Counted from the stretch's first letter, positions 1 to 64,000 are shown. The stretch: DNA of 64,000 nt from an uncultured delta proteobacterium (GCA_963746605.1 CAVVCH010000051.1:6136-70135), one strand, 5' to 3'. Numbers and translations: made by a program. Notes: generated by a model from the letters alone, not told the origin.

Positions 1-11
1 GGTCATAATGG

Positions 12-43
12 CTAGCCAAAAATATTTGAGATATTTTTGGCTG
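12..43. repeat. CTAG-anchored ~30-bp palindromic element, copy 1 of 4
   Basis: CTAGCCAAAAATATTTGAGATATTTTTGGCTG; near-identical elements at 20964, 34383 and 40806. Confidence 0.85.
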
Positions 44-83
44 TAATAAAAAGCACGGCAACAGATTTAATGATAGCCTTTTA

Positions 84-344
84 TTAATGGCGATAGATGT
101 CTTTGCGCTGGCCAATCTTCACTACCCAGACAGTCAGTTCCTGATCCTGAATAGAGTATAAAATTCGATATCGTCCTTGTCGGACCCGATACCTGTCTTG
201 GCCGGTCAACTTTTCGCAACCTGATGGCCGGGGATCTTCGGCCAGCGTTTTGATCCGCTGAAGAATCTTTTTCAGATCGCTTTTGGGTATTCCAGCAAAA
301 TCCTTCTCAACGGATTCCCGGAAGTAGAGCTTATAGGCGGCCAT
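84..344 (-). CDS. relE: RelE/ParE-family type II toxin
   Basis: 86 aa basic protein with PRPSGCEKLTG..YRVRQGRYRILY..VVKIGQRKDIY, typical of RelE/StbE; overlaps the upstream antitoxin. Confidence 0.85.
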   Translation of the reverse strand: MAAYKLYFRESVEKDFAGIPKSDLKKILQRIKTLAEDPRPSGCEKLTGQDRYRVRQGRYRILYSIQDQELTVWVVKIGQRKDIYRH

Positions 345-564
345 CTTTTTTCAGTCTTTTAATCAGCTCCTCATAACCGATCAAAGGCTCGCCACCCCTT
401 TCTTCAAACGCCGCCAGGTCCTCGGCATCCTCGGCCAGGGCTTCTCTAACGGCGCTGTTGACCAGCTCCGATACGGACGTAGATGTTTCGACGGCTTTCA
501 GACGCAAGGCTTTATGTAGATCGGGTTCCAGATAGACTGTGGCCCGTTTGGCTTGAGTCGCCAT
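331..564 (-). CDS. Ribbon-helix-helix (CopG-like) antitoxin
   Basis: RATVYLEPDLHKALRLKA..SVSELVNSAVREAL RHH pattern with an acidic C-terminus; directly upstream of and overlapping relE. Confidence 0.75.
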   Translation of the reverse strand: MATQAKRATVYLEPDLHKALRLKAVETSTSVSELVNSAVREALAEDAEDLAAFEERGGEPLIGYEELIKRLKKDGRL

Positions 565-846
565 GATAGCACCTCCTGATGAGACTATAACACTTTAACA
601 CAATAACGTTTTAGCGTCAATTTTTTCAACCTCAGCACCAGAGAAAATCCGGTTCCTCGAACAGGGAATTCCCTGTCGGGGCACTCCCCCTGACGCTTTC
701 TCGGGATTGGGTACTCTACGGACACCGGACCTTTTCTGACTCCACTATCTCCTTGACCCTCGGCCCGCGAGCTTTTATACTCGTTCTATTCTCACCCAGG
801 GAATTTCTGGATAAATCCCAACAATTGAAACGGAGAAACGGAACTC

Positions 847-2040
847 ATGAAGAAATGGTTGGTGGTTGTTTTAATCGTCCTCTTCTCAGCCGGTCTGGCT
901 CAGGCCCGAAAGGCTGCCCCCAAGAAAACTTCGAGCACCAAAAAACCTGCCCAGACCAAGGTTATTGCAGCCCCGGAGGAACCCTATAAGGCTTTTATCG
1001 TTGTCGAGGCCCGCAGCGGGAAGGTCCTGGAGGGGGAGAATATCCACCTGAAAAGGGCCCCGGCCAGCGTCGTGAAACTCATGCTGGCGTGCGTGGTGAT
1101 GGAAAAGCTGGCCAAAGGAGAGGTCAAGCTGACGGAACCGATAACGGTCACCCGGGAGGCTTCCAAAATGGGCGGCAGTCAGGTCTATCTGAAAGAAGGC
1201 GAGACCTTCACCCTGGAAGAAATGATGAAAGCTGTGATGGTGGCCTCGGGCAATGATGCCGCCTATGCGGTGGCCGAACACCTGGCCGGGACCAAGGACG
1301 CCTTTGTCAAGCTGATGAATGAGAAGGCCAAGGCTTTGAATATGGTGGATACGGAATTCCATTCCGTTCATGGACTTCCGCCTTCCAAGGGGGAACCGGA
1401 CGATCAAAGTTCCTGCAGCGACCTGGCCATCCTGGCCCGGGAGTTGGTTCGTTATCCGAAACTGCTCGAATGGACTTCCATCAAGACCGAAGGATTTCGA
1501 AACGGCCAGTTAATTATGAACAATCATAATAAGCTCCTGTTTAGGATGGCGGGGGTCGATGGGCTGAAGACCGGCTATTACCGGGAAACCGGTTTCAATG
1601 TAGTGGCTACGGCGTTGAAAAATGATTTACGCTTTATCGTGGTGGTCCTGGGAAGTCCCAAGGCCAGGACGCGGGATGAACTGGCCCTGGAGAAATTCAA
1701 AAAGGCCTTCGCCCAATATAAAACGGTAAGTGTTGTGAAAAAGGGGGAAGAGGTTAATAAGGAAGTCACCCTGACGGAGGCCAAAATCGGGAAGATAAAA
1801 GGGGTAGCCGGTGCGGACTTCCTCTTCCCCGTCCCCAATGATCAGAAAGAACCCTTCAAGAAGGAACCGATCCTGACGGAGAAGGTCAAAGGGGAAATTA
1901 AACAAGGACAGAAGCTTGGGGAACTGGTTATAAAATTGGATAATCAGGTTGTGGGCAAAGTGGACGTCGTCTCCCCGGTATCCGTTCCCAAAGCCAATTT
2001 TTTCACCATCCTGATCCGGAAACTGGGTATCAATATCTAA
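847..2040 (+). CDS. dacA: D-alanyl-D-alanine carboxypeptidase (PBP5/6, peptidase S11)
   Basis: Signal peptide; SxxK (ASVVK), SxN (SGN) and KTG (LKTG) motifs; PBP5 C-terminal domain. Confidence 0.9.
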   Translation: MKKWLVVVLIVLFSAGLAQARKAAPKKTSSTKKPAQTKVIAAPEEPYKAFIVVEARSGKVLEGENIHLKRAPASVVKLMLACVVMEKLAKGEVKLTEPITVTREASKMGGSQVYLKEGETFTLEEMMKAVMVASGNDAAYAVAEHLAGTKDAFVKLMNEKAKALNMVDTEFHSVHGLPPSKGEPDDQSSCSDLAILARELVRYPKLLEWTSIKTEGFRNGQLIMNNHNKLLFRMAGVDGLKTGYYRETGFNVVATALKNDLRFIVVVLGSPKARTRDELALEKFKKAFAQYKTVSVVKKGEEVNKEVTLTEAKIGKIKGVAGADFLFPVPNDQKEPFKKEPILTEKVKGEIKQGQKLGELVIKLDNQVVGKVDVVSPVSVPKANFFTILIRKLGINI

Positions 2041-2139
2041 TCAAAAGCAACTAAAGGACGACCTGAAGAGCTTTTTTTAAACACCTCGGAGCGGACGAAT
2101 TTAGGGCGAGCCCCTCATCAGGGGCTGCCCCGAAAATTC

Positions 2140-3069
2140 ATGAAATCCTCAAATCCTACTACCGCCGAGTTCCCCAGCCGGTTCCGCGAGTTTCAGCACA
2201 CTCCGCTCATGGGCACGTTATTGAGGGGATTTGTTCGTTCCGCGGGTTTCTTGCCGGTTTGGATGATGCGCCTGTTGGCCGTCTTCGTCGTCCTGCCGGT
2301 TGCCATTCCGTTTACCTGGAAAAACTTCCGGGGAATTATGGCCAACATGGGCCGTATGGATCCCGGCGGATCTGCGGTCGGACGCATCCTTAATTCCTGG
2401 GCTGTTTACAAAAATTACGCCTATTATCTGATTGACCTGGTTTACCTGAGCCATGGAAAGGCCCGGGTCCGGGAATACCGGACTACGGTGACCGGCGGAG
2501 AAAACCTGCATAAGGCCCTGCAACAGGGCAAGGGCGTGATACTCCTGACTACCCACCTGGGGAACTGGGAAATTGGGGGGGAAGCTATCGGAGTGACGGG
2601 CAAGAAAATCCACTTGGTTTATGCTCCCGATAGCTCGGCCATCTTCGAACATCAGCGCAACCTCATGCGCGGCGAAACCAGTGTCGAGGGGGTGGCCTTG
2701 AAGCCTGGGGAATTGGTCTCGCTAAGACTGTACCGGCTCCTCGAACAAGGGGAATTGGTAGCCCTGCAAGGCGACCGCCTACAGTTCGATCGGGGGGTTT
2801 CCATGTCTTTCTTTGGCTCTCAGGCCACTTTTCCCCAAGGGGCGGTTCGTATCGCCCAGCTTTCGGGAAGCCCGGTGCTGCCCATCTTTATTCCCCTGAA
2901 AGGATACAAAACCTACGAGATTATTATCGAGGAACCACTGGTAATGAACCCCGATAAACCGGTAGAATATAATCTGGCGAAGCTGTTGACCGTTTTTGAG
3001 CGCCAGATCGGCAAATACAGAACGCAGTGGTACATGTTCATGCCCTTCTGGGAAAAAGATCAAGAATGA
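2140..3069 (+). CDS. Lysophospholipid / lipid A lauroyl (LpxL/HtrB-like) acyltransferase
   Basis: N-terminal hydrophobic helix; LLTTHLGNWE, ALQGDR, FFGSQATFPQGAVRIA and QWYMFMPFW family motifs. Confidence 0.75.
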   Translation: MKSSNPTTAEFPSRFREFQHTPLMGTLLRGFVRSAGFLPVWMMRLLAVFVVLPVAIPFTWKNFRGIMANMGRMDPGGSAVGRILNSWAVYKNYAYYLIDLVYLSHGKARVREYRTTVTGGENLHKALQQGKGVILLTTHLGNWEIGGEAIGVTGKKIHLVYAPDSSAIFEHQRNLMRGETSVEGVALKPGELVSLRLYRLLEQGELVALQGDRLQFDRGVSMSFFGSQATFPQGAVRIAQLSGSPVLPIFIPLKGYKTYEIIIEEPLVMNPDKPVEYNLAKLLTVFERQIGKYRTQWYMFMPFWEKDQE

Positions 3070-4361
3070 AACTCAAACTCATTTTTCCGGATCTGGGACA
3101 CTTTCCTCTGGTTTATCGTCGGTACATCCCGGTACTCGGACCGGCCATTTTGGCCGGCCTCACGCCGCCGGAGGTCGAGGTCTCCTTTACCGACGAGCGC
3201 TTAGGCACCGTGGATATCCGGGAAGACTGCGATCTGGTGGCCATCTCGGTCATGACTCCCCAGGCCGGGCGGGCCTACGAGCTTTCCCGCCTTTATCGGG
3301 AGAAGGGCATCCCTGTAGTCCTGGGCGGAGTGCATGTTTCGCTGCTCCCCGAAGAGGCTCAACGCCACGCGGATGCCATTGTCATCGGCGAGGCCGAAGA
3401 AATCTGGCCGAAGGTGTTGGAAGACTTCAGCCAAGGAACGTTGCAGAAGGTTTACCGCTGCCAAACTCCACCGCAAACGGTTGCCCTTCCCCGCTGGGAT
3501 CTCTTTCCCCGCGATTCCTATATCCCCATGAATTCGGTTCAGGTGGCCCGGGGCTGTCCGGTGAACTGCGACCTGTGCTCCGTACCGCAGACTTTCGGGC
3601 GGGAGTTCCGGCTCTTCGATCTGGAGACGTTACTGAAGAACCTGGCTGAATTGGACCACTATCTTTTCCTGGTGAACGACAACCTTCACCTGGCCAAACG
3701 CCGCATCCGGCCGTTGTTTGAAGGCCTGGCCGGGCTCGGTAAACCCTGGGTCGGGCTGGCCTCTCTACCCTTTGCCAAGGACGAGGATTACTTGCGGCTC
3801 CTTAAGAAGAGCCATTGTTGGGCCATGTATGTGGACCTCAGCCCCTGGGTCTCTGCCGGTCTCAACGAAGTCATTGGAGGGGTGGAGGTCCGGCGCGCCG
3901 GGGAATACTTGAAACGGGTCCGGGACCAGGGCATCAAGGTCATCGCTTCTTTTGTCTTCGGTTTCGACCACGACAAAAAGGATGTCTTTGAAAAGACGGT
4001 GGCTTTTGCGAAAGCCCATCAAATTGAAGAGGCGGAGTTCCACATCCTCACTCCCTATCCCCGGAGCAGACTTTATGCCCGGCTGGAAAGGGAGGGCCGG
4101 TTGTTCAATAAGGATTTCTCCGATTATACGGCGGGTGTGGTGGTCTATGAACCCCGGCATATGACCCCCGACGAACTCTACGGAGGGTATCTCCAGGCCT
4201 GGCGCGATTTTTATGACCAAACGGAGATACGGGAGACCGATGGCGGACCGGTGGTCCTCTCTTACGACGGCTTCCCCATTTCTCTGGAGGAGATTTATCG
4301 AATCCGGGGCCGGGCCTGGCTGGATGGACTCTTCGAAACCCGGTTCGTAAAACAAACGTGA
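3066..4361 (+). CDS. Cobalamin-binding radical SAM protein
   Basis: N-terminal B12-binding-like domain (DLVAISVMT..VVLGGVHVS) and CxxxCxxC (GCPVNCDLC); ATG at 3066 overlaps the acyltransferase stop (ATGA). Confidence 0.85.
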   Translation: MKLKLIFPDLGHFPLVYRRYIPVLGPAILAGLTPPEVEVSFTDERLGTVDIREDCDLVAISVMTPQAGRAYELSRLYREKGIPVVLGGVHVSLLPEEAQRHADAIVIGEAEEIWPKVLEDFSQGTLQKVYRCQTPPQTVALPRWDLFPRDSYIPMNSVQVARGCPVNCDLCSVPQTFGREFRLFDLETLLKNLAELDHYLFLVNDNLHLAKRRIRPLFEGLAGLGKPWVGLASLPFAKDEDYLRLLKKSHCWAMYVDLSPWVSAGLNEVIGGVEVRRAGEYLKRVRDQGIKVIASFVFGFDHDKKDVFEKTVAFAKAHQIEEAEFHILTPYPRSRLYARLEREGRLFNKDFSDYTAGVVVYEPRHMTPDELYGGYLQAWRDFYDQTEIRETDGGPVVLSYDGFPISLEEIYRIRGRAWLDGLFETRFVKQT

Positions 4362-4403
4362 AACAGACAATGGCCATCCGTCTTAGATCCAAATGGCAAG
4401 CAA

Positions 4404-4960
4404 CTAATCGATGGTTTTCGGGAGGCAGACCAGGACGGCCCGTTCGTCCCTTTCGAAAAGGCACTTTTCTTCCAGAATGGCTTTTAATTTCTTCCGGGCC
4501 CGATGAAGCCGGACCTTTACATTTTCGACGGATATTTCCAGTACCTCGGCCATTTCCCGGTGATCGAATTCCAGTTCGTCGGAAAGGATGAGTACCGCTC
4601 GGTAGGAATCGGGCAAAAGGTCCATCTGGCGCTGAACGCAAGCACTCATTTGGTGCTGTTCCAACTTTTCCTGTGAAGGGGCGATCTCAAGGATGGAGAT
4701 GATCTCCGGGTCTTGAAGGTCTGTTACCGCTCCTTTTTTTTGGCCCCGAAAATAATCCTGGCAGAGGTTATAAGCGATACGAAAAATCCAGGAAGAAAGC
4801 TTGGCAGGGGTCTTGAAGGGTGTCCAGCTTCAGGCTGACTCTTGATGAAGGTCTCCTGAACCAGGTCATCCGCCACCCAGGCATCTCTGACCAGGGAGAG
4901 GATGAACCTCCGAACCCGTCCGTAATATTGGTCGTGAAGTTCTAATAGATCCGGGTGCAT
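4404..4960 (-). pseudogene. ECF sigma-70 factor, frameshifted as given (at least two indels near 4805-4845)
   Basis: Region 2 (ADDLVQETFIK) in ORF 4724..4960 and region 4 (LPDSYRAVLIL..SVENVKVRLHRARKKL) in ORF 4404..4664; the missing middle (SSWIFRIAYNLCQDYFR) reads in a shifted frame. Confidence 0.8.
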
Positions 4961-4972
4961 TTGCTCTGGGTG

Positions 4973-5233
4973 TTACGAGCAGCAGGAGGATGCGGATGAT
5001 CCGCCACAAGCCTGGGGATTCCGCTTCTCCCCTCCCAAGCAGTCATACACGGCTGCTTTGATAGTTAGATTAGCGCCATTCTTGACCTGGTTCGCCACCT
5101 CGACGGCCTCTTTAATCTCCTCAGCGGTCAGACCCAATTTCCCGGCCTTGGCGTAGTAGTGTTGAAAGCAGGGGATGCAATTCACGGCCGTTGAGACTCC
5201 CAAGGCTAGCATGATTTTGGTTTTTTCGTCCAT
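4973..5233 (-). CDS. Carboxymuconolactone decarboxylase / AhpD-like protein
   Basis: LALGVSTAVNCIPC..AKAGKLGLTAEEIKEAV CMD pattern with CxxC; C-terminal CGGSSASSCCS tail. Confidence 0.7.
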   Translation of the reverse strand: MDEKTKIMLALGVSTAVNCIPCFQHYYAKAGKLGLTAEEIKEAVEVANQVKNGANLTIKAAVYDCLGGEKRNPQACGGSSASSCCS

Positions 5234-5342
5234 GATTATTCTCTCCTCAGAATGGTCAGGTTTAGGATCTCTCTGGTGTCAGGCCGGCACAACCCCTAAC
5301 CAGATATGGTTCAAATTGACAGACTGTTTGAAATCCCTAGCG

Positions 5343-5748
5343 CTACCCTCTCGAGAGGATGGTGGATTTTTTCTCCTCGTACTCTTGCTTCTGGAGTCTC
5401 GCCCTTCGCGAAGCGCTCGTTCAAGATCTGCAATGCGGAATAGGTCGGATCGCCCCAGGAGCGGCCCGGCTCAGATGGTCGGTCCATCATCTGCCACGGT
5501 CCCCAACGATGATGCCCGGCACCTGATCTGTGACCGAGAAAGAAAATGGCGACACAGATGATGATCATGAACAGCGGAAAGATCCACCAAAATCCCCATC
5601 CGCCACTACACATGTGCCAAGGACCCGGCCAACCCCATGGAGGCTGCTGCGGACCAGTTGGCTGCTGGGTCTGCTGTGCAAATGCCAACCACGGGTGCAA
5701 TAGAGCGAAGAAGGCCACGGTTAGAGACGCTGAACGCTTTGTTTCCAT
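5343..5748 (-). CDS. Small membrane protein with C-terminal SHOCT domain (one indel near 5395)
   Basis: Signal peptide, W/G-rich segment and TM helix, then ALQILNERFAKGE; removing one base gives GEIQKQEYEEKKSTILSRG-stop, the SHOCT consensus. Confidence 0.7.
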
Positions 5749-5770
5749 TTTGTTCTCCTTATGGTTAGGG

Positions 5771-6547
5771 TTAGGGCCGACTCAACGGCAGACCGACACA
5801 ATCGATGAACCGGATATGAGCAAAATTAGTGAGCTCCCATTGAGCATCCTGAAAATCACTTCTTTCAATTTCCGCGTCTTCGAAATCGGCTTGCGAGAGA
5901 TTGGCTGAGCGGAAATCCGTGCCGAGAATTCTGGCGGAATTTAGACTGGCTTTTTGTAAGTTCACCGTTCGAAAATCGGCCCTGATAATCTCGGCCCCCG
6001 ACAGAACGGCTTCATACAGATCGGCCTGTTTCATTTTCGTCTCCTGGAATTGGGCCTTGGTTAAATTGGCCTGACGTAGGTTCGAAGATTCCAGTTCGGT
6101 AAATCTGAGGTTGGCGGACTGAAGGTTCGCCCCGGAAAGTTGGGTTTTAAAGAAAAAGGCATTGTGCAGGTAGGCCCTCTCCAGGTTGGCGTTGGTCAGG
6201 TTCCCCTCAGAGAAATTGGAAAAATGGAGGTTGGCCTCTTGAAGGTCAGCCCCCTGGAGGTGGGCACCGTTTAAGATAGTCCACTGCAGGTTGGCCCGGC
6301 GCAGGCGGGTTCCTTGAAGGTCGGCCCCGCGCAGGTTGGCAATTCGAAGATTAGCCCCTTCTAGATTCGTCTCTCTGAGGATGGCCTTTTCCAGGTTGGC
6401 ATTTTGAAGATTAAACCCGCGAAGGTTAATCCCGGCAAGATCGGCCCTTTTCCCTTCCCGGCCCTGGCTATCCAGCCATCTTTGGTGCTGATTTAATAGT
6501 TCGGGCAATAGCTCTTTTCTCATACCACGGGTCTCCTTTTTGGCCAA
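5771..6547 (-). CDS. Pentapeptide repeat protein
   Basis: Long A(D/N)LxxA(D/N)L pentapeptide array preceded by HQRWLDSQGREGKRADL. Confidence 0.9.
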   Translation of the reverse strand: MAKKETRGMRKELLPELLNQHQRWLDSQGREGKRADLAGINLRGFNLQNANLEKAILRETNLEGANLRIANLRGADLQGTRLRRANLQWTILNGAHLQGADLQEANLHFSNFSEGNLTNANLERAYLHNAFFFKTQLSGANLQSANLRFTELESSNLRQANLTKAQFQETKMKQADLYEAVLSGAEIIRADFRTVNLQKASLNSARILGTDFRSANLSQADFEDAEIERSDFQDAQWELTNFAHIRFIDCVGLPLSRP

Positions 6548-6813
6548 GGTCGTCTTCTCAGGGAGTCTTTTGGCAGCCGGAGTTAAGCGGTCAGCCAGGA
6601 ACCCTGGAATAGCCGATCGATTCCTCGGAGGAATCCGGAGCCGCCCGGGTTCCTGGAACTCCCCCGCATTAACGGAAGGGTGATTTTAGAGTAAGACGGA
6701 TGAACAGGGCGAAAGGTTACAGGGGGAGAGCGAAAAAGAAACGCTTGATATTCCCAAGTCTATGTCCCGTCCTTCGGGTTCAGATCCGGGTGGGTTCCTG
6801 GGGCTTGAAGCCT

Positions 6814-7593
6814 TTACTCATCCGGGACCCAGAAGAAAGCAGCGATACGGGATCGTTCCCGCATGGGCAGGTTTTCCACGGCCGAACCCATGGCAATTAC
6901 AGAGATTTTAAGACCCGGGTGCTTTTTGCGAAGCTGAAAGGGAATGCCCAGGTAGTAGTCGGAATGGAAATGGCCGCAGCAAAACAGGATACGCCGGTCT
7001 AAAAAGGGTTCGAGGGCCTGGGCCATCACGGCATCTTTGACGAGTTGTCCCTTGTATAACCCTTTGGGATTGATTTGGCCCATGGGACCCATGGGGGGCA
7101 TGTCCCCTATGGTGTCCATAAACAGCCTTCGGTATTTTCCGGAATCATAGGGAGGGGTTGGGGGGAGATAAATCCCGTCGGGTCCCATCACCCGCCTGGA
7201 AAGCCGGTTAGCCTTGGCCACGGCCGCGGCAGCCCTTCGGGGGACATTGGCGGCGATGACCGGGAGGCCCTTGGATTTCGCCAATTCCACCAAGGGACGG
7301 TAATCCTCGGGATAGTTCGGCCAGGGTCGTGATCCATCCAGAAATTCTTCCTCCGTGACCGCTCCCTTCAGGTAGTCGTCCAGAAGAGGCTGAATGTCCC
7401 GTTCAAACATCTCCAGGGCCAGGACCAGGTTGGGGTCGTGCCCAATCAGGCCGGTCAGGACGGCAAGTTCCGCCTCGTGGGATTCCCGGGAGAGGTGCTC
7501 TTCTCCAATAAAAATCACGTTATATTCCAAAAGCAGTTTGAGAGCCGTTTCCAGGGTATAAATAAACCCGGTATTGTTCATCAAATAGGGCAT
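6814..7593 (-). CDS. ChaN-family (heme/iron-uptake, Tiki superfamily) protein
   Basis: VIFIGEEH, LALEMFERDIQPLLDDYL, VIAANVPR and CGHFHSDY motifs. Confidence 0.75.
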   Translation of the reverse strand: MPYLMNNTGFIYTLETALKLLLEYNVIFIGEEHLSRESHEAELAVLTGLIGHDPNLVLALEMFERDIQPLLDDYLKGAVTEEEFLDGSRPWPNYPEDYRPLVELAKSKGLPVIAANVPRRAAAAVAKANRLSRRVMGPDGIYLPPTPPYDSGKYRRLFMDTIGDMPPMGPMGQINPKGLYKGQLVKDAVMAQALEPFLDRRILFCCGHFHSDYYLGIPFQLRKKHPGLKISVIAMGSAVENLPMRERSRIAAFFWVPDE

Positions 7594-7665
7594 GGCGGTT
7601 GGTTCCTTTCAGGGGTTTAGTATGTAAATAAAGTCGAACATCGCTTTCAGGCCTTTTTCCTGGGT

Positions 7666-7753
7666 CGTCATACCGGACTCGATCCGGTATCCAGGACTTC
7701 CAGAGCTTATCCGAGGCTGGATTCCGGATCGGCTTCGCTTGTCCGGAATGACG
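7666..7753. repeat. CGTCAT...ATGACG long imperfect palindromic (REP-like) element
   Basis: CGTCATACCGGACTCGATCCGGTATCCAG...CTGGATTCCGGATCGGCTTCGCTTGTCCGGAATGACG, with inverted ends and internal hairpins. Confidence 0.75.
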
Positions 7754-7770
7754 AACCTTCGTTAATCCTT

Positions 7771-7810
7771 ATTTTCATGCTTCGTGGGTGCCCGGGCGGG
7801 CATGAGGTTA
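7771..7810 (+). repeat. ~40-bp dispersed repeat, copy 1
   Basis: ATTTTCATGCTTCGTGGGTGCCCGGGCGGGCATGAGGTTA; similar copy on the minus strand at 35113-35153. Confidence 0.7.
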
Positions 7811-8006
7811 ATACGTACGAATGGATGATATCAGAATGGTTCTGCCCTGACAATTCCTGTTTCTGGCCGGATAAAGACTATCCCAAATCCAAAAATATTA
7901 TAGTATAAGAGACTAAAAGGCCGGCTTGTAGATCCGGCTTCGGCGTTGGTTTTTTCCGGATGTTTGACCCCAACCTTAACAATTCGGGAAAGGAGACCGC
8001 ACTCCC

Positions 8007-9005
8007 ATGAATCTCGCGAAATTTCCTCGAAGAAGGTATACGGCCGGGCAGACGCCCATTGAAAGGGTCCCCCGCTTCTCCGAAGCCCTGGGTGGTCCGA
8101 ATATCTACATCAAGCGGGATGATCTATTAGGACTGACCGCCGGAGGGAATAAGACCCGAAAGCTGGAATTCCTGGTGGCCGAGGCCCTGGTCCAGGGAGC
8201 GGATACGCTGATTACCTGCGGGGCTATCCAATCGAACCACTGCCGGCTGACCCTGGCGGCGGCCGTCAAAGAAGGATTGAAATGCCGGTTGGTCCTGGAG
8301 GAGCGGGTCCAGGGAAGCTACCGCCCCCAAGCCAGCGGCAATAATTTTCTCTTTAACCTCCTGGGGGTGGAGCAGGTCAAGGTCGTGCCGGCCGGGGCTT
8401 CCATGTTGGAGGAAATGGCGGCAGTGGCCGGGGAGTTGGCTGCCGTGGGCCGAAAAGGCTACGTGATTCCCGGAGGCGGATCGAATCCCCTGGGGGCCTT
8501 GGGATACGTGGCCTGCGCTCAGGAGATTTTGGCGCAGACTTTCGATCTCGGGCTGGACCTCCAAACCATCGTCTGCGCCAGCGGAAGCGCCGGGACCCAG
8601 GCCGGTTTGGTAACCGGCGTTCAGGGATGCAACCTGAATGTGCCCGTCCTGGGGATCAATGTGAGCCGTACCAGAGAGGCCCAGGAGGCCTTGGTTTATG
8701 GACTGGTTCAGCAAACGGCGAAGTACGTGGGTCTCAGTGCCTCGGTTCCCCGGGAAACGGTGACCTGCTTTGGCGATTACGTCGGACCGGGATACTCCCT
8801 GCCCACGCCGGGCATGGCGGAAGCCGTACAACTGTTGGCCAGGACGGAGGGAATCCTGCTGGACCCCGTGTATACCGGCAAGGCCATGGCCGGGCTGATT
8901 GACCTGGTGAGAAAAGGGTATTTCGAACGAGACAGCAATATCCTTTTCGTCCATACGGGCGGCTCGCCGGCCCTTTATGTCTATGAGGAGTATCTTCTTT
9001 CCTAA
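8007..9005 (+). CDS. dcyD: D-cysteine desulfhydrase / ACC deaminase family PLP enzyme (CuyA sulfo-lyase-like)
   Basis: IKRDDL..GGNKTRKLEFL (PLP lysine), GAIQSNHCR, IPGGGSNPLG, ASGSAGT and LLDPVYTGKA motifs. Confidence 0.9.
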   Translation: MNLAKFPRRRYTAGQTPIERVPRFSEALGGPNIYIKRDDLLGLTAGGNKTRKLEFLVAEALVQGADTLITCGAIQSNHCRLTLAAAVKEGLKCRLVLEERVQGSYRPQASGNNFLFNLLGVEQVKVVPAGASMLEEMAAVAGELAAVGRKGYVIPGGGSNPLGALGYVACAQEILAQTFDLGLDLQTIVCASGSAGTQAGLVTGVQGCNLNVPVLGINVSRTREAQEALVYGLVQQTAKYVGLSASVPRETVTCFGDYVGPGYSLPTPGMAEAVQLLARTEGILLDPVYTGKAMAGLIDLVRKGYFERDSNILFVHTGGSPALYVYEEYLLS

Positions 9006-9051
9006 AAGCGATTTCACCGCAGAGACGCAAAGGACGCAGAGATTGCATTAT

Positions 9052-9085
9052 TTTTCATTTGCCGGGAGATGCCGGCAAATGAAAA
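9052..9085. repeat. Perfect 14-bp-stem hairpin between dcyD and the racemase, next to an ACCGCAGAGACGC-type repeat
   Basis: TTTTCATTTGCCGG-GAGATG-CCGGCAAATGAAAA. Confidence 0.6.
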
Positions 9086-9206
9086 GCTCTCAGTCTCCGA
9101 GGGGTGTCCCTCGGTGCTCATTGTTGGGGCGCCGTTAAAGAGGCATCTTCAGGATTTTCGGGCTGAGAAAAAGGGACTTCAAAAAAAACAGGGAGTGGGG
9201 CAGGGG

Positions 9207-9934
9207 ATGAAAGAGAAGATCGTGGGCATCATCGGGGGGCTCGGACCGGAGGCCACCGTGGATCTCATGAGACGGGTTATCCAGGCCACGCCGGCCAGTG
9301 ATGACCAGGACCATATCCGCATGATCGTTGACTGCAATCCCAAGGTCCCTTCACGCATGAAGGCCATCCTGGAAGGGACCGGAGAAGACCCGGCCCCCTA
9401 CCTGGTAATCATGGCCAAAGACCTGGCGGCCTGGGGGGCGGATTTCCTGGCTATCGCCTGCAACACGGCGCATCTCTATCTTGGACCGGATCCAAGAGGC
9501 CGTTCCCATTCCGGTGCTCAACATGATCGATTTAACGGTCGATCAAGGTGGTCTCGGAAAATCCCGTTATCCGGAAAGCGGGTCTGCTGGCCTCTTGGAC
9601 CGTGATCCGGCCCGGACTTTACGAATCCGCCTTTCGAGAAGAGAGGGATCGCTCTGCTCCACCCCTCTCCAGCGCTGCAGGATCGGCTGCTGACCGCCAT
9701 CCGCCGAATTAAGACCGGTCACTACGGGCTGCCGGAAAGGGAGGCGCTCGAGGATGCCGGGAGGGAATCTGGTGGATCAGGGGGCCGCAAGCCCTGATCA
9801 TTGCCTGTACGGAACTCTCGGTGATAGCGGATGGACTCCAGATGAAGACCAGAATCTTCGATGCCTCCCAGGTCCTGGCCGAAGCCATAGTCCAGACGGT
9901 GAAGGGAGGAAACACCGAGACCATTCGATCTTAG
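9207..9934 (+). pseudogene. Aspartate/glutamate racemase family protein, frameshifted as given (several indels 9480-9660)
   Basis: GIIGGLGPEATVD, AIACNTAH (first Cys) and, in a shifted frame, LIIACTELS (second Cys) and FDASQVLAEAIV. Confidence 0.8.
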
Positions 9935-9940
9935 GGAGTC

Positions 9941-10402
9941 TTACTGGGTAGTACGGGAAATGAATTCATCCATCCTGAGGTCCCGGGCCTTCTGAAGTTC
10001 CATGAATTTTTGAATTTGTTCCACTGTCAAAATCGGGCGCACTTCTCTGTAAATCTGAGCGCGCTGCACGGCCAGTTCGGCCGCAATGGTTGACACTTTC
10101 TCGACTTGGGCCTTGATGGCGTCTTCACTCCAGGATTCCGATTGGATCAGATCCCTCAAGGCGCGGCGTTCCATGATAAACTGGTTCCTCAGAGGTTGGA
10201 TTGCCGGTTTATGGGCTTTAATAATTTCCTTGATCTGCAGTTTCTGGTCCTCGGAGAGTCCCAGAGCGGCTATCATTTTTTTCATGGGTTCACCTCCCCA
10301 GGAACTCCCATGAAAACCGGCCAGGGCCGGAATTTGTAAAATAATCAAACTCATCGCTACCACAAAAGCGACCATTCCAAGATTCTTCACAGTTTTTTTC
10401 AT
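9941..10402 (-). CDS. Spy/CpxP-family periplasmic chaperone-like protein
   Basis: Signal peptide; LGLSEDQKLQI and ILTVEQIQKF LTxxQ-type motifs; helical. Confidence 0.8.
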   Translation of the reverse strand: MKKTVKNLGMVAFVVAMSLIILQIPALAGFHGSSWGGEPMKKMIAALGLSEDQKLQIKEIIKAHKPAIQPLRNQFIMERRALRDLIQSESWSEDAIKAQVEKVSTIAAELAVQRAQIYREVRPILTVEQIQKFMELQKARDLRMDEFISRTTQ

Positions 10403-10529
10403 TATGGTTTCCTCCTTGTTTGATTATTGGACTTTGACCGGACCAATAAGGTTAAAAAGCCCTTGGACAGGAACGAGAGAGCAATAAAATAGTTTTACAA
10501 AATCCCTTGATGATTTTATAAAAGAACCC

Positions 10530-11885
10530 ATGTCTGAATCCACTTCTCCGGCGTCCGGACAACCTGAAGGGGCCGCCGGTCCTCATCCAAAGGTCTTTTA
10601 CGGCTGGTGGATCGTGCTGGGGTGCACGGCCATCCTCTTTGTCTCCTCCGGTATCGGTTTTTACGGTCACGGTGTCATCCTGGATCCGTTGCGGGAACGG
10701 TACGGTTGGTCCAAGGGAGTCATCTCCTCCGCGGTCACCCTGTATTTTTTCACCGCCGGAATCATGGGCATGTTGATGGGGCGCTTTATCGATCGCTACG
10801 GACCCAGACCCGTACTGATCCTCGGCTCGGCGACCATGGGAATCGGTTTACTGCTTTTGAGCCGGGTAACGCAGCTCTGGCAGTTCTATGCCGTTTATAT
10901 TCTTATGGCCGTAGGCTGGAGCGGCACCTCTCTGATCCCCGTAGGGACGTTGGTCGCCAACTGGTTTATCCGCAAACGGGGATTGGCCATGAGCCTGACC
11001 ATGACCGGGCTGAGCCTGGGGGGGATGGTCCTCGTGCCCCTGGCAGCCTATCTCGTCTTCCATTGGGGTCTGCGAGTGACCTTGCCGATCCTGGGATCCC
11101 TTTATTGTCTGGCAGTCATCCCGACTGCGGTCTGGGTCATTAAGCAGCGTCCCTCGGATGTGGGTCAGCTCCCGGACGGTTCACCCCCCACCTCCTCAAG
11201 GGGGAAGCCGGGCCGACCAACCCGCTATGCCTCTCAGTGGCGGGTCTGGACCCGGGCCGAAGCCCTGCGGACTACCGCCTTCTGGGCGATCGTCACGGCG
11301 TTTATGCTGGCCCTGAGCGGTCAGGTTGCTTTTCTGGTCCATCAGGTGTCGTTTCTGAGCCAGACCTTGGGGCCGAAGGGCGCCGCTTTGGCGGTAAGCG
11401 TGACGGCCGGCGCCAGCATCATCGGCCGCCTGTTCCTGGGATCGATCGCCGACCGCTCCGACAAGCGGTTCCTGGCCATGGTCTGTTTTCTTATCCAGGC
11501 CGGGGCCGTCCTTTCTATGGCCTATTTCCGTTCCGTGGGGGTCCTCTACCTCGGGACCTTGGGTTTTGGTCTGACCATGGGCGGGATCGTTATGCTGCAG
11601 CCGCTGCTCATCGGCGAGTGCTTCGGGCTGGTCTCTTTCGGCACGATAACGGGTTTGGCCGGGCTCTTTTCGGTTTCGGGGGCGGCCTTCGGGCCGGTTA
11701 TCGCCGGTCTGATTTTTGATGCCACCCGGGATTATCGGATCGCCTTTACCATTTTTGCCACGGCCAGCTTAGTGGCCATGGTGGCGGTCTTATTTGCCCG
11801 GCCGCCGGTTCGCCCCTTCGTCTCCGAAACGGAGACCCCTGATGGCCGGTCGAGCTCTGAACCGGGCAAGGGAAAATTCATGTGA
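10530..11885 (+). CDS. MFS transporter (monocarboxylate / oxalate-formate antiporter-like)
   Basis: About 12 TM helices; GRFIDRYGPR motif A; FYGWWIV N-terminus; GSIADRSDKR. Confidence 0.9.
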   Translation: MSESTSPASGQPEGAAGPHPKVFYGWWIVLGCTAILFVSSGIGFYGHGVILDPLRERYGWSKGVISSAVTLYFFTAGIMGMLMGRFIDRYGPRPVLILGSATMGIGLLLLSRVTQLWQFYAVYILMAVGWSGTSLIPVGTLVANWFIRKRGLAMSLTMTGLSLGGMVLVPLAAYLVFHWGLRVTLPILGSLYCLAVIPTAVWVIKQRPSDVGQLPDGSPPTSSRGKPGRPTRYASQWRVWTRAEALRTTAFWAIVTAFMLALSGQVAFLVHQVSFLSQTLGPKGAALAVSVTAGASIIGRLFLGSIADRSDKRFLAMVCFLIQAGAVLSMAYFRSVGVLYLGTLGFGLTMGGIVMLQPLLIGECFGLVSFGTITGLAGLFSVSGAAFGPVIAGLIFDATRDYRIAFTIFATASLVAMVAVLFARPPVRPFVSETETPDGRSSSEPGKGKFM

Positions 11886-12062
11886 AGGGCCGGGCCGTTC
11901 GTATACTTTTTTATTGATTTCTCTATTGGATTCTTGCATTGATAAGAGCGGTTCAGTTGGCGCCTGTCCTTATTTAAATGAAACGCCGGGGTAGCGGGCG
12001 TTGTTCCTTCGGTTTCGCTTTTAATTTTTTTACCGGTCAAACCTTGGAAGTGGAAACCAACC

Positions 12063-12897
12063 ATGAGTGAGAAAGTCGGTTCTCATCAGGGGATTCTGTC
12101 GTGTCGAAGGATTAAGTAAGGATTTCGGTGCACTAAGGGCCGTTAATCAAGTAACCCTTGAGGTTGAATCCGGCGTTCATTCCATTATCGGGCCTAACGG
12201 CGCCGGTAAAACGACGTTATTTAACCTGCTGACCGGATTTCTGAAACCGGACGAAGGAAGGATCTTCTACCAGGGAAGAGATATCACCCACCTCGAGCCT
12301 TTCGCGATTTCGCAGTTGGGCATGGCCCGCTCTTTTCAGATCACCAGCATCTTTCCCGAATTGACCGTTCACGAAAATATTCGCTTGGCCCTGGCTCATT
12401 TGCCGTTGAATCTCCAATCCCAGATGGTTTTTTATTACTTCCTGCTTCGTTCGGTGATCCTTTCGGCCCTGATTCTCATCCGGGTGGTCAATTCCCCCTT
12501 CGGGAAGACCTTGCAGGCCCAACGGGAAAATCGGAATCGGGCCATGAGCATCGGCTATGATGTCGATCGCTTCAAGCTGACCGCTTTTATTATCTCCGCC
12601 TTCTTCTCCGGGCTGGCCGGGGGTTTTTATGCCCTCCTGCTGAACTTTGTCCCCTTGAGTTCACTCCATTGGACCAATTCAGGAGAAGTGGTGGTCATGA
12701 CCATTACCGGAGGCCTGGGAACACTTTTCGGTCCGGTCTTAGGCGCCGTGGGCGTCATTCTCTTGCGGGATATCATCAGCAACTACACCGAAAGTTGGAC
12801 TTTTATTATGGGGATCCTCTTTATGGCCGCCGTCCTGGGATTCAGAAGCGGCCTGATCGGCATCCTGCGGACGAAGCTTAGACTGACTATTTATTAA
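12063..12897 (+). pseudogene. Chimera of a LivG-type ABC ATPase N-terminus and a LivM-type permease C-terminus
   Basis: Walker A GPNGAGKTT and ARSFQITSIFPELTVHENIRLA join in frame to FYYF..NSPFGKTLQAQREN..GGLGTLFGPVLGA; no Walker B or ABC signature; extra base near 12099 after MSEKVGSHQGIL. Confidence 0.75.
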
Positions 12898-13006
12898 TAA
12901 ATGGGCCTAGGGCAGGTAAGTTTCGTTATATGGGTCGGAAGGATAAAGGCTTGATGGTTCTGGTCAAACCGTTCTTTCAGTTCGAGGATTACAGGGGGAA
13001 GAGCGA

Positions 13007-14284
13007 TCATTTCTTTTTTTCCGACTTTTGTTTTTGAGGCGGCCCGAATAGTCGCCACAGGGCGTCCACGGGCAAGGCCTGTAATCGGGGGCCAAAAGGA
13101 ATAGGTTCTGCCCCGGTATAAAGGACCAGGCCCCGATGAAATCGTTTCCCCACTTCCTCGGCCAGAAATTTTAGAGATTTAAAGTCATGGGCATCCACTG
13201 TTGCGCTGGCTTTGATTTCGATACCCACCAATCGTCCCTGGGCATCTTCCAGGATGATATCTACCTCCTGGCCAGTTTGGGTGCGGAAATGAAATAATTG
13301 GGGCTGTGTCCGGCTCCATGAAATTTGTTTCCGAAGTTCCATCACCACAAAATTTTCAAGAAGAGGCCCGATATGGGGAGTATCGACGCTATCATGCTCC
13401 GACCTGAATCCTAATAGATGAGCCATCAAACCCGAGTCAGTGAAGAATATTTTAAAGGATTTTACCAACCTTTTACTCAGGTTTCCCGACCAGGACGGGA
13501 GCGTTTGGATCAAGAAGGTGGTCTCCAACAGACTCAGATACCGTTTAAGTGTCGTTTGGGGAATAGCGGTACTTCGGGAAAGTTCGGAGAAATTGAGCAG
13601 AGAGGTACTTCGAACCGCCAAAAGAGAGAGCAGCCTGGGCAACAGGGTAAGGCCTTCTATCTGGGCCAGATCGCGCACTTCCCGTTGCAGAATAGTGGTA
13701 ACATAGGAATTGAACCAGGCCTTGCGGCGGGATTCCCGGGATCGGCCGAGAATCTCCGGGAAACCTCCCGGCAAAACCATTTTATTCAGGAGATCAGCCC
13801 GGGTTGCCGGTTTTCCAGTCCAGGCCGGTAAATTGTCACTGAAAATTCCATCAATAAAGCCTTCCGATACCCCTTCTTTTTCGCCCTGAGAAAAGGGCCA
13901 GAGGGTAAGAATTTCCATCCTTCCCACCAGGGATTGGGAAAGATGGGGAAGAAACAGGACATTGGCTGATCCGGTGAGCAGAAACCGACCGGGTCGGCGC
14001 CGGCGGTCCACTTCGGCCTTTATGGCCAGGAAGAGATCCGGCACCCTTTGGACTTCATCCAGGACAACGGAGCCCTCCAGACCGGCCAGAAACCCGGCAG
14101 GATCATGACGGGCGGCCGACAACACATTCCCATCATCAAAAGTCAGGTAACGGGCGAGATGTTCTCCGGAGGCCAACCAGCGAACCAGTGTACTTTTCCC
14201 GGTTTGACGAGCCCCGACCAACATGACTACCGGGGTATCGGCTAGAGCTTCCAAAAGAAGAGGGGTGATGTTTCGTCGAATCAT
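13007..14284 (-). CDS. AAA+ ATPase with C-terminal DUF4143 / PD-(D/E)xK-like domain
   Basis: GARQTGKST Walker A, VLDEVQRVP Walker B, LLTGSA, C-terminal EVDIILE..IEIKAS. Confidence 0.85.
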   Translation of the reverse strand: MIRRNITPLLLEALADTPVVMLVGARQTGKSTLVRWLASGEHLARYLTFDDGNVLSAARHDPAGFLAGLEGSVVLDEVQRVPDLFLAIKAEVDRRRRPGRFLLTGSANVLFLPHLSQSLVGRMEILTLWPFSQGEKEGVSEGFIDGIFSDNLPAWTGKPATRADLLNKMVLPGGFPEILGRSRESRRKAWFNSYVTTILQREVRDLAQIEGLTLLPRLLSLLAVRSTSLLNFSELSRSTAIPQTTLKRYLSLLETTFLIQTLPSWSGNLSKRLVKSFKIFFTDSGLMAHLLGFRSEHDSVDTPHIGPLLENFVVMELRKQISWSRTQPQLFHFRTQTGQEVDIILEDAQGRLVGIEIKASATVDAHDFKSLKFLAEEVGKRFHRGLVLYTGAEPIPFGPRLQALPVDALWRLFGPPQKQKSEKKK

Positions 14285-14412
14285 GGTTAAATATTATCCA
14301 TTTAATGGTTAATTTTCAACCATAAAAAATATCCGTTTTACGGCATTTACAAATTATTTCCTTTATTCCCTGATTATCAATATAATACCATCATACCGCT
14401 ATGGAGGGAAAA

Positions 14413-14697
14413 ATGCCGGCCTACGTCATCGGACATATCACAGTCAAAGACCCTGAAAAGTGGGCGGAATACCGTGGACAGGTTCCCGCCACCCTTGCGC
14501 CGTGGGGGGGCGAGGTCATCCTTCGGGGGCGGCGGATCACCGTCTTGAGCGGCGAGCACCCCTACAGCGACACGGTGGTGATTCAATTTCCCGACGCGGC
14601 CGCCATCGCCGCATGGTACCGATCGCCGGCCTATCAAGCGCTGATTCCGCTTCGCTCTCAGGCGGCCGAGATGGTCTTGATCAGCTACGAATCGTAG
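14413..14697 (+). CDS. DUF1330 family protein
   Basis: MPAYVIGHITVKDPEKWAEY..WGGEVILRG..VVIQFPD..AWYRSPAYQAL..R; GGAGG RBS upstream. Confidence 0.85.
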   Translation: MPAYVIGHITVKDPEKWAEYRGQVPATLAPWGGEVILRGRRITVLSGEHPYSDTVVIQFPDAAAIAAWYRSPAYQALIPLRSQAAEMVLISYES

Positions 14698-14707
14698 GTG
14701 AGGAGGA

Positions 14708-15553
14708 ATGAACCACCGGGAGGGAACTTTTAAAACGGGGCAGGGGACCAACCTTTTTTACCAGGGCTGGTTGCCGGCAGGGCCGCCTGCCGCCGTATTG
14801 CTGATCGTCCACGGATTAGCCGAGCACAGCGGACGATACGGGAATGTGGTCAATCATTTTGTCCCGCGGGGATATGCTGTGTACGGAATCGATCATCCGG
14901 GGCATGGCCGATCGGATGGCCCCAGGGCTTACGTGGAACGGTTTCAGGATTTTTTGGATCCGCTTCAGGTTTTCCTGGACCGGATACGAGATTGGCAGCC
15001 AGGGACTCCGATTTTTCTGGTTGGGCACAGCCTGGGAGGGCTAATCAGCGCGGCGTACCTGCTCGATCAGCCGGATGAACCGGCCGGGGCCATTCTTTCC
15101 GCTCCGAGCGTCAAAATGCCCGGCTCGGTTTCGACGCCGACCCTCTTGGCCGGTAAAGTGCTTTCCACCCTTCTGCCGAGGCTGGGGCTGGTCCGGCTGG
15201 AGGCGGAAGGGGTAAGCCGGGATCCGGCCGTGGTCCGGGCATACTGCAACGACCCCCTGGTATTCAGGGGAAAGGTCACGGCTCGGTTAGGAACCGAACT
15301 ACTCAAGGCCATGAACCGGGTTTTGTCCGAGGCCCGGAAGATCAGACTGCCGCTTTTGATTCTACAGGGTGCCGCAGACAGACTGGTGGACCCCACGGGT
15401 GCCCAGGTGTTATTTGACCGGGTCGGCTCCCGCGATAAAACCATCAAGATGTACGAGGGCCTTTACCACGAAGTTTTCAATGAGCCGGAACATGACCGGG
15501 TGTTAGGCGATGTGGAAAAATGGTTAGCCGGGCAACTCGAATCGCGACCGTAG
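14708..15553 (+). CDS. Alpha/beta hydrolase, lysophospholipase / monoacylglycerol lipase family
   Basis: VHGLAEHSGRY, DHPGHGRSDG, GHSLGG nucleophile elbow and GLYHEVFNE. Confidence 0.9.
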   Translation: MNHREGTFKTGQGTNLFYQGWLPAGPPAAVLLIVHGLAEHSGRYGNVVNHFVPRGYAVYGIDHPGHGRSDGPRAYVERFQDFLDPLQVFLDRIRDWQPGTPIFLVGHSLGGLISAAYLLDQPDEPAGAILSAPSVKMPGSVSTPTLLAGKVLSTLLPRLGLVRLEAEGVSRDPAVVRAYCNDPLVFRGKVTARLGTELLKAMNRVLSEARKIRLPLLILQGAADRLVDPTGAQVLFDRVGSRDKTIKMYEGLYHEVFNEPEHDRVLGDVEKWLAGQLESRP

Positions 15554-15714
15554 AAAAAAGGTTGTTCTGGCCGGTCCGGAGTCCCTTTGGAAAATCCTTT
15601 CTCCGAAACTTGGTGGCCATACCCGATATGAGGGATACCTACCCAAGAGGACGAAGCCTCACCTTTGATGACCTCGCAAGAAGTCCCGAACTGCCATCCT
15701 GAACCCTTCGCCTG

Positions 15715-15826
15715 TTGTCATCCTGAACGAAGTGAAGGATCTCGTTTTTCAGCTTTGGGTAAACCCCCTGAAGGATCCGTGAACTAGTAAAGAAACAAGA
15801 TTCTTCGCATTCGCTCAGAATGACAA
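15715..15826. repeat. TTGTCATCCTGA...TCAGAATGACAA palindromic (REP-like) element
   Basis: Left arm GTCATCCTGAACGAAGTGAAGGATCTC, right arm AGATTCTTCGCATTCGCTCAGAATGAC; partial extra copy near 15691. Confidence 0.75.
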
Positions 15827-15833
15827 ACTCTCC

Positions 15834-16104
15834 CTACGGGATTTTCCCGAGTCCGTCAAAGAAGAATTCACGATCCCTCATCGGTTGCCAACAGCAACAT
15901 TTCGGCTCCCAGTATGGCTGTTTTTTGCGCCGGGGTAGAAACCGGGTTGTTTTTGAAAATCAGAGGAAGAAAAATAAACGCCGGCAGTGCCGATAGACGC
16001 TGGGAATCGGAATCGGCGGTCCACCCCGGGTTTGCTACCAGGAGGTTGGCTGCTAAAAACCCTAGTAAAAAAAGGTAGAAAAATTTTCTTTTCAGGCGTT
16101 TCAT
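15834..16104 (-). CDS. Small exported hypothetical protein (probable indel near 15878)
   Basis: Basic N-terminus plus hydrophobic signal; FIFLPLIFKN motif; as given it stops at 15868, and one base removed extends it to DEDREFFFDGLGKIP-stop. Confidence 0.45.
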
Positions 16105-16500
16105 GGCCCCAGCACCAATCCGGTTATTTTGCGGCAATCGGCCGCTTGACAACCAATCGGATTATCGATCTGAATTGATATCAAAAAAAATGGTAACGGT
16201 TTTTCCCAGGGCCATCGCGGTATTCAGCAACACCAGGTACCGGTTGGCATTCGCCGTAGTGGTAGCCGTGGTACCAATCTCAATGGCGAAAGATGAAAGA
16301 CCTCCCGGGGGGGTTGCACATGAAACCACAACGCGAGGTACCCCTGGAATGGAATTGCTATCCTGTTCCAACGAGGCCACAGTGTTGACAATGCATGGAA
16401 AAATATCCACGGTCACGGCGCCCAGTGTTCCGACCAAGGGAAGCGATAGAAGGGTAAAGATAAAAAGCAGGGTCCCCGATAAAAATAAGTTTTTCTTCAT
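16101..16500 (-). CDS. Small secreted Cys-containing hypothetical protein (probable indel near 16165)
   Basis: Signal peptide; shifted frame continues DNPIGCQAADCRKITGLVLGP-TGA, whose stop overlaps the ATG of the next gene (ATGA). Confidence 0.55.
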
Positions 16501-16541
16501 AGTCCGGTTTCTCCTTTCGTTAAAGCAACTAAACTCCTGGT

Positions 16542-17483
16542 CTAATTCACCCGCCCCCCGCTTTCCAGGAACTTCACAGCGGAATCGGCGGCCGTGGCCC
16601 CGTCCCCGGCGGCGGTGACGATCTGCCGCAACGTCTTAACCACCACATCCCCGGCGGCAAAAATTCCGGGGATGGAAGTTTCCAGACGAGGGTTGACCTT
16701 GATGAAACCCTCTTCATCCAGGTCCAGCAGTCCGTCGAATAATTCGGAGTTGGGTTTCATGCCGATGCCGACAAATATCCCGTCCGTTTCAAAGACCTGC
16801 TGTTTTCCCGTTTCCTTGTCCTTGAGTTGAAGGGAACGGACCTGTTCCCCTTCGCCCTGAACACCCTCCACCTCCCGGTTCAGGAGGATCCGTATTTTGG
16901 GATTGGTCGCGGCCGCTTCCTGGACGGACTGTTCGGCCCGGAGCTTGGTTCCCTTGTAAATAACGGTCACCTCTTCGGCGTAGCGGGAGACGTACAAGGC
17001 GGCATGCAGGGCCGAATTCCCGCCGCCGATTACGCTGGCCTTGGCTTTTTTCATGGCCTGGAAGACCGGGGCGTCGCAATGGGCGCAATAGTAGATGCCC
17101 CGGCCCCGGTATTCCTTTTCTCCGGGGACATCCATATTGATAGGAGAGGAGCCGGTGGCGATGATCAGCGACCGACCGGTGTATTCCCGCTCGTCGGTGG
17201 AGACCCGGATCCCCTCTCCTGCCCGGGTAATTCGAAGGGCGTTCTTCAGGACCCTTTCCACTCCCAAGACATCCACCTGCCGGATCATGCTCATCATGAG
17301 CATGGCCCCGGAAACCCCGTCGGGGAAACCCGGGTAATTGCCCACATGTTCATAATTCACCGGATTACCGCCGGGGTTTTCCCCCAGGATGAGGGTCTTC
17401 ACCCTGGCCCGGCCGGCATAAAGTCCGGCTGTCAACCCTGCCGGCCCGGATCCCAGAATAATCAGGTCATAATCCTTGTCCAT
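16542..17483 (-). CDS. trxB: Thioredoxin-disulfide reductase
   Basis: GSGPAGLTAG FAD motif, YCAHCD CxxC, GGGNSA NADPH motif, IFAAGDV. Confidence 0.9.
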   Translation of the reverse strand: MDKDYDLIILGSGPAGLTAGLYAGRARVKTLILGENPGGNPVNYEHVGNYPGFPDGVSGAMLMMSMIRQVDVLGVERVLKNALRITRAGEGIRVSTDEREYTGRSLIIATGSSPINMDVPGEKEYRGRGIYYCAHCDAPVFQAMKKAKASVIGGGNSALHAALYVSRYAEEVTVIYKGTKLRAEQSVQEAAATNPKIRILLNREVEGVQGEGEQVRSLQLKDKETGKQQVFETDGIFVGIGMKPNSELFDGLLDLDEEGFIKVNPRLETSIPGIFAAGDVVVKTLRQIVTAAGDGATAADSAVKFLESGGRVN

Positions 17484-17778
17484 AGGGTGCTCCTTCGATT
17501 AATCTCTAATGGGGATCAATTCGCCTACGCCTTCCTGTTTTCGACGATAAAAGTAGTTTAATTATGGTCCTCCCCCTGAAAAAGTCAATCCCCAATTGTG
17601 GCCCTGGGGAGGGGACGCGAAATACCGAACACCTTATAATTCTTGCTAATAAGATAATAATCATGGTAAAGATTTGAACGAGAAAAAAGATTGACACTTT
17701 CGCCTATTCCGATTTAGTTATAAAATAGCTTTTTGAGATTCCGTGGAAGGACCGAAGCTGGATAAAAGAGAGGTGGTT

Positions 17779-19464
17779 ATGTCCAAAATGTTTAAAGACG
17801 ATCAGATTCAAAAATCTGAACAGGGGAAGGTCGCCTGGCAAAAAGAGTTGGACCAGCGTCTGGCCAAGCACCCGGAATGGAAAAAAAGATTCTCCACCGT
17901 CTCGGACCTGGAAATCAAGAATATCTACACCCCGGAAGATATCAAAGACCTGGATTTTGAACAGGACCTGGGCTATCCCTGTTTTTATCCGTACACCCGG
18001 GGCGTTCAGTTGTCCATGTACCGGGGGCGTCTTTGGACCATGCGCATGTTTGCCGGGCTGGGTTCGGCGGAAGACACCAACCGGCGGTTTCATTATCTGG
18101 TGGAACAGGGGCAGACCGGGTTGAGCGTGGCCTTTGACATGCCCACCCTGATGGGCTACGACACCGATTCCCCCAAGGCCCGGGGCGAGATGGGTAAATG
18201 CGGGGTAGCCATCGACACCCTGAAGGACATGGAAATCCTGTTTGACGGACTGCCCATTGACCGCATCACCACTTCCATGACCATCAATCCTCCGGCCTCG
18301 ATTGTCTGGGCCATGTACATCGCCATGGCCGAGAACCGCGGAATCCACCGCAGCAAGATCGGCGGGACCATTCAGAACGATATGCTCAAGGAGTTTGCGG
18401 CGCAGAAGACCTTCATGTGTCCCATTCGTCCCTCCCTGCGACTGGTGACCGACACGGTGGAATTCGGGACCAAAGAAGTCCCCCGCTGGAATACCATCAG
18501 CATCAGCGGGTACCACATCCGGGAAGCAGGGGCCACGGCGGTTCAAGAGTTAGCCTTTACCCTGGCCGATGGACTGGCCTACGTGGAAGATGCCATCAAG
18601 CGGGGCTTGCAGGTGGATGATTTCGCCCCCCGGCTGTCTTTCTTCTTTGACGCCCATATCGATTTTTTTGAAGAGATCGCCAAATTTCGGGCGGCCCGGC
18701 GGATGTGGGCCCGTTTCATGAAGGATCGTTTCAAGGCCCAGAACTGGCGATCCCTGTGGCTCCGATTTCACACCCAGACGGCGGGTTGTTCCCTGACCGC
18801 CCAACAGCCCTATAATAACGTGATACGCACCACCATCGAGGGACTCTCGGCCGTCTTGGGCGGCACCCAGTCCCTGCACACCAATTCCCTGGATGAAGTC
18901 TTGGCCCTGCCCACCGAACAGGCGGCCACCATCGCCCTGCGCACCCAGCAGATCATCGCCGAGGAATCCGGTGTGATCAACACCATCGATCCCCTGGCCG
19001 GCTCCTATTTCATCGAGGCCCTGACCAACGAGATGGAGGAAAAGGCTCTGGAGTACATCCATAAGATTGATGAAATGGGTGGTATGGTCGAGGCCCTGGA
19101 CCGACACTTTCCACAAATGGAGATCGCCGAATCGGCTTACCAGTTTCAGCGCCAGTTGGACCGCCAGGAAAAGATTATGGTGGGGGTCAACCAATATGTG
19201 ACCCAGGATATTCTGAAGCCGGAAGTACTCCGGATCGACCCGGCCCTGGAAGAGACCCAGATCGCCCGGACCAACGAGATCAAAAACAGCCGGAATAACG
19301 TCCGGGTCCGGGAATGTCTGGCTAAGCTGGGGGAGGACTGCGTGAACAACCGCAATGTCATGGAGACGTTGATTGAGGCGGTCAAGGAACACGCCACCCT
19401 CCAGGAATGCTGCGACGTTTACCGCCAGGCGTTCGGGACGTATCGAGACCCGGGGATATTTTAA
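17779..19464 (+). CDS. icmA: B12-dependent acyl-CoA mutase large subunit, probably isobutyryl-CoA mutase
   Basis: YPYTRGV..WTMRMFAG, GLSVAFD, QNDMLKEFAAQ, ISISGYHIREAGA and SLHTNSLDE; Phe and Gln at the specificity positions; no B12 domain. Confidence 0.8.
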   Translation: MSKMFKDDQIQKSEQGKVAWQKELDQRLAKHPEWKKRFSTVSDLEIKNIYTPEDIKDLDFEQDLGYPCFYPYTRGVQLSMYRGRLWTMRMFAGLGSAEDTNRRFHYLVEQGQTGLSVAFDMPTLMGYDTDSPKARGEMGKCGVAIDTLKDMEILFDGLPIDRITTSMTINPPASIVWAMYIAMAENRGIHRSKIGGTIQNDMLKEFAAQKTFMCPIRPSLRLVTDTVEFGTKEVPRWNTISISGYHIREAGATAVQELAFTLADGLAYVEDAIKRGLQVDDFAPRLSFFFDAHIDFFEEIAKFRAARRMWARFMKDRFKAQNWRSLWLRFHTQTAGCSLTAQQPYNNVIRTTIEGLSAVLGGTQSLHTNSLDEVLALPTEQAATIALRTQQIIAEESGVINTIDPLAGSYFIEALTNEMEEKALEYIHKIDEMGGMVEALDRHFPQMEIAESAYQFQRQLDRQEKIMVGVNQYVTQDILKPEVLRIDPALEETQIARTNEIKNSRNNVRVRECLAKLGEDCVNNRNVMETLIEAVKEHATLQECCDVYRQAFGTYRDPGIF

Positions 19465-19469
19465 AAAAC

Positions 19470-19556
19470 AAATCCGAAATTCGAAGCACGAAATCCGAAA
19501 CAATAAACTTGGTCATTTGAATTTGTTTCGAATTTCGGATTTCGAGTTTCGAATTT
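19470..19556. repeat. Inverted repeat built from 7-bp units (AAATCCG / TTTCGGA family)
   Basis: AAATCCGAAATTCGAAGCACGAAATCCGAAAC...GTTTCGAATTTCGGATTTCGAGTTTCGAATTT; related copies at 32625 and 46901. Confidence 0.85.
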
Positions 19557-19594
19557 AAGCTCAGAAGAGGGTTGAGCTTTTTTGGGGAGGGACT

Positions 19595-19999
19595 ATGGCA
19601 GGGGAGAGAAAATTGCGTGTCTTAGTCGGGAAACCGGGGTTGGACGGCCACGACCGCGGGTCCCGAATCATCGCCCGGACCTTCCGGGACGCCGGGTTTG
19701 AGGTGGTCTACACCGGGCTGCACCAGACCCCCGAGGAGATCGTCCTGGCGGCCATTCAGGAGGACGTGGATCTGATCGGCCTGTCCAGTCTGGCCGGGGC
19801 GCACCTGTACCTCTTTGAGCGGGTCGCCGAACTGCTCAAGGAAAAGGGGGCCGAAGATATCGCCCTGATCGGGGGAGGGATCTTCCCGGAAGAGGATGTC
19901 CCGAAATTGAAGGCCATCGGCTACAAGGAAATTTTTGTTCCCGGCGAGACCCTGGACCACATCGTGGACTGGGTCCGCGCCCATGTCAAACCCCGATGA
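19595..19999 (+). CDS. icmB: Acyl-CoA mutase small, cobalamin-binding subunit
   Basis: [10 protein letters not shown] (DxHxxG) and [10 protein letters not shown]. Confidence 0.85.
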
Positions 20000-20967
20000 G
20001 CGGGGAGTGGACGGAAAAAATTTTAGCCGGGGACATGCGGACCGTGGCCCGGCTCATCCGGGATATCGATGACCATATGCCCCAGGCCCGGGAGATCCTG
20101 AAGGAACTCTATCCCCACACCGGGAAGGCCTATGTCATCGGCATCACCGGGTCTCCGGGGGTGGGCAAGAGTACCCTGGTGGACCGGATGATCCAGCATT
20201 TGCGGGGCCGGGGGAAAACCGTGGGCGTCCTGGCGGTGGATCCCACCAGTCCCTTCAGCGGCGGGGCCATCCTGGGAGACCGGATCCGCATGCAGCGGCA
20301 CAGCACCGACGAGGGCGTCTTCATCCGCAGCCTGGCCACCCGGGGCCACTTTGGAGGGCTGACGCCGTCCACCCGTGGGGCCATCGCGGTCCTGGATGCC
20401 ATGGGCAAGGATTACGTTCTGGTGGAAACGGTGGGGGTGGGGCAGGATGAAGTGGAGATCGTTCGGGCCGCCCATACCACCCTGATCGTCCTGATCCCCG
20501 GCATGGGCGACGATATTCAGGCCATCAAGGCCGGGATCCTGGAGGCCGGGGACGTCTTCGTGATCAACAAGGCAGATCGGGAAGGAGCCGATAAGACCCG
20601 TCAGGAATTGATGATGATGATCGAGATGGACAAGGATCGGAAATCGAAAGGCGGCTGGACTCCGACCATTTTTAAGACCGAGGCCGTGCGCAATGAGGGG
20701 GTGGCCGAGTTGATGGCCGGAATCGAGGAGCACCGCGACTTCCTCTTTAAAAAGGATCCGGCCACCCTGACGCAATTCGAGATGGATCGGGCCCGGATGG
20801 AACTGCTGGACCTGATTAAGCAGGACGTGATCCGGACGATTATGGACTATCTGGAAAAGACCGGCCAGTGGGAACAGTATCTTGAAGGCCTGGTACACAA
20901 GAAAACCGATCCGTACTCGATTTCCGAGATGATCGTGGATCGGTACCTCAATCAATGTAAGACCTAG
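19996..20967 (+). CDS. meaB: MeaB/ArgK GTPase chaperone of B12 mutases
   Basis: [46 protein letters not shown]; ATGA overlap with icmB. Confidence 0.95.
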
Positions 20968-20993
20968 CCAAAAATTTTTCAAATTTTTGGCTA
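20964..20993. repeat. CTAG-anchored palindromic element, copy 2
   Basis: CTAGCCAAAAATTTTTCAAATTTTTGGCTA; its TAG is the meaB stop codon. Confidence 0.85.
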
Positions 20994-21017
20994 AAGATAA
21001 ATTCTCAGATAAGAAGT

Positions 21018-22247
21018 CTAAAAATCCCCGCTACGCGAAGTTCCGATCAGCGCCTTGGCTTTTTTTATTTCCGAGAACAGCGAACTGTCGAGGATCAAGT
21101 CCTGTAATTTTCTCTTTGGAAACAGGGTTCGGTAGGAGAGATCCAAGGAGGCAACCGAAGAACCGTCCGGTCCTTTATCGGCCAAGAGCTTGGCAACCTG
21201 GTCCGACAGAAACAGGACCAGCAGGTATTTGAGGTCATCGCTGTCCAGTCCCAGCCGTTCCATCTCCAAGAAGCCGGGAGCATGATGCCATTCCACCGTT
21301 TGGATCATCAGATCCGAAAAGGCCCACTCCTCAAAAGCCAGCCTGCCCAGCAGGGCATGGTTGATCCCAAAGAAGGTCTCTTCTTCCCCGATCGATAATT
21401 CCGAAAAGGGGATCTCCTGAAAATTTCCTTCCCCCGGCCTCAACGGCATTCGTCTCAAAATAAATTTCCCCACATCATGGAGCAGTCCCAGGGTGAAGAC
21501 GGTCCCTTTATCCAAGCCGGGAAACAGGTTTTGAATGTGAGAGGCGCTGATGGAAGTCAAAAAGGAGTGCTCCCACAGCGATTCCACGAAAGGGTCCTGC
21601 GAGTCGGTTTTGAGGTTCAGGGTTTTCAGGAGGCCTTCCTGGTAGAGGAGATTCTTGATGTTGGTCAAACCAATAATCATCAAGGCCTGACCGATGGAAT
21701 TCACTTTTTGTTGCAGACCGAAATAGGCCGAATTGGCGATCTTAAGGATCTTGCCGGAGAGGATCGGGTCGGTAACAATAATTTTCGCCAGGTTGGACAT
21801 GCTGCTGTCCGGGTCGTCCAAGGCCCGACAAAGGTCGTAGGTTTTCCGAAAATCTTTTAGGTTTCTGATCTGGTCCAGGGCCAGGCGCTGGACCTCGGGA
21901 GCCAGGTCATTCATCCGGAGGACTTTTGGGCCCGGAGATTTCAAGGAGGGTTTTATCGAGAAGATCAAGGTCATCCCCTCGCGCAGGGTCTTCCTTAGAC
22001 TTTCAGCCTGGTCCGGGACTGCCGGATCCTGATTCAGCTCTCCGGAGGCGCTGGGGAGTCGGTCCGGGACAGGGAGGGAAGGTCCTTGGCCCCGCTCTGC
22101 CCAAAGCCCATCGGCGGGGTGTTTTCCAGAAACGGCCGCTCTTCCCTTTTTGAAAGCATCGGAATTCGGCTTGTTTCTCCCCCGGAAAAAAAAGAGAATG
22201 AGCAGTACGCCGGTGATTAGCAGAAGGCCGATCATCAAAGGCCACAT
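21018..22247 (-). CDS. HDOD-domain signalling protein with N-terminal membrane anchor
   Basis: DPILSGKILKIANSAYFG, LWEHS, GLLHDVGK, NHALLG and VEWHH HDOD motifs; N-terminal TM helix. Confidence 0.85.
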   Translation of the reverse strand: MWPLMIGLLLITGVLLILFFFRGRNKPNSDAFKKGRAAVSGKHPADGLWAERGQGPSLPVPDRLPSASGELNQDPAVPDQAESLRKTLREGMTLIFSIKPSLKSPGPKVLRMNDLAPEVQRLALDQIRNLKDFRKTYDLCRALDDPDSSMSNLAKIIVTDPILSGKILKIANSAYFGLQQKVNSIGQALMIIGLTNIKNLLYQEGLLKTLNLKTDSQDPFVESLWEHSFLTSISASHIQNLFPGLDKGTVFTLGLLHDVGKFILRRMPLRPGEGNFQEIPFSELSIGEEETFFGINHALLGRLAFEEWAFSDLMIQTVEWHHAPGFLEMERLGLDSDDLKYLLVLFLSDQVAKLLADKGPDGSSVASLDLSYRTLFPKRKLQDLILDSSLFSEIKKAKALIGTSRSGDF

Positions 22248-22298
22248 GGAAGATTCCTTTATTAGGCAGAGATGCCGTCAGGATGCTGGAGCCCCGGG

Positions 22299-23108
22299 TT
22301 ACTCCGGGAGGGGCCAATAGCGGCCGTTCTTTTTAAGCAACCGCAGGGAGACGCCGTAGAGTTGCTTCAGGGTTGAAGTGCGAAGCACTTCCTCTGTGTC
22401 TCCACTGCGGATGATTCGGCCGTCTTTCAGGAGCAAGGTTTTCCGGAATAGAGGCAAAATCTCTTCCACGTGATGGGTGACATAAACCAGGCTGGGGATT
22501 TTTCCATTGTCGCCGATTGCGGAGAGGGAGGACAAGAAAAGTTCCCGGGCCCCCGGATCCATTCCGGCGCAGGGCTCATCCAGGATAATGAGGTAGGGGT
22601 CGGCCATCCTCGCCCGACAGACCAACACCTTCTGTTGTTCCCCTTGCGATAAGGAGCCGAAGAGGTGGGAGCTCAAGGCTTCGCAGCCCAACTCCTTCAA
22701 ACAAACCCGCGCTTCTTCATAAACACGCTCAGGGATAGGTTCCCAGGGATATTCGAGCAGACCGATCTGGGCATATTTCCCTGAGACCACCGTATCCAGG
22801 ACCGGTTCCCGATCGGGGATCTCGTCGGCCAGGGTGGAGGTCACCCAGCCGATGCTTCGCCGCAGTTGACCCAGGTCAGTCAATGAGTCCCCTTTTCGAT
22901 AGACCTCCCCTCCGGCATTGGGCCAGAGGTAGCCGCAGACTATTTTAAGCAGCGTCGTTTTACCGGCCCCGTTGGGACCGAGAATGGCCCAGTGCTCTCC
23001 GGGTTCGACCCGCCAGGTTATGGTATCCAGTATCCGAGTTCCGTTCAGTGCGTAGGTGACTTCCCGAAGATCCAGATAGGGGAAACGATCGGTCTTGTTC
23101 ATTCCCAT
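22299..23108 (-). CDS. Stand-alone ABC ATP-binding protein (ModF/YlmA-like)
   Basis: GPNGAGKTT, LSQGEQQKV, ILDEPCAGMDPGARE, VTHHVEE; no permease adjacent; start codon uncertain. Confidence 0.8.
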   Translation of the reverse strand: MGMNKTDRFPYLDLREVTYALNGTRILDTITWRVEPGEHWAILGPNGAGKTTLLKIVCGYLWPNAGGEVYRKGDSLTDLGQLRRSIGWVTSTLADEIPDREPVLDTVVSGKYAQIGLLEYPWEPIPERVYEEARVCLKELGCEALSSHLFGSLSQGEQQKVLVCRARMADPYLIILDEPCAGMDPGARELFLSSLSAIGDNGKIPSLVYVTHHVEEILPLFRKTLLLKDGRIIRSGDTEEVLRTSTLKQLYGVSLRLLKKNGRYWPLPE

Positions 23109-23597
23109 CTTTCTATTGGCCTCGTCAAGAAACAAAATGGTGAGCGTCGCTGCAAATGAGATGGCGTTCCTAGTGATCAGGATTTGGTCCTGACGTCCCG
23201 GAGCGAAGTCTTTAACCCGGGTATTTGAACCCGCCGTCAATGCTCACCGGCATCAATTTTATCAAAAAGGAAGCTGAAGGCAAAGGTCTATTTGCAGGAG
23301 TCATAAATCATGGGCAAGGCAATCCAGAGCCTCCCACCCCCACCCGAAAGCCTTTGAACTTCAGATAGACGCAACGGATTCCCACCTTCCTTCCCAGGAG
23401 ATGCGCTTGAACAGGGTTTCCGGGCTCCAGAAGATGACTCGATATCCCTCCTCGCGTTTTTCACTCTGCTTTTCTTCTTGAAACTATTTTCTTCATACCC
23501 TAAACTCTTTCGGGGAAAAGCCGTGTCTTATCAAATTCTTTCCGCATCTTCGCATTCATGGGAGCGGCTACCGACTCCATTGAAGAAAGGATCCTAG

Positions 23598-24248
23598 ATG
23601 TCGATCATCACTATTTCGAGAGGCTCCTATTACCGTGGCCGAGAAGTGGCTGAAAAATTGGCTGAAAAATTGGGATACGAATGCCTTTCCCGGGACATTC
23701 TTCTGGAGGCTTCAGAAGAATTCAATATCCCGGAGATTAAGCTGATCCGAGCCATCAAGGACGCCCCCTCCATCCTTAACCGGCTCACTCGCCAAAAAGA
23801 AAGGTATGTGGCCTATATCCGCTCCGCCCTGTTGAAGCACGTGCAAAAGGATAACGTGGTCTACCATGGACTATTCGGGCATTTTTTTCTGCAAGATATA
23901 CCCCATGTCCTGAAGGTGCGCGTGGTGGCCGCCCTGGAGGACCGGGTGGCGGACGAAGTGAAGCGAGAAGGGATCTCCGAAGCCAAGGCCAGGGAAATCA
24001 TCATGAAGGATGATGAGGAGAGGCGCAAATGGGCTCTCCATTTATATGGTGCCGATTGGTGGGATGCCACCCTCTATGACCTGGTCATTCACCTCAAAAC
24101 CATCACGGTGGATGACGCGGTCAGTCTCCTTTGTCATGTGGTGCAGCTACCGGGGTTCCAAACCACGCCCGAATCCCAGGGGGTCATCAATAACCTGGTG
24201 GAGGCGACAAAAATGGAGATGGCTCCGGTGTGGTGGGAGGGTGCTTAG
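23598..24248 (+). CDS. Cytidylate kinase-like family protein
   Basis: IITISRGSYYRGREVAEKLAEKLGY, VRVVAALEDRV, DEERRKW and YDLVI motifs. Confidence 0.8.
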   Translation: MSIITISRGSYYRGREVAEKLAEKLGYECLSRDILLEASEEFNIPEIKLIRAIKDAPSILNRLTRQKERYVAYIRSALLKHVQKDNVVYHGLFGHFFLQDIPHVLKVRVVAALEDRVADEVKREGISEAKAREIIMKDDEERRKWALHLYGADWWDATLYDLVIHLKTITVDDAVSLLCHVVQLPGFQTTPESQGVINNLVEATKMEMAPVWWEGA

Positions 24249-24302
24249 CGCTCGATCATAGGAAAATGACCGGATAAGATTAAAGAAAGCCTTTTTCGTC
24301 GG

Positions 24303-26171
24303 ATGGACCAGCATAAGCTTAAAGAAAAGACGCATATTCTGGTTATTGGCGCTCTGGGAGTCGTCTTTGGCGATATCGGCACCAGTCCGCTGTATGTGCT
24401 TAAGGTCTGTTTCACCGGCCAACACGCGCTTATTCCATCACCGCAAAATATTCTGGGTTTGATCTCTCTGATTTTTTGGTCGTTGGTCCTGGTGGTGAGC
24501 GTTAAATATGCCGTATTCATTATGCGTGCCGATGATGAAGGGCAAGGCGGCGTCTTCGCCATGTTGGCCTTGCTGCACAAGAACCTGGGTCCCAATTTGG
24601 GGAGGGGATTGGTCCTCGGCGGGCTCTTCGGTTCGGCCCTTCTTTACGGCGATGGACTGATCACTCCGGTCATCTCGGTACTGTCGGCCCTGGAAGGTCT
24701 GGAAGTGGCCACCACCCAAGCCAAGCCTTTCGTACTGCCTTTGACTTGCCTTGTCCTGTTGCTCCTGTTCGGAGTTCAAAGTCGCGGAACCGGGAGCATT
24801 GGCAGACTTTTCGGTCCGGTAATGATCCTTTGGTTTATCGTCCTCGCCGGGCTGGGCCTCAGGGCCATTGGGAACAATCCCGAAATTTTGGGGGCAGCCG
24901 ACCCCAGGTATGCCGTACAATTCTTCCTCCAGAATGGATGGATTGGTTTTTTTCTTTTGGGCGGGGTGGTTCTTTGCATTACCGGATGCGAGGCCCTTTA
25001 CGTCGATATGGGACACTTCGGGGTAAAGTCCATCCGTATCTCCTGGTACTTTATCGCCCTGCCGGCGCTCCTCTGCAACTACTTCGGCCAAGGCGCTTTG
25101 ATTTTGCAGGATCCCAAGACTGCCACCGACTCCTTTTACCATCTTGTTCCCCATAGGATGCTTTATCCCATGGTCGCCCTTTCCACCGTGGCAACCATCA
25201 TCGCCTCTCAGGCTATTATTTCGGGAGTCTTTTCACTGACCAGGCAGGCGATGCAGTTGGGTTTCCTCCCGGGGATGCGGGTGCGTCATACTTCAAGAAT
25301 GGCTGAAGGTCAGGTGTATGCCCCGGACGTGAACCTGATGATGCTGGTGGCCGCCATCTTACTCACCCTTTACTTCAAGACCTCCGAAAATCTTGCCGCT
25401 GCTTATGGCATCGCGGTTACCGGGGACATGATTATTACCTCGATAGTTTTCTTTTTTATCACCAGGCGGATTTGGGGCTGGAGCTTAACCAAGGGCCTGC
25501 CTCTTTGCCTTTTGTTTTGGACTTTAGATCTGACCTTCTTCAGCGCCTGTCTTGGAAAACTAACCTCCGGGGGTTGGTTCCCCTTAGGCATTGCGTTGGC
25601 TATCATGTTCGTTATGGTCTCTTGGTGGGACGGCTGGAAGACTCTGGCCTTAAGGGTAGTAACCTTGACCATCCCTAAAGACCAGTTTATCGAAAAAGTG
25701 GCGGCCGAAAAACCTATTCGGTTGCCCGGGACTGGCGTATTTCTTTCCACCTTTCATAAGGAAGTCCCGCCCATGCTTCTCCGCTATCTTACCCAAACCA
25801 GCGCTTTGCCTGAACACCTCGTAATATTATCCGTATTGACTTCTGATGTCCCTGAGGTTGATGAAGACAGACGGGTGGAAATCCATGTCCTGGGGCACGG
25901 GGTTTACCGGGTTACCGTCCATAACGGCTTTATGGAGACTCCGGATGTCCCGGCCATATTACAAGCGCAGAGACGCAAAATGAATATCGATCTTGACAAT
26001 GTGACTTATTACATAGGTCGCATAACCCTCGTTCCGGCCCGCAATAAAAAAATCAATAAATTCCAAAGGTTTCTTTTCGCCTTTATGCTTCGTAACGCAG
26101 TCAGCCGATCCACTTATTTAAACATTCCCCCGGCCAAGGTTCTGGAAATAGGAATACAAATGGAATTTTAA
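24303..26171 (+). CDS. kup: KUP/HAK/KT potassium transporter
   Basis: GVVFGDIGTSPLY, ADDEGQGG, YGDGLITPVISVLSALEG and EALYVDMGHFG; about 12 TM. Confidence 0.95.
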   Translation: MDQHKLKEKTHILVIGALGVVFGDIGTSPLYVLKVCFTGQHALIPSPQNILGLISLIFWSLVLVVSVKYAVFIMRADDEGQGGVFAMLALLHKNLGPNLGRGLVLGGLFGSALLYGDGLITPVISVLSALEGLEVATTQAKPFVLPLTCLVLLLLFGVQSRGTGSIGRLFGPVMILWFIVLAGLGLRAIGNNPEILGAADPRYAVQFFLQNGWIGFFLLGGVVLCITGCEALYVDMGHFGVKSIRISWYFIALPALLCNYFGQGALILQDPKTATDSFYHLVPHRMLYPMVALSTVATIIASQAIISGVFSLTRQAMQLGFLPGMRVRHTSRMAEGQVYAPDVNLMMLVAAILLTLYFKTSENLAAAYGIAVTGDMIITSIVFFFITRRIWGWSLTKGLPLCLLFWTLDLTFFSACLGKLTSGGWFPLGIALAIMFVMVSWWDGWKTLALRVVTLTIPKDQFIEKVAAEKPIRLPGTGVFLSTFHKEVPPMLLRYLTQTSALPEHLVILSVLTSDVPEVDEDRRVEIHVLGHGVYRVTVHNGFMETPDVPAILQAQRRKMNIDLDNVTYYIGRITLVPARNKKINKFQRFLFAFMLRNAVSRSTYLNIPPAKVLEIGIQMEF

Positions 26172-26195
26172 ATCCAAAGGGGTCGTGGGCCATTG

Positions 26196-27252
26196 CTAAT
26201 CCAAAAGGAGTTTCTTAATTATTTGGGCGGCAATGGGGTAGGTTCGGTCCAGCCCGGCCTTCCGGGGATTGAATTCGGTCAGGTCCAGCCCGGCCAGCTT
26301 CACTCCTCTATCCAATATCTCCCTCAGGTATCCAATCAGTCGAAAAAGCTGCGGCTCGTTGAGACCCTGCCGGTCCAGAAAGCGGACGCCCTCGAGGGCA
26401 TTGCGGGCCCCGATATCCATATCCACCGAAATATAGAGGTAGGGCGTCTTTACCCCCTCCAGGATTCGGCGTACTCGAGCGGGCGAACTCACCAGTTCGT
26501 CTTTGGTAACCAGGGTTACCCCGGCATTTTTCAGTTCCCGATAAAAATGAACGTAATTCCTAATTCGCTCATCTTTCAGGCGAAAGGCCTGTTTGGGAGG
26601 ATAGTCGCTGATCCCCAGGAGGTAAAGGTTTCGGGGAAGGACCACCCCTTCGACCAGGAGGTTATAAAGAAAGGAGCTGGAGTTATAGGATTCGGGCCGA
26701 TTGTATAAAAGAGGGTCTTCGGGATCATGAAGCGAATCAGGGTTATTTGCCGCATCATACTGGATGGCGGGGGCCAGGATACTCATGGGCACGGCATCGG
26801 TATGGGAATCCAGGATGACGAGGGCCGTTTCCTCCGGGGCGTATTTTTCCGCCACCCGACGATAGACTCCCCCAGTCAAACAATGATCCACGGCGATGAG
26901 GCAGGGAATATTAGGGAAGACCTCTTCCTTGACAAACCGGCCTGCCTCCTCGGCCGCCTCCCAACACCCGTTTCGGTCGATAAAGGCGATGATCCCGGAG
27001 GAGGTCAATTGCGGTTGGCTGGAAGCCGGCGGAAGCGGGTGTAGCCAGTCCGGAATAGGGATCAGTCCCTTGGACTCCCAGCGGGCGGGGTCCAGTTCGC
27101 GGGTGACCAGGGAAAGAACGGATTGATAAGGGTCGGTAAAGATCTTCCTCCCTGTCTATCGAAACGAGTTTCTCCTGCAGGGCATCGTAACGTTCGTCGC
27201 TGTCCAAGAGACAGCCGAAAAAGATCACTTTTTTAGTGATGTCCGGCGTCAT
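26196..27252 (-). pseudogene. Arginase / ureohydrolase family protein, frameshifted as given (near 27130)
   Basis: AVDHCLTGG, VILDSHTD (DxHxD) and ISVDMDIG (DxD) metal ligands, GLDLTEFNP; N-terminus MTPDITKKVIFFGCLLD in another frame. Confidence 0.7.
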
Positions 27253-27416
27253 GATTGGGTAAAGGGGAAAATGGACCACATAATGTTTTGGGGACCTAAC
27301 CGCCGTAATCGAGGTGGTCGTTCGCGAAGCAAGAAATTTTAGGGGAGGGGAGGATTCAGCCTCCTCACTGGGAGACTAAGGTCGCCCCTCCCCTCAATAA
27401 TGAAAGTCATTGATTC

Positions 27417-28050
27417 CTATTTTACGGTAATCAAATCCTTAATCTTGCTGAATTTGCCTTCTTTGATCCCTTTCACCTTCATCACATCCTCGATTTTGGT
27501 ATAAGGCCGTCCATCGATGATCGCCTGAGCCAGGACCGGTCCTATTTCCGGCAAGGCTTCCAGCGTGGCCTTGTCGGCCGAGTTGAGGTTCACCTTTTGA
27601 CCAGGCGCCAGTTTAGGGTGCCGCCGGGGTTTTTTCCTTTCCTGCGGGTTCCTTGGAGGCTTTCTCCTTGGACGGCCGGTTTTCTTTGACGGCCGGGGTT
27701 TCTTTAGCCGAGGCAGCGGGGGCGGCGACCTTAGTGGGAGCCGGGGAGGCCGTTGCCGGGCCGGCTGTCACCAGGGGCTTCAGGGCTTCAACGGCCTTAT
27801 CGTTTAAACCGGCTTTTTTTAACTCATCCGTTGATTTGTAAGGGCGCCCGGCCACAATCTTCTTGGCTGTAGCCGGGCCCACGCCCGGAAGCGCTTCGAG
27901 GTCTTTTTCAGAGGCGCTGTTCAGATCAACGAGGGGTTTCTTCGCCTGTCCCAGAGCGGGGTTGGAGTTCAAAACCAAGCCGGTCGCCAGGATCAGGGTG
28001 ATTAAGAAAAACCAATTGAAACGCCAAAAAAACAGACCATCTCTTTTCAT
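27417..28050 (-). CDS. Secreted ComEA-like protein with two helix-hairpin-helix DNA-binding repeats (extra C near 27615)
   Basis: VDLNSASEKDLEALPGVGPATAKKIVAGRPY; after an Ala/Pro/Lys linker and one shift, VNLNSADKATLEALPEIGPVLAQAIIDGRPY..VKGIKEGKFSKIKDLITVK-stop. Confidence 0.8.
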
Positions 28051-28136
28051 AATGTTCCTCCTTTGAATTTTTGGTTTAAAGCGGAGATCTGAATTTCGAA
28101 ATAAAAATAAGTGAGCAACCAGGAACAGATGGTGCT

Positions 28137-28544
28137 CTAAGCCAGGCCGGACTTCAACATACTCAAAGCTTTTTCCAGCATGCCGGATTCGGGAACGGAG
28201 CCGTCCGGCGTGAGCTTGTCGATTATTTGGGGCAAAAGGCCGGCCAGCCTTCCTGATACCTCTTCGCTCGAGGTTCCCAATTTTTCGGCCATCTGTTGGA
28301 TCGGACCGCTGCCCAGGACCTCCTGAATCTGTTGGCCGGAGATGGGGAGGTTATCCCCGGTGCCAACCCAGGAAGACACGATGTCGCCCAATCCTTTCCT
28401 GTTAAAGCTTTGAATCAATCCGGAAAGTCCCCCGCCCTGGGAGCCGGACAGGAGATTGCCGACCATTCCCAGCAGGGGATTCGAGCCTTCCCCGCCCAAC
28501 AATTTGCCGGCTACACCTTCCAATAGTCCATCCAGTAATCCCAT
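28137..28544 (-). CDS. YidB / DUF937 family protein
   Basis: GGLSGLIQSF..GLGDIVSSWVGTGDNLPIS..LAGLLPQIIDKLTPDGSVP. Confidence 0.9.
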   Translation of the reverse strand: MGLLDGLLEGVAGKLLGGEGSNPLLGMVGNLLSGSQGGGLSGLIQSFNRKGLGDIVSSWVGTGDNLPISGQQIQEVLGSGPIQQMAEKLGTSSEEVSGRLAGLLPQIIDKLTPDGSVPESGMLEKALSMLKSGLA

Positions 28545-28679
28545 AGTCACCTCCAATTCAAGATAGTAACCGAAATATCTTATTTTATCCTATTTAAAAC
28601 CTTGCAGACAACCCCTTTAATTTGAATGATTCCCGACGCATTCCACCGGGGGATCCCGGCAGCTTCTTTCCTTCTTGGC

Positions 28680-29673
28680 TCACGGTACATCCCCTTCATT
28701 CTCAGTTTTATCCAAGGAGCACCGACTAAAGGGCCAGAGGGACTTCAATCCCTGTTTGGTCTTCCCGGCCAGAACGTTGCCCGCGGAGACGATTTTCTTT
28801 CCGGTGGCTTTGGTCAACGCCAGACCGATTTTCTGAGCGCCCTCCATGACGATGGCGCCCAACAATTTGGCCGCCTGGGCCGCGGCCTGCCGCCGCGCTT
28901 TCTTTTTCTCTATTCGCACCAAGGGCGCACAGTACCAGGAAGTGATAATCCCCACCCTCAGGGTCAGGAAGGCGTTGGCCGTCCCATCCAGCGTGGCCGC
29001 CACGAAGGGCGTGACCATGGCGCCCACGATGGGAACGGCGGTGATGCCGCTCATGGCCGATTCGACCAGGGGCTCGACCTGCTCGGTGAGATCGATTTCC
29101 TCCAGGGCGTAGGACATAAATGCAGTAGCGGCCACATTGGAGTAGAGATAAAGAAGGTCTCGGAGGGTAGGACGCTGGTAATACAGGCCGGCAATGCGGC
29201 GGACCATGGTGATTTGGGCGGCCAGCACGATCAACATGTCCAGGACGCCGTTTTGAGATAGAGCGGTCCCCAGGAAGACCCGCTTGGCCCAATCCACGGA
29301 AATCTGCTGCGCCTCGGTATGCAGTTTGGCAATGGCGACTTCCAGGTCGGAAACAGTACTGAGGCGAGGATTCCAGCAGGACCGGATTGCCGGTCAGGCG
29401 TTTGCGGATCCGTTCGAGGTGCCGTTCATAAAGGGGGCCGAATTCCTCCTGGGGAGGGGTAATCGGCTTGGGCAGTCGCAGGAAGGAGACCGCCGGGATC
29501 AGAACCAGCGCCAGGCCTAGGCCCAGGGCCAGAAAGGCGGCGATTCGACCCAGCGTTTCGTTCACACCGTAAAGCAGTCGGACCAATTCTGCCAATTGCA
29601 CCGTCAGGAAGATTAGAAAGGCGCCTATAATAACCAAGGCGAAGGCGACCAACCAAGCTTTGCTTTTTCCCAT
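28680..29673 (-). pseudogene. DUF697 / YcjF-family membrane protein, frameshifted as given (near 29300-29350)
   Basis: Two N-terminal TM helices (ORF 28726..29778), then VFLGTALSQNGVLD..RIAGLYYQRP..DGTANAFLTLRVG (ORF 28680..29297). Confidence 0.7.
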
Positions 29674-29791
29674 GGAGGCACCTCGGGAATTTTGAACTCC
29701 GAAATCTGAAATGGTTTTGGATTGGGTCCATAGTAGGGGTTCTGGAGGGCGAGGGCAATAAGAAATTCCGGTTTCCAATCTTGAATTTTAC

Positions 29792-29820
29792 TTGACGGCC
29801 TGGAATCTCATCCTTACTAT
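29792..29820 (+). promoter_or_regulatory. Candidate sigma-70 promoter of the cyclophilin gene
   Basis: TTGACG-N17-TACTAT, about 35 bp upstream of the ATG. Confidence 0.5.
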
Positions 29821-29854
29821 AGCCATACTAAAATCTGCCTTAAGGAGTAAAATA

Positions 29855-30448
29855 ATGAAACGCCTATTGAAAAGACTTCTTTGTATCCCCTTATGCCTGA
29901 TTCCGGTCCTGGTTTTGGCTGAAACCCGATTTAAAAATTATTCCAAGGAGGAAATTAAAAAAATGACGGATACCACGGCGGTTATTGATACCAAGTTTGG
30001 AAAAATCGAGCTCAAGTTTTTCCCGGAAGTCGCTCCCAACCACGTGAACAATTTCATCACGTTAGCCAAAAAGGGTTTTTATGACGGGACCACCTTCCAT
30101 CGGGTGATTCCGGGGTTCATGATCCAGGGAGGCGATCCCAACTCCAAAGATCCCGATCGCAAGAAACACGGGATGGGCGGGCCGGGATATTCCGTTAAAG
30201 CCGAATTCAATAGTACGCCTCACAAACGAGGCATACTTTCCATGGCCCGGTCAGCCGATCCCGACAGCGCGGGCTCCCAGTTTTTTATCTGCGTGGCCGA
30301 CGCCCCTTTTCTCGACCGGCAATACACGGCCTTCGGCCAAGTGACCTCCGGAATGGAAGTGGCCGACAAGATCGTCAGCCAACCCCGGGACAAACAGGAT
30401 AATCCCCTGGAGCGGGTGGAAGTGAAAGTCACGGTTGTCGAGAAATAA
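29855..30448 (+). CDS. Cyclophilin-type peptidyl-prolyl cis-trans isomerase (exported)
   Basis: FYDGTTFHRVIPGFMIQGGDP, RGILSMAR, SAGSQFFI, YTAFGQV; signal peptide. Confidence 0.95.
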   Translation: MKRLLKRLLCIPLCLIPVLVLAETRFKNYSKEEIKKMTDTTAVIDTKFGKIELKFFPEVAPNHVNNFITLAKKGFYDGTTFHRVIPGFMIQGGDPNSKDPDRKKHGMGGPGYSVKAEFNSTPHKRGILSMARSADPDSAGSQFFICVADAPFLDRQYTAFGQVTSGMEVADKIVSQPRDKQDNPLERVEVKVTVVEK

Positions 30449-30463
30449 GCGGACGATCTCCGG

Positions 30464-31382
30464 TTAAAGAAAAAAATCCAGAGCGTTGCGGTTCAGGAAG
30501 CGGTCTAACCTTTCCCGGGAAAGGTCTAGACCGCTGATCCGTTTCAGTTCCCGGTCCCAGTTGTAGGGGATATTGGGGAAATCCGTTCCGTACATAACCC
30601 GGTCGGCTCTGAAGGCCTGGATATCAGGGAAGGCCAACCCGGGGAAAAAGTCGGCCAACATCATGGCGCTGTCCACCCAGAGATTTTCGAAGGTGTTCAA
30701 CAGCCGCTGGTAACCCTCAAATTCATCACATCCCAGGTGGGGGACGCAAACTTTCAGATCAGGGTATTCCCGCAAGACCCGTTCCAGTTTGTCGGCCCGG
30801 CAGATCAGGTACGGGTCGCAGGGATAGGCCGGACTTTTGGGTTCCCGGCCCGCATGCATGACCAGCGGTTTCCGCCGGGCGCTGCAGCGGGTATAGATCA
30901 GCTTCCATGGCCGGTCCGTTCAGGTCGAAGCATTGCACGTGGGCATGCAGCTTGATTCCCTCCAGTCCCAGGTCAAAGGCCTCCTCGATGATCTCCTCCG
31001 CTCCTGCCTCTCCGGGGAAAACCGTTCCCAGAGCGATCAACGCCGGGTATCTCCGGGCCAGCCCGGCCTGAAATTGATTTAACTGTCGGGCGATCCCCGG
31101 GCGGTGGGCGTAGGTCAAGCCTACCAAACGGGTGGCTCCCCGCTCCAGTAAGAATTCGATGACCGCTTCGGAAGACATCCGATAGCGGATCGGCCAGGCA
31201 TGACGGTCAAACCATTTCCAGATGGATTTAAAAAGGTCCTCCGGAAAAAGATGGATATGGGTATCGATGACCGGAGGGAAATGATCCGGTATCCGCTCCC
31301 CATCGGGGTCGTTGAAGCCCGGCTGGGGGGCAGCGAGCAGCCCTTTTTTCTTAGAGTCGTCGGGAAGATTCTTTGGAGGCAT
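30464..31382 (-). pseudogene. Amidohydrolase_2 family metallo-hydrolase, frameshifted as given (near 30880)
   Basis: VIDTHIHL (HxH), GIKLHAH; second frame gives VPHLG, WVDSAM and VMYGTDFPNI. Confidence 0.8.
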
Positions 31383-31526
31383 AAAAACCAATATCCCCTG
31401 GTAACCCCAACCCTCTCCGACGGGGGGAGGGTTGAGGCACCAGGGAACGGATCGAATAGCTGATTTTTTCCAGTGAATGGACAGGACTAAAGGTCACCCG
31501 ATCCTGTCCGGAAGATGGAATGGGAC

Positions 31527-32546
31527 CTATCCGGCCTTGAAGTAGTCGTCCCGGGCCTTCTTGATCTGACGAATATTTTCCAAAGGCGAACGGGGGGCGA
31601 TGCCGCAACCGGGGCAGAGAAAGTCGGTGCCGTTTTCCAGAGCGGCGATGGCTTCCCGGTAGACTTCTTCCGGAGTGCCGCTGAAGAGGGTCGTGGCCGT
31701 GGCCACGTTGCCGAAGATCCGGACGCCCTTCTGGTGGGCGATTTCCGCGGCCCGTTTCATGTCCGCTTTTTCCTCGATGCTGAGGCCGGCGGCACCGGTC
31801 TGACACATCAGTTCGATGATCGAATCCGTATTGGCGCAGACGTGCAGGACCACCGGGCCTTTGATTTGGCTGATGATCTCCTTTTCCAGCGGCAGAACGA
31901 GTTTTTCATAGAGGCGAGGACTCAGCAGGGCCGGACCGGAGGTCGGTTCGGCGAAAACGTAAAAATCCGCCCCGTTGTCAAAGGCGAAATTGGCGGCGGT
32001 GATGGCGGCCTGCGTGGTCACTTCGAAGACCCGGGCTACCAGATCCTGCTTTTTGAAACACCATTTCATGAATTGGTCGGTGCCCACCAGGTTGGCCGCG
32101 GCGGTGAAGGCCCCCTCCGACTCCCCGAAGATGGCCAACCCATCGCCCACCTTGGCCTTAAGCAGCCGGAACTGCTCCTGGTAGACCGGGAAGCGGCCGC
32201 GATTCAAAAAGTCGGCCGGGAATTCCAGGTTGTCCAAGCTGTCGGCGTAGGGATGGGCCTTGATATAGTACTGGCGGTCGATGAGCGGCTCCCCCAACAC
32301 GCACCCCAGCGCATCGCTTAAGGGGGTGATATCCCAGCCCATGGCCTTGACCCATTCGAAGCCACCGTACTGATGGCCGGCGTAGGCCAGTTCGGCCATG
32401 GCCTGCGGATCGGTATCGGCGAGCGGCCGGGCGTATCCGCATTTTTCCATGAAGTCCACCACCCCGTAGGTGGTGGTGCAACCCACCGGGGTCATATCCA
32501 CTTCTTTACCCTGAAGTCGGTTCATTACGCGTTCTTTTAAGGTCAT
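31527..32546 (-). CDS. MtaA/CmuA-family (UroD-like) corrinoid methyltransferase
   Basis: Zn-ligand pattern VVLHVCAN (HxC) and PGCGIAP; EPTSGPALLSP; IFGNV. Confidence 0.85.
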   Translation of the reverse strand: MTLKERVMNRLQGKEVDMTPVGCTTTYGVVDFMEKCGYARPLADTDPQAMAELAYAGHQYGGFEWVKAMGWDITPLSDALGCVLGEPLIDRQYYIKAHPYADSLDNLEFPADFLNRGRFPVYQEQFRLLKAKVGDGLAIFGESEGAFTAAANLVGTDQFMKWCFKKQDLVARVFEVTTQAAITAANFAFDNGADFYVFAEPTSGPALLSPRLYEKLVLPLEKEIISQIKGPVVLHVCANTDSIIELMCQTGAAGLSIEEKADMKRAAEIAHQKGVRIFGNVATATTLFSGTPEEVYREAIAALENGTDFLCPGCGIAPRSPLENIRQIKKARDDYFKAG

Positions 32547-32624
32547 GGTTGCTACTCCTTTTTCCGCTCAAAACCTGCGGAGGTGTAAATCCCTGGTCAT
32601 TTGAGTTTTGGGCATTGCTGTTTG

Positions 32625-32655
32625 TTTCGGATTTCGGATTTCGGATTTCGGATTT
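32625..32655. repeat. (TTTCGGA)x4 half-copy of the 7-bp-unit repeat
   Basis: GTTTCGGATTTCGGATTTCGGATTTCGGATTT between the corrinoid protein and methyltransferase genes. Confidence 0.75.
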
Positions 32656-32658
32656 TAT

Positions 32659-33339
32659 TTAAGCTTGACTCTGCAGTTTACGCAGATTGGCGATCATCCG
32701 GATAGCTTCCTGAACGGCATTGCCCGCGGAATCGGCGTATCCGTCGGCGCCGAAGAGCGTCGCCGTATTCTGGGTAACCGGGGCGCCGCCCAGCATGATC
32801 AGCACGCCGGGGTTTTTCTCCTTGATCATCTCGATCGCCTTTCTCATGCCCATCATGGTGGTGGTCATCATGGCGGAGAGAGCGACGATCTCGGAATCGG
32901 TCCGCACCTGCTCCTGGATGAATTTATCCAGCGGCACGTCGCGCCCCAGATCATGAACGGTGAACCCGGCCACCTCGAACATCATTTTGATGATGTTTTT
33001 GCCGATGTCATGGACGTCGCCCTCCACGGTCCCGATGACCACCTGACCCTTGACCTTGTCGCTCAGGTCCTCCATACGGATGTGGGGTTTCAAGATATCC
33101 AGTCCGGCGTAAAGGGCGTCGGCGGCCAGCAGGAGTTCCGGCACAAAATATTCCTGGCTGTCATAAAGGGCGCCCACCCGTTCCATGCCGGCGGCCACCC
33201 CGTTCATGACCGCGTCGTAGGCGTTGAACCCTTCTTCCAGGGCCTTTTGGGCGGCTTCCACCACCTTCTCTTCGTCCAGTTCCACTACGCCGTCGTGCAG
33301 TTGTTTTAAGAGTTCTTTTCTCCGTTCTTCTCGATCCAT
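32659..33339 (-). CDS. Methyltransferase cognate corrinoid protein (MtaC/MttC-like)
   Basis: B12-binding_2 cap (GMERVGALYDSQEYFVPELL) plus EGDVHDIGKNI (DxHxxG), LSAMMTTT and GGAPV. Confidence 0.9.
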   Translation of the reverse strand: MDREERRKELLKQLHDGVVELDEEKVVEAAQKALEEGFNAYDAVMNGVAAGMERVGALYDSQEYFVPELLLAADALYAGLDILKPHIRMEDLSDKVKGQVVIGTVEGDVHDIGKNIIKMMFEVAGFTVHDLGRDVPLDKFIQEQVRTDSEIVALSAMMTTTMMGMRKAIEMIKEKNPGVLIMLGGAPVTQNTATLFGADGYADSAGNAVQEAIRMIANLRKLQSQA

Positions 33340-33364
33340 AGGAACCATCCTCCAGTAGTTATTT

Positions 33365-34145
33365 CTATTTTCCAATTTGAGATTTATAAAACGCTTCGGT
33401 TGTAAGGGGAGGGCCTTCCTCCGGCACACAACAGCCCAAGGGTTTTAGAAGGGTTTGCCGATCCACGATCTTTCCGGTCTGCGTGTCCACAAAAATGGCC
33501 CAGCCCGCTTCCGGGGAGGCCGGGTGCAAGGCCTCCCGGGGAGGAAAGAAGTTGAAGACATAAACCAGATAATACCGCGGAGGGGCGGTCTTTCGATCCG
33601 GATAAATAATAAGATTTTCGGTCAGGAGTTTATAGCGCTGCTTATGAAAACCGTCTATCGACCGGATCGAAGTTTGAAGGGCCTGTTCCCGGTCGACCTT
33701 CAGGGAGGCCGGGACTTGGATATTCGGGTAAATTACCGATCCGGTGGAGAAGATACGTCCCATGACGATCCAGACTGAAGCCGAGGGAGGATCCGTAAAC
33801 GATAAAGTCCCCGGCGGTTTGCCAGTAGCTGACAAACCAGAGGCCGCCTATTTTTTCGGCCGATTTCAACCTGATTTGCTGCGGGGTGAGCGGCAACAAA
33901 GGACGTAATCGTTCGATGACCATCGGGCCGCTTTGGAAAACCCGGGAACGGGTTTGAGCCCCTTTCAAGGTGACGATCGGGCGGTCGATCCCCCGGATAA
34001 TAACCGGGCTTTGGGTCAGGGGGTCCCGGTTAACTTGAAAATCCTGGCCTTTTAGCCGAATGACTTCAAAATCCCCCGCCGGCAGGCGGCTTGCCAGAAA
34101 GAGGGCCAGCCCGGCGGCAATCCAGTGTGATCTTTTTTTGATAAC
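33365..34145 (-). pseudogene. Exported protein resembling an FTP/PepSY peptidase propeptide, frameshifted as given (near 33765); start uncertain
   Basis: Signal-like HWIAAGLALFLA; VSYWQTAGDFIVYGS and C-terminal YYLVY..GWAIFVDTQTGKIV PepSY-like motif; no HExxH catalytic domain. Confidence 0.45.
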
Positions 34146-34228
34146 GGCCTTCCCCTTCAGCTCCGGGTTTCCCCAGGCGAGTCCGTTAGGATCTGTAAAC
34201 AAATAACCTTGACAAAGCGACACTACAA

Positions 34229-34295
34229 CCGTTCGCCCTGAGCTTGTCGAAGGGTGAACGATACGGCCATGCTTCGACAGGCTCAGCATGAACGG
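34229..34295. repeat. CCGTTCGCCCTGAGC...GCTCAGCATGAACGG palindromic element
   Basis: CCGTTCGCCCTGAGCTTGTCGAAGGG-spacer-TGCTTCGACAGGCTCAGCATGAACGG, inverted arms. Confidence 0.75.
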
Positions 34296-34382
34296 AGATA
34301 CCGCGGCATTGTACAGCTTATTTCTTGACGGGTTCTTAGGTACTTATTTCATTTTCCTGAGAAAATATCTCTAACAATTATT

Positions 34383-34412
34383 CAGCCAAAAATTTAAGAA
34401 ATTTTTGGCTAG
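34383..34412. repeat. CTAG-anchored palindromic element, copy 3 (reverse orientation)
   Basis: Minus strand CTAGCCAAAAATTTCTTAAATTTTTGGCTG; its TAG is the livF stop codon. Confidence 0.85.
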
Positions 34413-35110
34413 ACTTTGACGCTTAAATAACGGTCCTGGATCTCCGGGGCGGCCTCTAATTCGGCCGGTGTCCCTCGATAGACCACGGAACCTTTCTCCA
34501 TGATATAAATGCGATGACAGATGTCTTTAAGGGTCTTGAGGTTCTGTTCCACCAGGAGGATGGTGGTTCCTTTGGCGTTGATGGCTTTTACGGTCTGGCT
34601 GATGGCCTGAACCAGCAAAGGCATGAGTCCTTCCGTGGGTTCATCCAGGAGGATCAATCGAGGCTTGATGATCAGTGCCCGACCGACGGCCAGCATCTGC
34701 TGTTCCCCTCCGGAAAGGGTGCCGGCCTTCTGTTTGAGCCTTTCTTTCAACCGGGGAAAGTAGTCAAATATTTCCTCCAGTGTTTCCGGATCGATCTGTC
34801 CCTGGACGATGGGGATGCGGAGGTTCTCCATGACCGTCAGCTTGGGAAAAAGATGTCGGCCCTGGGGGACATAGGCAATGCCCCGTCGGGGGATCTGATA
34901 CGCCGGCAGACTGGATAACGTTTCCTGATCAAAACGGATTTCTCCGCTCCTAGGCGGAACCAACCCCATAATCGATTTCAAGGTGGTGGTTTTCCCGACC
35001 CCGTTGCGCCCGGCCAGGCCCACCAGTTCCTTTTCTCGAATCTCCAGGGAGGTGTCGTTCAGGACATGGCTCTTGCCGTAATAACAATTTACTTCATTCA
35101 TGAATAACAT
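34409..35110 (-). CDS. livF: HAAT (branched-chain amino acid type) ABC ATPase
   Basis: GRNGVGKTT, YVPQGRHLFPKLTV, LSGGEQQMLAVGRAL, LLDEPTEGL. Confidence 0.9.
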   Translation of the reverse strand: MLFMNEVNCYYGKSHVLNDTSLEIREKELVGLAGRNGVGKTTTLKSIMGLVPPRSGEIRFDQETLSSLPAYQIPRRGIAYVPQGRHLFPKLTVMENLRIPIVQGQIDPETLEEIFDYFPRLKERLKQKAGTLSGGEQQMLAVGRALIIKPRLILLDEPTEGLMPLLVQAISQTVKAINAKGTTILLVEQNLKTLKDICHRIYIMEKGSVVYRGTPAELEAAPEIQDRYLSVKV

Positions 35111-35112
35111 AC

Positions 35113-35153
35113 TAACCCTCAGCCCGCCTTGGGCGCCCGCGGAGCATGAAAAT
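35113..35153 (-). repeat. ~40-bp dispersed repeat, copy 2
   Basis: Reverse complement ATTTTCATGCTCCGCGGGCGCCCAAGGCGGGCTGAGGGTTA resembles 7771-7810. Confidence 0.7.
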
Positions 35154-35173
35154 ATTCTAATTATTCTTCTTTC

Positions 35174-35283
35174 GTAGGGGAGGGGTTAACCCCCTCCCGA
35201 GCTTGGGAACCAAGGGGCCAAATTTTTTCCAGTTGTGTGATCTATGCCAGGCTGATTGGGGAGGGGATGAACCCCTCCCCTAC
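35174..35283. repeat. GTAG-type REP doublet (inverted pair)
   Basis: GTAGGGGAGGGGTTAACCCCCTCCC ... GGGAGGGGATGAACCCCTCCCCTAC between livG and livF. Confidence 0.8.
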
Positions 35284-35319
35284 GCTGACTCCTTGGCCCT
35301 GTTTTTGTCTATTTTCGTA

Positions 35320-36072
35320 TTACTGGCCCAAATAGACCTTTTTAACCTCTTCGTTATTCCTGATTTCCTCCGGGGAACCTTCCGCCAGGATTTCGCCGTA
35401 GTGAAGAACGGAAATCCGATCGGCCAGTTCCATAACCACTCCCATATCATGTTCCACCAGGATAATGGTCTGACCGGACAGCATGGCCCTCATTTTTTTA
35501 ACCAGGGCCATGGATTCCTGCGTGTTGAGACCGGCCGTCGGCTCGTCGAGCAGGAGGAGGTCCGGATCGGTGCTCAGGGCAATGCCCATCTCCAGGATGC
35601 GCTGCTCTCCGTAGGCCAGTTCGGAGCATATCCATTCGGCTTTGTCCTGAAGTCCGGTAAGCTCCAGCATTTGATGGGTCTTGTCCCCGACGTCCCGCCA
35701 TTTATGGGCCCGGATGAAGGGATTGAAAAATTTTTTTCGTGACTGCACGGCCGCCCAGATATTTTCGAAAACCGTCAATCCGGAAAACAGACTGGTAATC
35801 TGCATGGTCCTGGAAATCCCCTGGTGAGAGATCCGGTCCGGGCTGAAGCGGGTAATCTCCCGGTTTTTAAAATAGATCTTTCCCTGGGAGACCGGGTAGA
35901 TGCCGGTAATCAAATTGAGCAGGGTGGTTTTTCCGGCCCCGTTCGGCCCGATCAAAGCCCGCAACTCTCCTTTTTTTACCGATAGATGGGCATTGTTTAT
36001 AGCCAGAAGACCGCCGAAAGACTTGCTGACCTCTTGTACTGCCAAAATAGATTCCGAAGATGATGGGTTCAC
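35320..36072 (-). CDS. livG: HAAT ABC ATPase
   Basis: GPNGAGKTT, ISRTMQITSLF, LAYGEQRILE, LLDEPTAGL, VEHDMGVV. Confidence 0.9.
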   Translation of the reverse strand: MNPSSSESILAVQEVSKSFGGLLAINNAHLSVKKGELRALIGPNGAGKTTLLNLITGIYPVSQGKIYFKNREITRFSPDRISHQGISRTMQITSLFSGLTVFENIWAAVQSRKKFFNPFIRAHKWRDVGDKTHQMLELTGLQDKAEWICSELAYGEQRILEMGIALSTDPDLLLLDEPTAGLNTQESMALVKKMRAMLSGQTIILVEHDMGVVMELADRISVLHYGEILAEGSPEEIRNNEEVKKVYLGQ

Positions 36073-37023
36073 TTATTTCCCTTTTCTTTGCAGAAGGCCG
36101 ACCAGACCTTTGGGAGCCACCAGAACCATAAAGACCAGTACAATCCCGATCACCAGATCGGTGCCTTCCAGGTAGTTAACTAAATAATGTTCCAGCGACA
36201 TGATGATACCCGTTCCCAAAACCGGGCCAAAAAGGGTCCCCATGCCCCCGACAATGGTATAAACCACCGCATGGCCGGAGATCCCCCAATGCAGGAAATT
36301 GGCGGATGAGTATTTAAGGGTCATCGCGTACAACCCCCCCGCGACGCCGCTCAGGCCGCCGGCGATCACGAAAGCCAGCAGCTTGTAGCGCTGGACATTG
36401 TAGCCGATCAATCGTGCCCGATCCTCATTTTCCCGGATGGCGATAAAGACTTTACCCAGCGGCGACTGCACCATGCGTCTCAATAGAAGGAAACAGAGAG
36501 CTACCACGATCAAGACCAGGAAATAATTGGTCTTGATATTCAGGAAATCGATTTTGATCGGGCCTAGGTCAAGCGGGCTGAAAGGGATGGTCAACCCGTC
36601 GGAGCCTCCGGTCACGGAAGTCCAGGTTTCCCCGATGGTGCTGCCGATCAGGGCAAAGATCAGGGTAATAATGACGAAATGGATCCCGGACAGTTTTACG
36701 GAAAAATAGCCCACAAACCAGGCAAAGAGCATGGGAATAATGATGGCCAGGAGGAAGGCCGACCCGGGTCCCAGGCCCAGTTTTGAAACCGGGATGGCGA
36801 CACAATAAGCCCCCAGGCCGAAAAAGAGGGCTTGCCCAAAACTGAGCAGGCCCGTATAGCCGAAAATGAGGTCAAAGGAAACGGCAAAAAGAACCCAGAC
36901 CAGGACTTCGGTCAGAAAGGTCTGGTAGAAGAGATCCACGAAAAAAGGCACAGCGACCAGGACCGCGATGACTATTGAAAAACCCAAGATAAAACCTGCC
37001 GATTTTGGTTGAGGAGTGGACAC
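36073..37023 (-). CDS. livM: HAAT ABC permease
   Basis: GYTGLLSFGQALFFGLGAY, TGGSDG, SPLGKVFIAIRENE, GGMGTLFGPVLG. Confidence 0.9.
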   Translation of the reverse strand: MSTPQPKSAGFILGFSIVIAVLVAVPFFVDLFYQTFLTEVLVWVLFAVSFDLIFGYTGLLSFGQALFFGLGAYCVAIPVSKLGLGPGSAFLLAIIIPMLFAWFVGYFSVKLSGIHFVIITLIFALIGSTIGETWTSVTGGSDGLTIPFSPLDLGPIKIDFLNIKTNYFLVLIVVALCFLLLRRMVQSPLGKVFIAIRENEDRARLIGYNVQRYKLLAFVIAGGLSGVAGGLYAMTLKYSSANFLHWGISGHAVVYTIVGGMGTLFGPVLGTGIIMSLEHYLVNYLEGTDLVIGIVLVFMVLVAPKGLVGLLQRKGK

Positions 37024-37032
37024 GATCGACCC

Positions 37033-37884
37033 CTATTCTCCGAATAGCCCCTGAGGGCGAAACAATAAGACGATGATCATGAAGGCCAGGGAAAAGACGG
37101 TGGCCATGGCCGGGGGAGCAAATATGGACCCCACTCCCTGGATCAGGGAGATAATAATAGCCGCCAGGACCGATCCCTCCAGATTGCCCATACCCCCCAC
37201 GATGACGATAATGAAGGCCATGATGAGGATCTCCCGACCCATCATAAAATCCACATAAACAATGGGAGCCGCCAGAACTCCGGAGAAGGCCGCCAAGGCT
37301 GAACCGAGCACGAAGGTCCACATATAGACCTGATTAACCGGGATACCCAGGGCCACGGCCATCTCCCGATCTTGAACCACGGCCCGCATCCAGAGCCCGT
37401 ACTTGGTTTTGTTTAAGAAAAACCACAGGGCGATCATGACGGCCAACGAGATCAGGGCGATGACGATCCGCATCAGGGGATACTGCAATTCAAAAAGCTG
37501 AAATCGGGCTTCTATGGGAATGTTGATTCGCCGGGGTGTGCCTCCAAAGGTCATGAAGACTAAATGCTGGACGGCCAGCATAATGCCGAAGGTGCAGATG
37601 ATGGTGGTAATGGGCTTATCCTCGATAGTCCGAAGCAGCCCCCGTTCCATGGCCATCCCCATCGCCCCGACAACAACCGGAGCCAGGATCAGGGCGATCC
37701 AGAAGTTTCCGGTCAGGTCAATAAAGTACCAAGCCACCACGGCCCCCAACATATAAAGGACCCCGTGGGCCATGTTGATAATATGCAGGAGGCCAAAAAT
37801 CATGTTCAAGCCCAGGGCGATCAGGGCCATGATCATTCCCCAAATCACCCCGTTTAAGATCGCTACGGCCAGATTGGAAATCAC
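37033..37884 (-). CDS. livH: HAAT ABC permease
   Basis: ALGLNMIFGLLHIINMAHG, TKYGLWMRAV, IVGGMGNLEG, RPQGLFG; GTG start inferred. Confidence 0.9.
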   Translation of the reverse strand: MISNLAVAILNGVIWGMIMALIALGLNMIFGLLHIINMAHGVLYMLGAVVAWYFIDLTGNFWIALILAPVVVGAMGMAMERGLLRTIEDKPITTIICTFGIMLAVQHLVFMTFGGTPRRINIPIEARFQLFELQYPLMRIVIALISLAVMIALWFFLNKTKYGLWMRAVVQDREMAVALGIPVNQVYMWTFVLGSALAAFSGVLAAPIVYVDFMMGREILIMAFIIVIVGGMGNLEGSVLAAIIISLIQGVGSIFAPPAMATVFSLAFMIIVLLFRPQGLFGE

Positions 37885-38006
37885 GATTCCGTATTCCTCT
37901 TTTTTACAATAAACGTATGATCTGAAACCCCCCCCCAACCCTCCTTGAACCAAAGGGAGAAGCAAGGGGGGGATTTATGAATGATTTAAATTGGAACTAT
38001 TTTTGT

Positions 38007-39329
38007 TTAAAGCTTTCCCCTCAGATCAACGGTCGGCTCATACATCAGTTTTTCCTTGGGGATTCGGGCGATCACCTTCAATTTAAGGTCCGGGGTAACC
38101 TCGGAGATATAATGGTCATGGAAACCCTGGTGGTCTTCCTCCCGCATGACCAGATCTCCTTGGGGCGCCCAGGGGCCGGCCTTGATCTTCATCTTGACCA
38201 CGGCCTTGATGAAATCGGTATTTTTGGAGTTGTCCTTCCAGCCCGTCTGTTCCACGCCCATGTTTGATCATGTACGGCGGCGGTCCACATGGACCACATG
38301 TGGGAGTGGGCGCAGGTTATCTTGGGGTCTTTGGTGTCTTTCCCGTCATTCGTGACCCCTACGGCGCTACGATAGGCCTTTTCATAGGCCTGGAGTTCTT
38401 TGGGAACTTGATCAAAATAGCGCGGTTGATATTCGATATAGTGGGCGCCGGCGGATTCTTTTCCCACCACATCCTGGCCGATGCCCTCGGTGCAGCAGAT
38501 TACGGTATAGCGTTTCATTTTTTTGTGGAGGCCGAGTTCAACGGACTGCCGCATGACGCCCAAAGCGGCGGGATTGAGGAAGGCTGTAAAAAGCACATCG
38601 ATATCGGGATCGATTTTCTGCAGGAAAGGGCACAAAGTCCTTGGTGGTCTGGGGAGCGCGGATCCCTTGGATCTTTGCCGCCGGCCGCCTTGACCCGTTT
38701 CCCGAATTCCTCCTCCAGCGAATGCCCCCAGGCATAGTCGGCCACCACAAAGGCCCAGTTTTTGCCTAGGTTCTTAAAACCCCATTCCCATCCGGCCATG
38801 GCCTGCATCAGGGCGTGGGTATGAATGCGAATATAATGAGGGAACGGCGGCCTTTCCGGTCAGGGCCGAGGCCATGGCTCCGCCTCCGAAATAGGGGATC
38901 TTGTATTGTTCGGCAATGGGAAAGCAGGCCAATTGGATCCCGGAATGGATGGAACCCATGATAAAATCGACCTTATCTTCCAGGACCAATTTTTTGAACA
39001 TCTGGGCCCCATGGGCGGGGTTGAATTTCGTGTCGTAATCGATGAGTTCTACTTTTCGACCGGCAATGCCTCCTTCGGCATTCAGTTTGGCCACGGCGGC
39101 CTTGCCTACCTTGTCCATCCAGTAGCCGTATTCAGTGGCCCCCACCGTCAGTTCCTGAATCATGCCGATCTTGATCGGTTTCTCCGCTCCATAGGTGAAC
39201 GGCGTAAAGACCCAGGAACTGAGGCCCAAGCCGGCTGCTCCGACCGCCGCTGTTTTCAAGAAATTCCGGCGGCTGACCCCTTGTTGTTCCGTAACGGTTT
39301 CGGCTGGCAGCTACTTGTTTGGTTTCCAT
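38007..39329 (-). pseudogene. livK: HAAT ABC substrate-binding protein with Tat signal, frameshifted as given (about 5 indels)
   Basis: SRRNFLKTAA twin-arginine signal; IKIGMIQELT, LNAEGGIAGRKVEL, VADYAWGHS and TKDFVPFLQKI pieces spread over ORFs 39132..39329, 38774..39259, 38515..38808, 38189..38635 and 38007..38261. Confidence 0.8.
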
Positions 39330-39467
39330 ATCCTCTCCTCGTAGCCATCAAAAAAGTTATGGTGAATGAATCAATAGCCCTTTCTTAATAAAAGCCGGTT
39401 AAAAGAAAAAATCACCTCCTTCGATCTTCCGGTCATATCAATAGTTGCCGTAATGAATCCCTTCTGA

Positions 39468-40790
39468 TTATGACTTTTCGGGAAGCGCCTGATCAATCAG
39501 TTCAATCAGATCAATCAGTTTCATGGAGCTGCCCAGGGCCTGAGATCCTTGGTTTAAGTTAAAATGGCAGAAGGGGCAGATGGAGATCATGTGCTCGGCC
39601 CCGGTATCCAGCCCTTCCTGGATACGGAGGGCGGCATTGCGCTGGGCCCAATCCGGGAACCCGGTCATGACCCCGCCGCCGCCGCCGCAGCAGAAGGAAT
39701 TGGCCCGGGTCCGTTCCATTTCCACCAGCTCAATACCGGGGATGGCCTTCAAGAGGTCCCGGGGAATATCATAAAGGCAATCCTCTTCGTTCAGATTGAT
39801 ATAGGCCCCGGGCCAGAGCTGGGAGCCGTCTTCGTCCACCAGGTATTTGGTCAAATGCCGGCCCGCGTGGCAGGGGTCATGGTAGGTGACTTTCATGGGG
39901 AGCGGTTGGGAAAAAGTCAATCGGCCGGCCTGGTGCAGTTCGCTGAGAAACTGCGTCACATGGATGACCCGGATACCCTGCATCAGCTCCTCGTATTCCC
40001 CGGCCAGGGAGTAATCCTTGAGGATGGCCCGGTAGCAGCCGGCACAGGCGGTGACGATCGTCTCGACCCCCCGGGTTTCACGCAGATTTTTGAAGGTCTG
40101 CAGATTGACTTCGGCCACCCGTTTAAAGGCCTCGGCATCGCCCAAACGCATGGCCGTGGAGCCGCAGCAGAGTTCGTTTTCGCCCAGGATGCCGAAATCC
40201 ACTCCCAGTTTCTGAAAGACCGAGGCCGTGGCCTGAGGCAGGACCCGGGCCGGGAGGTTGTAGGCGCCGGTGCACCCCACAAAGTACAAAACCGGAGCCG
40301 GTTCCTTATTGATATCCTTGATGGGCCGTTTTTCTTTCTTGAAGGACCGGGTCCAATCCCAGCGGACCCGCCTGGGGCCCTGGTAGGGATTGTCGTAACT
40401 CTTAAGCGACTGGGCGATGACCTTCTGCTGGGGCAGGGGGCCGGCGCCGGCCTCCACGGCTTTCCGCCGCAGGGCTTCAAAAATTTCCGGGATATGGGGC
40501 TTGTGGTCAAGCTGGCACTGGGTCTGGCAACCGGCGCAGAGGGTGCAGCGGTAAACGGCCTCGGCCAGGTCGTCGTCCCATTCCAGTTCGCCGCTGAGAA
40601 TGCCCCGGGCAAAGGCGATTTTCCCCTTGGAGGCCATAAAACCTTCAAAGCCGAATTCCGTCCCCGAGGGGCAGATTTCCCGGCAGCGGGAGGGGGGGCC
40701 GTATTCGTAGGTTACTTTACAGGTCCCGCAGGCCGTGCAGCGCCAGATGGCGTCTTCCAGTTCTTCCAGCGAAGGGATATTCCAATGCAT
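39468..40790 (-). CDS. (Fe-S)-binding CCG-domain protein (GlcF/HdrD-like)
   Basis: CTACGTC..CREICP and CTLCAGCQTQC ferredoxin motifs; LCCGS, YHDPCHAGR and FCCGGGGG CCG domains. Confidence 0.9.
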   Translation of the reverse strand: MHWNIPSLEELEDAIWRCTACGTCKVTYEYGPPSRCREICPSGTEFGFEGFMASKGKIAFARGILSGELEWDDDLAEAVYRCTLCAGCQTQCQLDHKPHIPEIFEALRRKAVEAGAGPLPQQKVIAQSLKSYDNPYQGPRRVRWDWTRSFKKEKRPIKDINKEPAPVLYFVGCTGAYNLPARVLPQATASVFQKLGVDFGILGENELCCGSTAMRLGDAEAFKRVAEVNLQTFKNLRETRGVETIVTACAGCYRAILKDYSLAGEYEELMQGIRVIHVTQFLSELHQAGRLTFSQPLPMKVTYHDPCHAGRHLTKYLVDEDGSQLWPGAYINLNEEDCLYDIPRDLLKAIPGIELVEMERTRANSFCCGGGGGVMTGFPDWAQRNAALRIQEGLDTGAEHMISICPFCHFNLNQGSQALGSSMKLIDLIELIDQALPEKS

Positions 40791-40805
40791 ACCAACCTCC
40801 AAAAC

Positions 40806-40836
40806 CTAGCCAAAAATATTTTGAAATTTTTGGCTG
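40806..40836. repeat. CTAG-anchored palindromic element, copy 4
   Basis: CTAGCCAAAAATATTTTGAAATTTTTGGCTG, just upstream of the RBS of the GlcF-like gene. Confidence 0.85.
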
Positions 40837-40933
40837 AAATAAAAACACTCATAGATTCAAAGATGCAACGGTCGGGTCTCAGGTCTTACGTCATTGTTAG
40901 AGACAAATTCTAAGAACAATGGATGCCAGAGTC

Positions 40934-42364
40934 TTATATGCCCAGTTTCCCGGGATTCATAATGTCGTTGGGATCCAGGAGTTTTTTCACCTGCCTCAGC
41001 AGGGAAAGATACCCCGGGTGGGCCCGCTGATTGATCTCCCGGGCAAAGTCCACCGGGGGCTTGTAGGGCATGCCGCCGTGATCCAGATCGACCTTGAGAC
41101 ACTCCACGATGGCCTGTCGGGCGTTTTCCGTTTCCTCGGGACTTTTCTTATTGAAGGGAATCATGGCCCGGAGCATACCGTAGTGGACACCCCGGTACAT
41201 GCTCATGCGAACCGAAGGAGAGAGGTTATGCTCGATCAGGATTTTTTTCCAGTCGTTATAGACCGGGGCCCATTTGTTGGCCGGCGTAAAAGTGCCCGGC
41301 CAGGAAATGCCCGCGCCGCCCTGTTTGCAGTAGTTTTTGGTGGAGCCGACAATTTGGCTGGGTAACTGGGTCCGGGCCCGCAAGGCCTCTTCCGGGTATT
41401 GGGTTACCTGAAGGGAGGTCCCCTTTTTCTTCTCCTCCGCGACCACCGTCTCCCAGATTTCTTCCCGGGCTTCCTTTTCCTTTTCGGTGAAGGAGTTGGT
41501 ATTGGCGAAACTGAACCATTCCGGGGCGGAATCGGGTTTGGGTTTGAAGGGATACGGGATGGGCACCTGGGCCAGCCACCAGGAGACGGCCGTCAGGTCG
41601 TCACAGATCTCATAAGTGCTCAGATTCATCATGTAGGAGACCATGTCTTCCACATTCTCGCAGGAGACGGTGAAGACCTTCAAGACCGGCGGAATGGGAT
41701 GAACGGTGATTCCCAGTTTGGTGACCACGCCGGTGCTTCCCAGCCAGCCTTTGAACAGGCCGTCCAGTTGGGGCATCGGCAGCACGCTGTGCCAGGCCTC
41801 GGCGTTGATGGCGCAGGAACCCACCCGCACCAGCTCGCCGGTGGGCAGGACCACTTCCATGCTGGTAATCTCCTGGCTGTTCAAGCCGTAGCGGGCGTTC
41901 AATCCGCCAATCCCGTGGGAAATGGCGCAGGAGGAAACAGAGGCCGAAGGGGGGCCCACCGGCCAGCCGAAACGCAGGTTATGTTTATAGAGAGCGCTGG
42001 CCAACTGGCCATGGGAGACCCCCGGTTCAATCACGGCATAATGGGATTCGGTATCGATTTTGAGAATCTTATTCATCCGTTTCAGATCCAGAATAATGCC
42101 GCCCCGTTCCGGAATGGTCAGACCCCCGATGTTGGTTCCGGCCGTGTAGGGCACCACGGGGATCTTCTCCCGGTTGGCCAGTTTCAGGACCGCCTGAATC
42201 TGCTCCACGGTGGTGGCCATGACCACATAGTCCGGCAGTTTGGGTTGCACGAAGGACATGTCGTAGGAATAAGCATAACGAATGTGTTTGGCCGCGGTGG
42301 CATTCTTGGGGCCCACGATAGAGGCCAACTCATTTAAAACAGCATCTTTGCTGGTGACATGCAT
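40934..42364 (-). CDS. FAD-binding oxidoreductase (GlcD / D-2-hydroxyacid dehydrogenase, VAO/PCMH family)
   Basis: PYTAGTNIGG, LDLKRMNKIL, VIEPGV, TGVVTKL and C-terminal LDPNDIMNPGK. Confidence 0.85.
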   Translation of the reverse strand: MHVTSKDAVLNELASIVGPKNATAAKHIRYAYSYDMSFVQPKLPDYVVMATTVEQIQAVLKLANREKIPVVPYTAGTNIGGLTIPERGGIILDLKRMNKILKIDTESHYAVIEPGVSHGQLASALYKHNLRFGWPVGPPSASVSSCAISHGIGGLNARYGLNSQEITSMEVVLPTGELVRVGSCAINAEAWHSVLPMPQLDGLFKGWLGSTGVVTKLGITVHPIPPVLKVFTVSCENVEDMVSYMMNLSTYEICDDLTAVSWWLAQVPIPYPFKPKPDSAPEWFSFANTNSFTEKEKEAREEIWETVVAEEKKKGTSLQVTQYPEEALRARTQLPSQIVGSTKNYCKQGGAGISWPGTFTPANKWAPVYNDWKKILIEHNLSPSVRMSMYRGVHYGMLRAMIPFNKKSPEETENARQAIVECLKVDLDHGGMPYKPPVDFAREINQRAHPGYLSLLRQVKKLLDPNDIMNPGKLGI

Positions 42365-42484
42365 AAAATCCTCCTTTGTTTCAGGAATGAAGGCTACGTA
42401 AGCGTCTTTACCAGGGCGGACCCCGGATCGCCTTCCGGGCCGGATGCCCAGTCCAGTCACCCGGGTCCGATGAATAAACAAGGA

Positions 42485-44002
42485 CTATTTTCGGCCGATG
42501 GTCCCCTCCCAGGTGCTGACCTTGGTCTCTTTTTTCTCCTCTTCGCCGAACCAGCGGGAGGTGACACATTTGGATTCCGTGTAGAAGGCCACCCCGTCTC
42601 GGCCCATGACATGCAGGTCGCCAAAAAAGGACTGCTTGTGTCCGGAAAAGGGGAAGTAGGAGATGGGCACGGGAATGCCTACATTGACCCCGACCATACC
42701 GGCGTCGGTCCTCCGGGTGAATTCCCTGGCGTAATAGCCGTTTTGAGTAAAGATGGCCGAACCGTTGGCAAAGGGGCTGGCGTTCATGATGGCCAGGCCT
42801 TCTTCGAAATCCTTGACCCGTTTGATACAGGTCACCGGACCGAAAATCTCGGAATCGCCCACGCTCATCCCCGGTTTGACATGATCGAGAAGGGTGGGGC
42901 CGATGAAGTGACCGTTTTCAAACCCGGGGACGACGATGTCCCTTCCGTCGAGAACCAGTTCTGCGCCCTCGGCGACACCCTTGTTGATCCAGTCGATAAC
43001 CGATTTCTTATGCTCCGCGGAGACCACCGGTCCCAGTTCCGTATCAGGATGGTAGGCGCATCCGACCTTGCGCTCCTTGGCGAACTTGATCAGGTAACCC
43101 AGGAATTCGTCGGCGCAGGCTTCTTCCACGCAGAGGACCGGCAAGGCCATGCAGCGCATGCCGGCGCAGCCGAAGGTCGAATTGATGATCCCTAAAGCGG
43201 AGCGCTCCAGTGCGGCATCGCGCATGACCAGGGCGTGGTTTTTGGCCTCGCAGAGGGCTTGAACTCTTTTGCCGTGGGCGGCGGCCGTGGCATAAATATG
43301 GCGGCCCACCGCAGTGGACCCGACGTAAGAAATCCCCCGGACGTCGGGGTGCTTGAGAAGCAGCCCCGCTTCATCGCGGCTGCAGGTCACCAGGTTCACC
43401 ACCCCGGGGGGCATCCCGGCTTGAATGAGCAGCTCCAAAACCCGCACCGCGGTCTGAGGCGTCAAACTGGCCGCCTTGAGGACAAAGGTGTTGCCCATGG
43501 TGATACACAGGGGAATCATCCAGCCGAAGGGGATCATGGACGGGAAGTTGAAGGGAACGATCCCCGCAAAAACGCCGATCGGCTCGCGGTACATGACAGT
43601 ATCGTGCCCGGTGGAAACGTTCATCAGGGCGTCGCCCTGCATGAGCACGGGAGCGGCGCAGGCCAGCTCCACCACCTCGATGCTTTTAAGGACATCCCCC
43701 CGGGCTTCATCCAGGTTTTTGCCTAACTCCATGGAAACCGAAAGAGTCAACTCCTCCAGATGGGCCTCCATAAGCTGACGCAAACGGAACATTAAGTCGG
43801 TTCGCTGTTGCACGGACTTGCTCGACCATTTCGGGAAGGCCGCTTTAGCCGCCGCCACGGCGCTTTCCACTTCGTCAACGGTACAGCAAGGGGCCTCCGC
43901 CATAATCTCTCCCGTGCTGGAATTCGTCACCGGCATACATTTGCCGGTACTGGATTCCCTCCACTCGTTGTTGACACAATACTTTAAATTTTTGACTGCC
44001 AT
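42485..44002 (-). CDS. mmsA: (Methyl)malonate-semialdehyde dehydrogenase, CoA-acylating
   Basis: GIVPFNFPSMIP, SYVGSTAVG, EAKNH, GCAGMRCMA catalytic Cys, VGVNVGIPVP, FSGHKQSFFGDLH..GRDGV. Confidence 0.9.
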   Translation of the reverse strand: MAVKNLKYCVNNEWRESSTGKCMPVTNSSTGEIMAEAPCCTVDEVESAVAAAKAAFPKWSSKSVQQRTDLMFRLRQLMEAHLEELTLSVSMELGKNLDEARGDVLKSIEVVELACAAPVLMQGDALMNVSTGHDTVMYREPIGVFAGIVPFNFPSMIPFGWMIPLCITMGNTFVLKAASLTPQTAVRVLELLIQAGMPPGVVNLVTCSRDEAGLLLKHPDVRGISYVGSTAVGRHIYATAAAHGKRVQALCEAKNHALVMRDAALERSALGIINSTFGCAGMRCMALPVLCVEEACADEFLGYLIKFAKERKVGCAYHPDTELGPVVSAEHKKSVIDWINKGVAEGAELVLDGRDIVVPGFENGHFIGPTLLDHVKPGMSVGDSEIFGPVTCIKRVKDFEEGLAIMNASPFANGSAIFTQNGYYAREFTRRTDAGMVGVNVGIPVPISYFPFSGHKQSFFGDLHVMGRDGVAFYTESKCVTSRWFGEEEKKETKVSTWEGTIGRK

Positions 44003-44042
44003 ATCTTATCCTCCCGCGTGTGGTCTTAGTTATTTTATGGAA

Positions 44043-44966
44043 TTATTTAATCTCTAACGAACGCTTGGTTATGCCGGTCGGGGGTTGGGAAGCCAGATAC
44101 AGCGGACTGGTCCCCACCCGCTTCAAAATAACCCCCCGGTTTTTCATCAGCGGATCTCCCTCGGCTACCACCCGGGCCCCCGGGTTCAGGAGCAGGTGCC
44201 AGTGACTGGAAGACCAGAACTGGGGGAATTCCTGGGGGTCGAAAGGCGCGGTTTTAGTGACCTCAGCCAGATAGTTGCCGACCTCGAGCAGGTCGTTGCC
44301 CATGGCCACCGCGGCGGCCAGAGGATCTTTCTGAATCATGCATTCCAGGATCAGCCGATGGGATTTGCGGACGCCCTGATAGAAATCGACCCCCAGACGC
44401 AATTCGGTCTTCAGGGAGCTGAGTATGTTGTCCACAAAATCGATGATCAGATTGAGCAGGGTATTGTCCACCATCCGGGCCAGGTAACGGTGAAAGCCGA
44501 TTTCTTTGGAGACCTCGTTCTCGCTTTTGGTGACGGTGCGGCCGATGATCTTTTTGAGGTTGAAGATGTCTTTATCCGTACCCCGGGTGGCGGCAATCCC
44601 GGCCACCGTGGGCTCGATGAGGTAGCGGACCATGGTGATTTCTTTGAGGGAGACTTTCTCGAAGCGCAGGAAATTGATCAGGCTGTTCAGGGTGGTCCGC
44701 ATGTCCACGTCGGCCACAAAGGCGCCGCCCGAAGTCCCTTTGCGGATTTCGATCAGGCCCATGGCTTCCAGGACCCGCAGGGCTTCGCGGAGGGTGGCCT
44801 TGCTTACTCCGAACTGGAGGATCAGTTCTTTTTCTGAAGCCACCCGTTCACCGGGTTTCAGTTGGCCGGAAAGGATGGCGTCCCGGATCTGATCGATGAT
44901 CTGGTCCGAGATCTTACGGTTTTTACTGGCCGCCTGGAACAAGGAGGTCCCTTCCTTAACAATCAT
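44043..44966 (-). CDS. GntR/FadR-family transcriptional regulator
   Basis: LKPGERVASEKELILQFGVSKATLREALRVLEAMGLIEIRKG wHTH followed by an FCD domain. Confidence 0.9.
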   Translation of the reverse strand: MIVKEGTSLFQAASKNRKISDQIIDQIRDAILSGQLKPGERVASEKELILQFGVSKATLREALRVLEAMGLIEIRKGTSGGAFVADVDMRTTLNSLINFLRFEKVSLKEITMVRYLIEPTVAGIAATRGTDKDIFNLKKIIGRTVTKSENEVSKEIGFHRYLARMVDNTLLNLIIDFVDNILSSLKTELRLGVDFYQGVRKSHRLILECMIQKDPLAAAVAMGNDLLEVGNYLAEVTKTAPFDPQEFPQFWSSSHWHLLLNPGARVVAEGDPLMKNRGVILKRVGTSPLYLASQPPTGITKRSLEIK

Positions 44967-45186
44967 CTCCCCGCCCTTGATGGGAGGGGTTAGGGGGGTG
45001 GGTGAACAAGGTTAACTAAAATTTTGGCGCTATCTTAGTCAGAGCCTTTGATTGCTGTCAAGTGAAATATTATAATCATTATATTTTTTATACTATTTTT
45101 GTTTGACATTTATAAACCTCCTTATATATAAGATGGAAATCAATCTGTCGGTCAAAAAGACCGCAAACCGGCAAAGGAGATCAGAC

Positions 45187-45537
45187 ATGGGAGTCAAGAT
45201 CGATCCATTGAAATGCACCGCCTGCATGGCCTGCGAAATGGCCTGCGGATATCATCGGGACGACGCCTTCGCGCTGCTCTCGGCCTGCATCGTCACCTAC
45301 CGGACCAAAGAGAAAAAAGATTATTTCGGAGTGCTATTGAAAGAGGAGGAAAGCCTGGTCATCGCCCGGCCGGAAGGGCTGGAGGTAAAAAAGATCGGTG
45401 AGGTCGATGAAAAGTCCAAGGGCGATGCCTCGGCCAAACCCATGCTGCTTCGTGAACCCTGCGACCTCTGCCAGGACCGGGAGAGCGGCCCCTTGTGCCT
45501 GCAGTTCTGTCCGGTGGACGCCATTTACTTAGATTAA
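45187..45537 (+). CDS. 4Fe-4S dicluster ferredoxin-like protein
   Basis: CTACMACEMAC and CDLC..PLCLQFCP. Confidence 0.8.
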   Translation: MGVKIDPLKCTACMACEMACGYHRDDAFALLSACIVTYRTKEKKDYFGVLLKEEESLVIARPEGLEVKKIGEVDEKSKGDASAKPMLLREPCDLCQDRESGPLCLQFCPVDAIYLD

Positions 45538-45549
45538 AGGAGAGCTCCC

Positions 45550-46857
45550 ATGGAATATCTTTCATCCAATAAAATAGCCGTTGTGGATTTAGGGAAGGCC
45601 GAGGTCGGGGAAGAAGAACTGGAAGACTCCCTGGTTCAGGAAAAGATCGGCGGGGCCGGAATCACCACCGCCTTATACCGGCGTTTCGAAGCCGAGGATC
45701 CCATCGTGATCGGGACCGGGCTGCTGACCGGCACCCTGGTCCCCGGGTCGGCCCTGGGTCTGGTAACGGCGAAAAGTCCCCTGACCGGTAAGCTCGCCCA
45801 CGCCCCCTTGACGTTATACCTGGGGATGGAGCTGAAGTTTTCAGGGTTTGATTATATCGTCATTAAAGGGACTTCGGCCAAGCCGGTGTACCTCTGGCTT
45901 CATGACGGGATTCTGGATATTCAACCGGCTGATGAAATCTGGGGCCAGGACACCTTGGCGGCCACGGATGCCATCCGACTGACCCTGGGCGATGACCTGA
46001 TCCAGGTCCTGACCATCGGCCCGGCCGGCGAAGCGGGGTCTTCCCTGGCCCAGCTTATCGTCAATTACTGGGGCAGCGGGGACCGCTGGGGGTTCGGCGG
46101 GCTGTTCGGTTCAAAAAAGTTGAAAGGGATCGCCGTCCGAGGCATGGGGCTGCTGGAAATTTCCGACCCGGAGGGATTTATTATCCGCTGCCAGTCCCTG
46201 CTTTCCGAGATTAAGCAAGGCTCCTGGGCCGGGAAAAAAGGCCTCCCGGATATGGCGGCCGCCCTGGGGGAGAATGACGTGGCCGACTGGCTGGGGCCTA
46301 TTATCCACCGCCATAAATCCTGTTTTAACACCCCCTATGCCACCAATACCTTTGTTTATCTGGATGAAGACCCCAGGCTCTATAATGAGCCCGATGGGGC
46401 CGATCCCGGGTTTTTAGTCAACGACCTGTACGGACTGTTGGGCTTTAAAAAGATCGGCCTTTCCGCCGTCGATTCTTGCCGTTTGCTGAAATATTGTGCC
46501 CGGTTGGGCCTCGATCCGGCCGCCGTGGCCGAATTGAGCCTGAAGGCCGGCAACCGGGACTTCGAAAGCATCCGGCAATCTTTACCCGGATTACAGGGAA
46601 CCCTGGAATGTGTGGGGCAATCGCCTTTCAGCCCCTGGACCCCGATGAAACCGATCTTTGCCGATTTCGGAGTAACGGCCGACGAGGCCTGGTGGAGACG
46701 CCGGCAGGCCGTGGCCTATATTTTTGGCATTCACCCGATTTTTGCCCTGATGTCCCCCGAGCTGAGCGAGGACGTTCTGTTGGAACTGGCCGGCCTCGGA
46801 ACGGGGATGGAGTTTACGCCGGAGACGCTGGAACAGGTGATAAACGACCTTGGTTAA
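45550..46857 (+). CDS. Aldehyde:ferredoxin oxidoreductase-like protein, short and degenerate
   Basis: AOR N-terminal domain (AKSPLTG, SGFDYIVIKG, IGPAGE, GSKKLKGIAVRG); only 435 aa; the CxxCxxxC position reads SCFNTPYAT. Confidence 0.75.
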   Translation: MEYLSSNKIAVVDLGKAEVGEEELEDSLVQEKIGGAGITTALYRRFEAEDPIVIGTGLLTGTLVPGSALGLVTAKSPLTGKLAHAPLTLYLGMELKFSGFDYIVIKGTSAKPVYLWLHDGILDIQPADEIWGQDTLAATDAIRLTLGDDLIQVLTIGPAGEAGSSLAQLIVNYWGSGDRWGFGGLFGSKKLKGIAVRGMGLLEISDPEGFIIRCQSLLSEIKQGSWAGKKGLPDMAAALGENDVADWLGPIIHRHKSCFNTPYATNTFVYLDEDPRLYNEPDGADPGFLVNDLYGLLGFKKIGLSAVDSCRLLKYCARLGLDPAAVAELSLKAGNRDFESIRQSLPGLQGTLECVGQSPFSPWTPMKPIFADFGVTADEAWWRRRQAVAYIFGIHPIFALMSPELSEDVLLELAGLGTGMEFTPETLEQVINDLG

Positions 46858-46900
46858 CCGTCCGAGCTATGATTTCTGTCAACAATTAAAAGAGATAGCT

Positions 46901-47054
46901 AAATCCGAATTCGAAGCACGAAATCCGAAACAAATTCGAATAACCGAAATTCAAATGACCGAAACCAGAACCTTTAAGCGCGGGGCATGTTTTGAATTTT
47001 GAAAATTTGATCATTTCGATTTGTTTCGGATTTCGTGCTTCGAGTTTCGAATTT
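46901..47054. repeat. Long inverted repeat of 7-bp units (AAATCCG / TTTCGGA family)
   Basis: AAATCCGAATTCGAAGCACGAAATCCGAAACAAAT...ATTTGTTTCGGATTTCGTGCTTCGAGTTTCGAATTT. Confidence 0.85.
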
Positions 47055-47058
47055 CTTC

Positions 47059-48291
47059 ATGTCTCCCTGGATGATTAGGCGGACTACCATCGTGGGGCCT
47101 CATTTGGAAAACCCTTCGATCGCCATCTACACCGGGCACGGCAGTTCCCATTCCTGGCTTTGGTTCGTCGATATCTTCGAGCGGGCGGGCCTGACGAACC
47201 TGGCCTTTTTCGATGAGAAGGACCTCAAGGCCGGGAAGCTGACCGGGAGTCAGGTCCTGGCCGTCTCCGGGGGGGACACCTTCGCCCTGGCCGAAGGCCT
47301 GGGCCGGGAAGGGGCCGCCGCCTTGGAGGCCTGGGTCCGTGGGGGGGGGCTTTATCTCGGCTCCTGCGCCGGCGCCTACCTTCCTTTGCGCTCTTCCAAA
47401 GAACCGCTGGACCTGTTTAACTTCGTGGAAGCCAAAATAAGCAACCTGACCGCCATCCTGCCCACCCCTCAAAAATTCAAAGAAAAGTTCAGCCAGCCTT
47501 ACGGCTGTTCCTTCATCTATCACCCGGTCCGGGAGGCAGTCCGCATCTCCGGCTATGGCCATCCCCCGTTTTCCGGGACAGACGACTTCCCGGTACCCCT
47601 GTACGGAGGCCCGGCCATGATCCCCCGGGGGGAGGTCGAAACCCTGGCCTGGTACAGCGGCTTTACCGAAAAAACGGTCTTTCTGATGGATCCGGAATTG
47701 GCCCGGGAAACCCTGATCGGGAAGTCGGCGGTGATTCGAAAAAGGCTGGGCGCAGGCTCCTTCTATTTGTTCGGCCCCCACCTGGAACATCCCCATTATC
47801 GGAAGGCCAACCAACTGGTCATCGATACGATCCGGTTTGAAAAGAAACCGGACCAAGGGCTGAGGGATTCCGAGTGTGAAAGGGAAGTGATCCTGGATAA
47901 CCGGCGGATCGGGGAATGGCTCCGGGCCCTCAAACGGGAATTGAGCAACGCCCGGATTGTGGTGGCCGGCATCGAAAATGAACCGATTTTCTGGCAAATC
48001 GGTCGCAAGACTTACGAACCCCTCAAAATGCGGGTCTTTCTGGAGGCCCTCTGGAAACGCCTGCCTACGATGGAAAAAGCCGGTCCACTGGTTATTCCCG
48101 GCCGGTGTCGGGGTCTGATCGAAAAGGCCGAGGACCTGACCGGGAAGGTGCGGCGCCTGAAAAATCGATTCGATCGGAAACAGGAGACCGCCCCGCTGGC
48201 GGAAGAGATTTTTACTCTTTTAAAAAGATTGGCTCCGGATTTTCTCACGGTTTATTTTAGCACGAATAAGGCCGTCGGCCATGCGCTGTAA
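47059..48291 (+). CDS. BPL_N-like (class I glutamine-amidotransferase fold) protein with helical C-terminal extension
   Basis: IAIYTGHG, LAVSGGD, GGGLYLGSCAGAY, YGGP and FGPHLEH motifs; start uncertain. Confidence 0.7.
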   Translation: MSPWMIRRTTIVGPHLENPSIAIYTGHGSSHSWLWFVDIFERAGLTNLAFFDEKDLKAGKLTGSQVLAVSGGDTFALAEGLGREGAAALEAWVRGGGLYLGSCAGAYLPLRSSKEPLDLFNFVEAKISNLTAILPTPQKFKEKFSQPYGCSFIYHPVREAVRISGYGHPPFSGTDDFPVPLYGGPAMIPRGEVETLAWYSGFTEKTVFLMDPELARETLIGKSAVIRKRLGAGSFYLFGPHLEHPHYRKANQLVIDTIRFEKKPDQGLRDSECEREVILDNRRIGEWLRALKRELSNARIVVAGIENEPIFWQIGRKTYEPLKMRVFLEALWKRLPTMEKAGPLVIPGRCRGLIEKAEDLTGKVRRLKNRFDRKQETAPLAEEIFTLLKRLAPDFLTVYFSTNKAVGHAL

Positions 48292-49153
48292 CAAAACCCT
48301 GCCGCTGTTTCTGATGGCCCAGTTCCTGATCCTGGGCGGATGTCTGTTGTTGGCCCGGCCGATCAACGCCCGCGAGATTCCTCCCGACTCCTCCTGGTTC
48401 ATCGACCTGAGCCGTTTTTCCCAGTCCGCCCATGGGACCCTGAATTGTGAAGCCTGCCATGGGAACATGAAAGAATCGGGAAAAGCTCACCCGGAGAGCA
48501 ACGATCCTCAATTTCTTCGCCGGGAAGCTACCCGGGTCTACGACTACGGCCGCTGCCGATCCTGTCATCGCCTAGCCTATGAACGCAGCCGCTCCGGGGC
48601 TCATGCCCAGGCCCTGCAGAAGGAAAAGGAAGGCACCGCTTCAAGAAAAGCGGCTGATCCCAAGAAATATCCGGCTCCGACCTGCGGGAATTGTCATTCC
48701 TCCCATTATGAAAAGGCCCATCGATCCCGTCTGGCAATCGGTCGGGCGATGACCGACACCTGCGGGGCCTGCCATCCGGCTCAGGCGGCCTCCTATCTGG
48801 AAAATCCCCATGGTAAAAAGGCCGTCTACCTGGGGAAAGTCAGCTCGGCCTATTGCACCGACTGCCACGGGGCACATTCGTGCCGATCTCTGAAAGATCG
48901 AAAGACCGCCCTGGACGCCTGTCAACGCTGTCATCCTCAGGCCCGGGAGCAGTTGACCGGCTTTGTGATCCACGCCACCGATCAGGGCTTGACCGAAAAA
49001 GACCGGGATAAAAAATACCGGGTCGATCTGATCCGGACGGTGACCCTGGTCATGCTGGTGCTGGTCCTCGGGCTGGTGGTTTTTTTCTATGGGCATAGTT
49101 TTATGTGGCTTCTGCGGGAGCTTCACGAAAAATTGAAAAGGCGTAAATCATGA
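48281..49153 (+). CDS. Hexaheme c-type cytochrome with signal peptide and C-terminal TM helix (CbcL-like c domain)
   Basis: Six CxxCH (CEACH, CRSCH, CGNCH, CGACH, CTDCH, CQRCH); TM ending FFYGHSFMWLLR. Confidence 0.9.
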   Translation: MRCNKTLPLFLMAQFLILGGCLLLARPINAREIPPDSSWFIDLSRFSQSAHGTLNCEACHGNMKESGKAHPESNDPQFLRREATRVYDYGRCRSCHRLAYERSRSGAHAQALQKEKEGTASRKAADPKKYPAPTCGNCHSSHYEKAHRSRLAIGRAMTDTCGACHPAQAASYLENPHGKKAVYLGKVSSAYCTDCHGAHSCRSLKDRKTALDACQRCHPQAREQLTGFVIHATDQGLTEKDRDKKYRVDLIRTVTLVMLVLVLGLVVFFYGHSFMWLLRELHEKLKRRKS

Positions 49154-49851
49154 CCCCGGCTCGACAGGAAAACCTGGAGGTAATTCGTTTCCCGGTTATT
49201 CACCGTCTGCTGCACTGGGTCATCATGGTGGGTTTTATCGGTCTGGCCCTGACCGGCTTTTCCCTGAAGTTCAGTTCATGGACCTGGGCCCAATGGATCG
49301 TTTCCCTGCTGGGCGGTCCCGGCTGGACCGGTTACTGGCACCGCTGCTGGGCGGCCATCACTTACAGCGGCGTGATCGTTCACCTGGGCTGGCTGGTCTA
49401 TTTCAAGACTGTGCTGAAGGGGCGCCTCACCGGCCCGCAATCGGCTTTTCCCCGCGGTCAGGATGTCAAGGACCTGCTGGCGCATATAAAATATTTTCTG
49501 GGGCAAGGACGGCCGCCGCAATTCAATCGCTATGCCTACTGGGAAAAACTGGACTACTGGGCCATGCTGGTGGGCATGAATACCATGGGTCTGACCGGGC
49601 TGGTATTGTGGTTCCCGTTGTTTTTCAGCGGTGGCCTGCCCGGGTATTTTATCAATCTGGCCCGGATACTTCACTGGTACGAAGCCCTGCTGGCCGTGGC
49701 CTTAAAATTCGTGGTCCATGTGGTTACCGCCCATCTGCGTCCGGAAGTTTATCCCCTGGATAAAGCCATCTTTACCGGGAAGACAACGTTGGAGAGGATG
49801 AAACACGAGCATCCAGGGGAATGGGAAGAAGTCATAAAGGGAAGAAACTAA
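49150..49851 (+). CDS. Cytochrome b membrane subunit (FdnI/HyaC-like)
   Basis: RFPVIHRLLHW..LALTG, WHR, FNRYAYWEKLDYW, ILHWYEA..VHV; ATGA overlap with the hexaheme gene. Confidence 0.85.
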   Translation: MTPARQENLEVIRFPVIHRLLHWVIMVGFIGLALTGFSLKFSSWTWAQWIVSLLGGPGWTGYWHRCWAAITYSGVIVHLGWLVYFKTVLKGRLTGPQSAFPRGQDVKDLLAHIKYFLGQGRPPQFNRYAYWEKLDYWAMLVGMNTMGLTGLVLWFPLFFSGGLPGYFINLARILHWYEALLAVALKFVVHVVTAHLRPEVYPLDKAIFTGKTTLERMKHEHPGEWEEVIKGRN

Positions 49852-49853
49852 CC

Positions 49854-51416
49854 ATGGGCTTCTTTAAGCAAAATAGCATTATTCACAATGCCGAAAGGCA
49901 GGGAAAGGCGTCGAAATCGTCATTCCGGCGAAACCTGCCCCGGCAGGTTGTAAGTCGGGGGCCGGAATCCAGGGGCAATCCCCCCCTTGGGCTCCTGCTG
50001 ATCGGCGTTATTCTAGCCGGCATCTTGTGCGCCGGATCCGGCTGGGCGGCGGAGCCGGTTTCCATGCCCCTAACGGTTGAGGGGAAGGAACGGGTTTGTC
50101 TCGATTGCCATCGCCGGCCGAATATCCAGAGCAACGAAGGGGCGTTTACTTCTCAGGCCCTGTGTTTCGAATGCCACGGCCGGGAGGGAATAAAACGAAA
50201 GTGGGGCGAAACCGCCGTTTCTCTAAAGGTAACCCCCGAATCCTTTGCCGGCAACCGTCACCGGCTCGTGGCCTGCATCGCCTGTCATATCGATGTGGCC
50301 CGATCCCCCCATCGGACCCGAGTGGGAGCCCAATGCCTTTCTTGCCACACCGTCCACGGAGAAGGAACCGCCCATGACCCGCATCTCCGGGTGAGCTGTC
50401 AGGCCTGCCACCGGCAGTCACCTGCGGTGACCTTAAATAAAACTACCGACCGGGTGGTCCTCTCCCGGCTTAATGACCAGGGTGCTCCTTTAGCCTTGAC
50501 GGACCACCGGCTGCCGGATACCCGGGATCAGAAATTCTGTGAGCGCTGCCATGTGCCGGGGAACAAGGTCGGGGCGGCCGCGGCGGTGCTGCCCGCCAAA
50601 AGCCTTCTCTGCCTGCCCTGCCACTATGCCCCGATCGCCGTCGGGCATTCTCTGTTCTGGGCGGCCTTGGTTGTTTTTGGCCTGGGTCTTTTGTTGACCG
50701 GGATGTTCTGGATCAGCGGCAGCGTGCAGGGAGAGGAGAAATCGGTCCACCGGAAAATCGCCCTCGGTTCCGAAGCGGCCTGGTCTATCCTGTTCTCCCG
50801 GCAATGCTGGACGATTCTGAAAACGTTTTTCTTGGATGTGCTGCTTCAGCGGAGGATTTTGCAGGAGAGCGTCCGGCGCTGGTTCCTCCATTCCCTGATT
50901 TACTACGCCATCCTGTTCCGGTTCGGACTGGCCCTGTTCACCCATTTCGCCTACTTCTTCAAACCCGGCGGCGCCTTGGCCTACGCCCTGATCGATAAAA
51001 ATCATCCTTTTGTGGCCCTGACGAACGACCTCCTGGGCCTGTTCATCGTCTTGGGCTTGGCGGCCGCGCTCTTCCAGCGATTCGTAGTGAAACCACCCCA
51101 CGTGGTCAGTGAGTGGAAGGACAATTGGGCCCTGGCCATCATCGGAGCCCTGGTTCTAATGGGTTTTTTACTGGAGGGGGCCCGCATTCTAGTTACCCAG
51201 GTCCCGGCCGAAAAGGCGGCCTATTCGTTCGTGGGCTATCTCCTTTCATTGCTCTTGGCCGTTTTTCCGGCGGACTGGCCGATCCTCTATGTCTACTTCT
51301 GGTATGCCCATGCCGTCCTGGGAGCGCTGCTGGTGGCCTACCTCCCCTTCGGGAAATTAAAGCATATTTTCGTGACGCCGCTGAGCCTGGTGTCGCAGTA
51401 TAAAAAGAAGGATTAA
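49854..51416 (+). CDS. Heptaheme cytochrome c fused to a NarI/DsrM-like cytochrome b domain
   Basis: Seven CxxCH (CLDCH, CFECH, CIACH, CLSCH, CQACH, CERCH, CLPCH) followed by TM helices with RRWFLHSLIYY and WYAHAVLGALLVAYLPFGKLKHIF. Confidence 0.85.
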   Translation: MGFFKQNSIIHNAERQGKASKSSFRRNLPRQVVSRGPESRGNPPLGLLLIGVILAGILCAGSGWAAEPVSMPLTVEGKERVCLDCHRRPNIQSNEGAFTSQALCFECHGREGIKRKWGETAVSLKVTPESFAGNRHRLVACIACHIDVARSPHRTRVGAQCLSCHTVHGEGTAHDPHLRVSCQACHRQSPAVTLNKTTDRVVLSRLNDQGAPLALTDHRLPDTRDQKFCERCHVPGNKVGAAAAVLPAKSLLCLPCHYAPIAVGHSLFWAALVVFGLGLLLTGMFWISGSVQGEEKSVHRKIALGSEAAWSILFSRQCWTILKTFFLDVLLQRRILQESVRRWFLHSLIYYAILFRFGLALFTHFAYFFKPGGALAYALIDKNHPFVALTNDLLGLFIVLGLAAALFQRFVVKPPHVVSEWKDNWALAIIGALVLMGFLLEGARILVTQVPAEKAAYSFVGYLLSLLLAVFPADWPILYVYFWYAHAVLGALLVAYLPFGKLKHIFVTPLSLVSQYKKKD

Positions 51417-51532
51417 TTTTTTTTACCGCAGACTCACACGGACAAAGATAGGACCAAAGGCGAATTCCCACCGTACAGCTTGGTCGGTGGCCATAATGAG
51501 CTTTTCTTTATCGTTTGTTGTTAGGTGATATA

Positions 51533-52921
51533 ATGACTGAAGAAGTTCCGGTTGAAACCAGCGTTTCAACAATCCCGCCGGGGCCGCAGCCCTCTGAATC
51601 CGTAGAACCTGAGACGGAAACGCGTCCAGAGCCGACTCGTGAACTCCCCCTTTCCAACCTGTCTGCCGCCCGATTGATCCAGCTTGAGGCCTGCACCCGC
51701 TGCGGGGAATGCCTGAACTGGTGTCCGGTCCACGACCAGGACGCCCGGGAACAGGTCATCCCCCGGAAGAAGATCGCCGATTTCCTGCATATCGTGAAGA
51801 CCCAGCAATCCCTCTTGACTCGGATCATGAGGCAGGAAAAAGTGAGCGATCCGATCAAAAGGCTGTTGGCTACCGTATTCCGCTATCGAGAGATCAATCA
51901 AAACGAAATCGATGATTTTGTTCGCAACTTGTATGAGTGCTCCACCTGCGGGCAGTGCCAGATCGTCTGCCCGGCCAACATCGATACGGTCAACCTCTGG
52001 GAGGATATCCGGCGTCTGGTCGTTTCGGCCGGTTACGGGCCGCTGGAGACGCAGAAGGTGCTGGTCAAAAGCGTCAAGGCCTATGATAACCCCTGGCAAC
52101 AGCCCCGGGCAGCCCGCACCAAATGGGCGCGTCGGGCGCAAAAAGACAATCAGATTGCCGCCCCGCCCCGGGAGATCAAGAAGACCAGGGCCAAAGTCCT
52201 GCTCTGGTTGGGCTGTACGGCGGTCTATGATGTGAACGTGAAGCAGATCGCCATCAGCACCATCAATATCCTCGAAAGCCTGGGGATCGATTACGGCTGC
52301 CTCGGCGGCGACGAGAAGTGCTGCGGCAGCGTGCTCCTGCGTATGGGAGACGCGGAATTCGAACGTATCGCCGGCGACAACATCAAACAGCTTAACGAGC
52401 TGGGCATTCAGACCCTGGTCAGTTCCTGTTCCGGCTGTTTCAAGACCATCAAGGAAGACTATCCCAAGGTGGGCAAGCTGAATTTCGAGGTGCTCCACAC
52501 CGTGGAATTCCTCCGGCGACTGCTGGAGGATAAGAAGCTGCCCTTTGTTCAACCGTTGGAAAGAAAGGTCACCTACCACGATCCCTGCCACCTGGGACGG
52601 GCCAGCGGCGTCTTTGAGGATCCCCGGGTACTGATGAAGGCCATCCCGGGACTGGACTTGATCGAAATGCCCCGGAGCGGCGAATATTCCCGCTGCTGCG
52701 GCGCCGGCGGCGGACTGAAGGCCGGCTATCCGGACATCCAGAACAAGATGGCCCAGGAGCGGGTGCGCGAGGCCGAAGGCACCGGCGCCAGCGAACTGAT
52801 CTCGGCCTGCCCCTTCTGCTATGCCGGGCTCCAGGTGGGGATCAAGGCCCTGGATTCGCCCCTGGTCATGAAAGACCTGAGCTGCCTGGTCGAGGAGGCA
52901 CTGATTAAAAAAGCCGATTAA
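51533..52921 (+). CDS. (Fe-S)-binding CCG-domain protein (HdrD/DsrK/TmcB-like)
   Basis: CTRCGECLNWCP, CSTCGQCQIVCP, KCCGS, YHDPCHLGR and RCCGAGGG. Confidence 0.9.
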   Translation: MTEEVPVETSVSTIPPGPQPSESVEPETETRPEPTRELPLSNLSAARLIQLEACTRCGECLNWCPVHDQDAREQVIPRKKIADFLHIVKTQQSLLTRIMRQEKVSDPIKRLLATVFRYREINQNEIDDFVRNLYECSTCGQCQIVCPANIDTVNLWEDIRRLVVSAGYGPLETQKVLVKSVKAYDNPWQQPRAARTKWARRAQKDNQIAAPPREIKKTRAKVLLWLGCTAVYDVNVKQIAISTINILESLGIDYGCLGGDEKCCGSVLLRMGDAEFERIAGDNIKQLNELGIQTLVSSCSGCFKTIKEDYPKVGKLNFEVLHTVEFLRRLLEDKKLPFVQPLERKVTYHDPCHLGRASGVFEDPRVLMKAIPGLDLIEMPRSGEYSRCCGAGGGLKAGYPDIQNKMAQERVREAEGTGASELISACPFCYAGLQVGIKALDSPLVMKDLSCLVEEALIKKAD

Positions 52922-53000
52922 TGATGATGCTTAGTGACTTCATAAAAAGCCGAAAAGATCGTCATCGCGAGCGAAGCAATCCCCGTCCCTTTAGTTATTC

Positions 53001-53028
53001 TTGACGTGGCCATAATTATAGCTATAAT
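53001..53028 (+). promoter_or_regulatory. Sigma-70 promoter of phd-vapC with an overlapping 14-bp palindrome
   Basis: TTGACG-N16-TATAAT; perfect palindrome ATTATAGCTATAAT at 53015-53028. Confidence 0.6.
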
Positions 53029-53110
53029 ATTCCTTCAGGATTGCTTAAGTTCGGGTAGAGCAGCGCGAAACCCAACAGAGAAGGCGGGACTTTGAAAAGG
53101 AGTAATAAAG

Positions 53111-53393
53111 GTGAACAAAAGGGTATCGGTGGCCGAGGCCAAGAATAAACTCCCGGCCATTATCCATGAAGTGGAAAAGGGTTCCATTGTGGAGATCACC
53201 CGTTACGGCCGGGCCGTAGCCTTTGTAGTCCCCCAGAAGGATTATGAGCGACTGCAGGAGAAAGGCGGGGGATTTTGGGAAGCCCTGATCAGGGTCAGGA
53301 ATATCATGAATGCCGAGGGGATAGTTATGGAGGATCGCGATTTTTCCGACCTCCGGGACTCCTTCGCCGGGACGTCAGGTCGATTTGGATTGA
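53111..53393 (+). CDS. Phd/YefM antitoxin (indel near 53365)
   Basis: VSVAEAKNKLPAIIHEVEKG..EITRYGRAVA Phd motif; shifted frame ends PGRQVDLD-TGA just before the vapC ATG. Confidence 0.8.
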
Positions 53394-53812
53394 ATGAAGT
53401 ACCTTTTAGACACCAACCTGATTTCCGAATTGATTAAACCCAATCCGGACCGGGGTGTGAAGGAGAAGTGCCGCCAGATACCGACGGGACCTGGCTACCG
53501 CCGCTCCGGTCTGGCATGAATTGCAGTACGGTTGTTACAGATTGCCTCATTCCCGAAAAAGGGAACTATTGGAATTGTTTCTGGAAGAGGTCGTTTCAAA
53601 CAATCTGCCTATACTCCCCTATGATGAACAGGCTGCCCGCTGGCATGCCCTGGAAAGGGCGCGCTTATCCTTGACGGGGCAGCCACCTTCCTTTGCCGAC
53701 GGCCAGATAGCCGCCATCGCCGTCACCAATGGGCTGACGCTGGTGACCCGAAACAATGACGATTTCCAATTCTTTCACCGGATTACACCTGGAAGATTGG
53801 CACACCTCTTAG
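53394..53812 (+). pseudogene. vapC: VapC PIN-domain toxin, frameshifted as given (about 2 indels)
   Basis: MKYLLDTNLISE, WHELQYG, FADGQIAAIA, LVTRNNDDF; C-terminus TGLHLEDWH in a shifted frame. Confidence 0.85.
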
Positions 53813-53886
53813 TCGGGAAAGAATAAAAATGGCGTAGCCATCCGGTACTTATTTTGATACCGGATTCAGATTAAAAAGGACCGGTC

Positions 53887-54857
53887 ATGAAAAACAAATT
53901 ATCAACAATCGGACTGGCCGTTTTGCTTCTCATCCTGCTGGTCCAGGGGTGCCCCGAAGCGCCGAAAAAAAACCGATCCGGATCGCCTACTTGCAAAGTG
54001 ACATCCACCATCTCCCTTGTTGGATCGCCCTCGAAAAAGGGTTCTATTCCCGGGAAGGGCTGGAGGTGGAGGTGGCCGGGGTGTTCAAAGCCGGGCCGGA
54101 GTTGATGAGCGCCTTTGCGGCCGGGGCCCTGGACGCCGGTTACGTGGGGGAAGCGCCGGCCACCACGGCAGTGGCCAACAAGGCCGCCCGGGTGGTGGTA
54201 TTGGCCCAGGTCAACACCGAGGGCTCGGCTGTGGTGGTCAGGAAAGAGGGGCCGATTCAAAAAGTGGCCGACCTGGCGGGCAAGAGCGTGGCCATCCCCG
54301 GCCATGCTACCGTTCAGGATTTTCTCTTAAGAAGGGCACTGAAGCTGCACAAGCTGGACCCCGGGGCGGTACGGACCATCGTGATCAAGCCCCCCGAAAT
54401 GATCGGGGCCCTGCGGACCGGCCAGGTGGACGGCTTCATCGCCTGGGAACCGTACCCGGCCAAGGCCCAGACCTTGGAGATAGGACGGGTGCTGGCCCAT
54501 TCCCGGGATATCTGGAAGGATCATCCGTGCTGCGTTCTGGCGGTGGACGGGAAGTTTTTCACCGCCCAGCCGGACCAGGCCAAAAAGCTGGTCCGGGCCC
54601 ACGTGAAGGCCACGGATTTCATCCACCAGAACCGGGAGGAAGCCGTTAGAATCGGAGTCAAGTACACCGGCATGGATGAAAAAACGGTGAACCTGGCCAT
54701 GCAGAACGTCCATTACACCTACCAACTCAGCGTGGAAGCGGAAAAAGAATATGTGGATTTCCTCTCCCTGATGAAATACATCAAGGTGGAGAGCCCCCAG
54801 GCCTTCATCAGGGAATTTCTCAATTTGGAAATCCTCCCTGAAATCCTGAAAAAATGA
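53887..54857 (+). CDS. SsuA/TauA/NMT1-type ABC substrate-binding protein (indel in the A8 run at 53965-53972)
   Basis: Lipoprotein-like signal LLVQGC; IRIAYLQSDIHHL, GPELMSAF..LDAGYVG, DLAGKSVAIPG, VDGFIAWEPY and HPCCVL. Confidence 0.85.
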
Positions 54858-55609
54858 AAGTTGAAAAATTTCTATTTCCCCTGATCCTGCTGTTGATCTG
54901 GCAGGGGCTGTCTTCCGGGGCGATCATTCCGGCCTACAAGCTTTCCTCTCCGGTGGAGATTCTTTACGGCTTCGGGGGGCTGGCCTTCGAGGGCATGCCG
55001 CCGGGGCACCTACTCCATAAGCATATCCTGTACAGCCTCGTTCGGGTCGGGCTGGGATTCGGAGCCGCCACCGCCTTGGCCGTCCCGTTAGGCTTGCTGA
55101 TGGGCTGGTCCGGAAAAATCCGGCGCTTTTTCCGGCCCGTCCTGGAAGTGATCCGGCCCATTCCGCCGCTGGCCTGGATCCCAATCGCCATCCTCTGGTT
55201 CGGCATCGGGATCCCGAGTGCGGCGTTTATCATCTTTCTGGGGGCCTTTTTTCCGATTTTGCTGAACACCATATCGGGCGTGCTGGCCATCAACCCTACG
55301 CTGGTGGAGGCGGCTCTATCTCTCAAAGCCCGGGAGAAGGATATCTTCTTCAAAGTACTTTTACCTGGGTCGATTCCCTCCATCTTTGTGGGCCTGCGGA
55401 TTGCCGTCGGCATCGGCTGGATGACGCTGGTGGCGGCGGAGTTTACCGGGGTCAGGGAGGGATATGGTCTGGGGTATATGATCATGACCGCCCGCGATAT
55501 CCAGCGACCGGATGAAATTCTGGCCGGCATGCTGGTCATCGGGCTGATCGGTCTGCTGATCGACGTGCTGCTGCGCAAGGTCGAAACCAGGGTCATCCCC
55601 TGGAAATGA
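54854..55609 (+). CDS. SsuC/TauC-type ABC permease
   Basis: RPIPPLAWIPIAILWFG, GAFFPILLNT, PGSIPSIFVGLR, VAAE. Confidence 0.9.
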   Translation: MKVEKFLFPLILLLIWQGLSSGAIIPAYKLSSPVEILYGFGGLAFEGMPPGHLLHKHILYSLVRVGLGFGAATALAVPLGLLMGWSGKIRRFFRPVLEVIRPIPPLAWIPIAILWFGIGIPSAAFIIFLGAFFPILLNTISGVLAINPTLVEAALSLKAREKDIFFKVLLPGSIPSIFVGLRIAVGIGWMTLVAAEFTGVREGYGLGYMIMTARDIQRPDEILAGMLVIGLIGLLIDVLLRKVETRVIPWK

Positions 55610-55623
55610 AAAAGGAATAACCC

Positions 55624-56382
55624 TTGAGTCTGGAGATGGTCCATCTGCACAAGGTTTATGCCGCCAGACCCGGCCACTCGGAACTGGCCGTCCTGGAAGA
55701 CATCAACTATCAGGTGGCCGACGGGCACTTCGTGACCATCGTCGGACCGAGCGGCTGCGGGAAGACGACCCTCCTGCGGGTAATGGCCGGGCTGGAACAG
55801 GTCACCAGTGGAAGAGTGCTTTTACGGGGAGAAGAAATTACCGGACAGGCGGGAAAAGTCGGGCTGGTTTTTCAGGAATATGCCTTGTTCCCCTGGCGGA
55901 CCACTCTGGAGAATATCGAAATGGGTCTGGAAATTCGAGGGCTCCCCAGGCCGGACCGGAAGGCTGCCGCCCTGGAGTACGTTAAGCTTTTCGGCCTGAG
56001 TGGGTTCGAGGGGCACTATCCGCGGGAGCTTTCCGGCGGCATGCAGCAGCGGGTGGCCATTGCTCGGACCCTGGTCTTGAATCCGCGAGTCGTCCTGATG
56101 GACGAACCCTTTGCCTCTCTGGACAGCCAGACGCGCAACGCCCTCCAAGAATTTCTGGTCGACATCTGGCAGCAGCGGAACGAGACCATCCTCTTCGTTA
56201 CCCATAACGTGGACGAGGCCGTGTTCCTGAGCGACCGGATTGTGGTCCTGTCACAACGGCCGTCCAGGATCATCCGGGATTTCGAGGTGAATATCCCCAA
56301 GCCGCGGGACCGCACCAGCAACGCCTGCAATGATTTGCGAAGGGAAGTCCTGAAGGTGCTGGGGGAACAGAAGATTTTGTAA
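55624..56382 (+). CDS. SsuB/TauB-type ABC ATPase
   Basis: GPSGCGKTT, VFQEYALFPWRT, LSGGMQQRVAIAR, LMDEPFASLD. Confidence 0.9.
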   Translation: MSLEMVHLHKVYAARPGHSELAVLEDINYQVADGHFVTIVGPSGCGKTTLLRVMAGLEQVTSGRVLLRGEEITGQAGKVGLVFQEYALFPWRTTLENIEMGLEIRGLPRPDRKAAALEYVKLFGLSGFEGHYPRELSGGMQQRVAIARTLVLNPRVVLMDEPFASLDSQTRNALQEFLVDIWQQRNETILFVTHNVDEAVFLSDRIVVLSQRPSRIIRDFEVNIPKPRDRTSNACNDLRREVLKVLGEQKIL

Positions 56383-57395
56383 TGCTGGAATTAAAACGCC
56401 TGGTCACCGAACTGCAGAGCCTCGGGCTGCGGATCGAAAATGAAATCCTCAGCCGGAAAGGAGGGGCCGGTCCGGCCGAAGGGGGAAACCTCCTCATCGG
56501 CAGCCGCCCGGTTTCCGTTCCCATGGGCAGCCCCTTTGTTGCCCGCTCTCCATACACCTTGAGAAAAGTCAAGGAAGAATTTCGGATCTGCCGGAACAAC
56601 AAGCCGCTGGTCCTTGCCGAAACAATCCATCCGCCGCGTTTTTATCAGGAGCGGACAGCGGAGGGGATATCCTATCAACAGATCGCCCTGCTGCATGGGC
56701 GAGATTGCCTGGCCACGACGGTACGGCAGACCTGCCTCCATTGGGCCCGGGGGATTCCCTGCCGGTTTTGCGGGATCGAGGTTTCCCTGCAAAAAGAGTC
56801 CACCCTAACGCTGAAAACTCCGGAGCAGTTGGCCGAAGTAGCCTCTCGCGCCAGGGACATGGACGGCATTCGACATGTCGTATTGACCACCGGGACCTGC
56901 GGAGTCCCGGAAAAAGACATCGACCAACTGGCCCGGTGCACGGTCACCATTAAAAAGGCGGCGAGCCTACCGATCCACGTCCAGTGCCTGCCTCCGCAGA
57001 AACCCGGTGTTCTGGAAACCCTGAAAGAGGCCGGAGTGGATACCATCGGCCTTCATATAGAGAGTTTCGATGAAGCCGTGCTAGCTGAAACGGCCCCGGC
57101 CAAGGCGGTCATTGGCTTGAAGGGTTACCTGCGGGCCTGGAAGGAAGCGGTAGAACTGTTCGGGCCCAACCAGGTCAGCAGCTTTCTCGTAACGGGATTG
57201 GGTGAAAAGAAAGAATCCATCCTCCAGGGAAGTGCCCTGCTGGCCGATCTGGGAGTCTATCCTTTTATCGTTCCCTTGCGACCCATCCCCGGCTCTTTAA
57301 TGGAAAATGCCCGGCCGCCCGATCCGGCCTTCATGGCAGGGGTCTATGAAGCGGTGGCCGAAATTCTGAAAAACAGGGGGACTGGCTTCCTCTAA
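56382..57395 (+). CDS. MSMEG_0568 / NitD-family radical SAM protein (C-terminus shifted by an extra G near 57378)
   Basis: ELQSLGLR..RKGGAGP, IALLHGRDCLATTVRQTC..CRFCGIE (Cx8Cx2C), NQVSSFL, YPFIVPLRPIPGS; shifted frame gives SLAGCVRCGACSALPFYE. Confidence 0.85.
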   Translation: MLELKRLVTELQSLGLRIENEILSRKGGAGPAEGGNLLIGSRPVSVPMGSPFVARSPYTLRKVKEEFRICRNNKPLVLAETIHPPRFYQERTAEGISYQQIALLHGRDCLATTVRQTCLHWARGIPCRFCGIEVSLQKESTLTLKTPEQLAEVASRARDMDGIRHVVLTTGTCGVPEKDIDQLARCTVTIKKAASLPIHVQCLPPQKPGVLETLKEAGVDTIGLHIESFDEAVLAETAPAKAVIGLKGYLRAWKEAVELFGPNQVSSFLVTGLGEKKESILQGSALLADLGVYPFIVPLRPIPGSLMENARPPDPAFMAGVYEAVAEILKNRGTGFL

Positions 57396-57445
57396 AAGCC
57401 TGGCCGGCTGTGTCCGCTGCGGGGCCTGCTCGGCCCTGCCATTCT

Positions 57446-57899
57446 ATGAACGCCCGGCGGAAGCGCTTATCTGTCATCCGGTCCGGACCCGAGAAGAGGG
57501 AGAACAGGGCCGCGGCCATCCGTCACCGGGTGTTCGTGGAGGAACAGCGTCTGTTTCCGGAAACCGACCGGGACGAGAATGACCGCAAGAGCATTCATTT
57601 GGTGGCCGAGATGGAAGGGAGGATTGTCGGCACCGTGCGGGTCTTCCCCGTGGAAAACAACGGCCGCTGGATCGGCGGCCGACTGGCCATCCAAAAGAGA
57701 CTTTCGCTTCAGCGGTGCCGGGGAGCGCCTGGTCCGGGAGGCGGTGGCCGCTGTAAAGCAGAAAGGCTGCACCTGTTTCACCGCCCACATTCAACAGGAA
57801 AACGTCCCTTTTTTCACCCGCCTGGGCTGGAAACCGGTCGGACCGGTCTTCGAATATCGGGGAAAGCCCCACCAGCGCATGGAAGCCGATCTTACCTGA
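57446..57899 (+). CDS. MSMEG_0567 / Sll0786 / NitE-family GNAT acetyltransferase, frameshifted; probably fused to the radical SAM
   Basis: IRHRVFVEEQRLF..DRDEND..IHLVA..VGTVRV..WIGGRLA, then GAGERLVREAV..FTAHIQQENVPFFTRLGW..PHQRMEADL. Confidence 0.8.
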
Positions 57900-58149
57900 T
57901 TTTTCTTCGAACGAGGCGGATGTGCTTGTGGTAAATCCTTCGGCGAGGAAGTTCTGACCAAGCGCTGAAGCCGATCGTGGCCTGTCGGGCCACTCCGGCT
58001 CACCTGTGACTAAGCCGAGGAGTGAGACTATCGTGAACAGAGTCTTTGTGGGAAGAGATGTCCAGGAATTAACGCGGGTGCTGTTTCGCCGGACGGATTC
58101 ATCAGCAGATGCAGGCGGATTTATCGGCCCCTGACCAGGCCGATGGCTG

Positions 58150-58560
58150 TTAAGAATTGTCCAAATCAAACCAAGTGCTTTGTTCCTTCGATAACTGGGT
58201 CCTGTCGACCTGAAATAGTTCAATCAGCACATTGTCCGGCGCCAGGACCGTGATGTATTTCCAGAATCCAAAATCCGTTATCCCTTTTTTCAAAGGCACC
58301 CCTCCGGCGGTGAGTTTTTTGACCATCTCCTCCAGGTTGTCGGTTTGGATACCTATATGGTGGATATTCCCCCGGACCGGATTCTTAGGGGCCTGATCAT
58401 AAAAGTGAAGCCTCCCTCGACCGACGCTTAGGAAGACATTCCGGGAATTGGCCATTTTCAGGTCCATCACTACCCGCCCGCCGAAGAATTCCGTATAGAA
58501 TTGGATGCTTTTATTTATGTCCGAAGCAAATAGATGCGTGTGGTGTAAGCTACAAGCCAT
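58150..58560 (-). CDS. VOC / glyoxalase family protein
   Basis: LHHTHLFASDINKSIQFY, IHHIGIQTDNLEE, APDNVLIELF. Confidence 0.85.
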   Translation of the reverse strand: MACSLHHTHLFASDINKSIQFYTEFFGGRVVMDLKMANSRNVFLSVGRGRLHFYDQAPKNPVRGNIHHIGIQTDNLEEMVKKLTAGGVPLKKGITDFGFWKYITVLAPDNVLIELFQVDRTQLSKEQSTWFDLDNS

Positions 58561-58721
58561 TCGATGCCTCCTGTGCCAATTATAGATGATACAGCCTGGT
58601 AGTTAAATGTACCAAGACGACGGGAACCCTGTCAAAAGGTTTATTTTGACTCGGCGGCATGGTATCCCAACCTAATTCCCTTGTAGGGTAAATAAAAAAT
58701 AATTTGATAAATAATTATTCA

Positions 58722-58740
58722 AATGATAATAATTCTCAAA
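58722..58740. promoter_or_regulatory. Fur-family 7-1-7 box
   Basis: AATGATAATAATTCTCAAA; core TGATAAT-A-ATTCTCA has one mismatch to TGATAATnATTATCA; 34 bp upstream of fabH. Confidence 0.55.
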
Positions 58741-58773
58741 CCATTTAGGACCGATTAAAAGAAGGATATTCCA

Positions 58774-59760
58774 TTGAAAAAAGTGTGCATCCAGGGGACA
58801 GGGTCTTTTATCCCGGAACGGGTAGTTCCCAACGCTTATTTCGAAGGTCTGGTAAATACCTCCAACGAATGGATCGTCAGTCGCACCGGAATCAAAGAAC
58901 GAAGGATGGTTTTGCCCGGGCAGGCCCTGAGCGATCTCGTTGTCCCGGCCGCGGAAAAGGCCTTGGAGATGGCAGACCTATCACCGGCTGAACTGGACCT
59001 CGTTATTATCGGGACCTCCACAGCCGATATGCCCTCTCCATCCGCGGGCTGTATAGTCCAGCACCGGATCGGGGCCAAAAGGGCTGTAGCCTTTGATCTG
59101 AATGCCGCCTGTCCGGGTTTTATTTACGGCCTGGCGGTGGCCCAGAAGTTTATGCAGGACGGCTCCCATCATCATGCCTTGGTAGTGGGGGGAGAAATCG
59201 TATCCCAACGGACCGATTTTCAGGATCGAAATACGTGCGTGCTCTTTGGAGACGGGGCCGGGGCGGTCGTTTTGGGCCAGCACACTCGAAAAGAGGAGGG
59301 CGAACTCCTTTCCACCCGGATCTATTCCGACGGAGACCTTTGGGGACTCCTGAATGTCCCCGGCGGAGGCTCTCTCAACCCGCCAACCCATGAGATGATC
59401 GACAAGCGACTCCAATATGTAAAGATGAAGGGCAATGAGGTGTTCAAACATGCCGTTCGTTTCATGGTGGAAGCCTCAAAGGCCGCCCTGGAAGAAGGTG
59501 GGATTTCCGGCCGGCAGATCGATTGGTTCATCCCCCACCAGGCCAATATCCGGATTATCGAAGCCGTGGCCAAGTTAATGGAAGTCCCCATGGAAAAAGT
59601 GATCCTGACCGTTCACAAGTACGGCAATACCTCAGCGGCTACCATTCCCACGGCCCTGGATGAAGCGGTTCGCTCCGAACGGATTAAACGAGGCGATCTG
59701 GTTCTGACCACCTCTTTTGGAGCCGGTTTTACCTGGGGAGCCTCTCTTTTTCGTTTTTAA
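58774..59760 (+). CDS. fabH: 3-oxoacyl-ACP synthase III
   Basis: RTGIKERR, AACPGF (Cys), LFGDGAGA, FIPHQAN (His), YGNTSAA (Asn), FGAGFTWG; TTG start. Confidence 0.95.
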   Translation: MKKVCIQGTGSFIPERVVPNAYFEGLVNTSNEWIVSRTGIKERRMVLPGQALSDLVVPAAEKALEMADLSPAELDLVIIGTSTADMPSPSAGCIVQHRIGAKRAVAFDLNAACPGFIYGLAVAQKFMQDGSHHHALVVGGEIVSQRTDFQDRNTCVLFGDGAGAVVLGQHTRKEEGELLSTRIYSDGDLWGLLNVPGGGSLNPPTHEMIDKRLQYVKMKGNEVFKHAVRFMVEASKAALEEGGISGRQIDWFIPHQANIRIIEAVAKLMEVPMEKVILTVHKYGNTSAATIPTALDEAVRSERIKRGDLVLTTSFGAGFTWGASLFRF

Positions 59761-60171
59761 CGGGGCAGCAAAAACGGACCGCTTCCGCGGGATTTCTTCG
59801 TCCCTGTTTCCCCCTGCCGGACTTCCCGATATTCTCGGAATATTTCATCGAGGCTCCTTCCTGGGACCGCCCCTCATTTTGAAATCCCTTGTTTTCCCCG
59901 ACCGGAAGTTTCTTCCGTAGACCAGCTGCTCTTTCAGCAATGACTGTCCGCTCACTTCAGGTAGACTCAAAGGTTCGTGGGAAGGGGGCTTTTCGTTTTC
60001 CTTTTTTTGTCGATAGTCGGTGCGCCTACGTTAAACAGGTTCATCCCTGTTTGAAACCTCGGCGCGAGGAATCGGTAGAGCAAAAAGTGGTTATGGGCAA
60101 CATCTTGACTTCCCTAAGAAAACCTACTAAGATGGCCGCGAAGTTGTTATCAATACAGAAAGGGGAAAGGC

Positions 60172-60939
60172 ATGGATATTAAAGATGGGGTAGCTGTGAT
60201 AACCGGCGGCGCTTCCGGTTTGGGGGAGGCCACGGTGCGCTATTTGTTGGGAAAAGGGGCCAAGGCATCGATCCTGGATTTTGCCCAGGACCGGGGAGAA
60301 AAGCTGGCGGCCGAGCTTGGCGGGGATGCGCTGTTCTGCAAAACCGATGTGACGGATGAAGCCAGTGTTAAGGAAGCCATTTTGAAAACAGTGGAAGTTT
60401 TCGGGGCCATCCATTTCGTGGTGAATTGTGCCGGTGTGGCCACACCCGGGAAGGTACTGGGAAAAGAGGGGCCGATGGATATCGGTCGCTTCAACCAGGT
60501 AATCCAGATCAACCTGATTGGCACCATGAACGTGATCCGTCTGGCTGCCGAACAGATCAATAAAAATCAACCCAACGAGGACGGCGAAAAAGGCGTGATG
60601 GTGAATACCGCTTCGATCGCGGCCTTTGAAGGCCAAGTCGGCCAGGCGGCTTATGCGGCCTCCAAGGCCGGGGTGGCCGGCATGACCCTGCCCATCGCCC
60701 GGGAGTTCGCCCAATACGGGATTCGAATCGTGACGATCGCCCCCGGGTTGTTTGAAACCCCCATGATGGCCGGCATGCCGCCCAAAGTCTATGAGTCTTT
60801 GGTCAACATGACTCTTTTCCCGAAACGCCTGGGCCGGCCCGTGGAATTCGCCATGCTGACGGCCCAGATCATTGAAAACCCGCTATTGAACGGGGAAGTG
60901 ATCCGTTTGGACGGCGGACTGAGGATGGGGGCAAAGTAA
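60172..60939 (+). CDS. SDR, 3-hydroxyacyl-CoA dehydrogenase type II (HSD10-like)
   Basis: TGGASGLG, VNCAG, NTASIAAFEGQVGQAAYAASK, IAPGLFETPM, NGEVIRLDGGLRM. Confidence 0.9.
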   Translation: MDIKDGVAVITGGASGLGEATVRYLLGKGAKASILDFAQDRGEKLAAELGGDALFCKTDVTDEASVKEAILKTVEVFGAIHFVVNCAGVATPGKVLGKEGPMDIGRFNQVIQINLIGTMNVIRLAAEQINKNQPNEDGEKGVMVNTASIAAFEGQVGQAAYAASKAGVAGMTLPIAREFAQYGIRIVTIAPGLFETPMMAGMPPKVYESLVNMTLFPKRLGRPVEFAMLTAQIIENPLLNGEVIRLDGGLRMGAK

Positions 60940-61054
60940 AGACGTTTTCATACTACTGGCTCCTCGATAAAAACGAAAGAAGGATCTCGGGTGGGGCTGG
61001 TGGACACCCTGGACGGGGATTTTGGAACGGTCTGCAACATTCCCCGATAGCGGA

Positions 61055-62628
61055 TTAAAAGGTTTTCTTGTCCAGCGAAAGTCGTTTCCTTGTCTTGAAC
61101 TCCGTTTCCCGGGGGAGACTTTTTAACTTTTTTTTCGTCTGCTTAACGCGAATCGTCGGCTTGTTCTCTAAAAGGTGCGGGGCCGAGGGACGACCTCCCC
61201 CTTCCATCGGACTAGGCCTGAGCCCCTGGTTTTGTCCATGGTCAAGGCCTTCAATCAGGCCTACCAGGTCATTGACCAGGTCCTTCATTTGGGTAGCCTG
61301 GGCATTCAATTCCTCGGAGGCCGAGGCCGATTCTTCGGCCGCGGCCGCATTCTGTTGAACGATCCGGTCCATTTCCGCCACCGCTTGACTGACCTGGCCA
61401 ATCCCCTGGGATTGTTCCTCGGAGGCCGAGGCAATTTCATCGATCAAATTGGAAATTTTTCCGGATACCAGGGTGTTCTCTTGGAAGGCATCCCGGGTGG
61501 CGACCGTCAATTCGTTTCCTTTCTTAATGGCGGTTATCGTATTCTCGATCAGGCTGCTGGTGTTTTTGGCCGCCTCGGCGGCCCGCATGGCCAGGTTCCT
61601 GACCTCATCGGCTACCACGGCGAAACCGGCCCCGGCCTCTCCGGCTCTGGCCGCTTCCACCGCGGCGTTCAAGGCCAATAAGTTGGTCTGAAAGGCTATT
61701 TCATCGATAGTTTTAATAATTTTTTCCGTCTCCTCGCTGGTCCGGGTAATCTCGGTGATGGCCTGTCCCATCTGGTCCATGTGGGTATTCACTTTTTTGA
61801 CAATTCCTTGTGCTTCCCCCATCATGATTTTGGCTTGGCGGGCATGGTCGGCGTTTTGTTTGGTCATGGAACCCATCTCCTCCATGGAAGCCGAAGTTTC
61901 CTCCAGGCCGGCCGCCTGCTCGGATGCCCCCTCCGCCAGGGATTGGCTGGCGGAAGAGACCTGGATGGAGGAGGCGGACAATTGCTCCGAACTATCCGAA
62001 AGCCCTGCGATCACCTTTCTAATGGGTCTGGTGATGGAGCGGATAATAAGAAAGGCGGCTAGTAAGCCCAATAGGACCGCGCCCAAGGCGCCGGCGATCA
62101 TCCAGGTATTGGCCCGAACCATTTGGGCTTCCATTTTCTTCTTTTGATTTAGCCGGGCTTCGTTGGCCTTGGCCTCCACGGTCCGGCCGGTCTGGATCAG
62201 GACTTCATCGATCTCCCGAAAGCCCTTCTCCAGGTCCACGCGCTGCTCTGTTTTCTTGGCGTTCAATTCCACGACGCGGTTAAAGGCCTGCTCATAGCGA
62301 TCCGCGGCCGCCAGAACCTCATCCATTTGACTCTGATTCAGCGGGTCTTTGAATTTCTTTCGGGTATTCGAAGCCAGATCTTTCAGGCTGGCGATTTCCT
62401 TTTTAACCTCTTGGACATATTTGTATCCCCACGGATGATATAATTTTTTTCATGGCGGCGGGCCTGCAAAATCATTTTTATCATCAGATTGGTATCATCG
62501 GCCTTTTCCACTCGATCCACGATCTTGCCCATTCCGTCCCATCCCACATAGGAAACAAGGCAGGTCAAAATCAAGATGAAGATAAAACCACTCGCAATTT
62601 TGGTTTTTAATTTATAGCGGTTGAACAT
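61055..62628 (-). CDS. Methyl-accepting chemotaxis protein (one indel near 62425)
   Basis: TM1 and periplasmic four-helix sensor ([13 protein letters not shown]) in ORF 62383..62703; TM2 and [37 protein letters not shown] in ORF 61055..62326. Confidence 0.9.
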
Positions 62629-63263
62629 TGGTTTATCCCCCTTGTCCTCAGAGAAATGAAATTCATTGATATTTATTTCACTAATATCATCGGTACATGA
62701 CATTTTTAACTTTAAGTAAAAGGCAGGGCCTGCCCGGGGATTTCAATCCGAAAACGGGCAGGCCAAGAAGGGGAGGGAGACAAGGTCGCGATGATTGGAG
62801 TATTCTATCGTTGACCATAATAACATTTATTCAATAATCGTACCAAGAAATATAATTATAAAAAGTCTTTTAATTCTAGTAGGTTAATCATAAAGGACTG
62901 CTCTGAAAACCTTCAAGCCGTTTAATGAAGGCAAGAATTTGACGGTTTGGATGTTTGTTCCTCCTGCCAAAGGAGGGATTTTTTTGGTTCTGAACTCGCC
63001 CCTATTTGTTGCAAACAAACTATGTTAACGGTTAATATTAAAAAAGCATACCTTAACCTAAGTGTTTCTTTTCATGAAACGATAACGATAATTTGTTGTT
63101 TAATTTAAGCTAGATACAAAAAGGGAGTTTGGCACAGAATTGCTTTTGTATGTATGGTATAGATCTATCCAGGCAATTTCTTAGGGTGACCATTCTTCCG
63201 CAAGGCAGACCAAATTCTATTAAAGGTTGTCTGAGAAATGCCGATAAGAAAAAGAGAACAATC

Positions 63264-64000
63264 ATGAAACATCTATATTTCTTTCAAAAAAAATTCTTAT
63301 TTATTAGGTCGTTGTTGGGCGTAGGGGTATTTTTCTTTCTTTTGATCGCCTGCGGATCGGGGGAGTCCTTTGGTGAATTGATTTTATCCGGAAACCAAGA
63401 TTGGAAGGCGGACATTGATATAACCTTCGGCCCCGAGTCGACCGCACAGGAATCGGGGATAGTTCAAAAGATTCACAAAGCCCTCCAGAAAGAGGTTCAG
63501 CCTCACGGAGTGGCTTATCAGCTATCCAGGCGTTTGGAAAGAAACGCCGCCTTCACCTATACGATCACCCTTCAGGGAAACGAGGGGTTGGATCAGTTTA
63601 AAAAAGTGGTTTTTGTCGCCGCCGATCCGACCATCCCGCTCGACCGATGGCCCGGTGGCCCTCGAACTGATCGGAAGTATAAGAAAGGGGGAGTCGATCC
63701 CGGTGATTTTGGAAAGTAATCCGAGTACCGGGTTTATCTGGGAACTCACAAACGCCAATGCGCAGCAGGTCCTGCAACAGGGGGAAGCCGTTTTTGAGCC
63801 CAAAAGTGATCTTTTAGGCGCCTCCATGAGCCAGATCATCTATCTGGAAGGAATGGAGGAGGGCGAAGCCGCTGTACAATTTACCTATCGCCGGCCCTGG
63901 TTGGGGGATCAAGTCCCTAAGAGGAAGACTACCATCCGGGTCCCCGAGATCGCCCTGGTGGCCAACCTGGGCAATCCCAATCCATCTCTGATGCGTCCGC
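63264..64000 (+). CDS. Putative lipoprotein with a chagasin / inhibitor I42 domain (indel near 63645; truncated by window end)
   Basis: Lipobox-like LIAC; after the shift, LESNPSTGFIWE and VQFTYRRPW chagasin motifs. Confidence 0.65.

Follow-up and report, generated by a model that had tools for sequence, protein, structure and literature searches.

We consider it very probable that positions 53887-57899 of the window, by which we mean the whole 64,000-nucleotide stretch of DNA analyzed here, hold an operon joining an ABC importer to a NitD-NitE fusion, that this operon represents the form of these genes found in anaerobes, and that the breaks in its reading frames are consensus errors. The operon has four genes and is translationally coupled, the binding protein, permease, and ATPase of the importer being accompanied by one fusion gene (Table 1). 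ORF calling in the window gave 53949-54857 for the binding protein and 56382-57395 for the radical SAM (rSAM) gene, with the permease and ATPase as tabulated. As a preliminary description of this DNA had pointed out, the ATPase stop overlaps the rSAM start (TAATG at 56380-56384) and the binding protein and permease also overlap, by 4 nt. The unit is an ordinary "anaerobe form" of the Nit1C NitD-NitE-NitF core, fused and nitrilase free, which occurs widely among Desulfobacterota and in part of the Bacillota and is found in anaerobes of the sulfate reducer type.

Table 1. Features of the locus and its upstream neighborhood (positions in the window)
Feature	Position	Strand	Family match or remark
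Conserved redox module	47035-52921	+	upstream of transporter
BPL_N-like protein	47035-48291	+	redox module
Multihaem cytochrome c	48281-49153	+	redox module
Cytochrome b	49150-49851	+	redox module
Haem-c::NarI-like membrane protein	49821-51416	+	redox module
HdrD/TfrB-like CCG iron-sulfur protein	51515-52921	+	redox module
VapB/VapC-like toxin-antitoxin pair	53111-53826	+	between redox module and transporter
NitT/TauT-family (NMT1/SsuA-like) substrate-binding lipoprotein	53887-54857	+	TIGR01728, PF13379
A8 homopolymer with frameshift	53965-53972	+	between signal peptide and mature binding protein
ABC permease, BPD_transp_1 type	54854-55609	+	PF00528, E=2e-28
ABC ATPase	55624-56382	+	PF00005, E=6e-33
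rSAM-GNAT fusion gene, NitD-NitE type	56382-57899	+	TIGR04043 + TIGR04045
Frameshift site 1, A5 and G5 runs	57369-57380	+	one base too many
Frameshift site 2, GGG run	57507-57509	+	one base too many
Frameshift site 3, AAAAGA	57693-57698	+	one base too many

A single radical SAM-GNAT protein

The frame-0 ORF alone scored 353.6 bits on TIGR04043 (cut-off, 303.7), with the last 30 positions of the model, including the GCVRCGACS tail, lying in the +1 frame; the preliminary description had read into this tail by removing one G near 57378. The GNAT sequence is split between two different frames (TIGR04045 positions 12 to 82 and 83 to 147), and each half alone scored approximately 56 bits, under the cut-off of 68.45. 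Three single-base deletions, one per site, give a protein of 504 amino acids; the preliminary description had rightly expected base removal to restore a fusion but counted two corrections and about 505 residues. For HMM scoring, a hand-joined version of 505 amino acids was used, which is longer by one residue where the third site was joined and reached 388 bits on TIGR04043 (model positions 1 to 354) and 120.5 bits on TIGR04045, upholding the NitD-like and NitE-like assignments made beside the importer. The GNAT domain occupies approximately residues 364 to 504 of the 504-residue fusion.

Comparison with relatives agrees with this reconstruction. The repaired fusion is 80% identical, at 100% coverage, to P0001 (GCA_016219065.1), an intact single chain, and more than 3,400 single-chain rSAM-GNAT homologues exist, for which the JGI names already give both families. 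In 43 aligned fused relatives, the domains were never separated by a stop and the GNAT part never had a start of its own. Judged from these sequences, the two domains form one polypeptide, as had been proposed. The rSAM-GNAT fusion is not rare; it is the usual fused, nitrilase-free form of NitD/NitE in anaerobes.

The protein carries a radical SAM cluster motif, C118-x8-C127-x2-C130 (CX8CX2C; nt 56733-56771), and auxiliary cluster cysteines C343, C346, and C349 (CxxCxxC) and C364. The first six of these are invariant across the 43 relatives and C364 is conserved in at least 90% of them, and the window retains all seven. The radical SAM role is predicted from this motif and from the fold. An AlphaFold model of P0001 (pLDDT, 91; pTM, 0.91) has a GNAT domain closest to SACOL1063/YjcF/ElaA in a PDB fold search.

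The importer and its linkage to the fusion gene

The binding protein passed the cut-off of only one broad subfamily, TIGR01728 SsuA_fam (185.7 bits; cut-off, 163.5), and matched PF13379 at E=2.5e-45. It fell below the equivalog cut-offs for TauA (TIGR01729, 85 bits against 304) and SsuA (PRK11553, 69 bits against 299), and the SAO equivalogs SaoX, SaoP, and SaoA were likewise missed by the importer (98, 175, and 250 bits against 300, 295, and 360). The best named NCBIfam matches of the permease, which contains no cysteine, were SaoP, TauC, and NtrB, and those of the ATPase were of the SaoA and TauB types, each under its cut-off. The earlier label "SsuABC-type" is thus weak, the aligned TauA sequence also lacking the Cys-Cys pair described below; the SsuA alignment stops before that motif.

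An H-P-C-C motif at residues 192 to 195 of the 302-residue ORF is kept in 25 of 25 binding protein orthologues. The structural model (pLDDT, 95) has as its best PDB match 3UN6 (TM, 0.83/0.86), a Cys-Cys binding protein crystallized with zinc, whose Cys-Cys aligns with that of the window; as judged by alignment to NrtC and 3UN6 only, the pair may line the ligand pocket. A plain sulfonate is doubtful as the substrate, because the HPCC motif is invariant and the closest structure is this zinc-crystallized protein.

Of 69 related loci, about 30 have the transporter with the fusion gene, as do all six family-level relatives, so the claimed link is a conserved one. It is nevertheless missing from over half of the related loci, and of three binding protein homologues sampled in reverse, two adjoin an rSAM-GNAT gene and one stands in another context. 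Together with a binding protein that passes only the broad subfamily cut-off, these counts would suit a neighbor kept by shared ancestry, namely an unspecialized importer of sulfonate, taurine, or nitrate that is functionally unrelated to the fusion. We regard that explanation as unlikely: several separate clades carry the link, the trait requires at least five gains or losses on the tree and none of 500 label shuffles gave a number that low, and the transporter lies upstream of the fusion in some loci and downstream in others, with examples from both Bacillota and Desulfobacterota. The translational coupling of the window genes and the invariant HPCC motif common to linked binding proteins also argue against it.

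Origin of the frame breaks

Contigs from four public runs have one base fewer at every frameshift site that they cover in the fusion gene. At site 1, the contig from run X8 is one base short at 57381 and that from X24 is apparently one base shorter at approximately 57368-57373 (read from 14 unaligned bases); at site 2, X8 and X4 are short at 57509 and X26 at 57498; and at site 3, X8 is short at 57694 and X24 at 57698. Without A57698 the sequence reads IQKDFRF, in agreement with the consensus IQK(E/D)FRF. The contigs crossing the three sites are 92 to 97% alike to the window and represent other strains; those at least 95% alike end at 57355 and restart at 57788, and even the best public run contains just 42% of the words sampled from the genome. 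After repair, all 94 invariant columns and 81 of the 82 near-invariant ones are retained in the protein.

The fourth break, in the A8 run, detaches the lipoprotein signal peptide (MKNKLSTIGLAVLLLILLVQGC, from 53887) from the binding protein, the mature part of which is in another frame. Relatives read ...PEA(A/P)(D/K)KKPIRIAYLQ in one frame here, and an A9 in place of A8 gives a binding protein of 323 amino acids, the same length as its homologues. Elsewhere in the window, a LivK-type binding protein gene (at least three times), an arginase-fold gene, and vapBC are also frameshifted, with public contigs differing by one base at 53360 and 53776 for vapBC. Since related contigs are one base short, invariant residues are kept, and frameshifts also hit unrelated genes, the most probable source of the breaks is single-base errors in the consensus of a noisy metagenome assembly, probably made from long reads, and the apparent rSAM/GNAT split is most likely an assembly artefact.

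Recent inactivation would also fit three breaks within 320 bp together with a fourth in the operon's binding protein gene. A real pseudogene cluster, recently inactivated in this strain by four true frameshift mutations, would account for the gathering of all four in a single 4-kb operon, and would be in keeping with an unlinked NitF-like partner and with the fact that no public contig at least 95% alike spans the sites. Even so, we think it improbable. Of the four sites, three or more fall within homopolymers, the same kind of break recurs in relatives assembled in few contigs while many-contig relatives are intact, and every related contig covering a site is in frame. Moreover, no invariant position is substituted, and the pieces past the first frameshift are more similar to P0001 than the piece before it (88 to 90% versus 75% identity), in addition to the frameshifts in unrelated genes. 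Two separate genes, with the radical SAM gene ending at 57395 and GNAT starting at ATG 57446, would match the separate NitD and NitE of canonical clusters and a stop (57393-57395) and ATG that are indeed present, but are scarcely credible given that the first ORF would lose the invariant CxxCxxC with the rest of the model's end, the second would still shift frame near 57695, and no aligned fused relative has such a stop.

Nit1C partner genes and the conserved neighborhood

In the genome, which is 94% complete, searches found no NitB (MSMEG_0572), NitC, NitG (MSMEG_0570), or NitH (the MSMEG_0569 flavoprotein). The Nit6803-family nitrilase model TIGR04048 had no match there and exceeded its cut-off in none of 40 related genomes; TIGR04042 had no match, TIGR04046 gave only a 21.7-bit chance match, and tblastn with the Klebsiella Nit1C proteins returned no NitB, NitG, or NitH. 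No other Nit1C gene lies inside the window, and nitrilase, NitB, NitG, and NitH adjoin the gene in none of 67 related loci. The view that the rest of Nit1C is missing therefore stands for these genes but not for NitF: an intact NitF-like gene of the AIR-synthase type is present on a separate contig (C59:24876-25826), unlinked to the fusion. Its product scored 286 bits on TIGR04049 (cut-off, 321) and 288 bits on TIGR03267 (methanogenesis marker 2); within the window, no NitF (TIGR04049) gene adjoins the GNAT region. A NitF-like gene lies directly 3' of the fusion in 32 to 35 related loci, and of 30 related genomes without such adjacency, 26 carry one strong copy; among control genomes, equally strong matches occurred only in Synechococcus elongatus and two methanogens. 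In this bacterial family, the gene for the third partner, a PurM-fold protein of NitF/Mmp2-like type, lies apart from the fusion.

The redox module upstream, annotated by Pfam and NCBIfam, is also conserved. Its five gene clusters (c7, c10, c15, c6, and c3) are colinear with the transporter and rSAM-GNAT genes in 24 of 42 well-flanked loci; by the same ORF cluster count, which undercounts the transporter, the HdrD-like/cytochrome complex occurs in these 24 loci versus 18 of 42 for the transporter. The minimal pathway of import, radical modification, and acetylation suggested previously is not supported, as the NitF-like gene is kept; linkage of the HdrD-like/cytochrome complex is no less frequent than that of the transporter. 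Many relatives also have a neighboring gene for an FMN-reductase-like flavoprotein; it is not adjacent in the window. The vapBC pair, itself frameshifted, lies outside the conserved module. In the tree, the window groups with loci L004 and L005 (support, 100/100) within a 33-row Desulfobacterota clade, and canonical Nit1C NitD forms a separate long branch.

Relation to known systems

The Nit1C core comprises NitD (MSMEG_0568/Sll0785), the GNAT protein NitE (MSMEG_0567/Sll0786), and NitF (Sll0787) (Podar et al. 2005, PMC1199592). Relative to canonical clusters, exemplified by the Klebsiella and Methylocystis plasmids (loci L082 and L081), the window shares rSAM and GNAT domains above the Nit1C family NCBIfam cut-offs, the CX8CX2C and C-terminal CxxCxxC motifs, and a PurM-fold partner in the genome, with approximately 39% identity to canonical NitD. 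It differs in that its domains are fused, nitrilase, NitB, NitG, and NitH are lacking, the neighbors are instead an ABC importer and an HdrD/cytochrome complex, the protein belongs to a clade apart from canonical NitD, and the NitF-like protein falls under the TIGR04049 cut-off with an equal score on methanogenesis marker 2. From the fused rSAM-GNAT proteins of anaerobes (e.g., P0001), which have the same architecture, length, and transporter neighbors at 57 to 80% identity, it differs in nothing essential, except that the window gene is broken by three one-base insertions and the flavoprotein and NitF-like genes are not adjacent.

The best PDB fold matches of the rSAM domain were to the [FeFe]-hydrogenase maturase HydE of the BioB/PylB class (3IIZ, 5FEP, and 7O1T; E about 3e-7; TM, 0.47 to 0.49 on target), likewise a TIM-barrel radical SAM enzyme acting on a small molecule. 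Identity is 17 to 19%, however, HydE has CX3CX2C rather than CX8CX2C, and the fusion has a GNAT domain and no hydrogenase context. The order of a radical SAM and then a GNAT domain is shared with Elp3, which modifies tRNA U34. In Elp3, acetyl-CoA itself is the radical substrate. This chemistry offers a possible mechanistic analogy for the fusion, the context of which, unlike that of Elp3, is small-molecule import. As a candidate class, the Elp3-type rSAM-KAT was rejected: Elp3 was not among the best 50 PDB fold matches listed, and there was no PDB sequence match.

The importer belongs to the same NitT/TauT transporter family as SsuABC, TauABC, and the SAO system transporter SaoX/SaoP/SaoA (Haft preprint 2022, 10.1101/2022.07.06.499078). 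SaoA and SaoP were its best named matches and SaoX the second best, and SaoX also has a Cys-Cys pair. The wide margins by which the equivalog cut-offs were missed set the window importer apart from all three systems, and its permease lacks the Cys or Sec gate residue of the SAO system; no MerB-like or other SAO system gene was seen among the neighbors.

Proposed mechanism and significance

In the mechanism that we propose, the importer would bring in a small ligand able to sit in the Cys-Cys pocket, and the HydE/BioB-like rSAM barrel, with its CX8CX2C motif and four-Cys auxiliary cluster, would start radical chemistry on it. The GNAT domain would supply or transfer an acyl group from acyl-CoA, the PurM-like partner would perform an ATP-dependent activation, and low-potential electrons might come from the adjoining HdrD/cytochrome complex or, in relatives, from the flavoprotein. 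A more specific and distinctly speculative idea, to which we give little credence at present, is that the module (HPCC importer, HydE-like rSAM-GNAT, HypE/PurM-like partner, FMN-reductase-like flavoprotein, and HdrD-like/cytochrome membrane complex) imports and processes not a simple sulfonate but a thiophilic ligand, such as a metal- or metalloid-bearing, organometallic, or reactive sulfur species. Were this correct, the dedicated binding protein would give the first direct access to the NitD/NitE/NitF substrate.

The Nit1C cluster was described in 2005 (PMC1199592), and the chemistry of its NitD/NitE/NitF core has been a question since then. Full-text literature searches found no paper on the fused or transporter-linked form. 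In anaerobes the core is without a nitrilase and is tied to a dedicated importer, the binding protein of which can be purified and screened for ligands, a practical route to the substrate of NitD/NitE/NitF; the Cys-Cys pair, HydE-like fold, and HdrD-type redox partner narrow the hypotheses to be considered. For annotation, the assembly splits real genes at homopolymers, and the gene should be recorded as one fused CDS instead of truncated rSAM and GNAT fragments.

Results

The radical SAM-GNAT fusion beside the ABC importer is real and largely ordinary, the fused, nitrilase-free layout being the normal form in these anaerobes. A full-text literature search returned no paper on that layout, and searches on TIGR04043, MSMEG_0568, sll0786, COG2516, and methanogenesis marker 2 turned up nothing on function. 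What is added here is an assembly-error explanation for the broken frames, a conserved importer with redox partners, an unlinked yet retained NitF-like gene, and an invariant HPCC motif in the binding protein.

Gene layout and repair of the fusion

The radical SAM ORF alone matched the NCBIfam model TIGR04043 with 353.6 bits (cut-off, 303.7). The GCVRCGACS motif and the last 30 model positions lay in the +1 frame directly past the apparent stop, and two further pieces, each in another frame, matched positions 12 to 82 and 83 to 147 of TIGR04045. The preliminary description had joined the two domains by two base corrections; a single chain of 504 aa does result, but three one-base corrections are needed. 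The hand-joined 505-aa form used as query, which carries one residue too many (IQKRDF) at the third junction with no effect on the searches, matched TIGR04043 with 388 bits over the whole model and TIGR04045 with 120.5 bits (cut-off, 68.45). By curated thresholds, the two domains belong to the NitD and NitE families. The overlaps reported earlier were both present in the ORF map: the radical SAM start overlaps the ATPase stop in a TAATG at 56380 to 56384, and the binding-protein and permease genes share 4 nt. A fourth break lies in the binding-protein gene, where A9 instead of A8 would place the signal peptide in frame and give 323 aa, the length of the homologues.

Features of the module, of the other genes discussed, and of the frame breaks (window coordinates unless another contig is named)
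Feature	Position	Strand	Remark
Arginase-fold gene (cluster c13)	26196-27170	-	frame changes near 27134-27166
LIV-type ABC transporter	within 26000-44966	-	
MtaA-like methyltransferase	31527-32546	-	
Corrinoid protein	32659-33429	-	
LivK-type (Peripla_BP_6) binding-protein gene	37960-39300	-	split, at least three frame changes (38.0-39.3 kb)
Second HdrD-like CCG protein	39468-40802	-	
GlcD-like FAD oxidase	40934-42481	-	
Methylmalonate-semialdehyde-type dehydrogenase	42485-44002	-	
GntR regulator	44043-44966	-	
VapB/VapC-like pair	53111-53826	+	inserted between redox module and transporter; frameshifted
Substrate-binding protein ORF	53949-54857	+	lipoprotein-type signal peptide in another frame, from 53887
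Fourth break	53965-53972	+	A8 run in binding-protein gene
Permease	54854-55609	+	ORF
ABC ATPase	55624-56382	+	ORF
Radical SAM ORF	56382-57395	+	TIGR04043 match
Frameshift site 1	57369-57380	+	A5/G5 runs; one-base correction
Frameshift site 2	57507-57509	+	GGG; one-base correction
Frameshift site 3	57693-57698	+	AAAAGA; one-base correction
AIR-synthase-like (NitF-like) gene	C59:24876-25826		intact, single copy in source genome

Origin of the frame breaks

The breaks are very probably consensus errors of a noisy assembly, itself probably built from long reads. Contigs of related strains from public metagenome runs (X-numbers) were in frame at every frameshift site that they covered. One X8 contig of 578 nt, with 19 mismatches in 487 nt, lacked exactly one base at each of 57381, 57509, and 57694; contigs of X26, X4, and X24 were one base shorter at 57498, 57509, and 57698, respectively, and the X24 contig seemingly also near 57368 to 57373, as read from its 14 unaligned bases. 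Compared with a 43-sequence alignment, the repaired protein retained all 94 invariant columns and 81 of the 82 near-invariant ones, and the three pieces past the first frameshift were 88 to 90% identical to the best homologue, the piece preceding that frameshift reaching 75%; judged from these comparisons, the repaired protein shows no sign of decay. Among relatives, split copies occurred in genomes of 30 to 40 contigs (G042, G043, and a second copy in G045); genomes of hundreds of contigs had open frames of 507 to 569 aa.

Genes outside the module are broken as well. The LivK-type gene, split by at least three changes of frame, is further evidence for many indel errors in the assembly. The N terminus of vapC (MKYLLDTNLISE...) lies in another frame than its C-terminal part, and public contigs showed one-base differences in the vapBC region at 53360 and 53776. 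A tblastn frameshift screen with neighbors' proteins was robust only for the three radical SAM-GNAT sites and one arginase-fold site; short pieces escaped it and were read by eye.

Two results weigh against assembly error. The source genome's own reads, sought in public runs, were not found, the best run holding 42% of sampled words. In addition, contigs at least 95% alike (X3, X4, and X6) end at 57347 or 57355 and restart at 57788, so that none from the same strain spans the sites and these contigs decide nothing. Programmed frameshifting was rejected, given three separate sites, relatives in frame at each, and breaks in unrelated genes. In near-identical strains, short-read contigs are interrupted on either side of 57356 to 57790, and one X3/X6 contig departs from the window immediately past the GNAT stop (57899), indicating that other strains carry different DNA downstream.

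The fused family

Fused proteins of this kind are common. Of 8,000 candidates scored in a homology search, 3,408 had E values of ≤0.001; the top 120 were nearly all 502 to 540 aa long with both Radical_SAM and GNAT Pfam domains, and many bore a JGI name citing both TIGRFAM families. The top match, P0001 from a Deltaproteobacteria MAG (GCA_016219065.1), covered 100% of the query at 80% identity. In a maximum-likelihood tree of the radical SAM domain, the window sequence clustered with those of two related loci, L004 and L005 (100/100), within a 33-row Desulfobacterota clade, whereas canonical Nit1C NitD from Klebsiella and Methylocystis plasmids was about 39% identical and formed its own long branch.

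The AlphaFold model of P0001 was confident (pLDDT, 91; pTM, 0.91). Its radical SAM barrel resembles HydE, and its GNAT domain resembles SACOL1063, YjcF, and ElaA, small GNATs of unknown function. Membership in the Elp3 family was rejected, as no Elp3 appeared among the 50 best fold matches listed, nor did the sequence search of the PDB give one. P0001 comes from another genus of the same family as the window organism. In a comparison of G041 to G043 with G047/G044, same-genus copies were only about 60 to 66% identical to P0001, as against 80% for the window copy, which suggests, from sequence, that the family has paralogous lineages or that the gene was transferred between its members.

Conserved neighborhood

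The link to the importer, as earlier proposed, is conserved. By tblastn, about 30 of 69 related loci had the three transporter genes no more than about 8 kb from the radical SAM gene, either upstream or downstream of the fusion, across several clades and one Bacillota genome; the ATPase was directly upstream in all six family-level relatives examined. In the reverse direction, three binding-protein homologues on long contigs were sampled; two adjoined a radical SAM-GNAT gene and one did not. Independent metagenome gene calls gave the same transporter/radical SAM-GNAT order.

Clustering of neighboring ORFs extended this order to (ferredoxin) - short AOR-like - BPL_N-like - multihaem cytochrome c - cytochrome b - haem-c::NarI-like - HdrD/TfrB-like CCG protein - binding protein - permease - ATPase - (FMN-reductase-like flavoprotein) - radical SAM-GNAT - AIR-synthase-like protein. 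The redox part lies at 47035 to 52921 in the window; the flavoprotein and AIR-synthase-like genes are adjacent neither there nor in its two nearest relatives. Other species show a second context, comprising an MtaA-like methyltransferase, an arginase-fold protein, a methylmalonate-semialdehyde-type dehydrogenase, and a LIV-type transporter, whose counterparts lie on the minus strand of the window at 26 to 44 kb. This minus-strand set (26000 to 44966) is 10 to 30 kb upstream; in other species the MtaA-like, arginase-fold, dehydrogenase, FAD oxidase, and CCG protein genes are directly upstream of the fusion.

In archaea (ANME-1 and others), the homologues are unfused and adjoin a COG1900-plus-CBS gene. 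In L040, L043, L048 to L055, and L060, an ANME-1/Methanophagales-type NitD gene directly follows such a gene, which weakly matches methanogenesis marker 16; an Mmp2/NitF-like gene is also present in these genomes.

Binding protein and transporter ligand

The importer had been called SsuABC-type. The binding protein does pass the broad SsuA_fam cut-off but no narrower one, missing the TauA, SsuA, and SaoX equivalog models by a wide margin; membership of the transporter in the SAO system was rejected, the SaoX, SaoP, and SaoA cut-offs all being missed. A His-Pro-Cys-Cys motif (residues 192 to 195 of the ORF) was invariant in 25 of 25 module-linked orthologues. In pairwise alignments it stood opposite the "PKK" of the nitrate-binding NrtC domain and the "YCC" of PDB 3UN6; TauA, by contrast, has no Cys-Cys at the aligned position, and the SsuA alignment stops before the motif. 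The structural model (pLDDT, 95) best matched 3UN6, a Staphylococcus aureus binding protein crystallized with zinc (bound, according to the entry title), with SsuA, TauA, and CmpC close behind. Binding proteins seldom carry Cys-Cys pairs, and the pairs of SaoX and SaoB have been read as metal binding (Haft 2022, preprint, 10.1101/2022.07.06.499078). The ligand may thus be thiophilic rather than a plain sulfonate.

In a search for a riboswitch or other RNA leader that would name the ligand, eight related loci gave no Rfam match at the gathering score. The short AOR-like and BPL_N-like genes are separated by a long, near-perfect hairpin (46908 to 47046); at 44 to 59 kb of the window, Rfam gave nothing but chance miRNA-precursor-like matches on it.

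The rest of the Nit1C cluster and a proposed pathway

The preliminary description had placed the module apart from the rest of Nit1C. For most of the cluster this holds: in the source genome (4.56 Mb, 94% complete), no Nit6803-family nitrilase, MSMEG_0569 flavoprotein, MSMEG_0570, MSMEG_0572, or Pnap_2097 protein was found, and none of 40 related genomes had a nitrilase above the family cut-off. A canonical Nit1C hidden elsewhere was rejected, since NitB, NitC, NitG, NitH, and the Pnap_2097 protein were missing from this genome, which is only 94% complete. As tests for the nitrilase and for three other genes came up empty, the locus does not count as a Nit1C cluster. A NitF-like gene, however, is present on another contig (C59); its product scored 286 bits against TIGR04049 (cut-off, 321) and 288 bits against methanogenesis marker 2. 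It is solitary (C59:24536-26700), preceded by a small 116-aa ORF and followed by about 0.9 kb without a clear ORF.

In 32 to 35 related loci, the NitF-like gene comes immediately after the fusion; of 30 related genomes in which the two are not adjacent, 26 had a single strong copy elsewhere. Among 14 control genomes, only Synechococcus elongatus and two methanogens had an equally strong match. With one NitF-like copy kept and the nitrilase, NitB, NitG, and NitH absent, the anaerobe form is a NitD-E-F core and not the two-enzyme minimal pathway first envisaged.

Around the established gene identities, fusion, cluster motifs, and conserved links, a pathway may be sketched in which a small ligand would be imported by the ABC transporter, the HydE/BioB-like barrel would carry out radical chemistry, the GNAT domain would use acyl-CoA, and the PurM-fold partner would provide ATP-dependent activation, with electrons possibly supplied by the flavoprotein or the HdrD/cytochrome complex.

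On the Methylocystis iwaonis plasmid NZ_CP143315.1 (positions 1 to 5132), a canonical Nit1C is divergent from a four-gene set encoding phosphosulfolactate synthase, an adenylosuccinate-lyase-family protein, argininosuccinate lyase, and a PLP enzyme, which we take to resemble bacterial coenzyme M biosynthesis.
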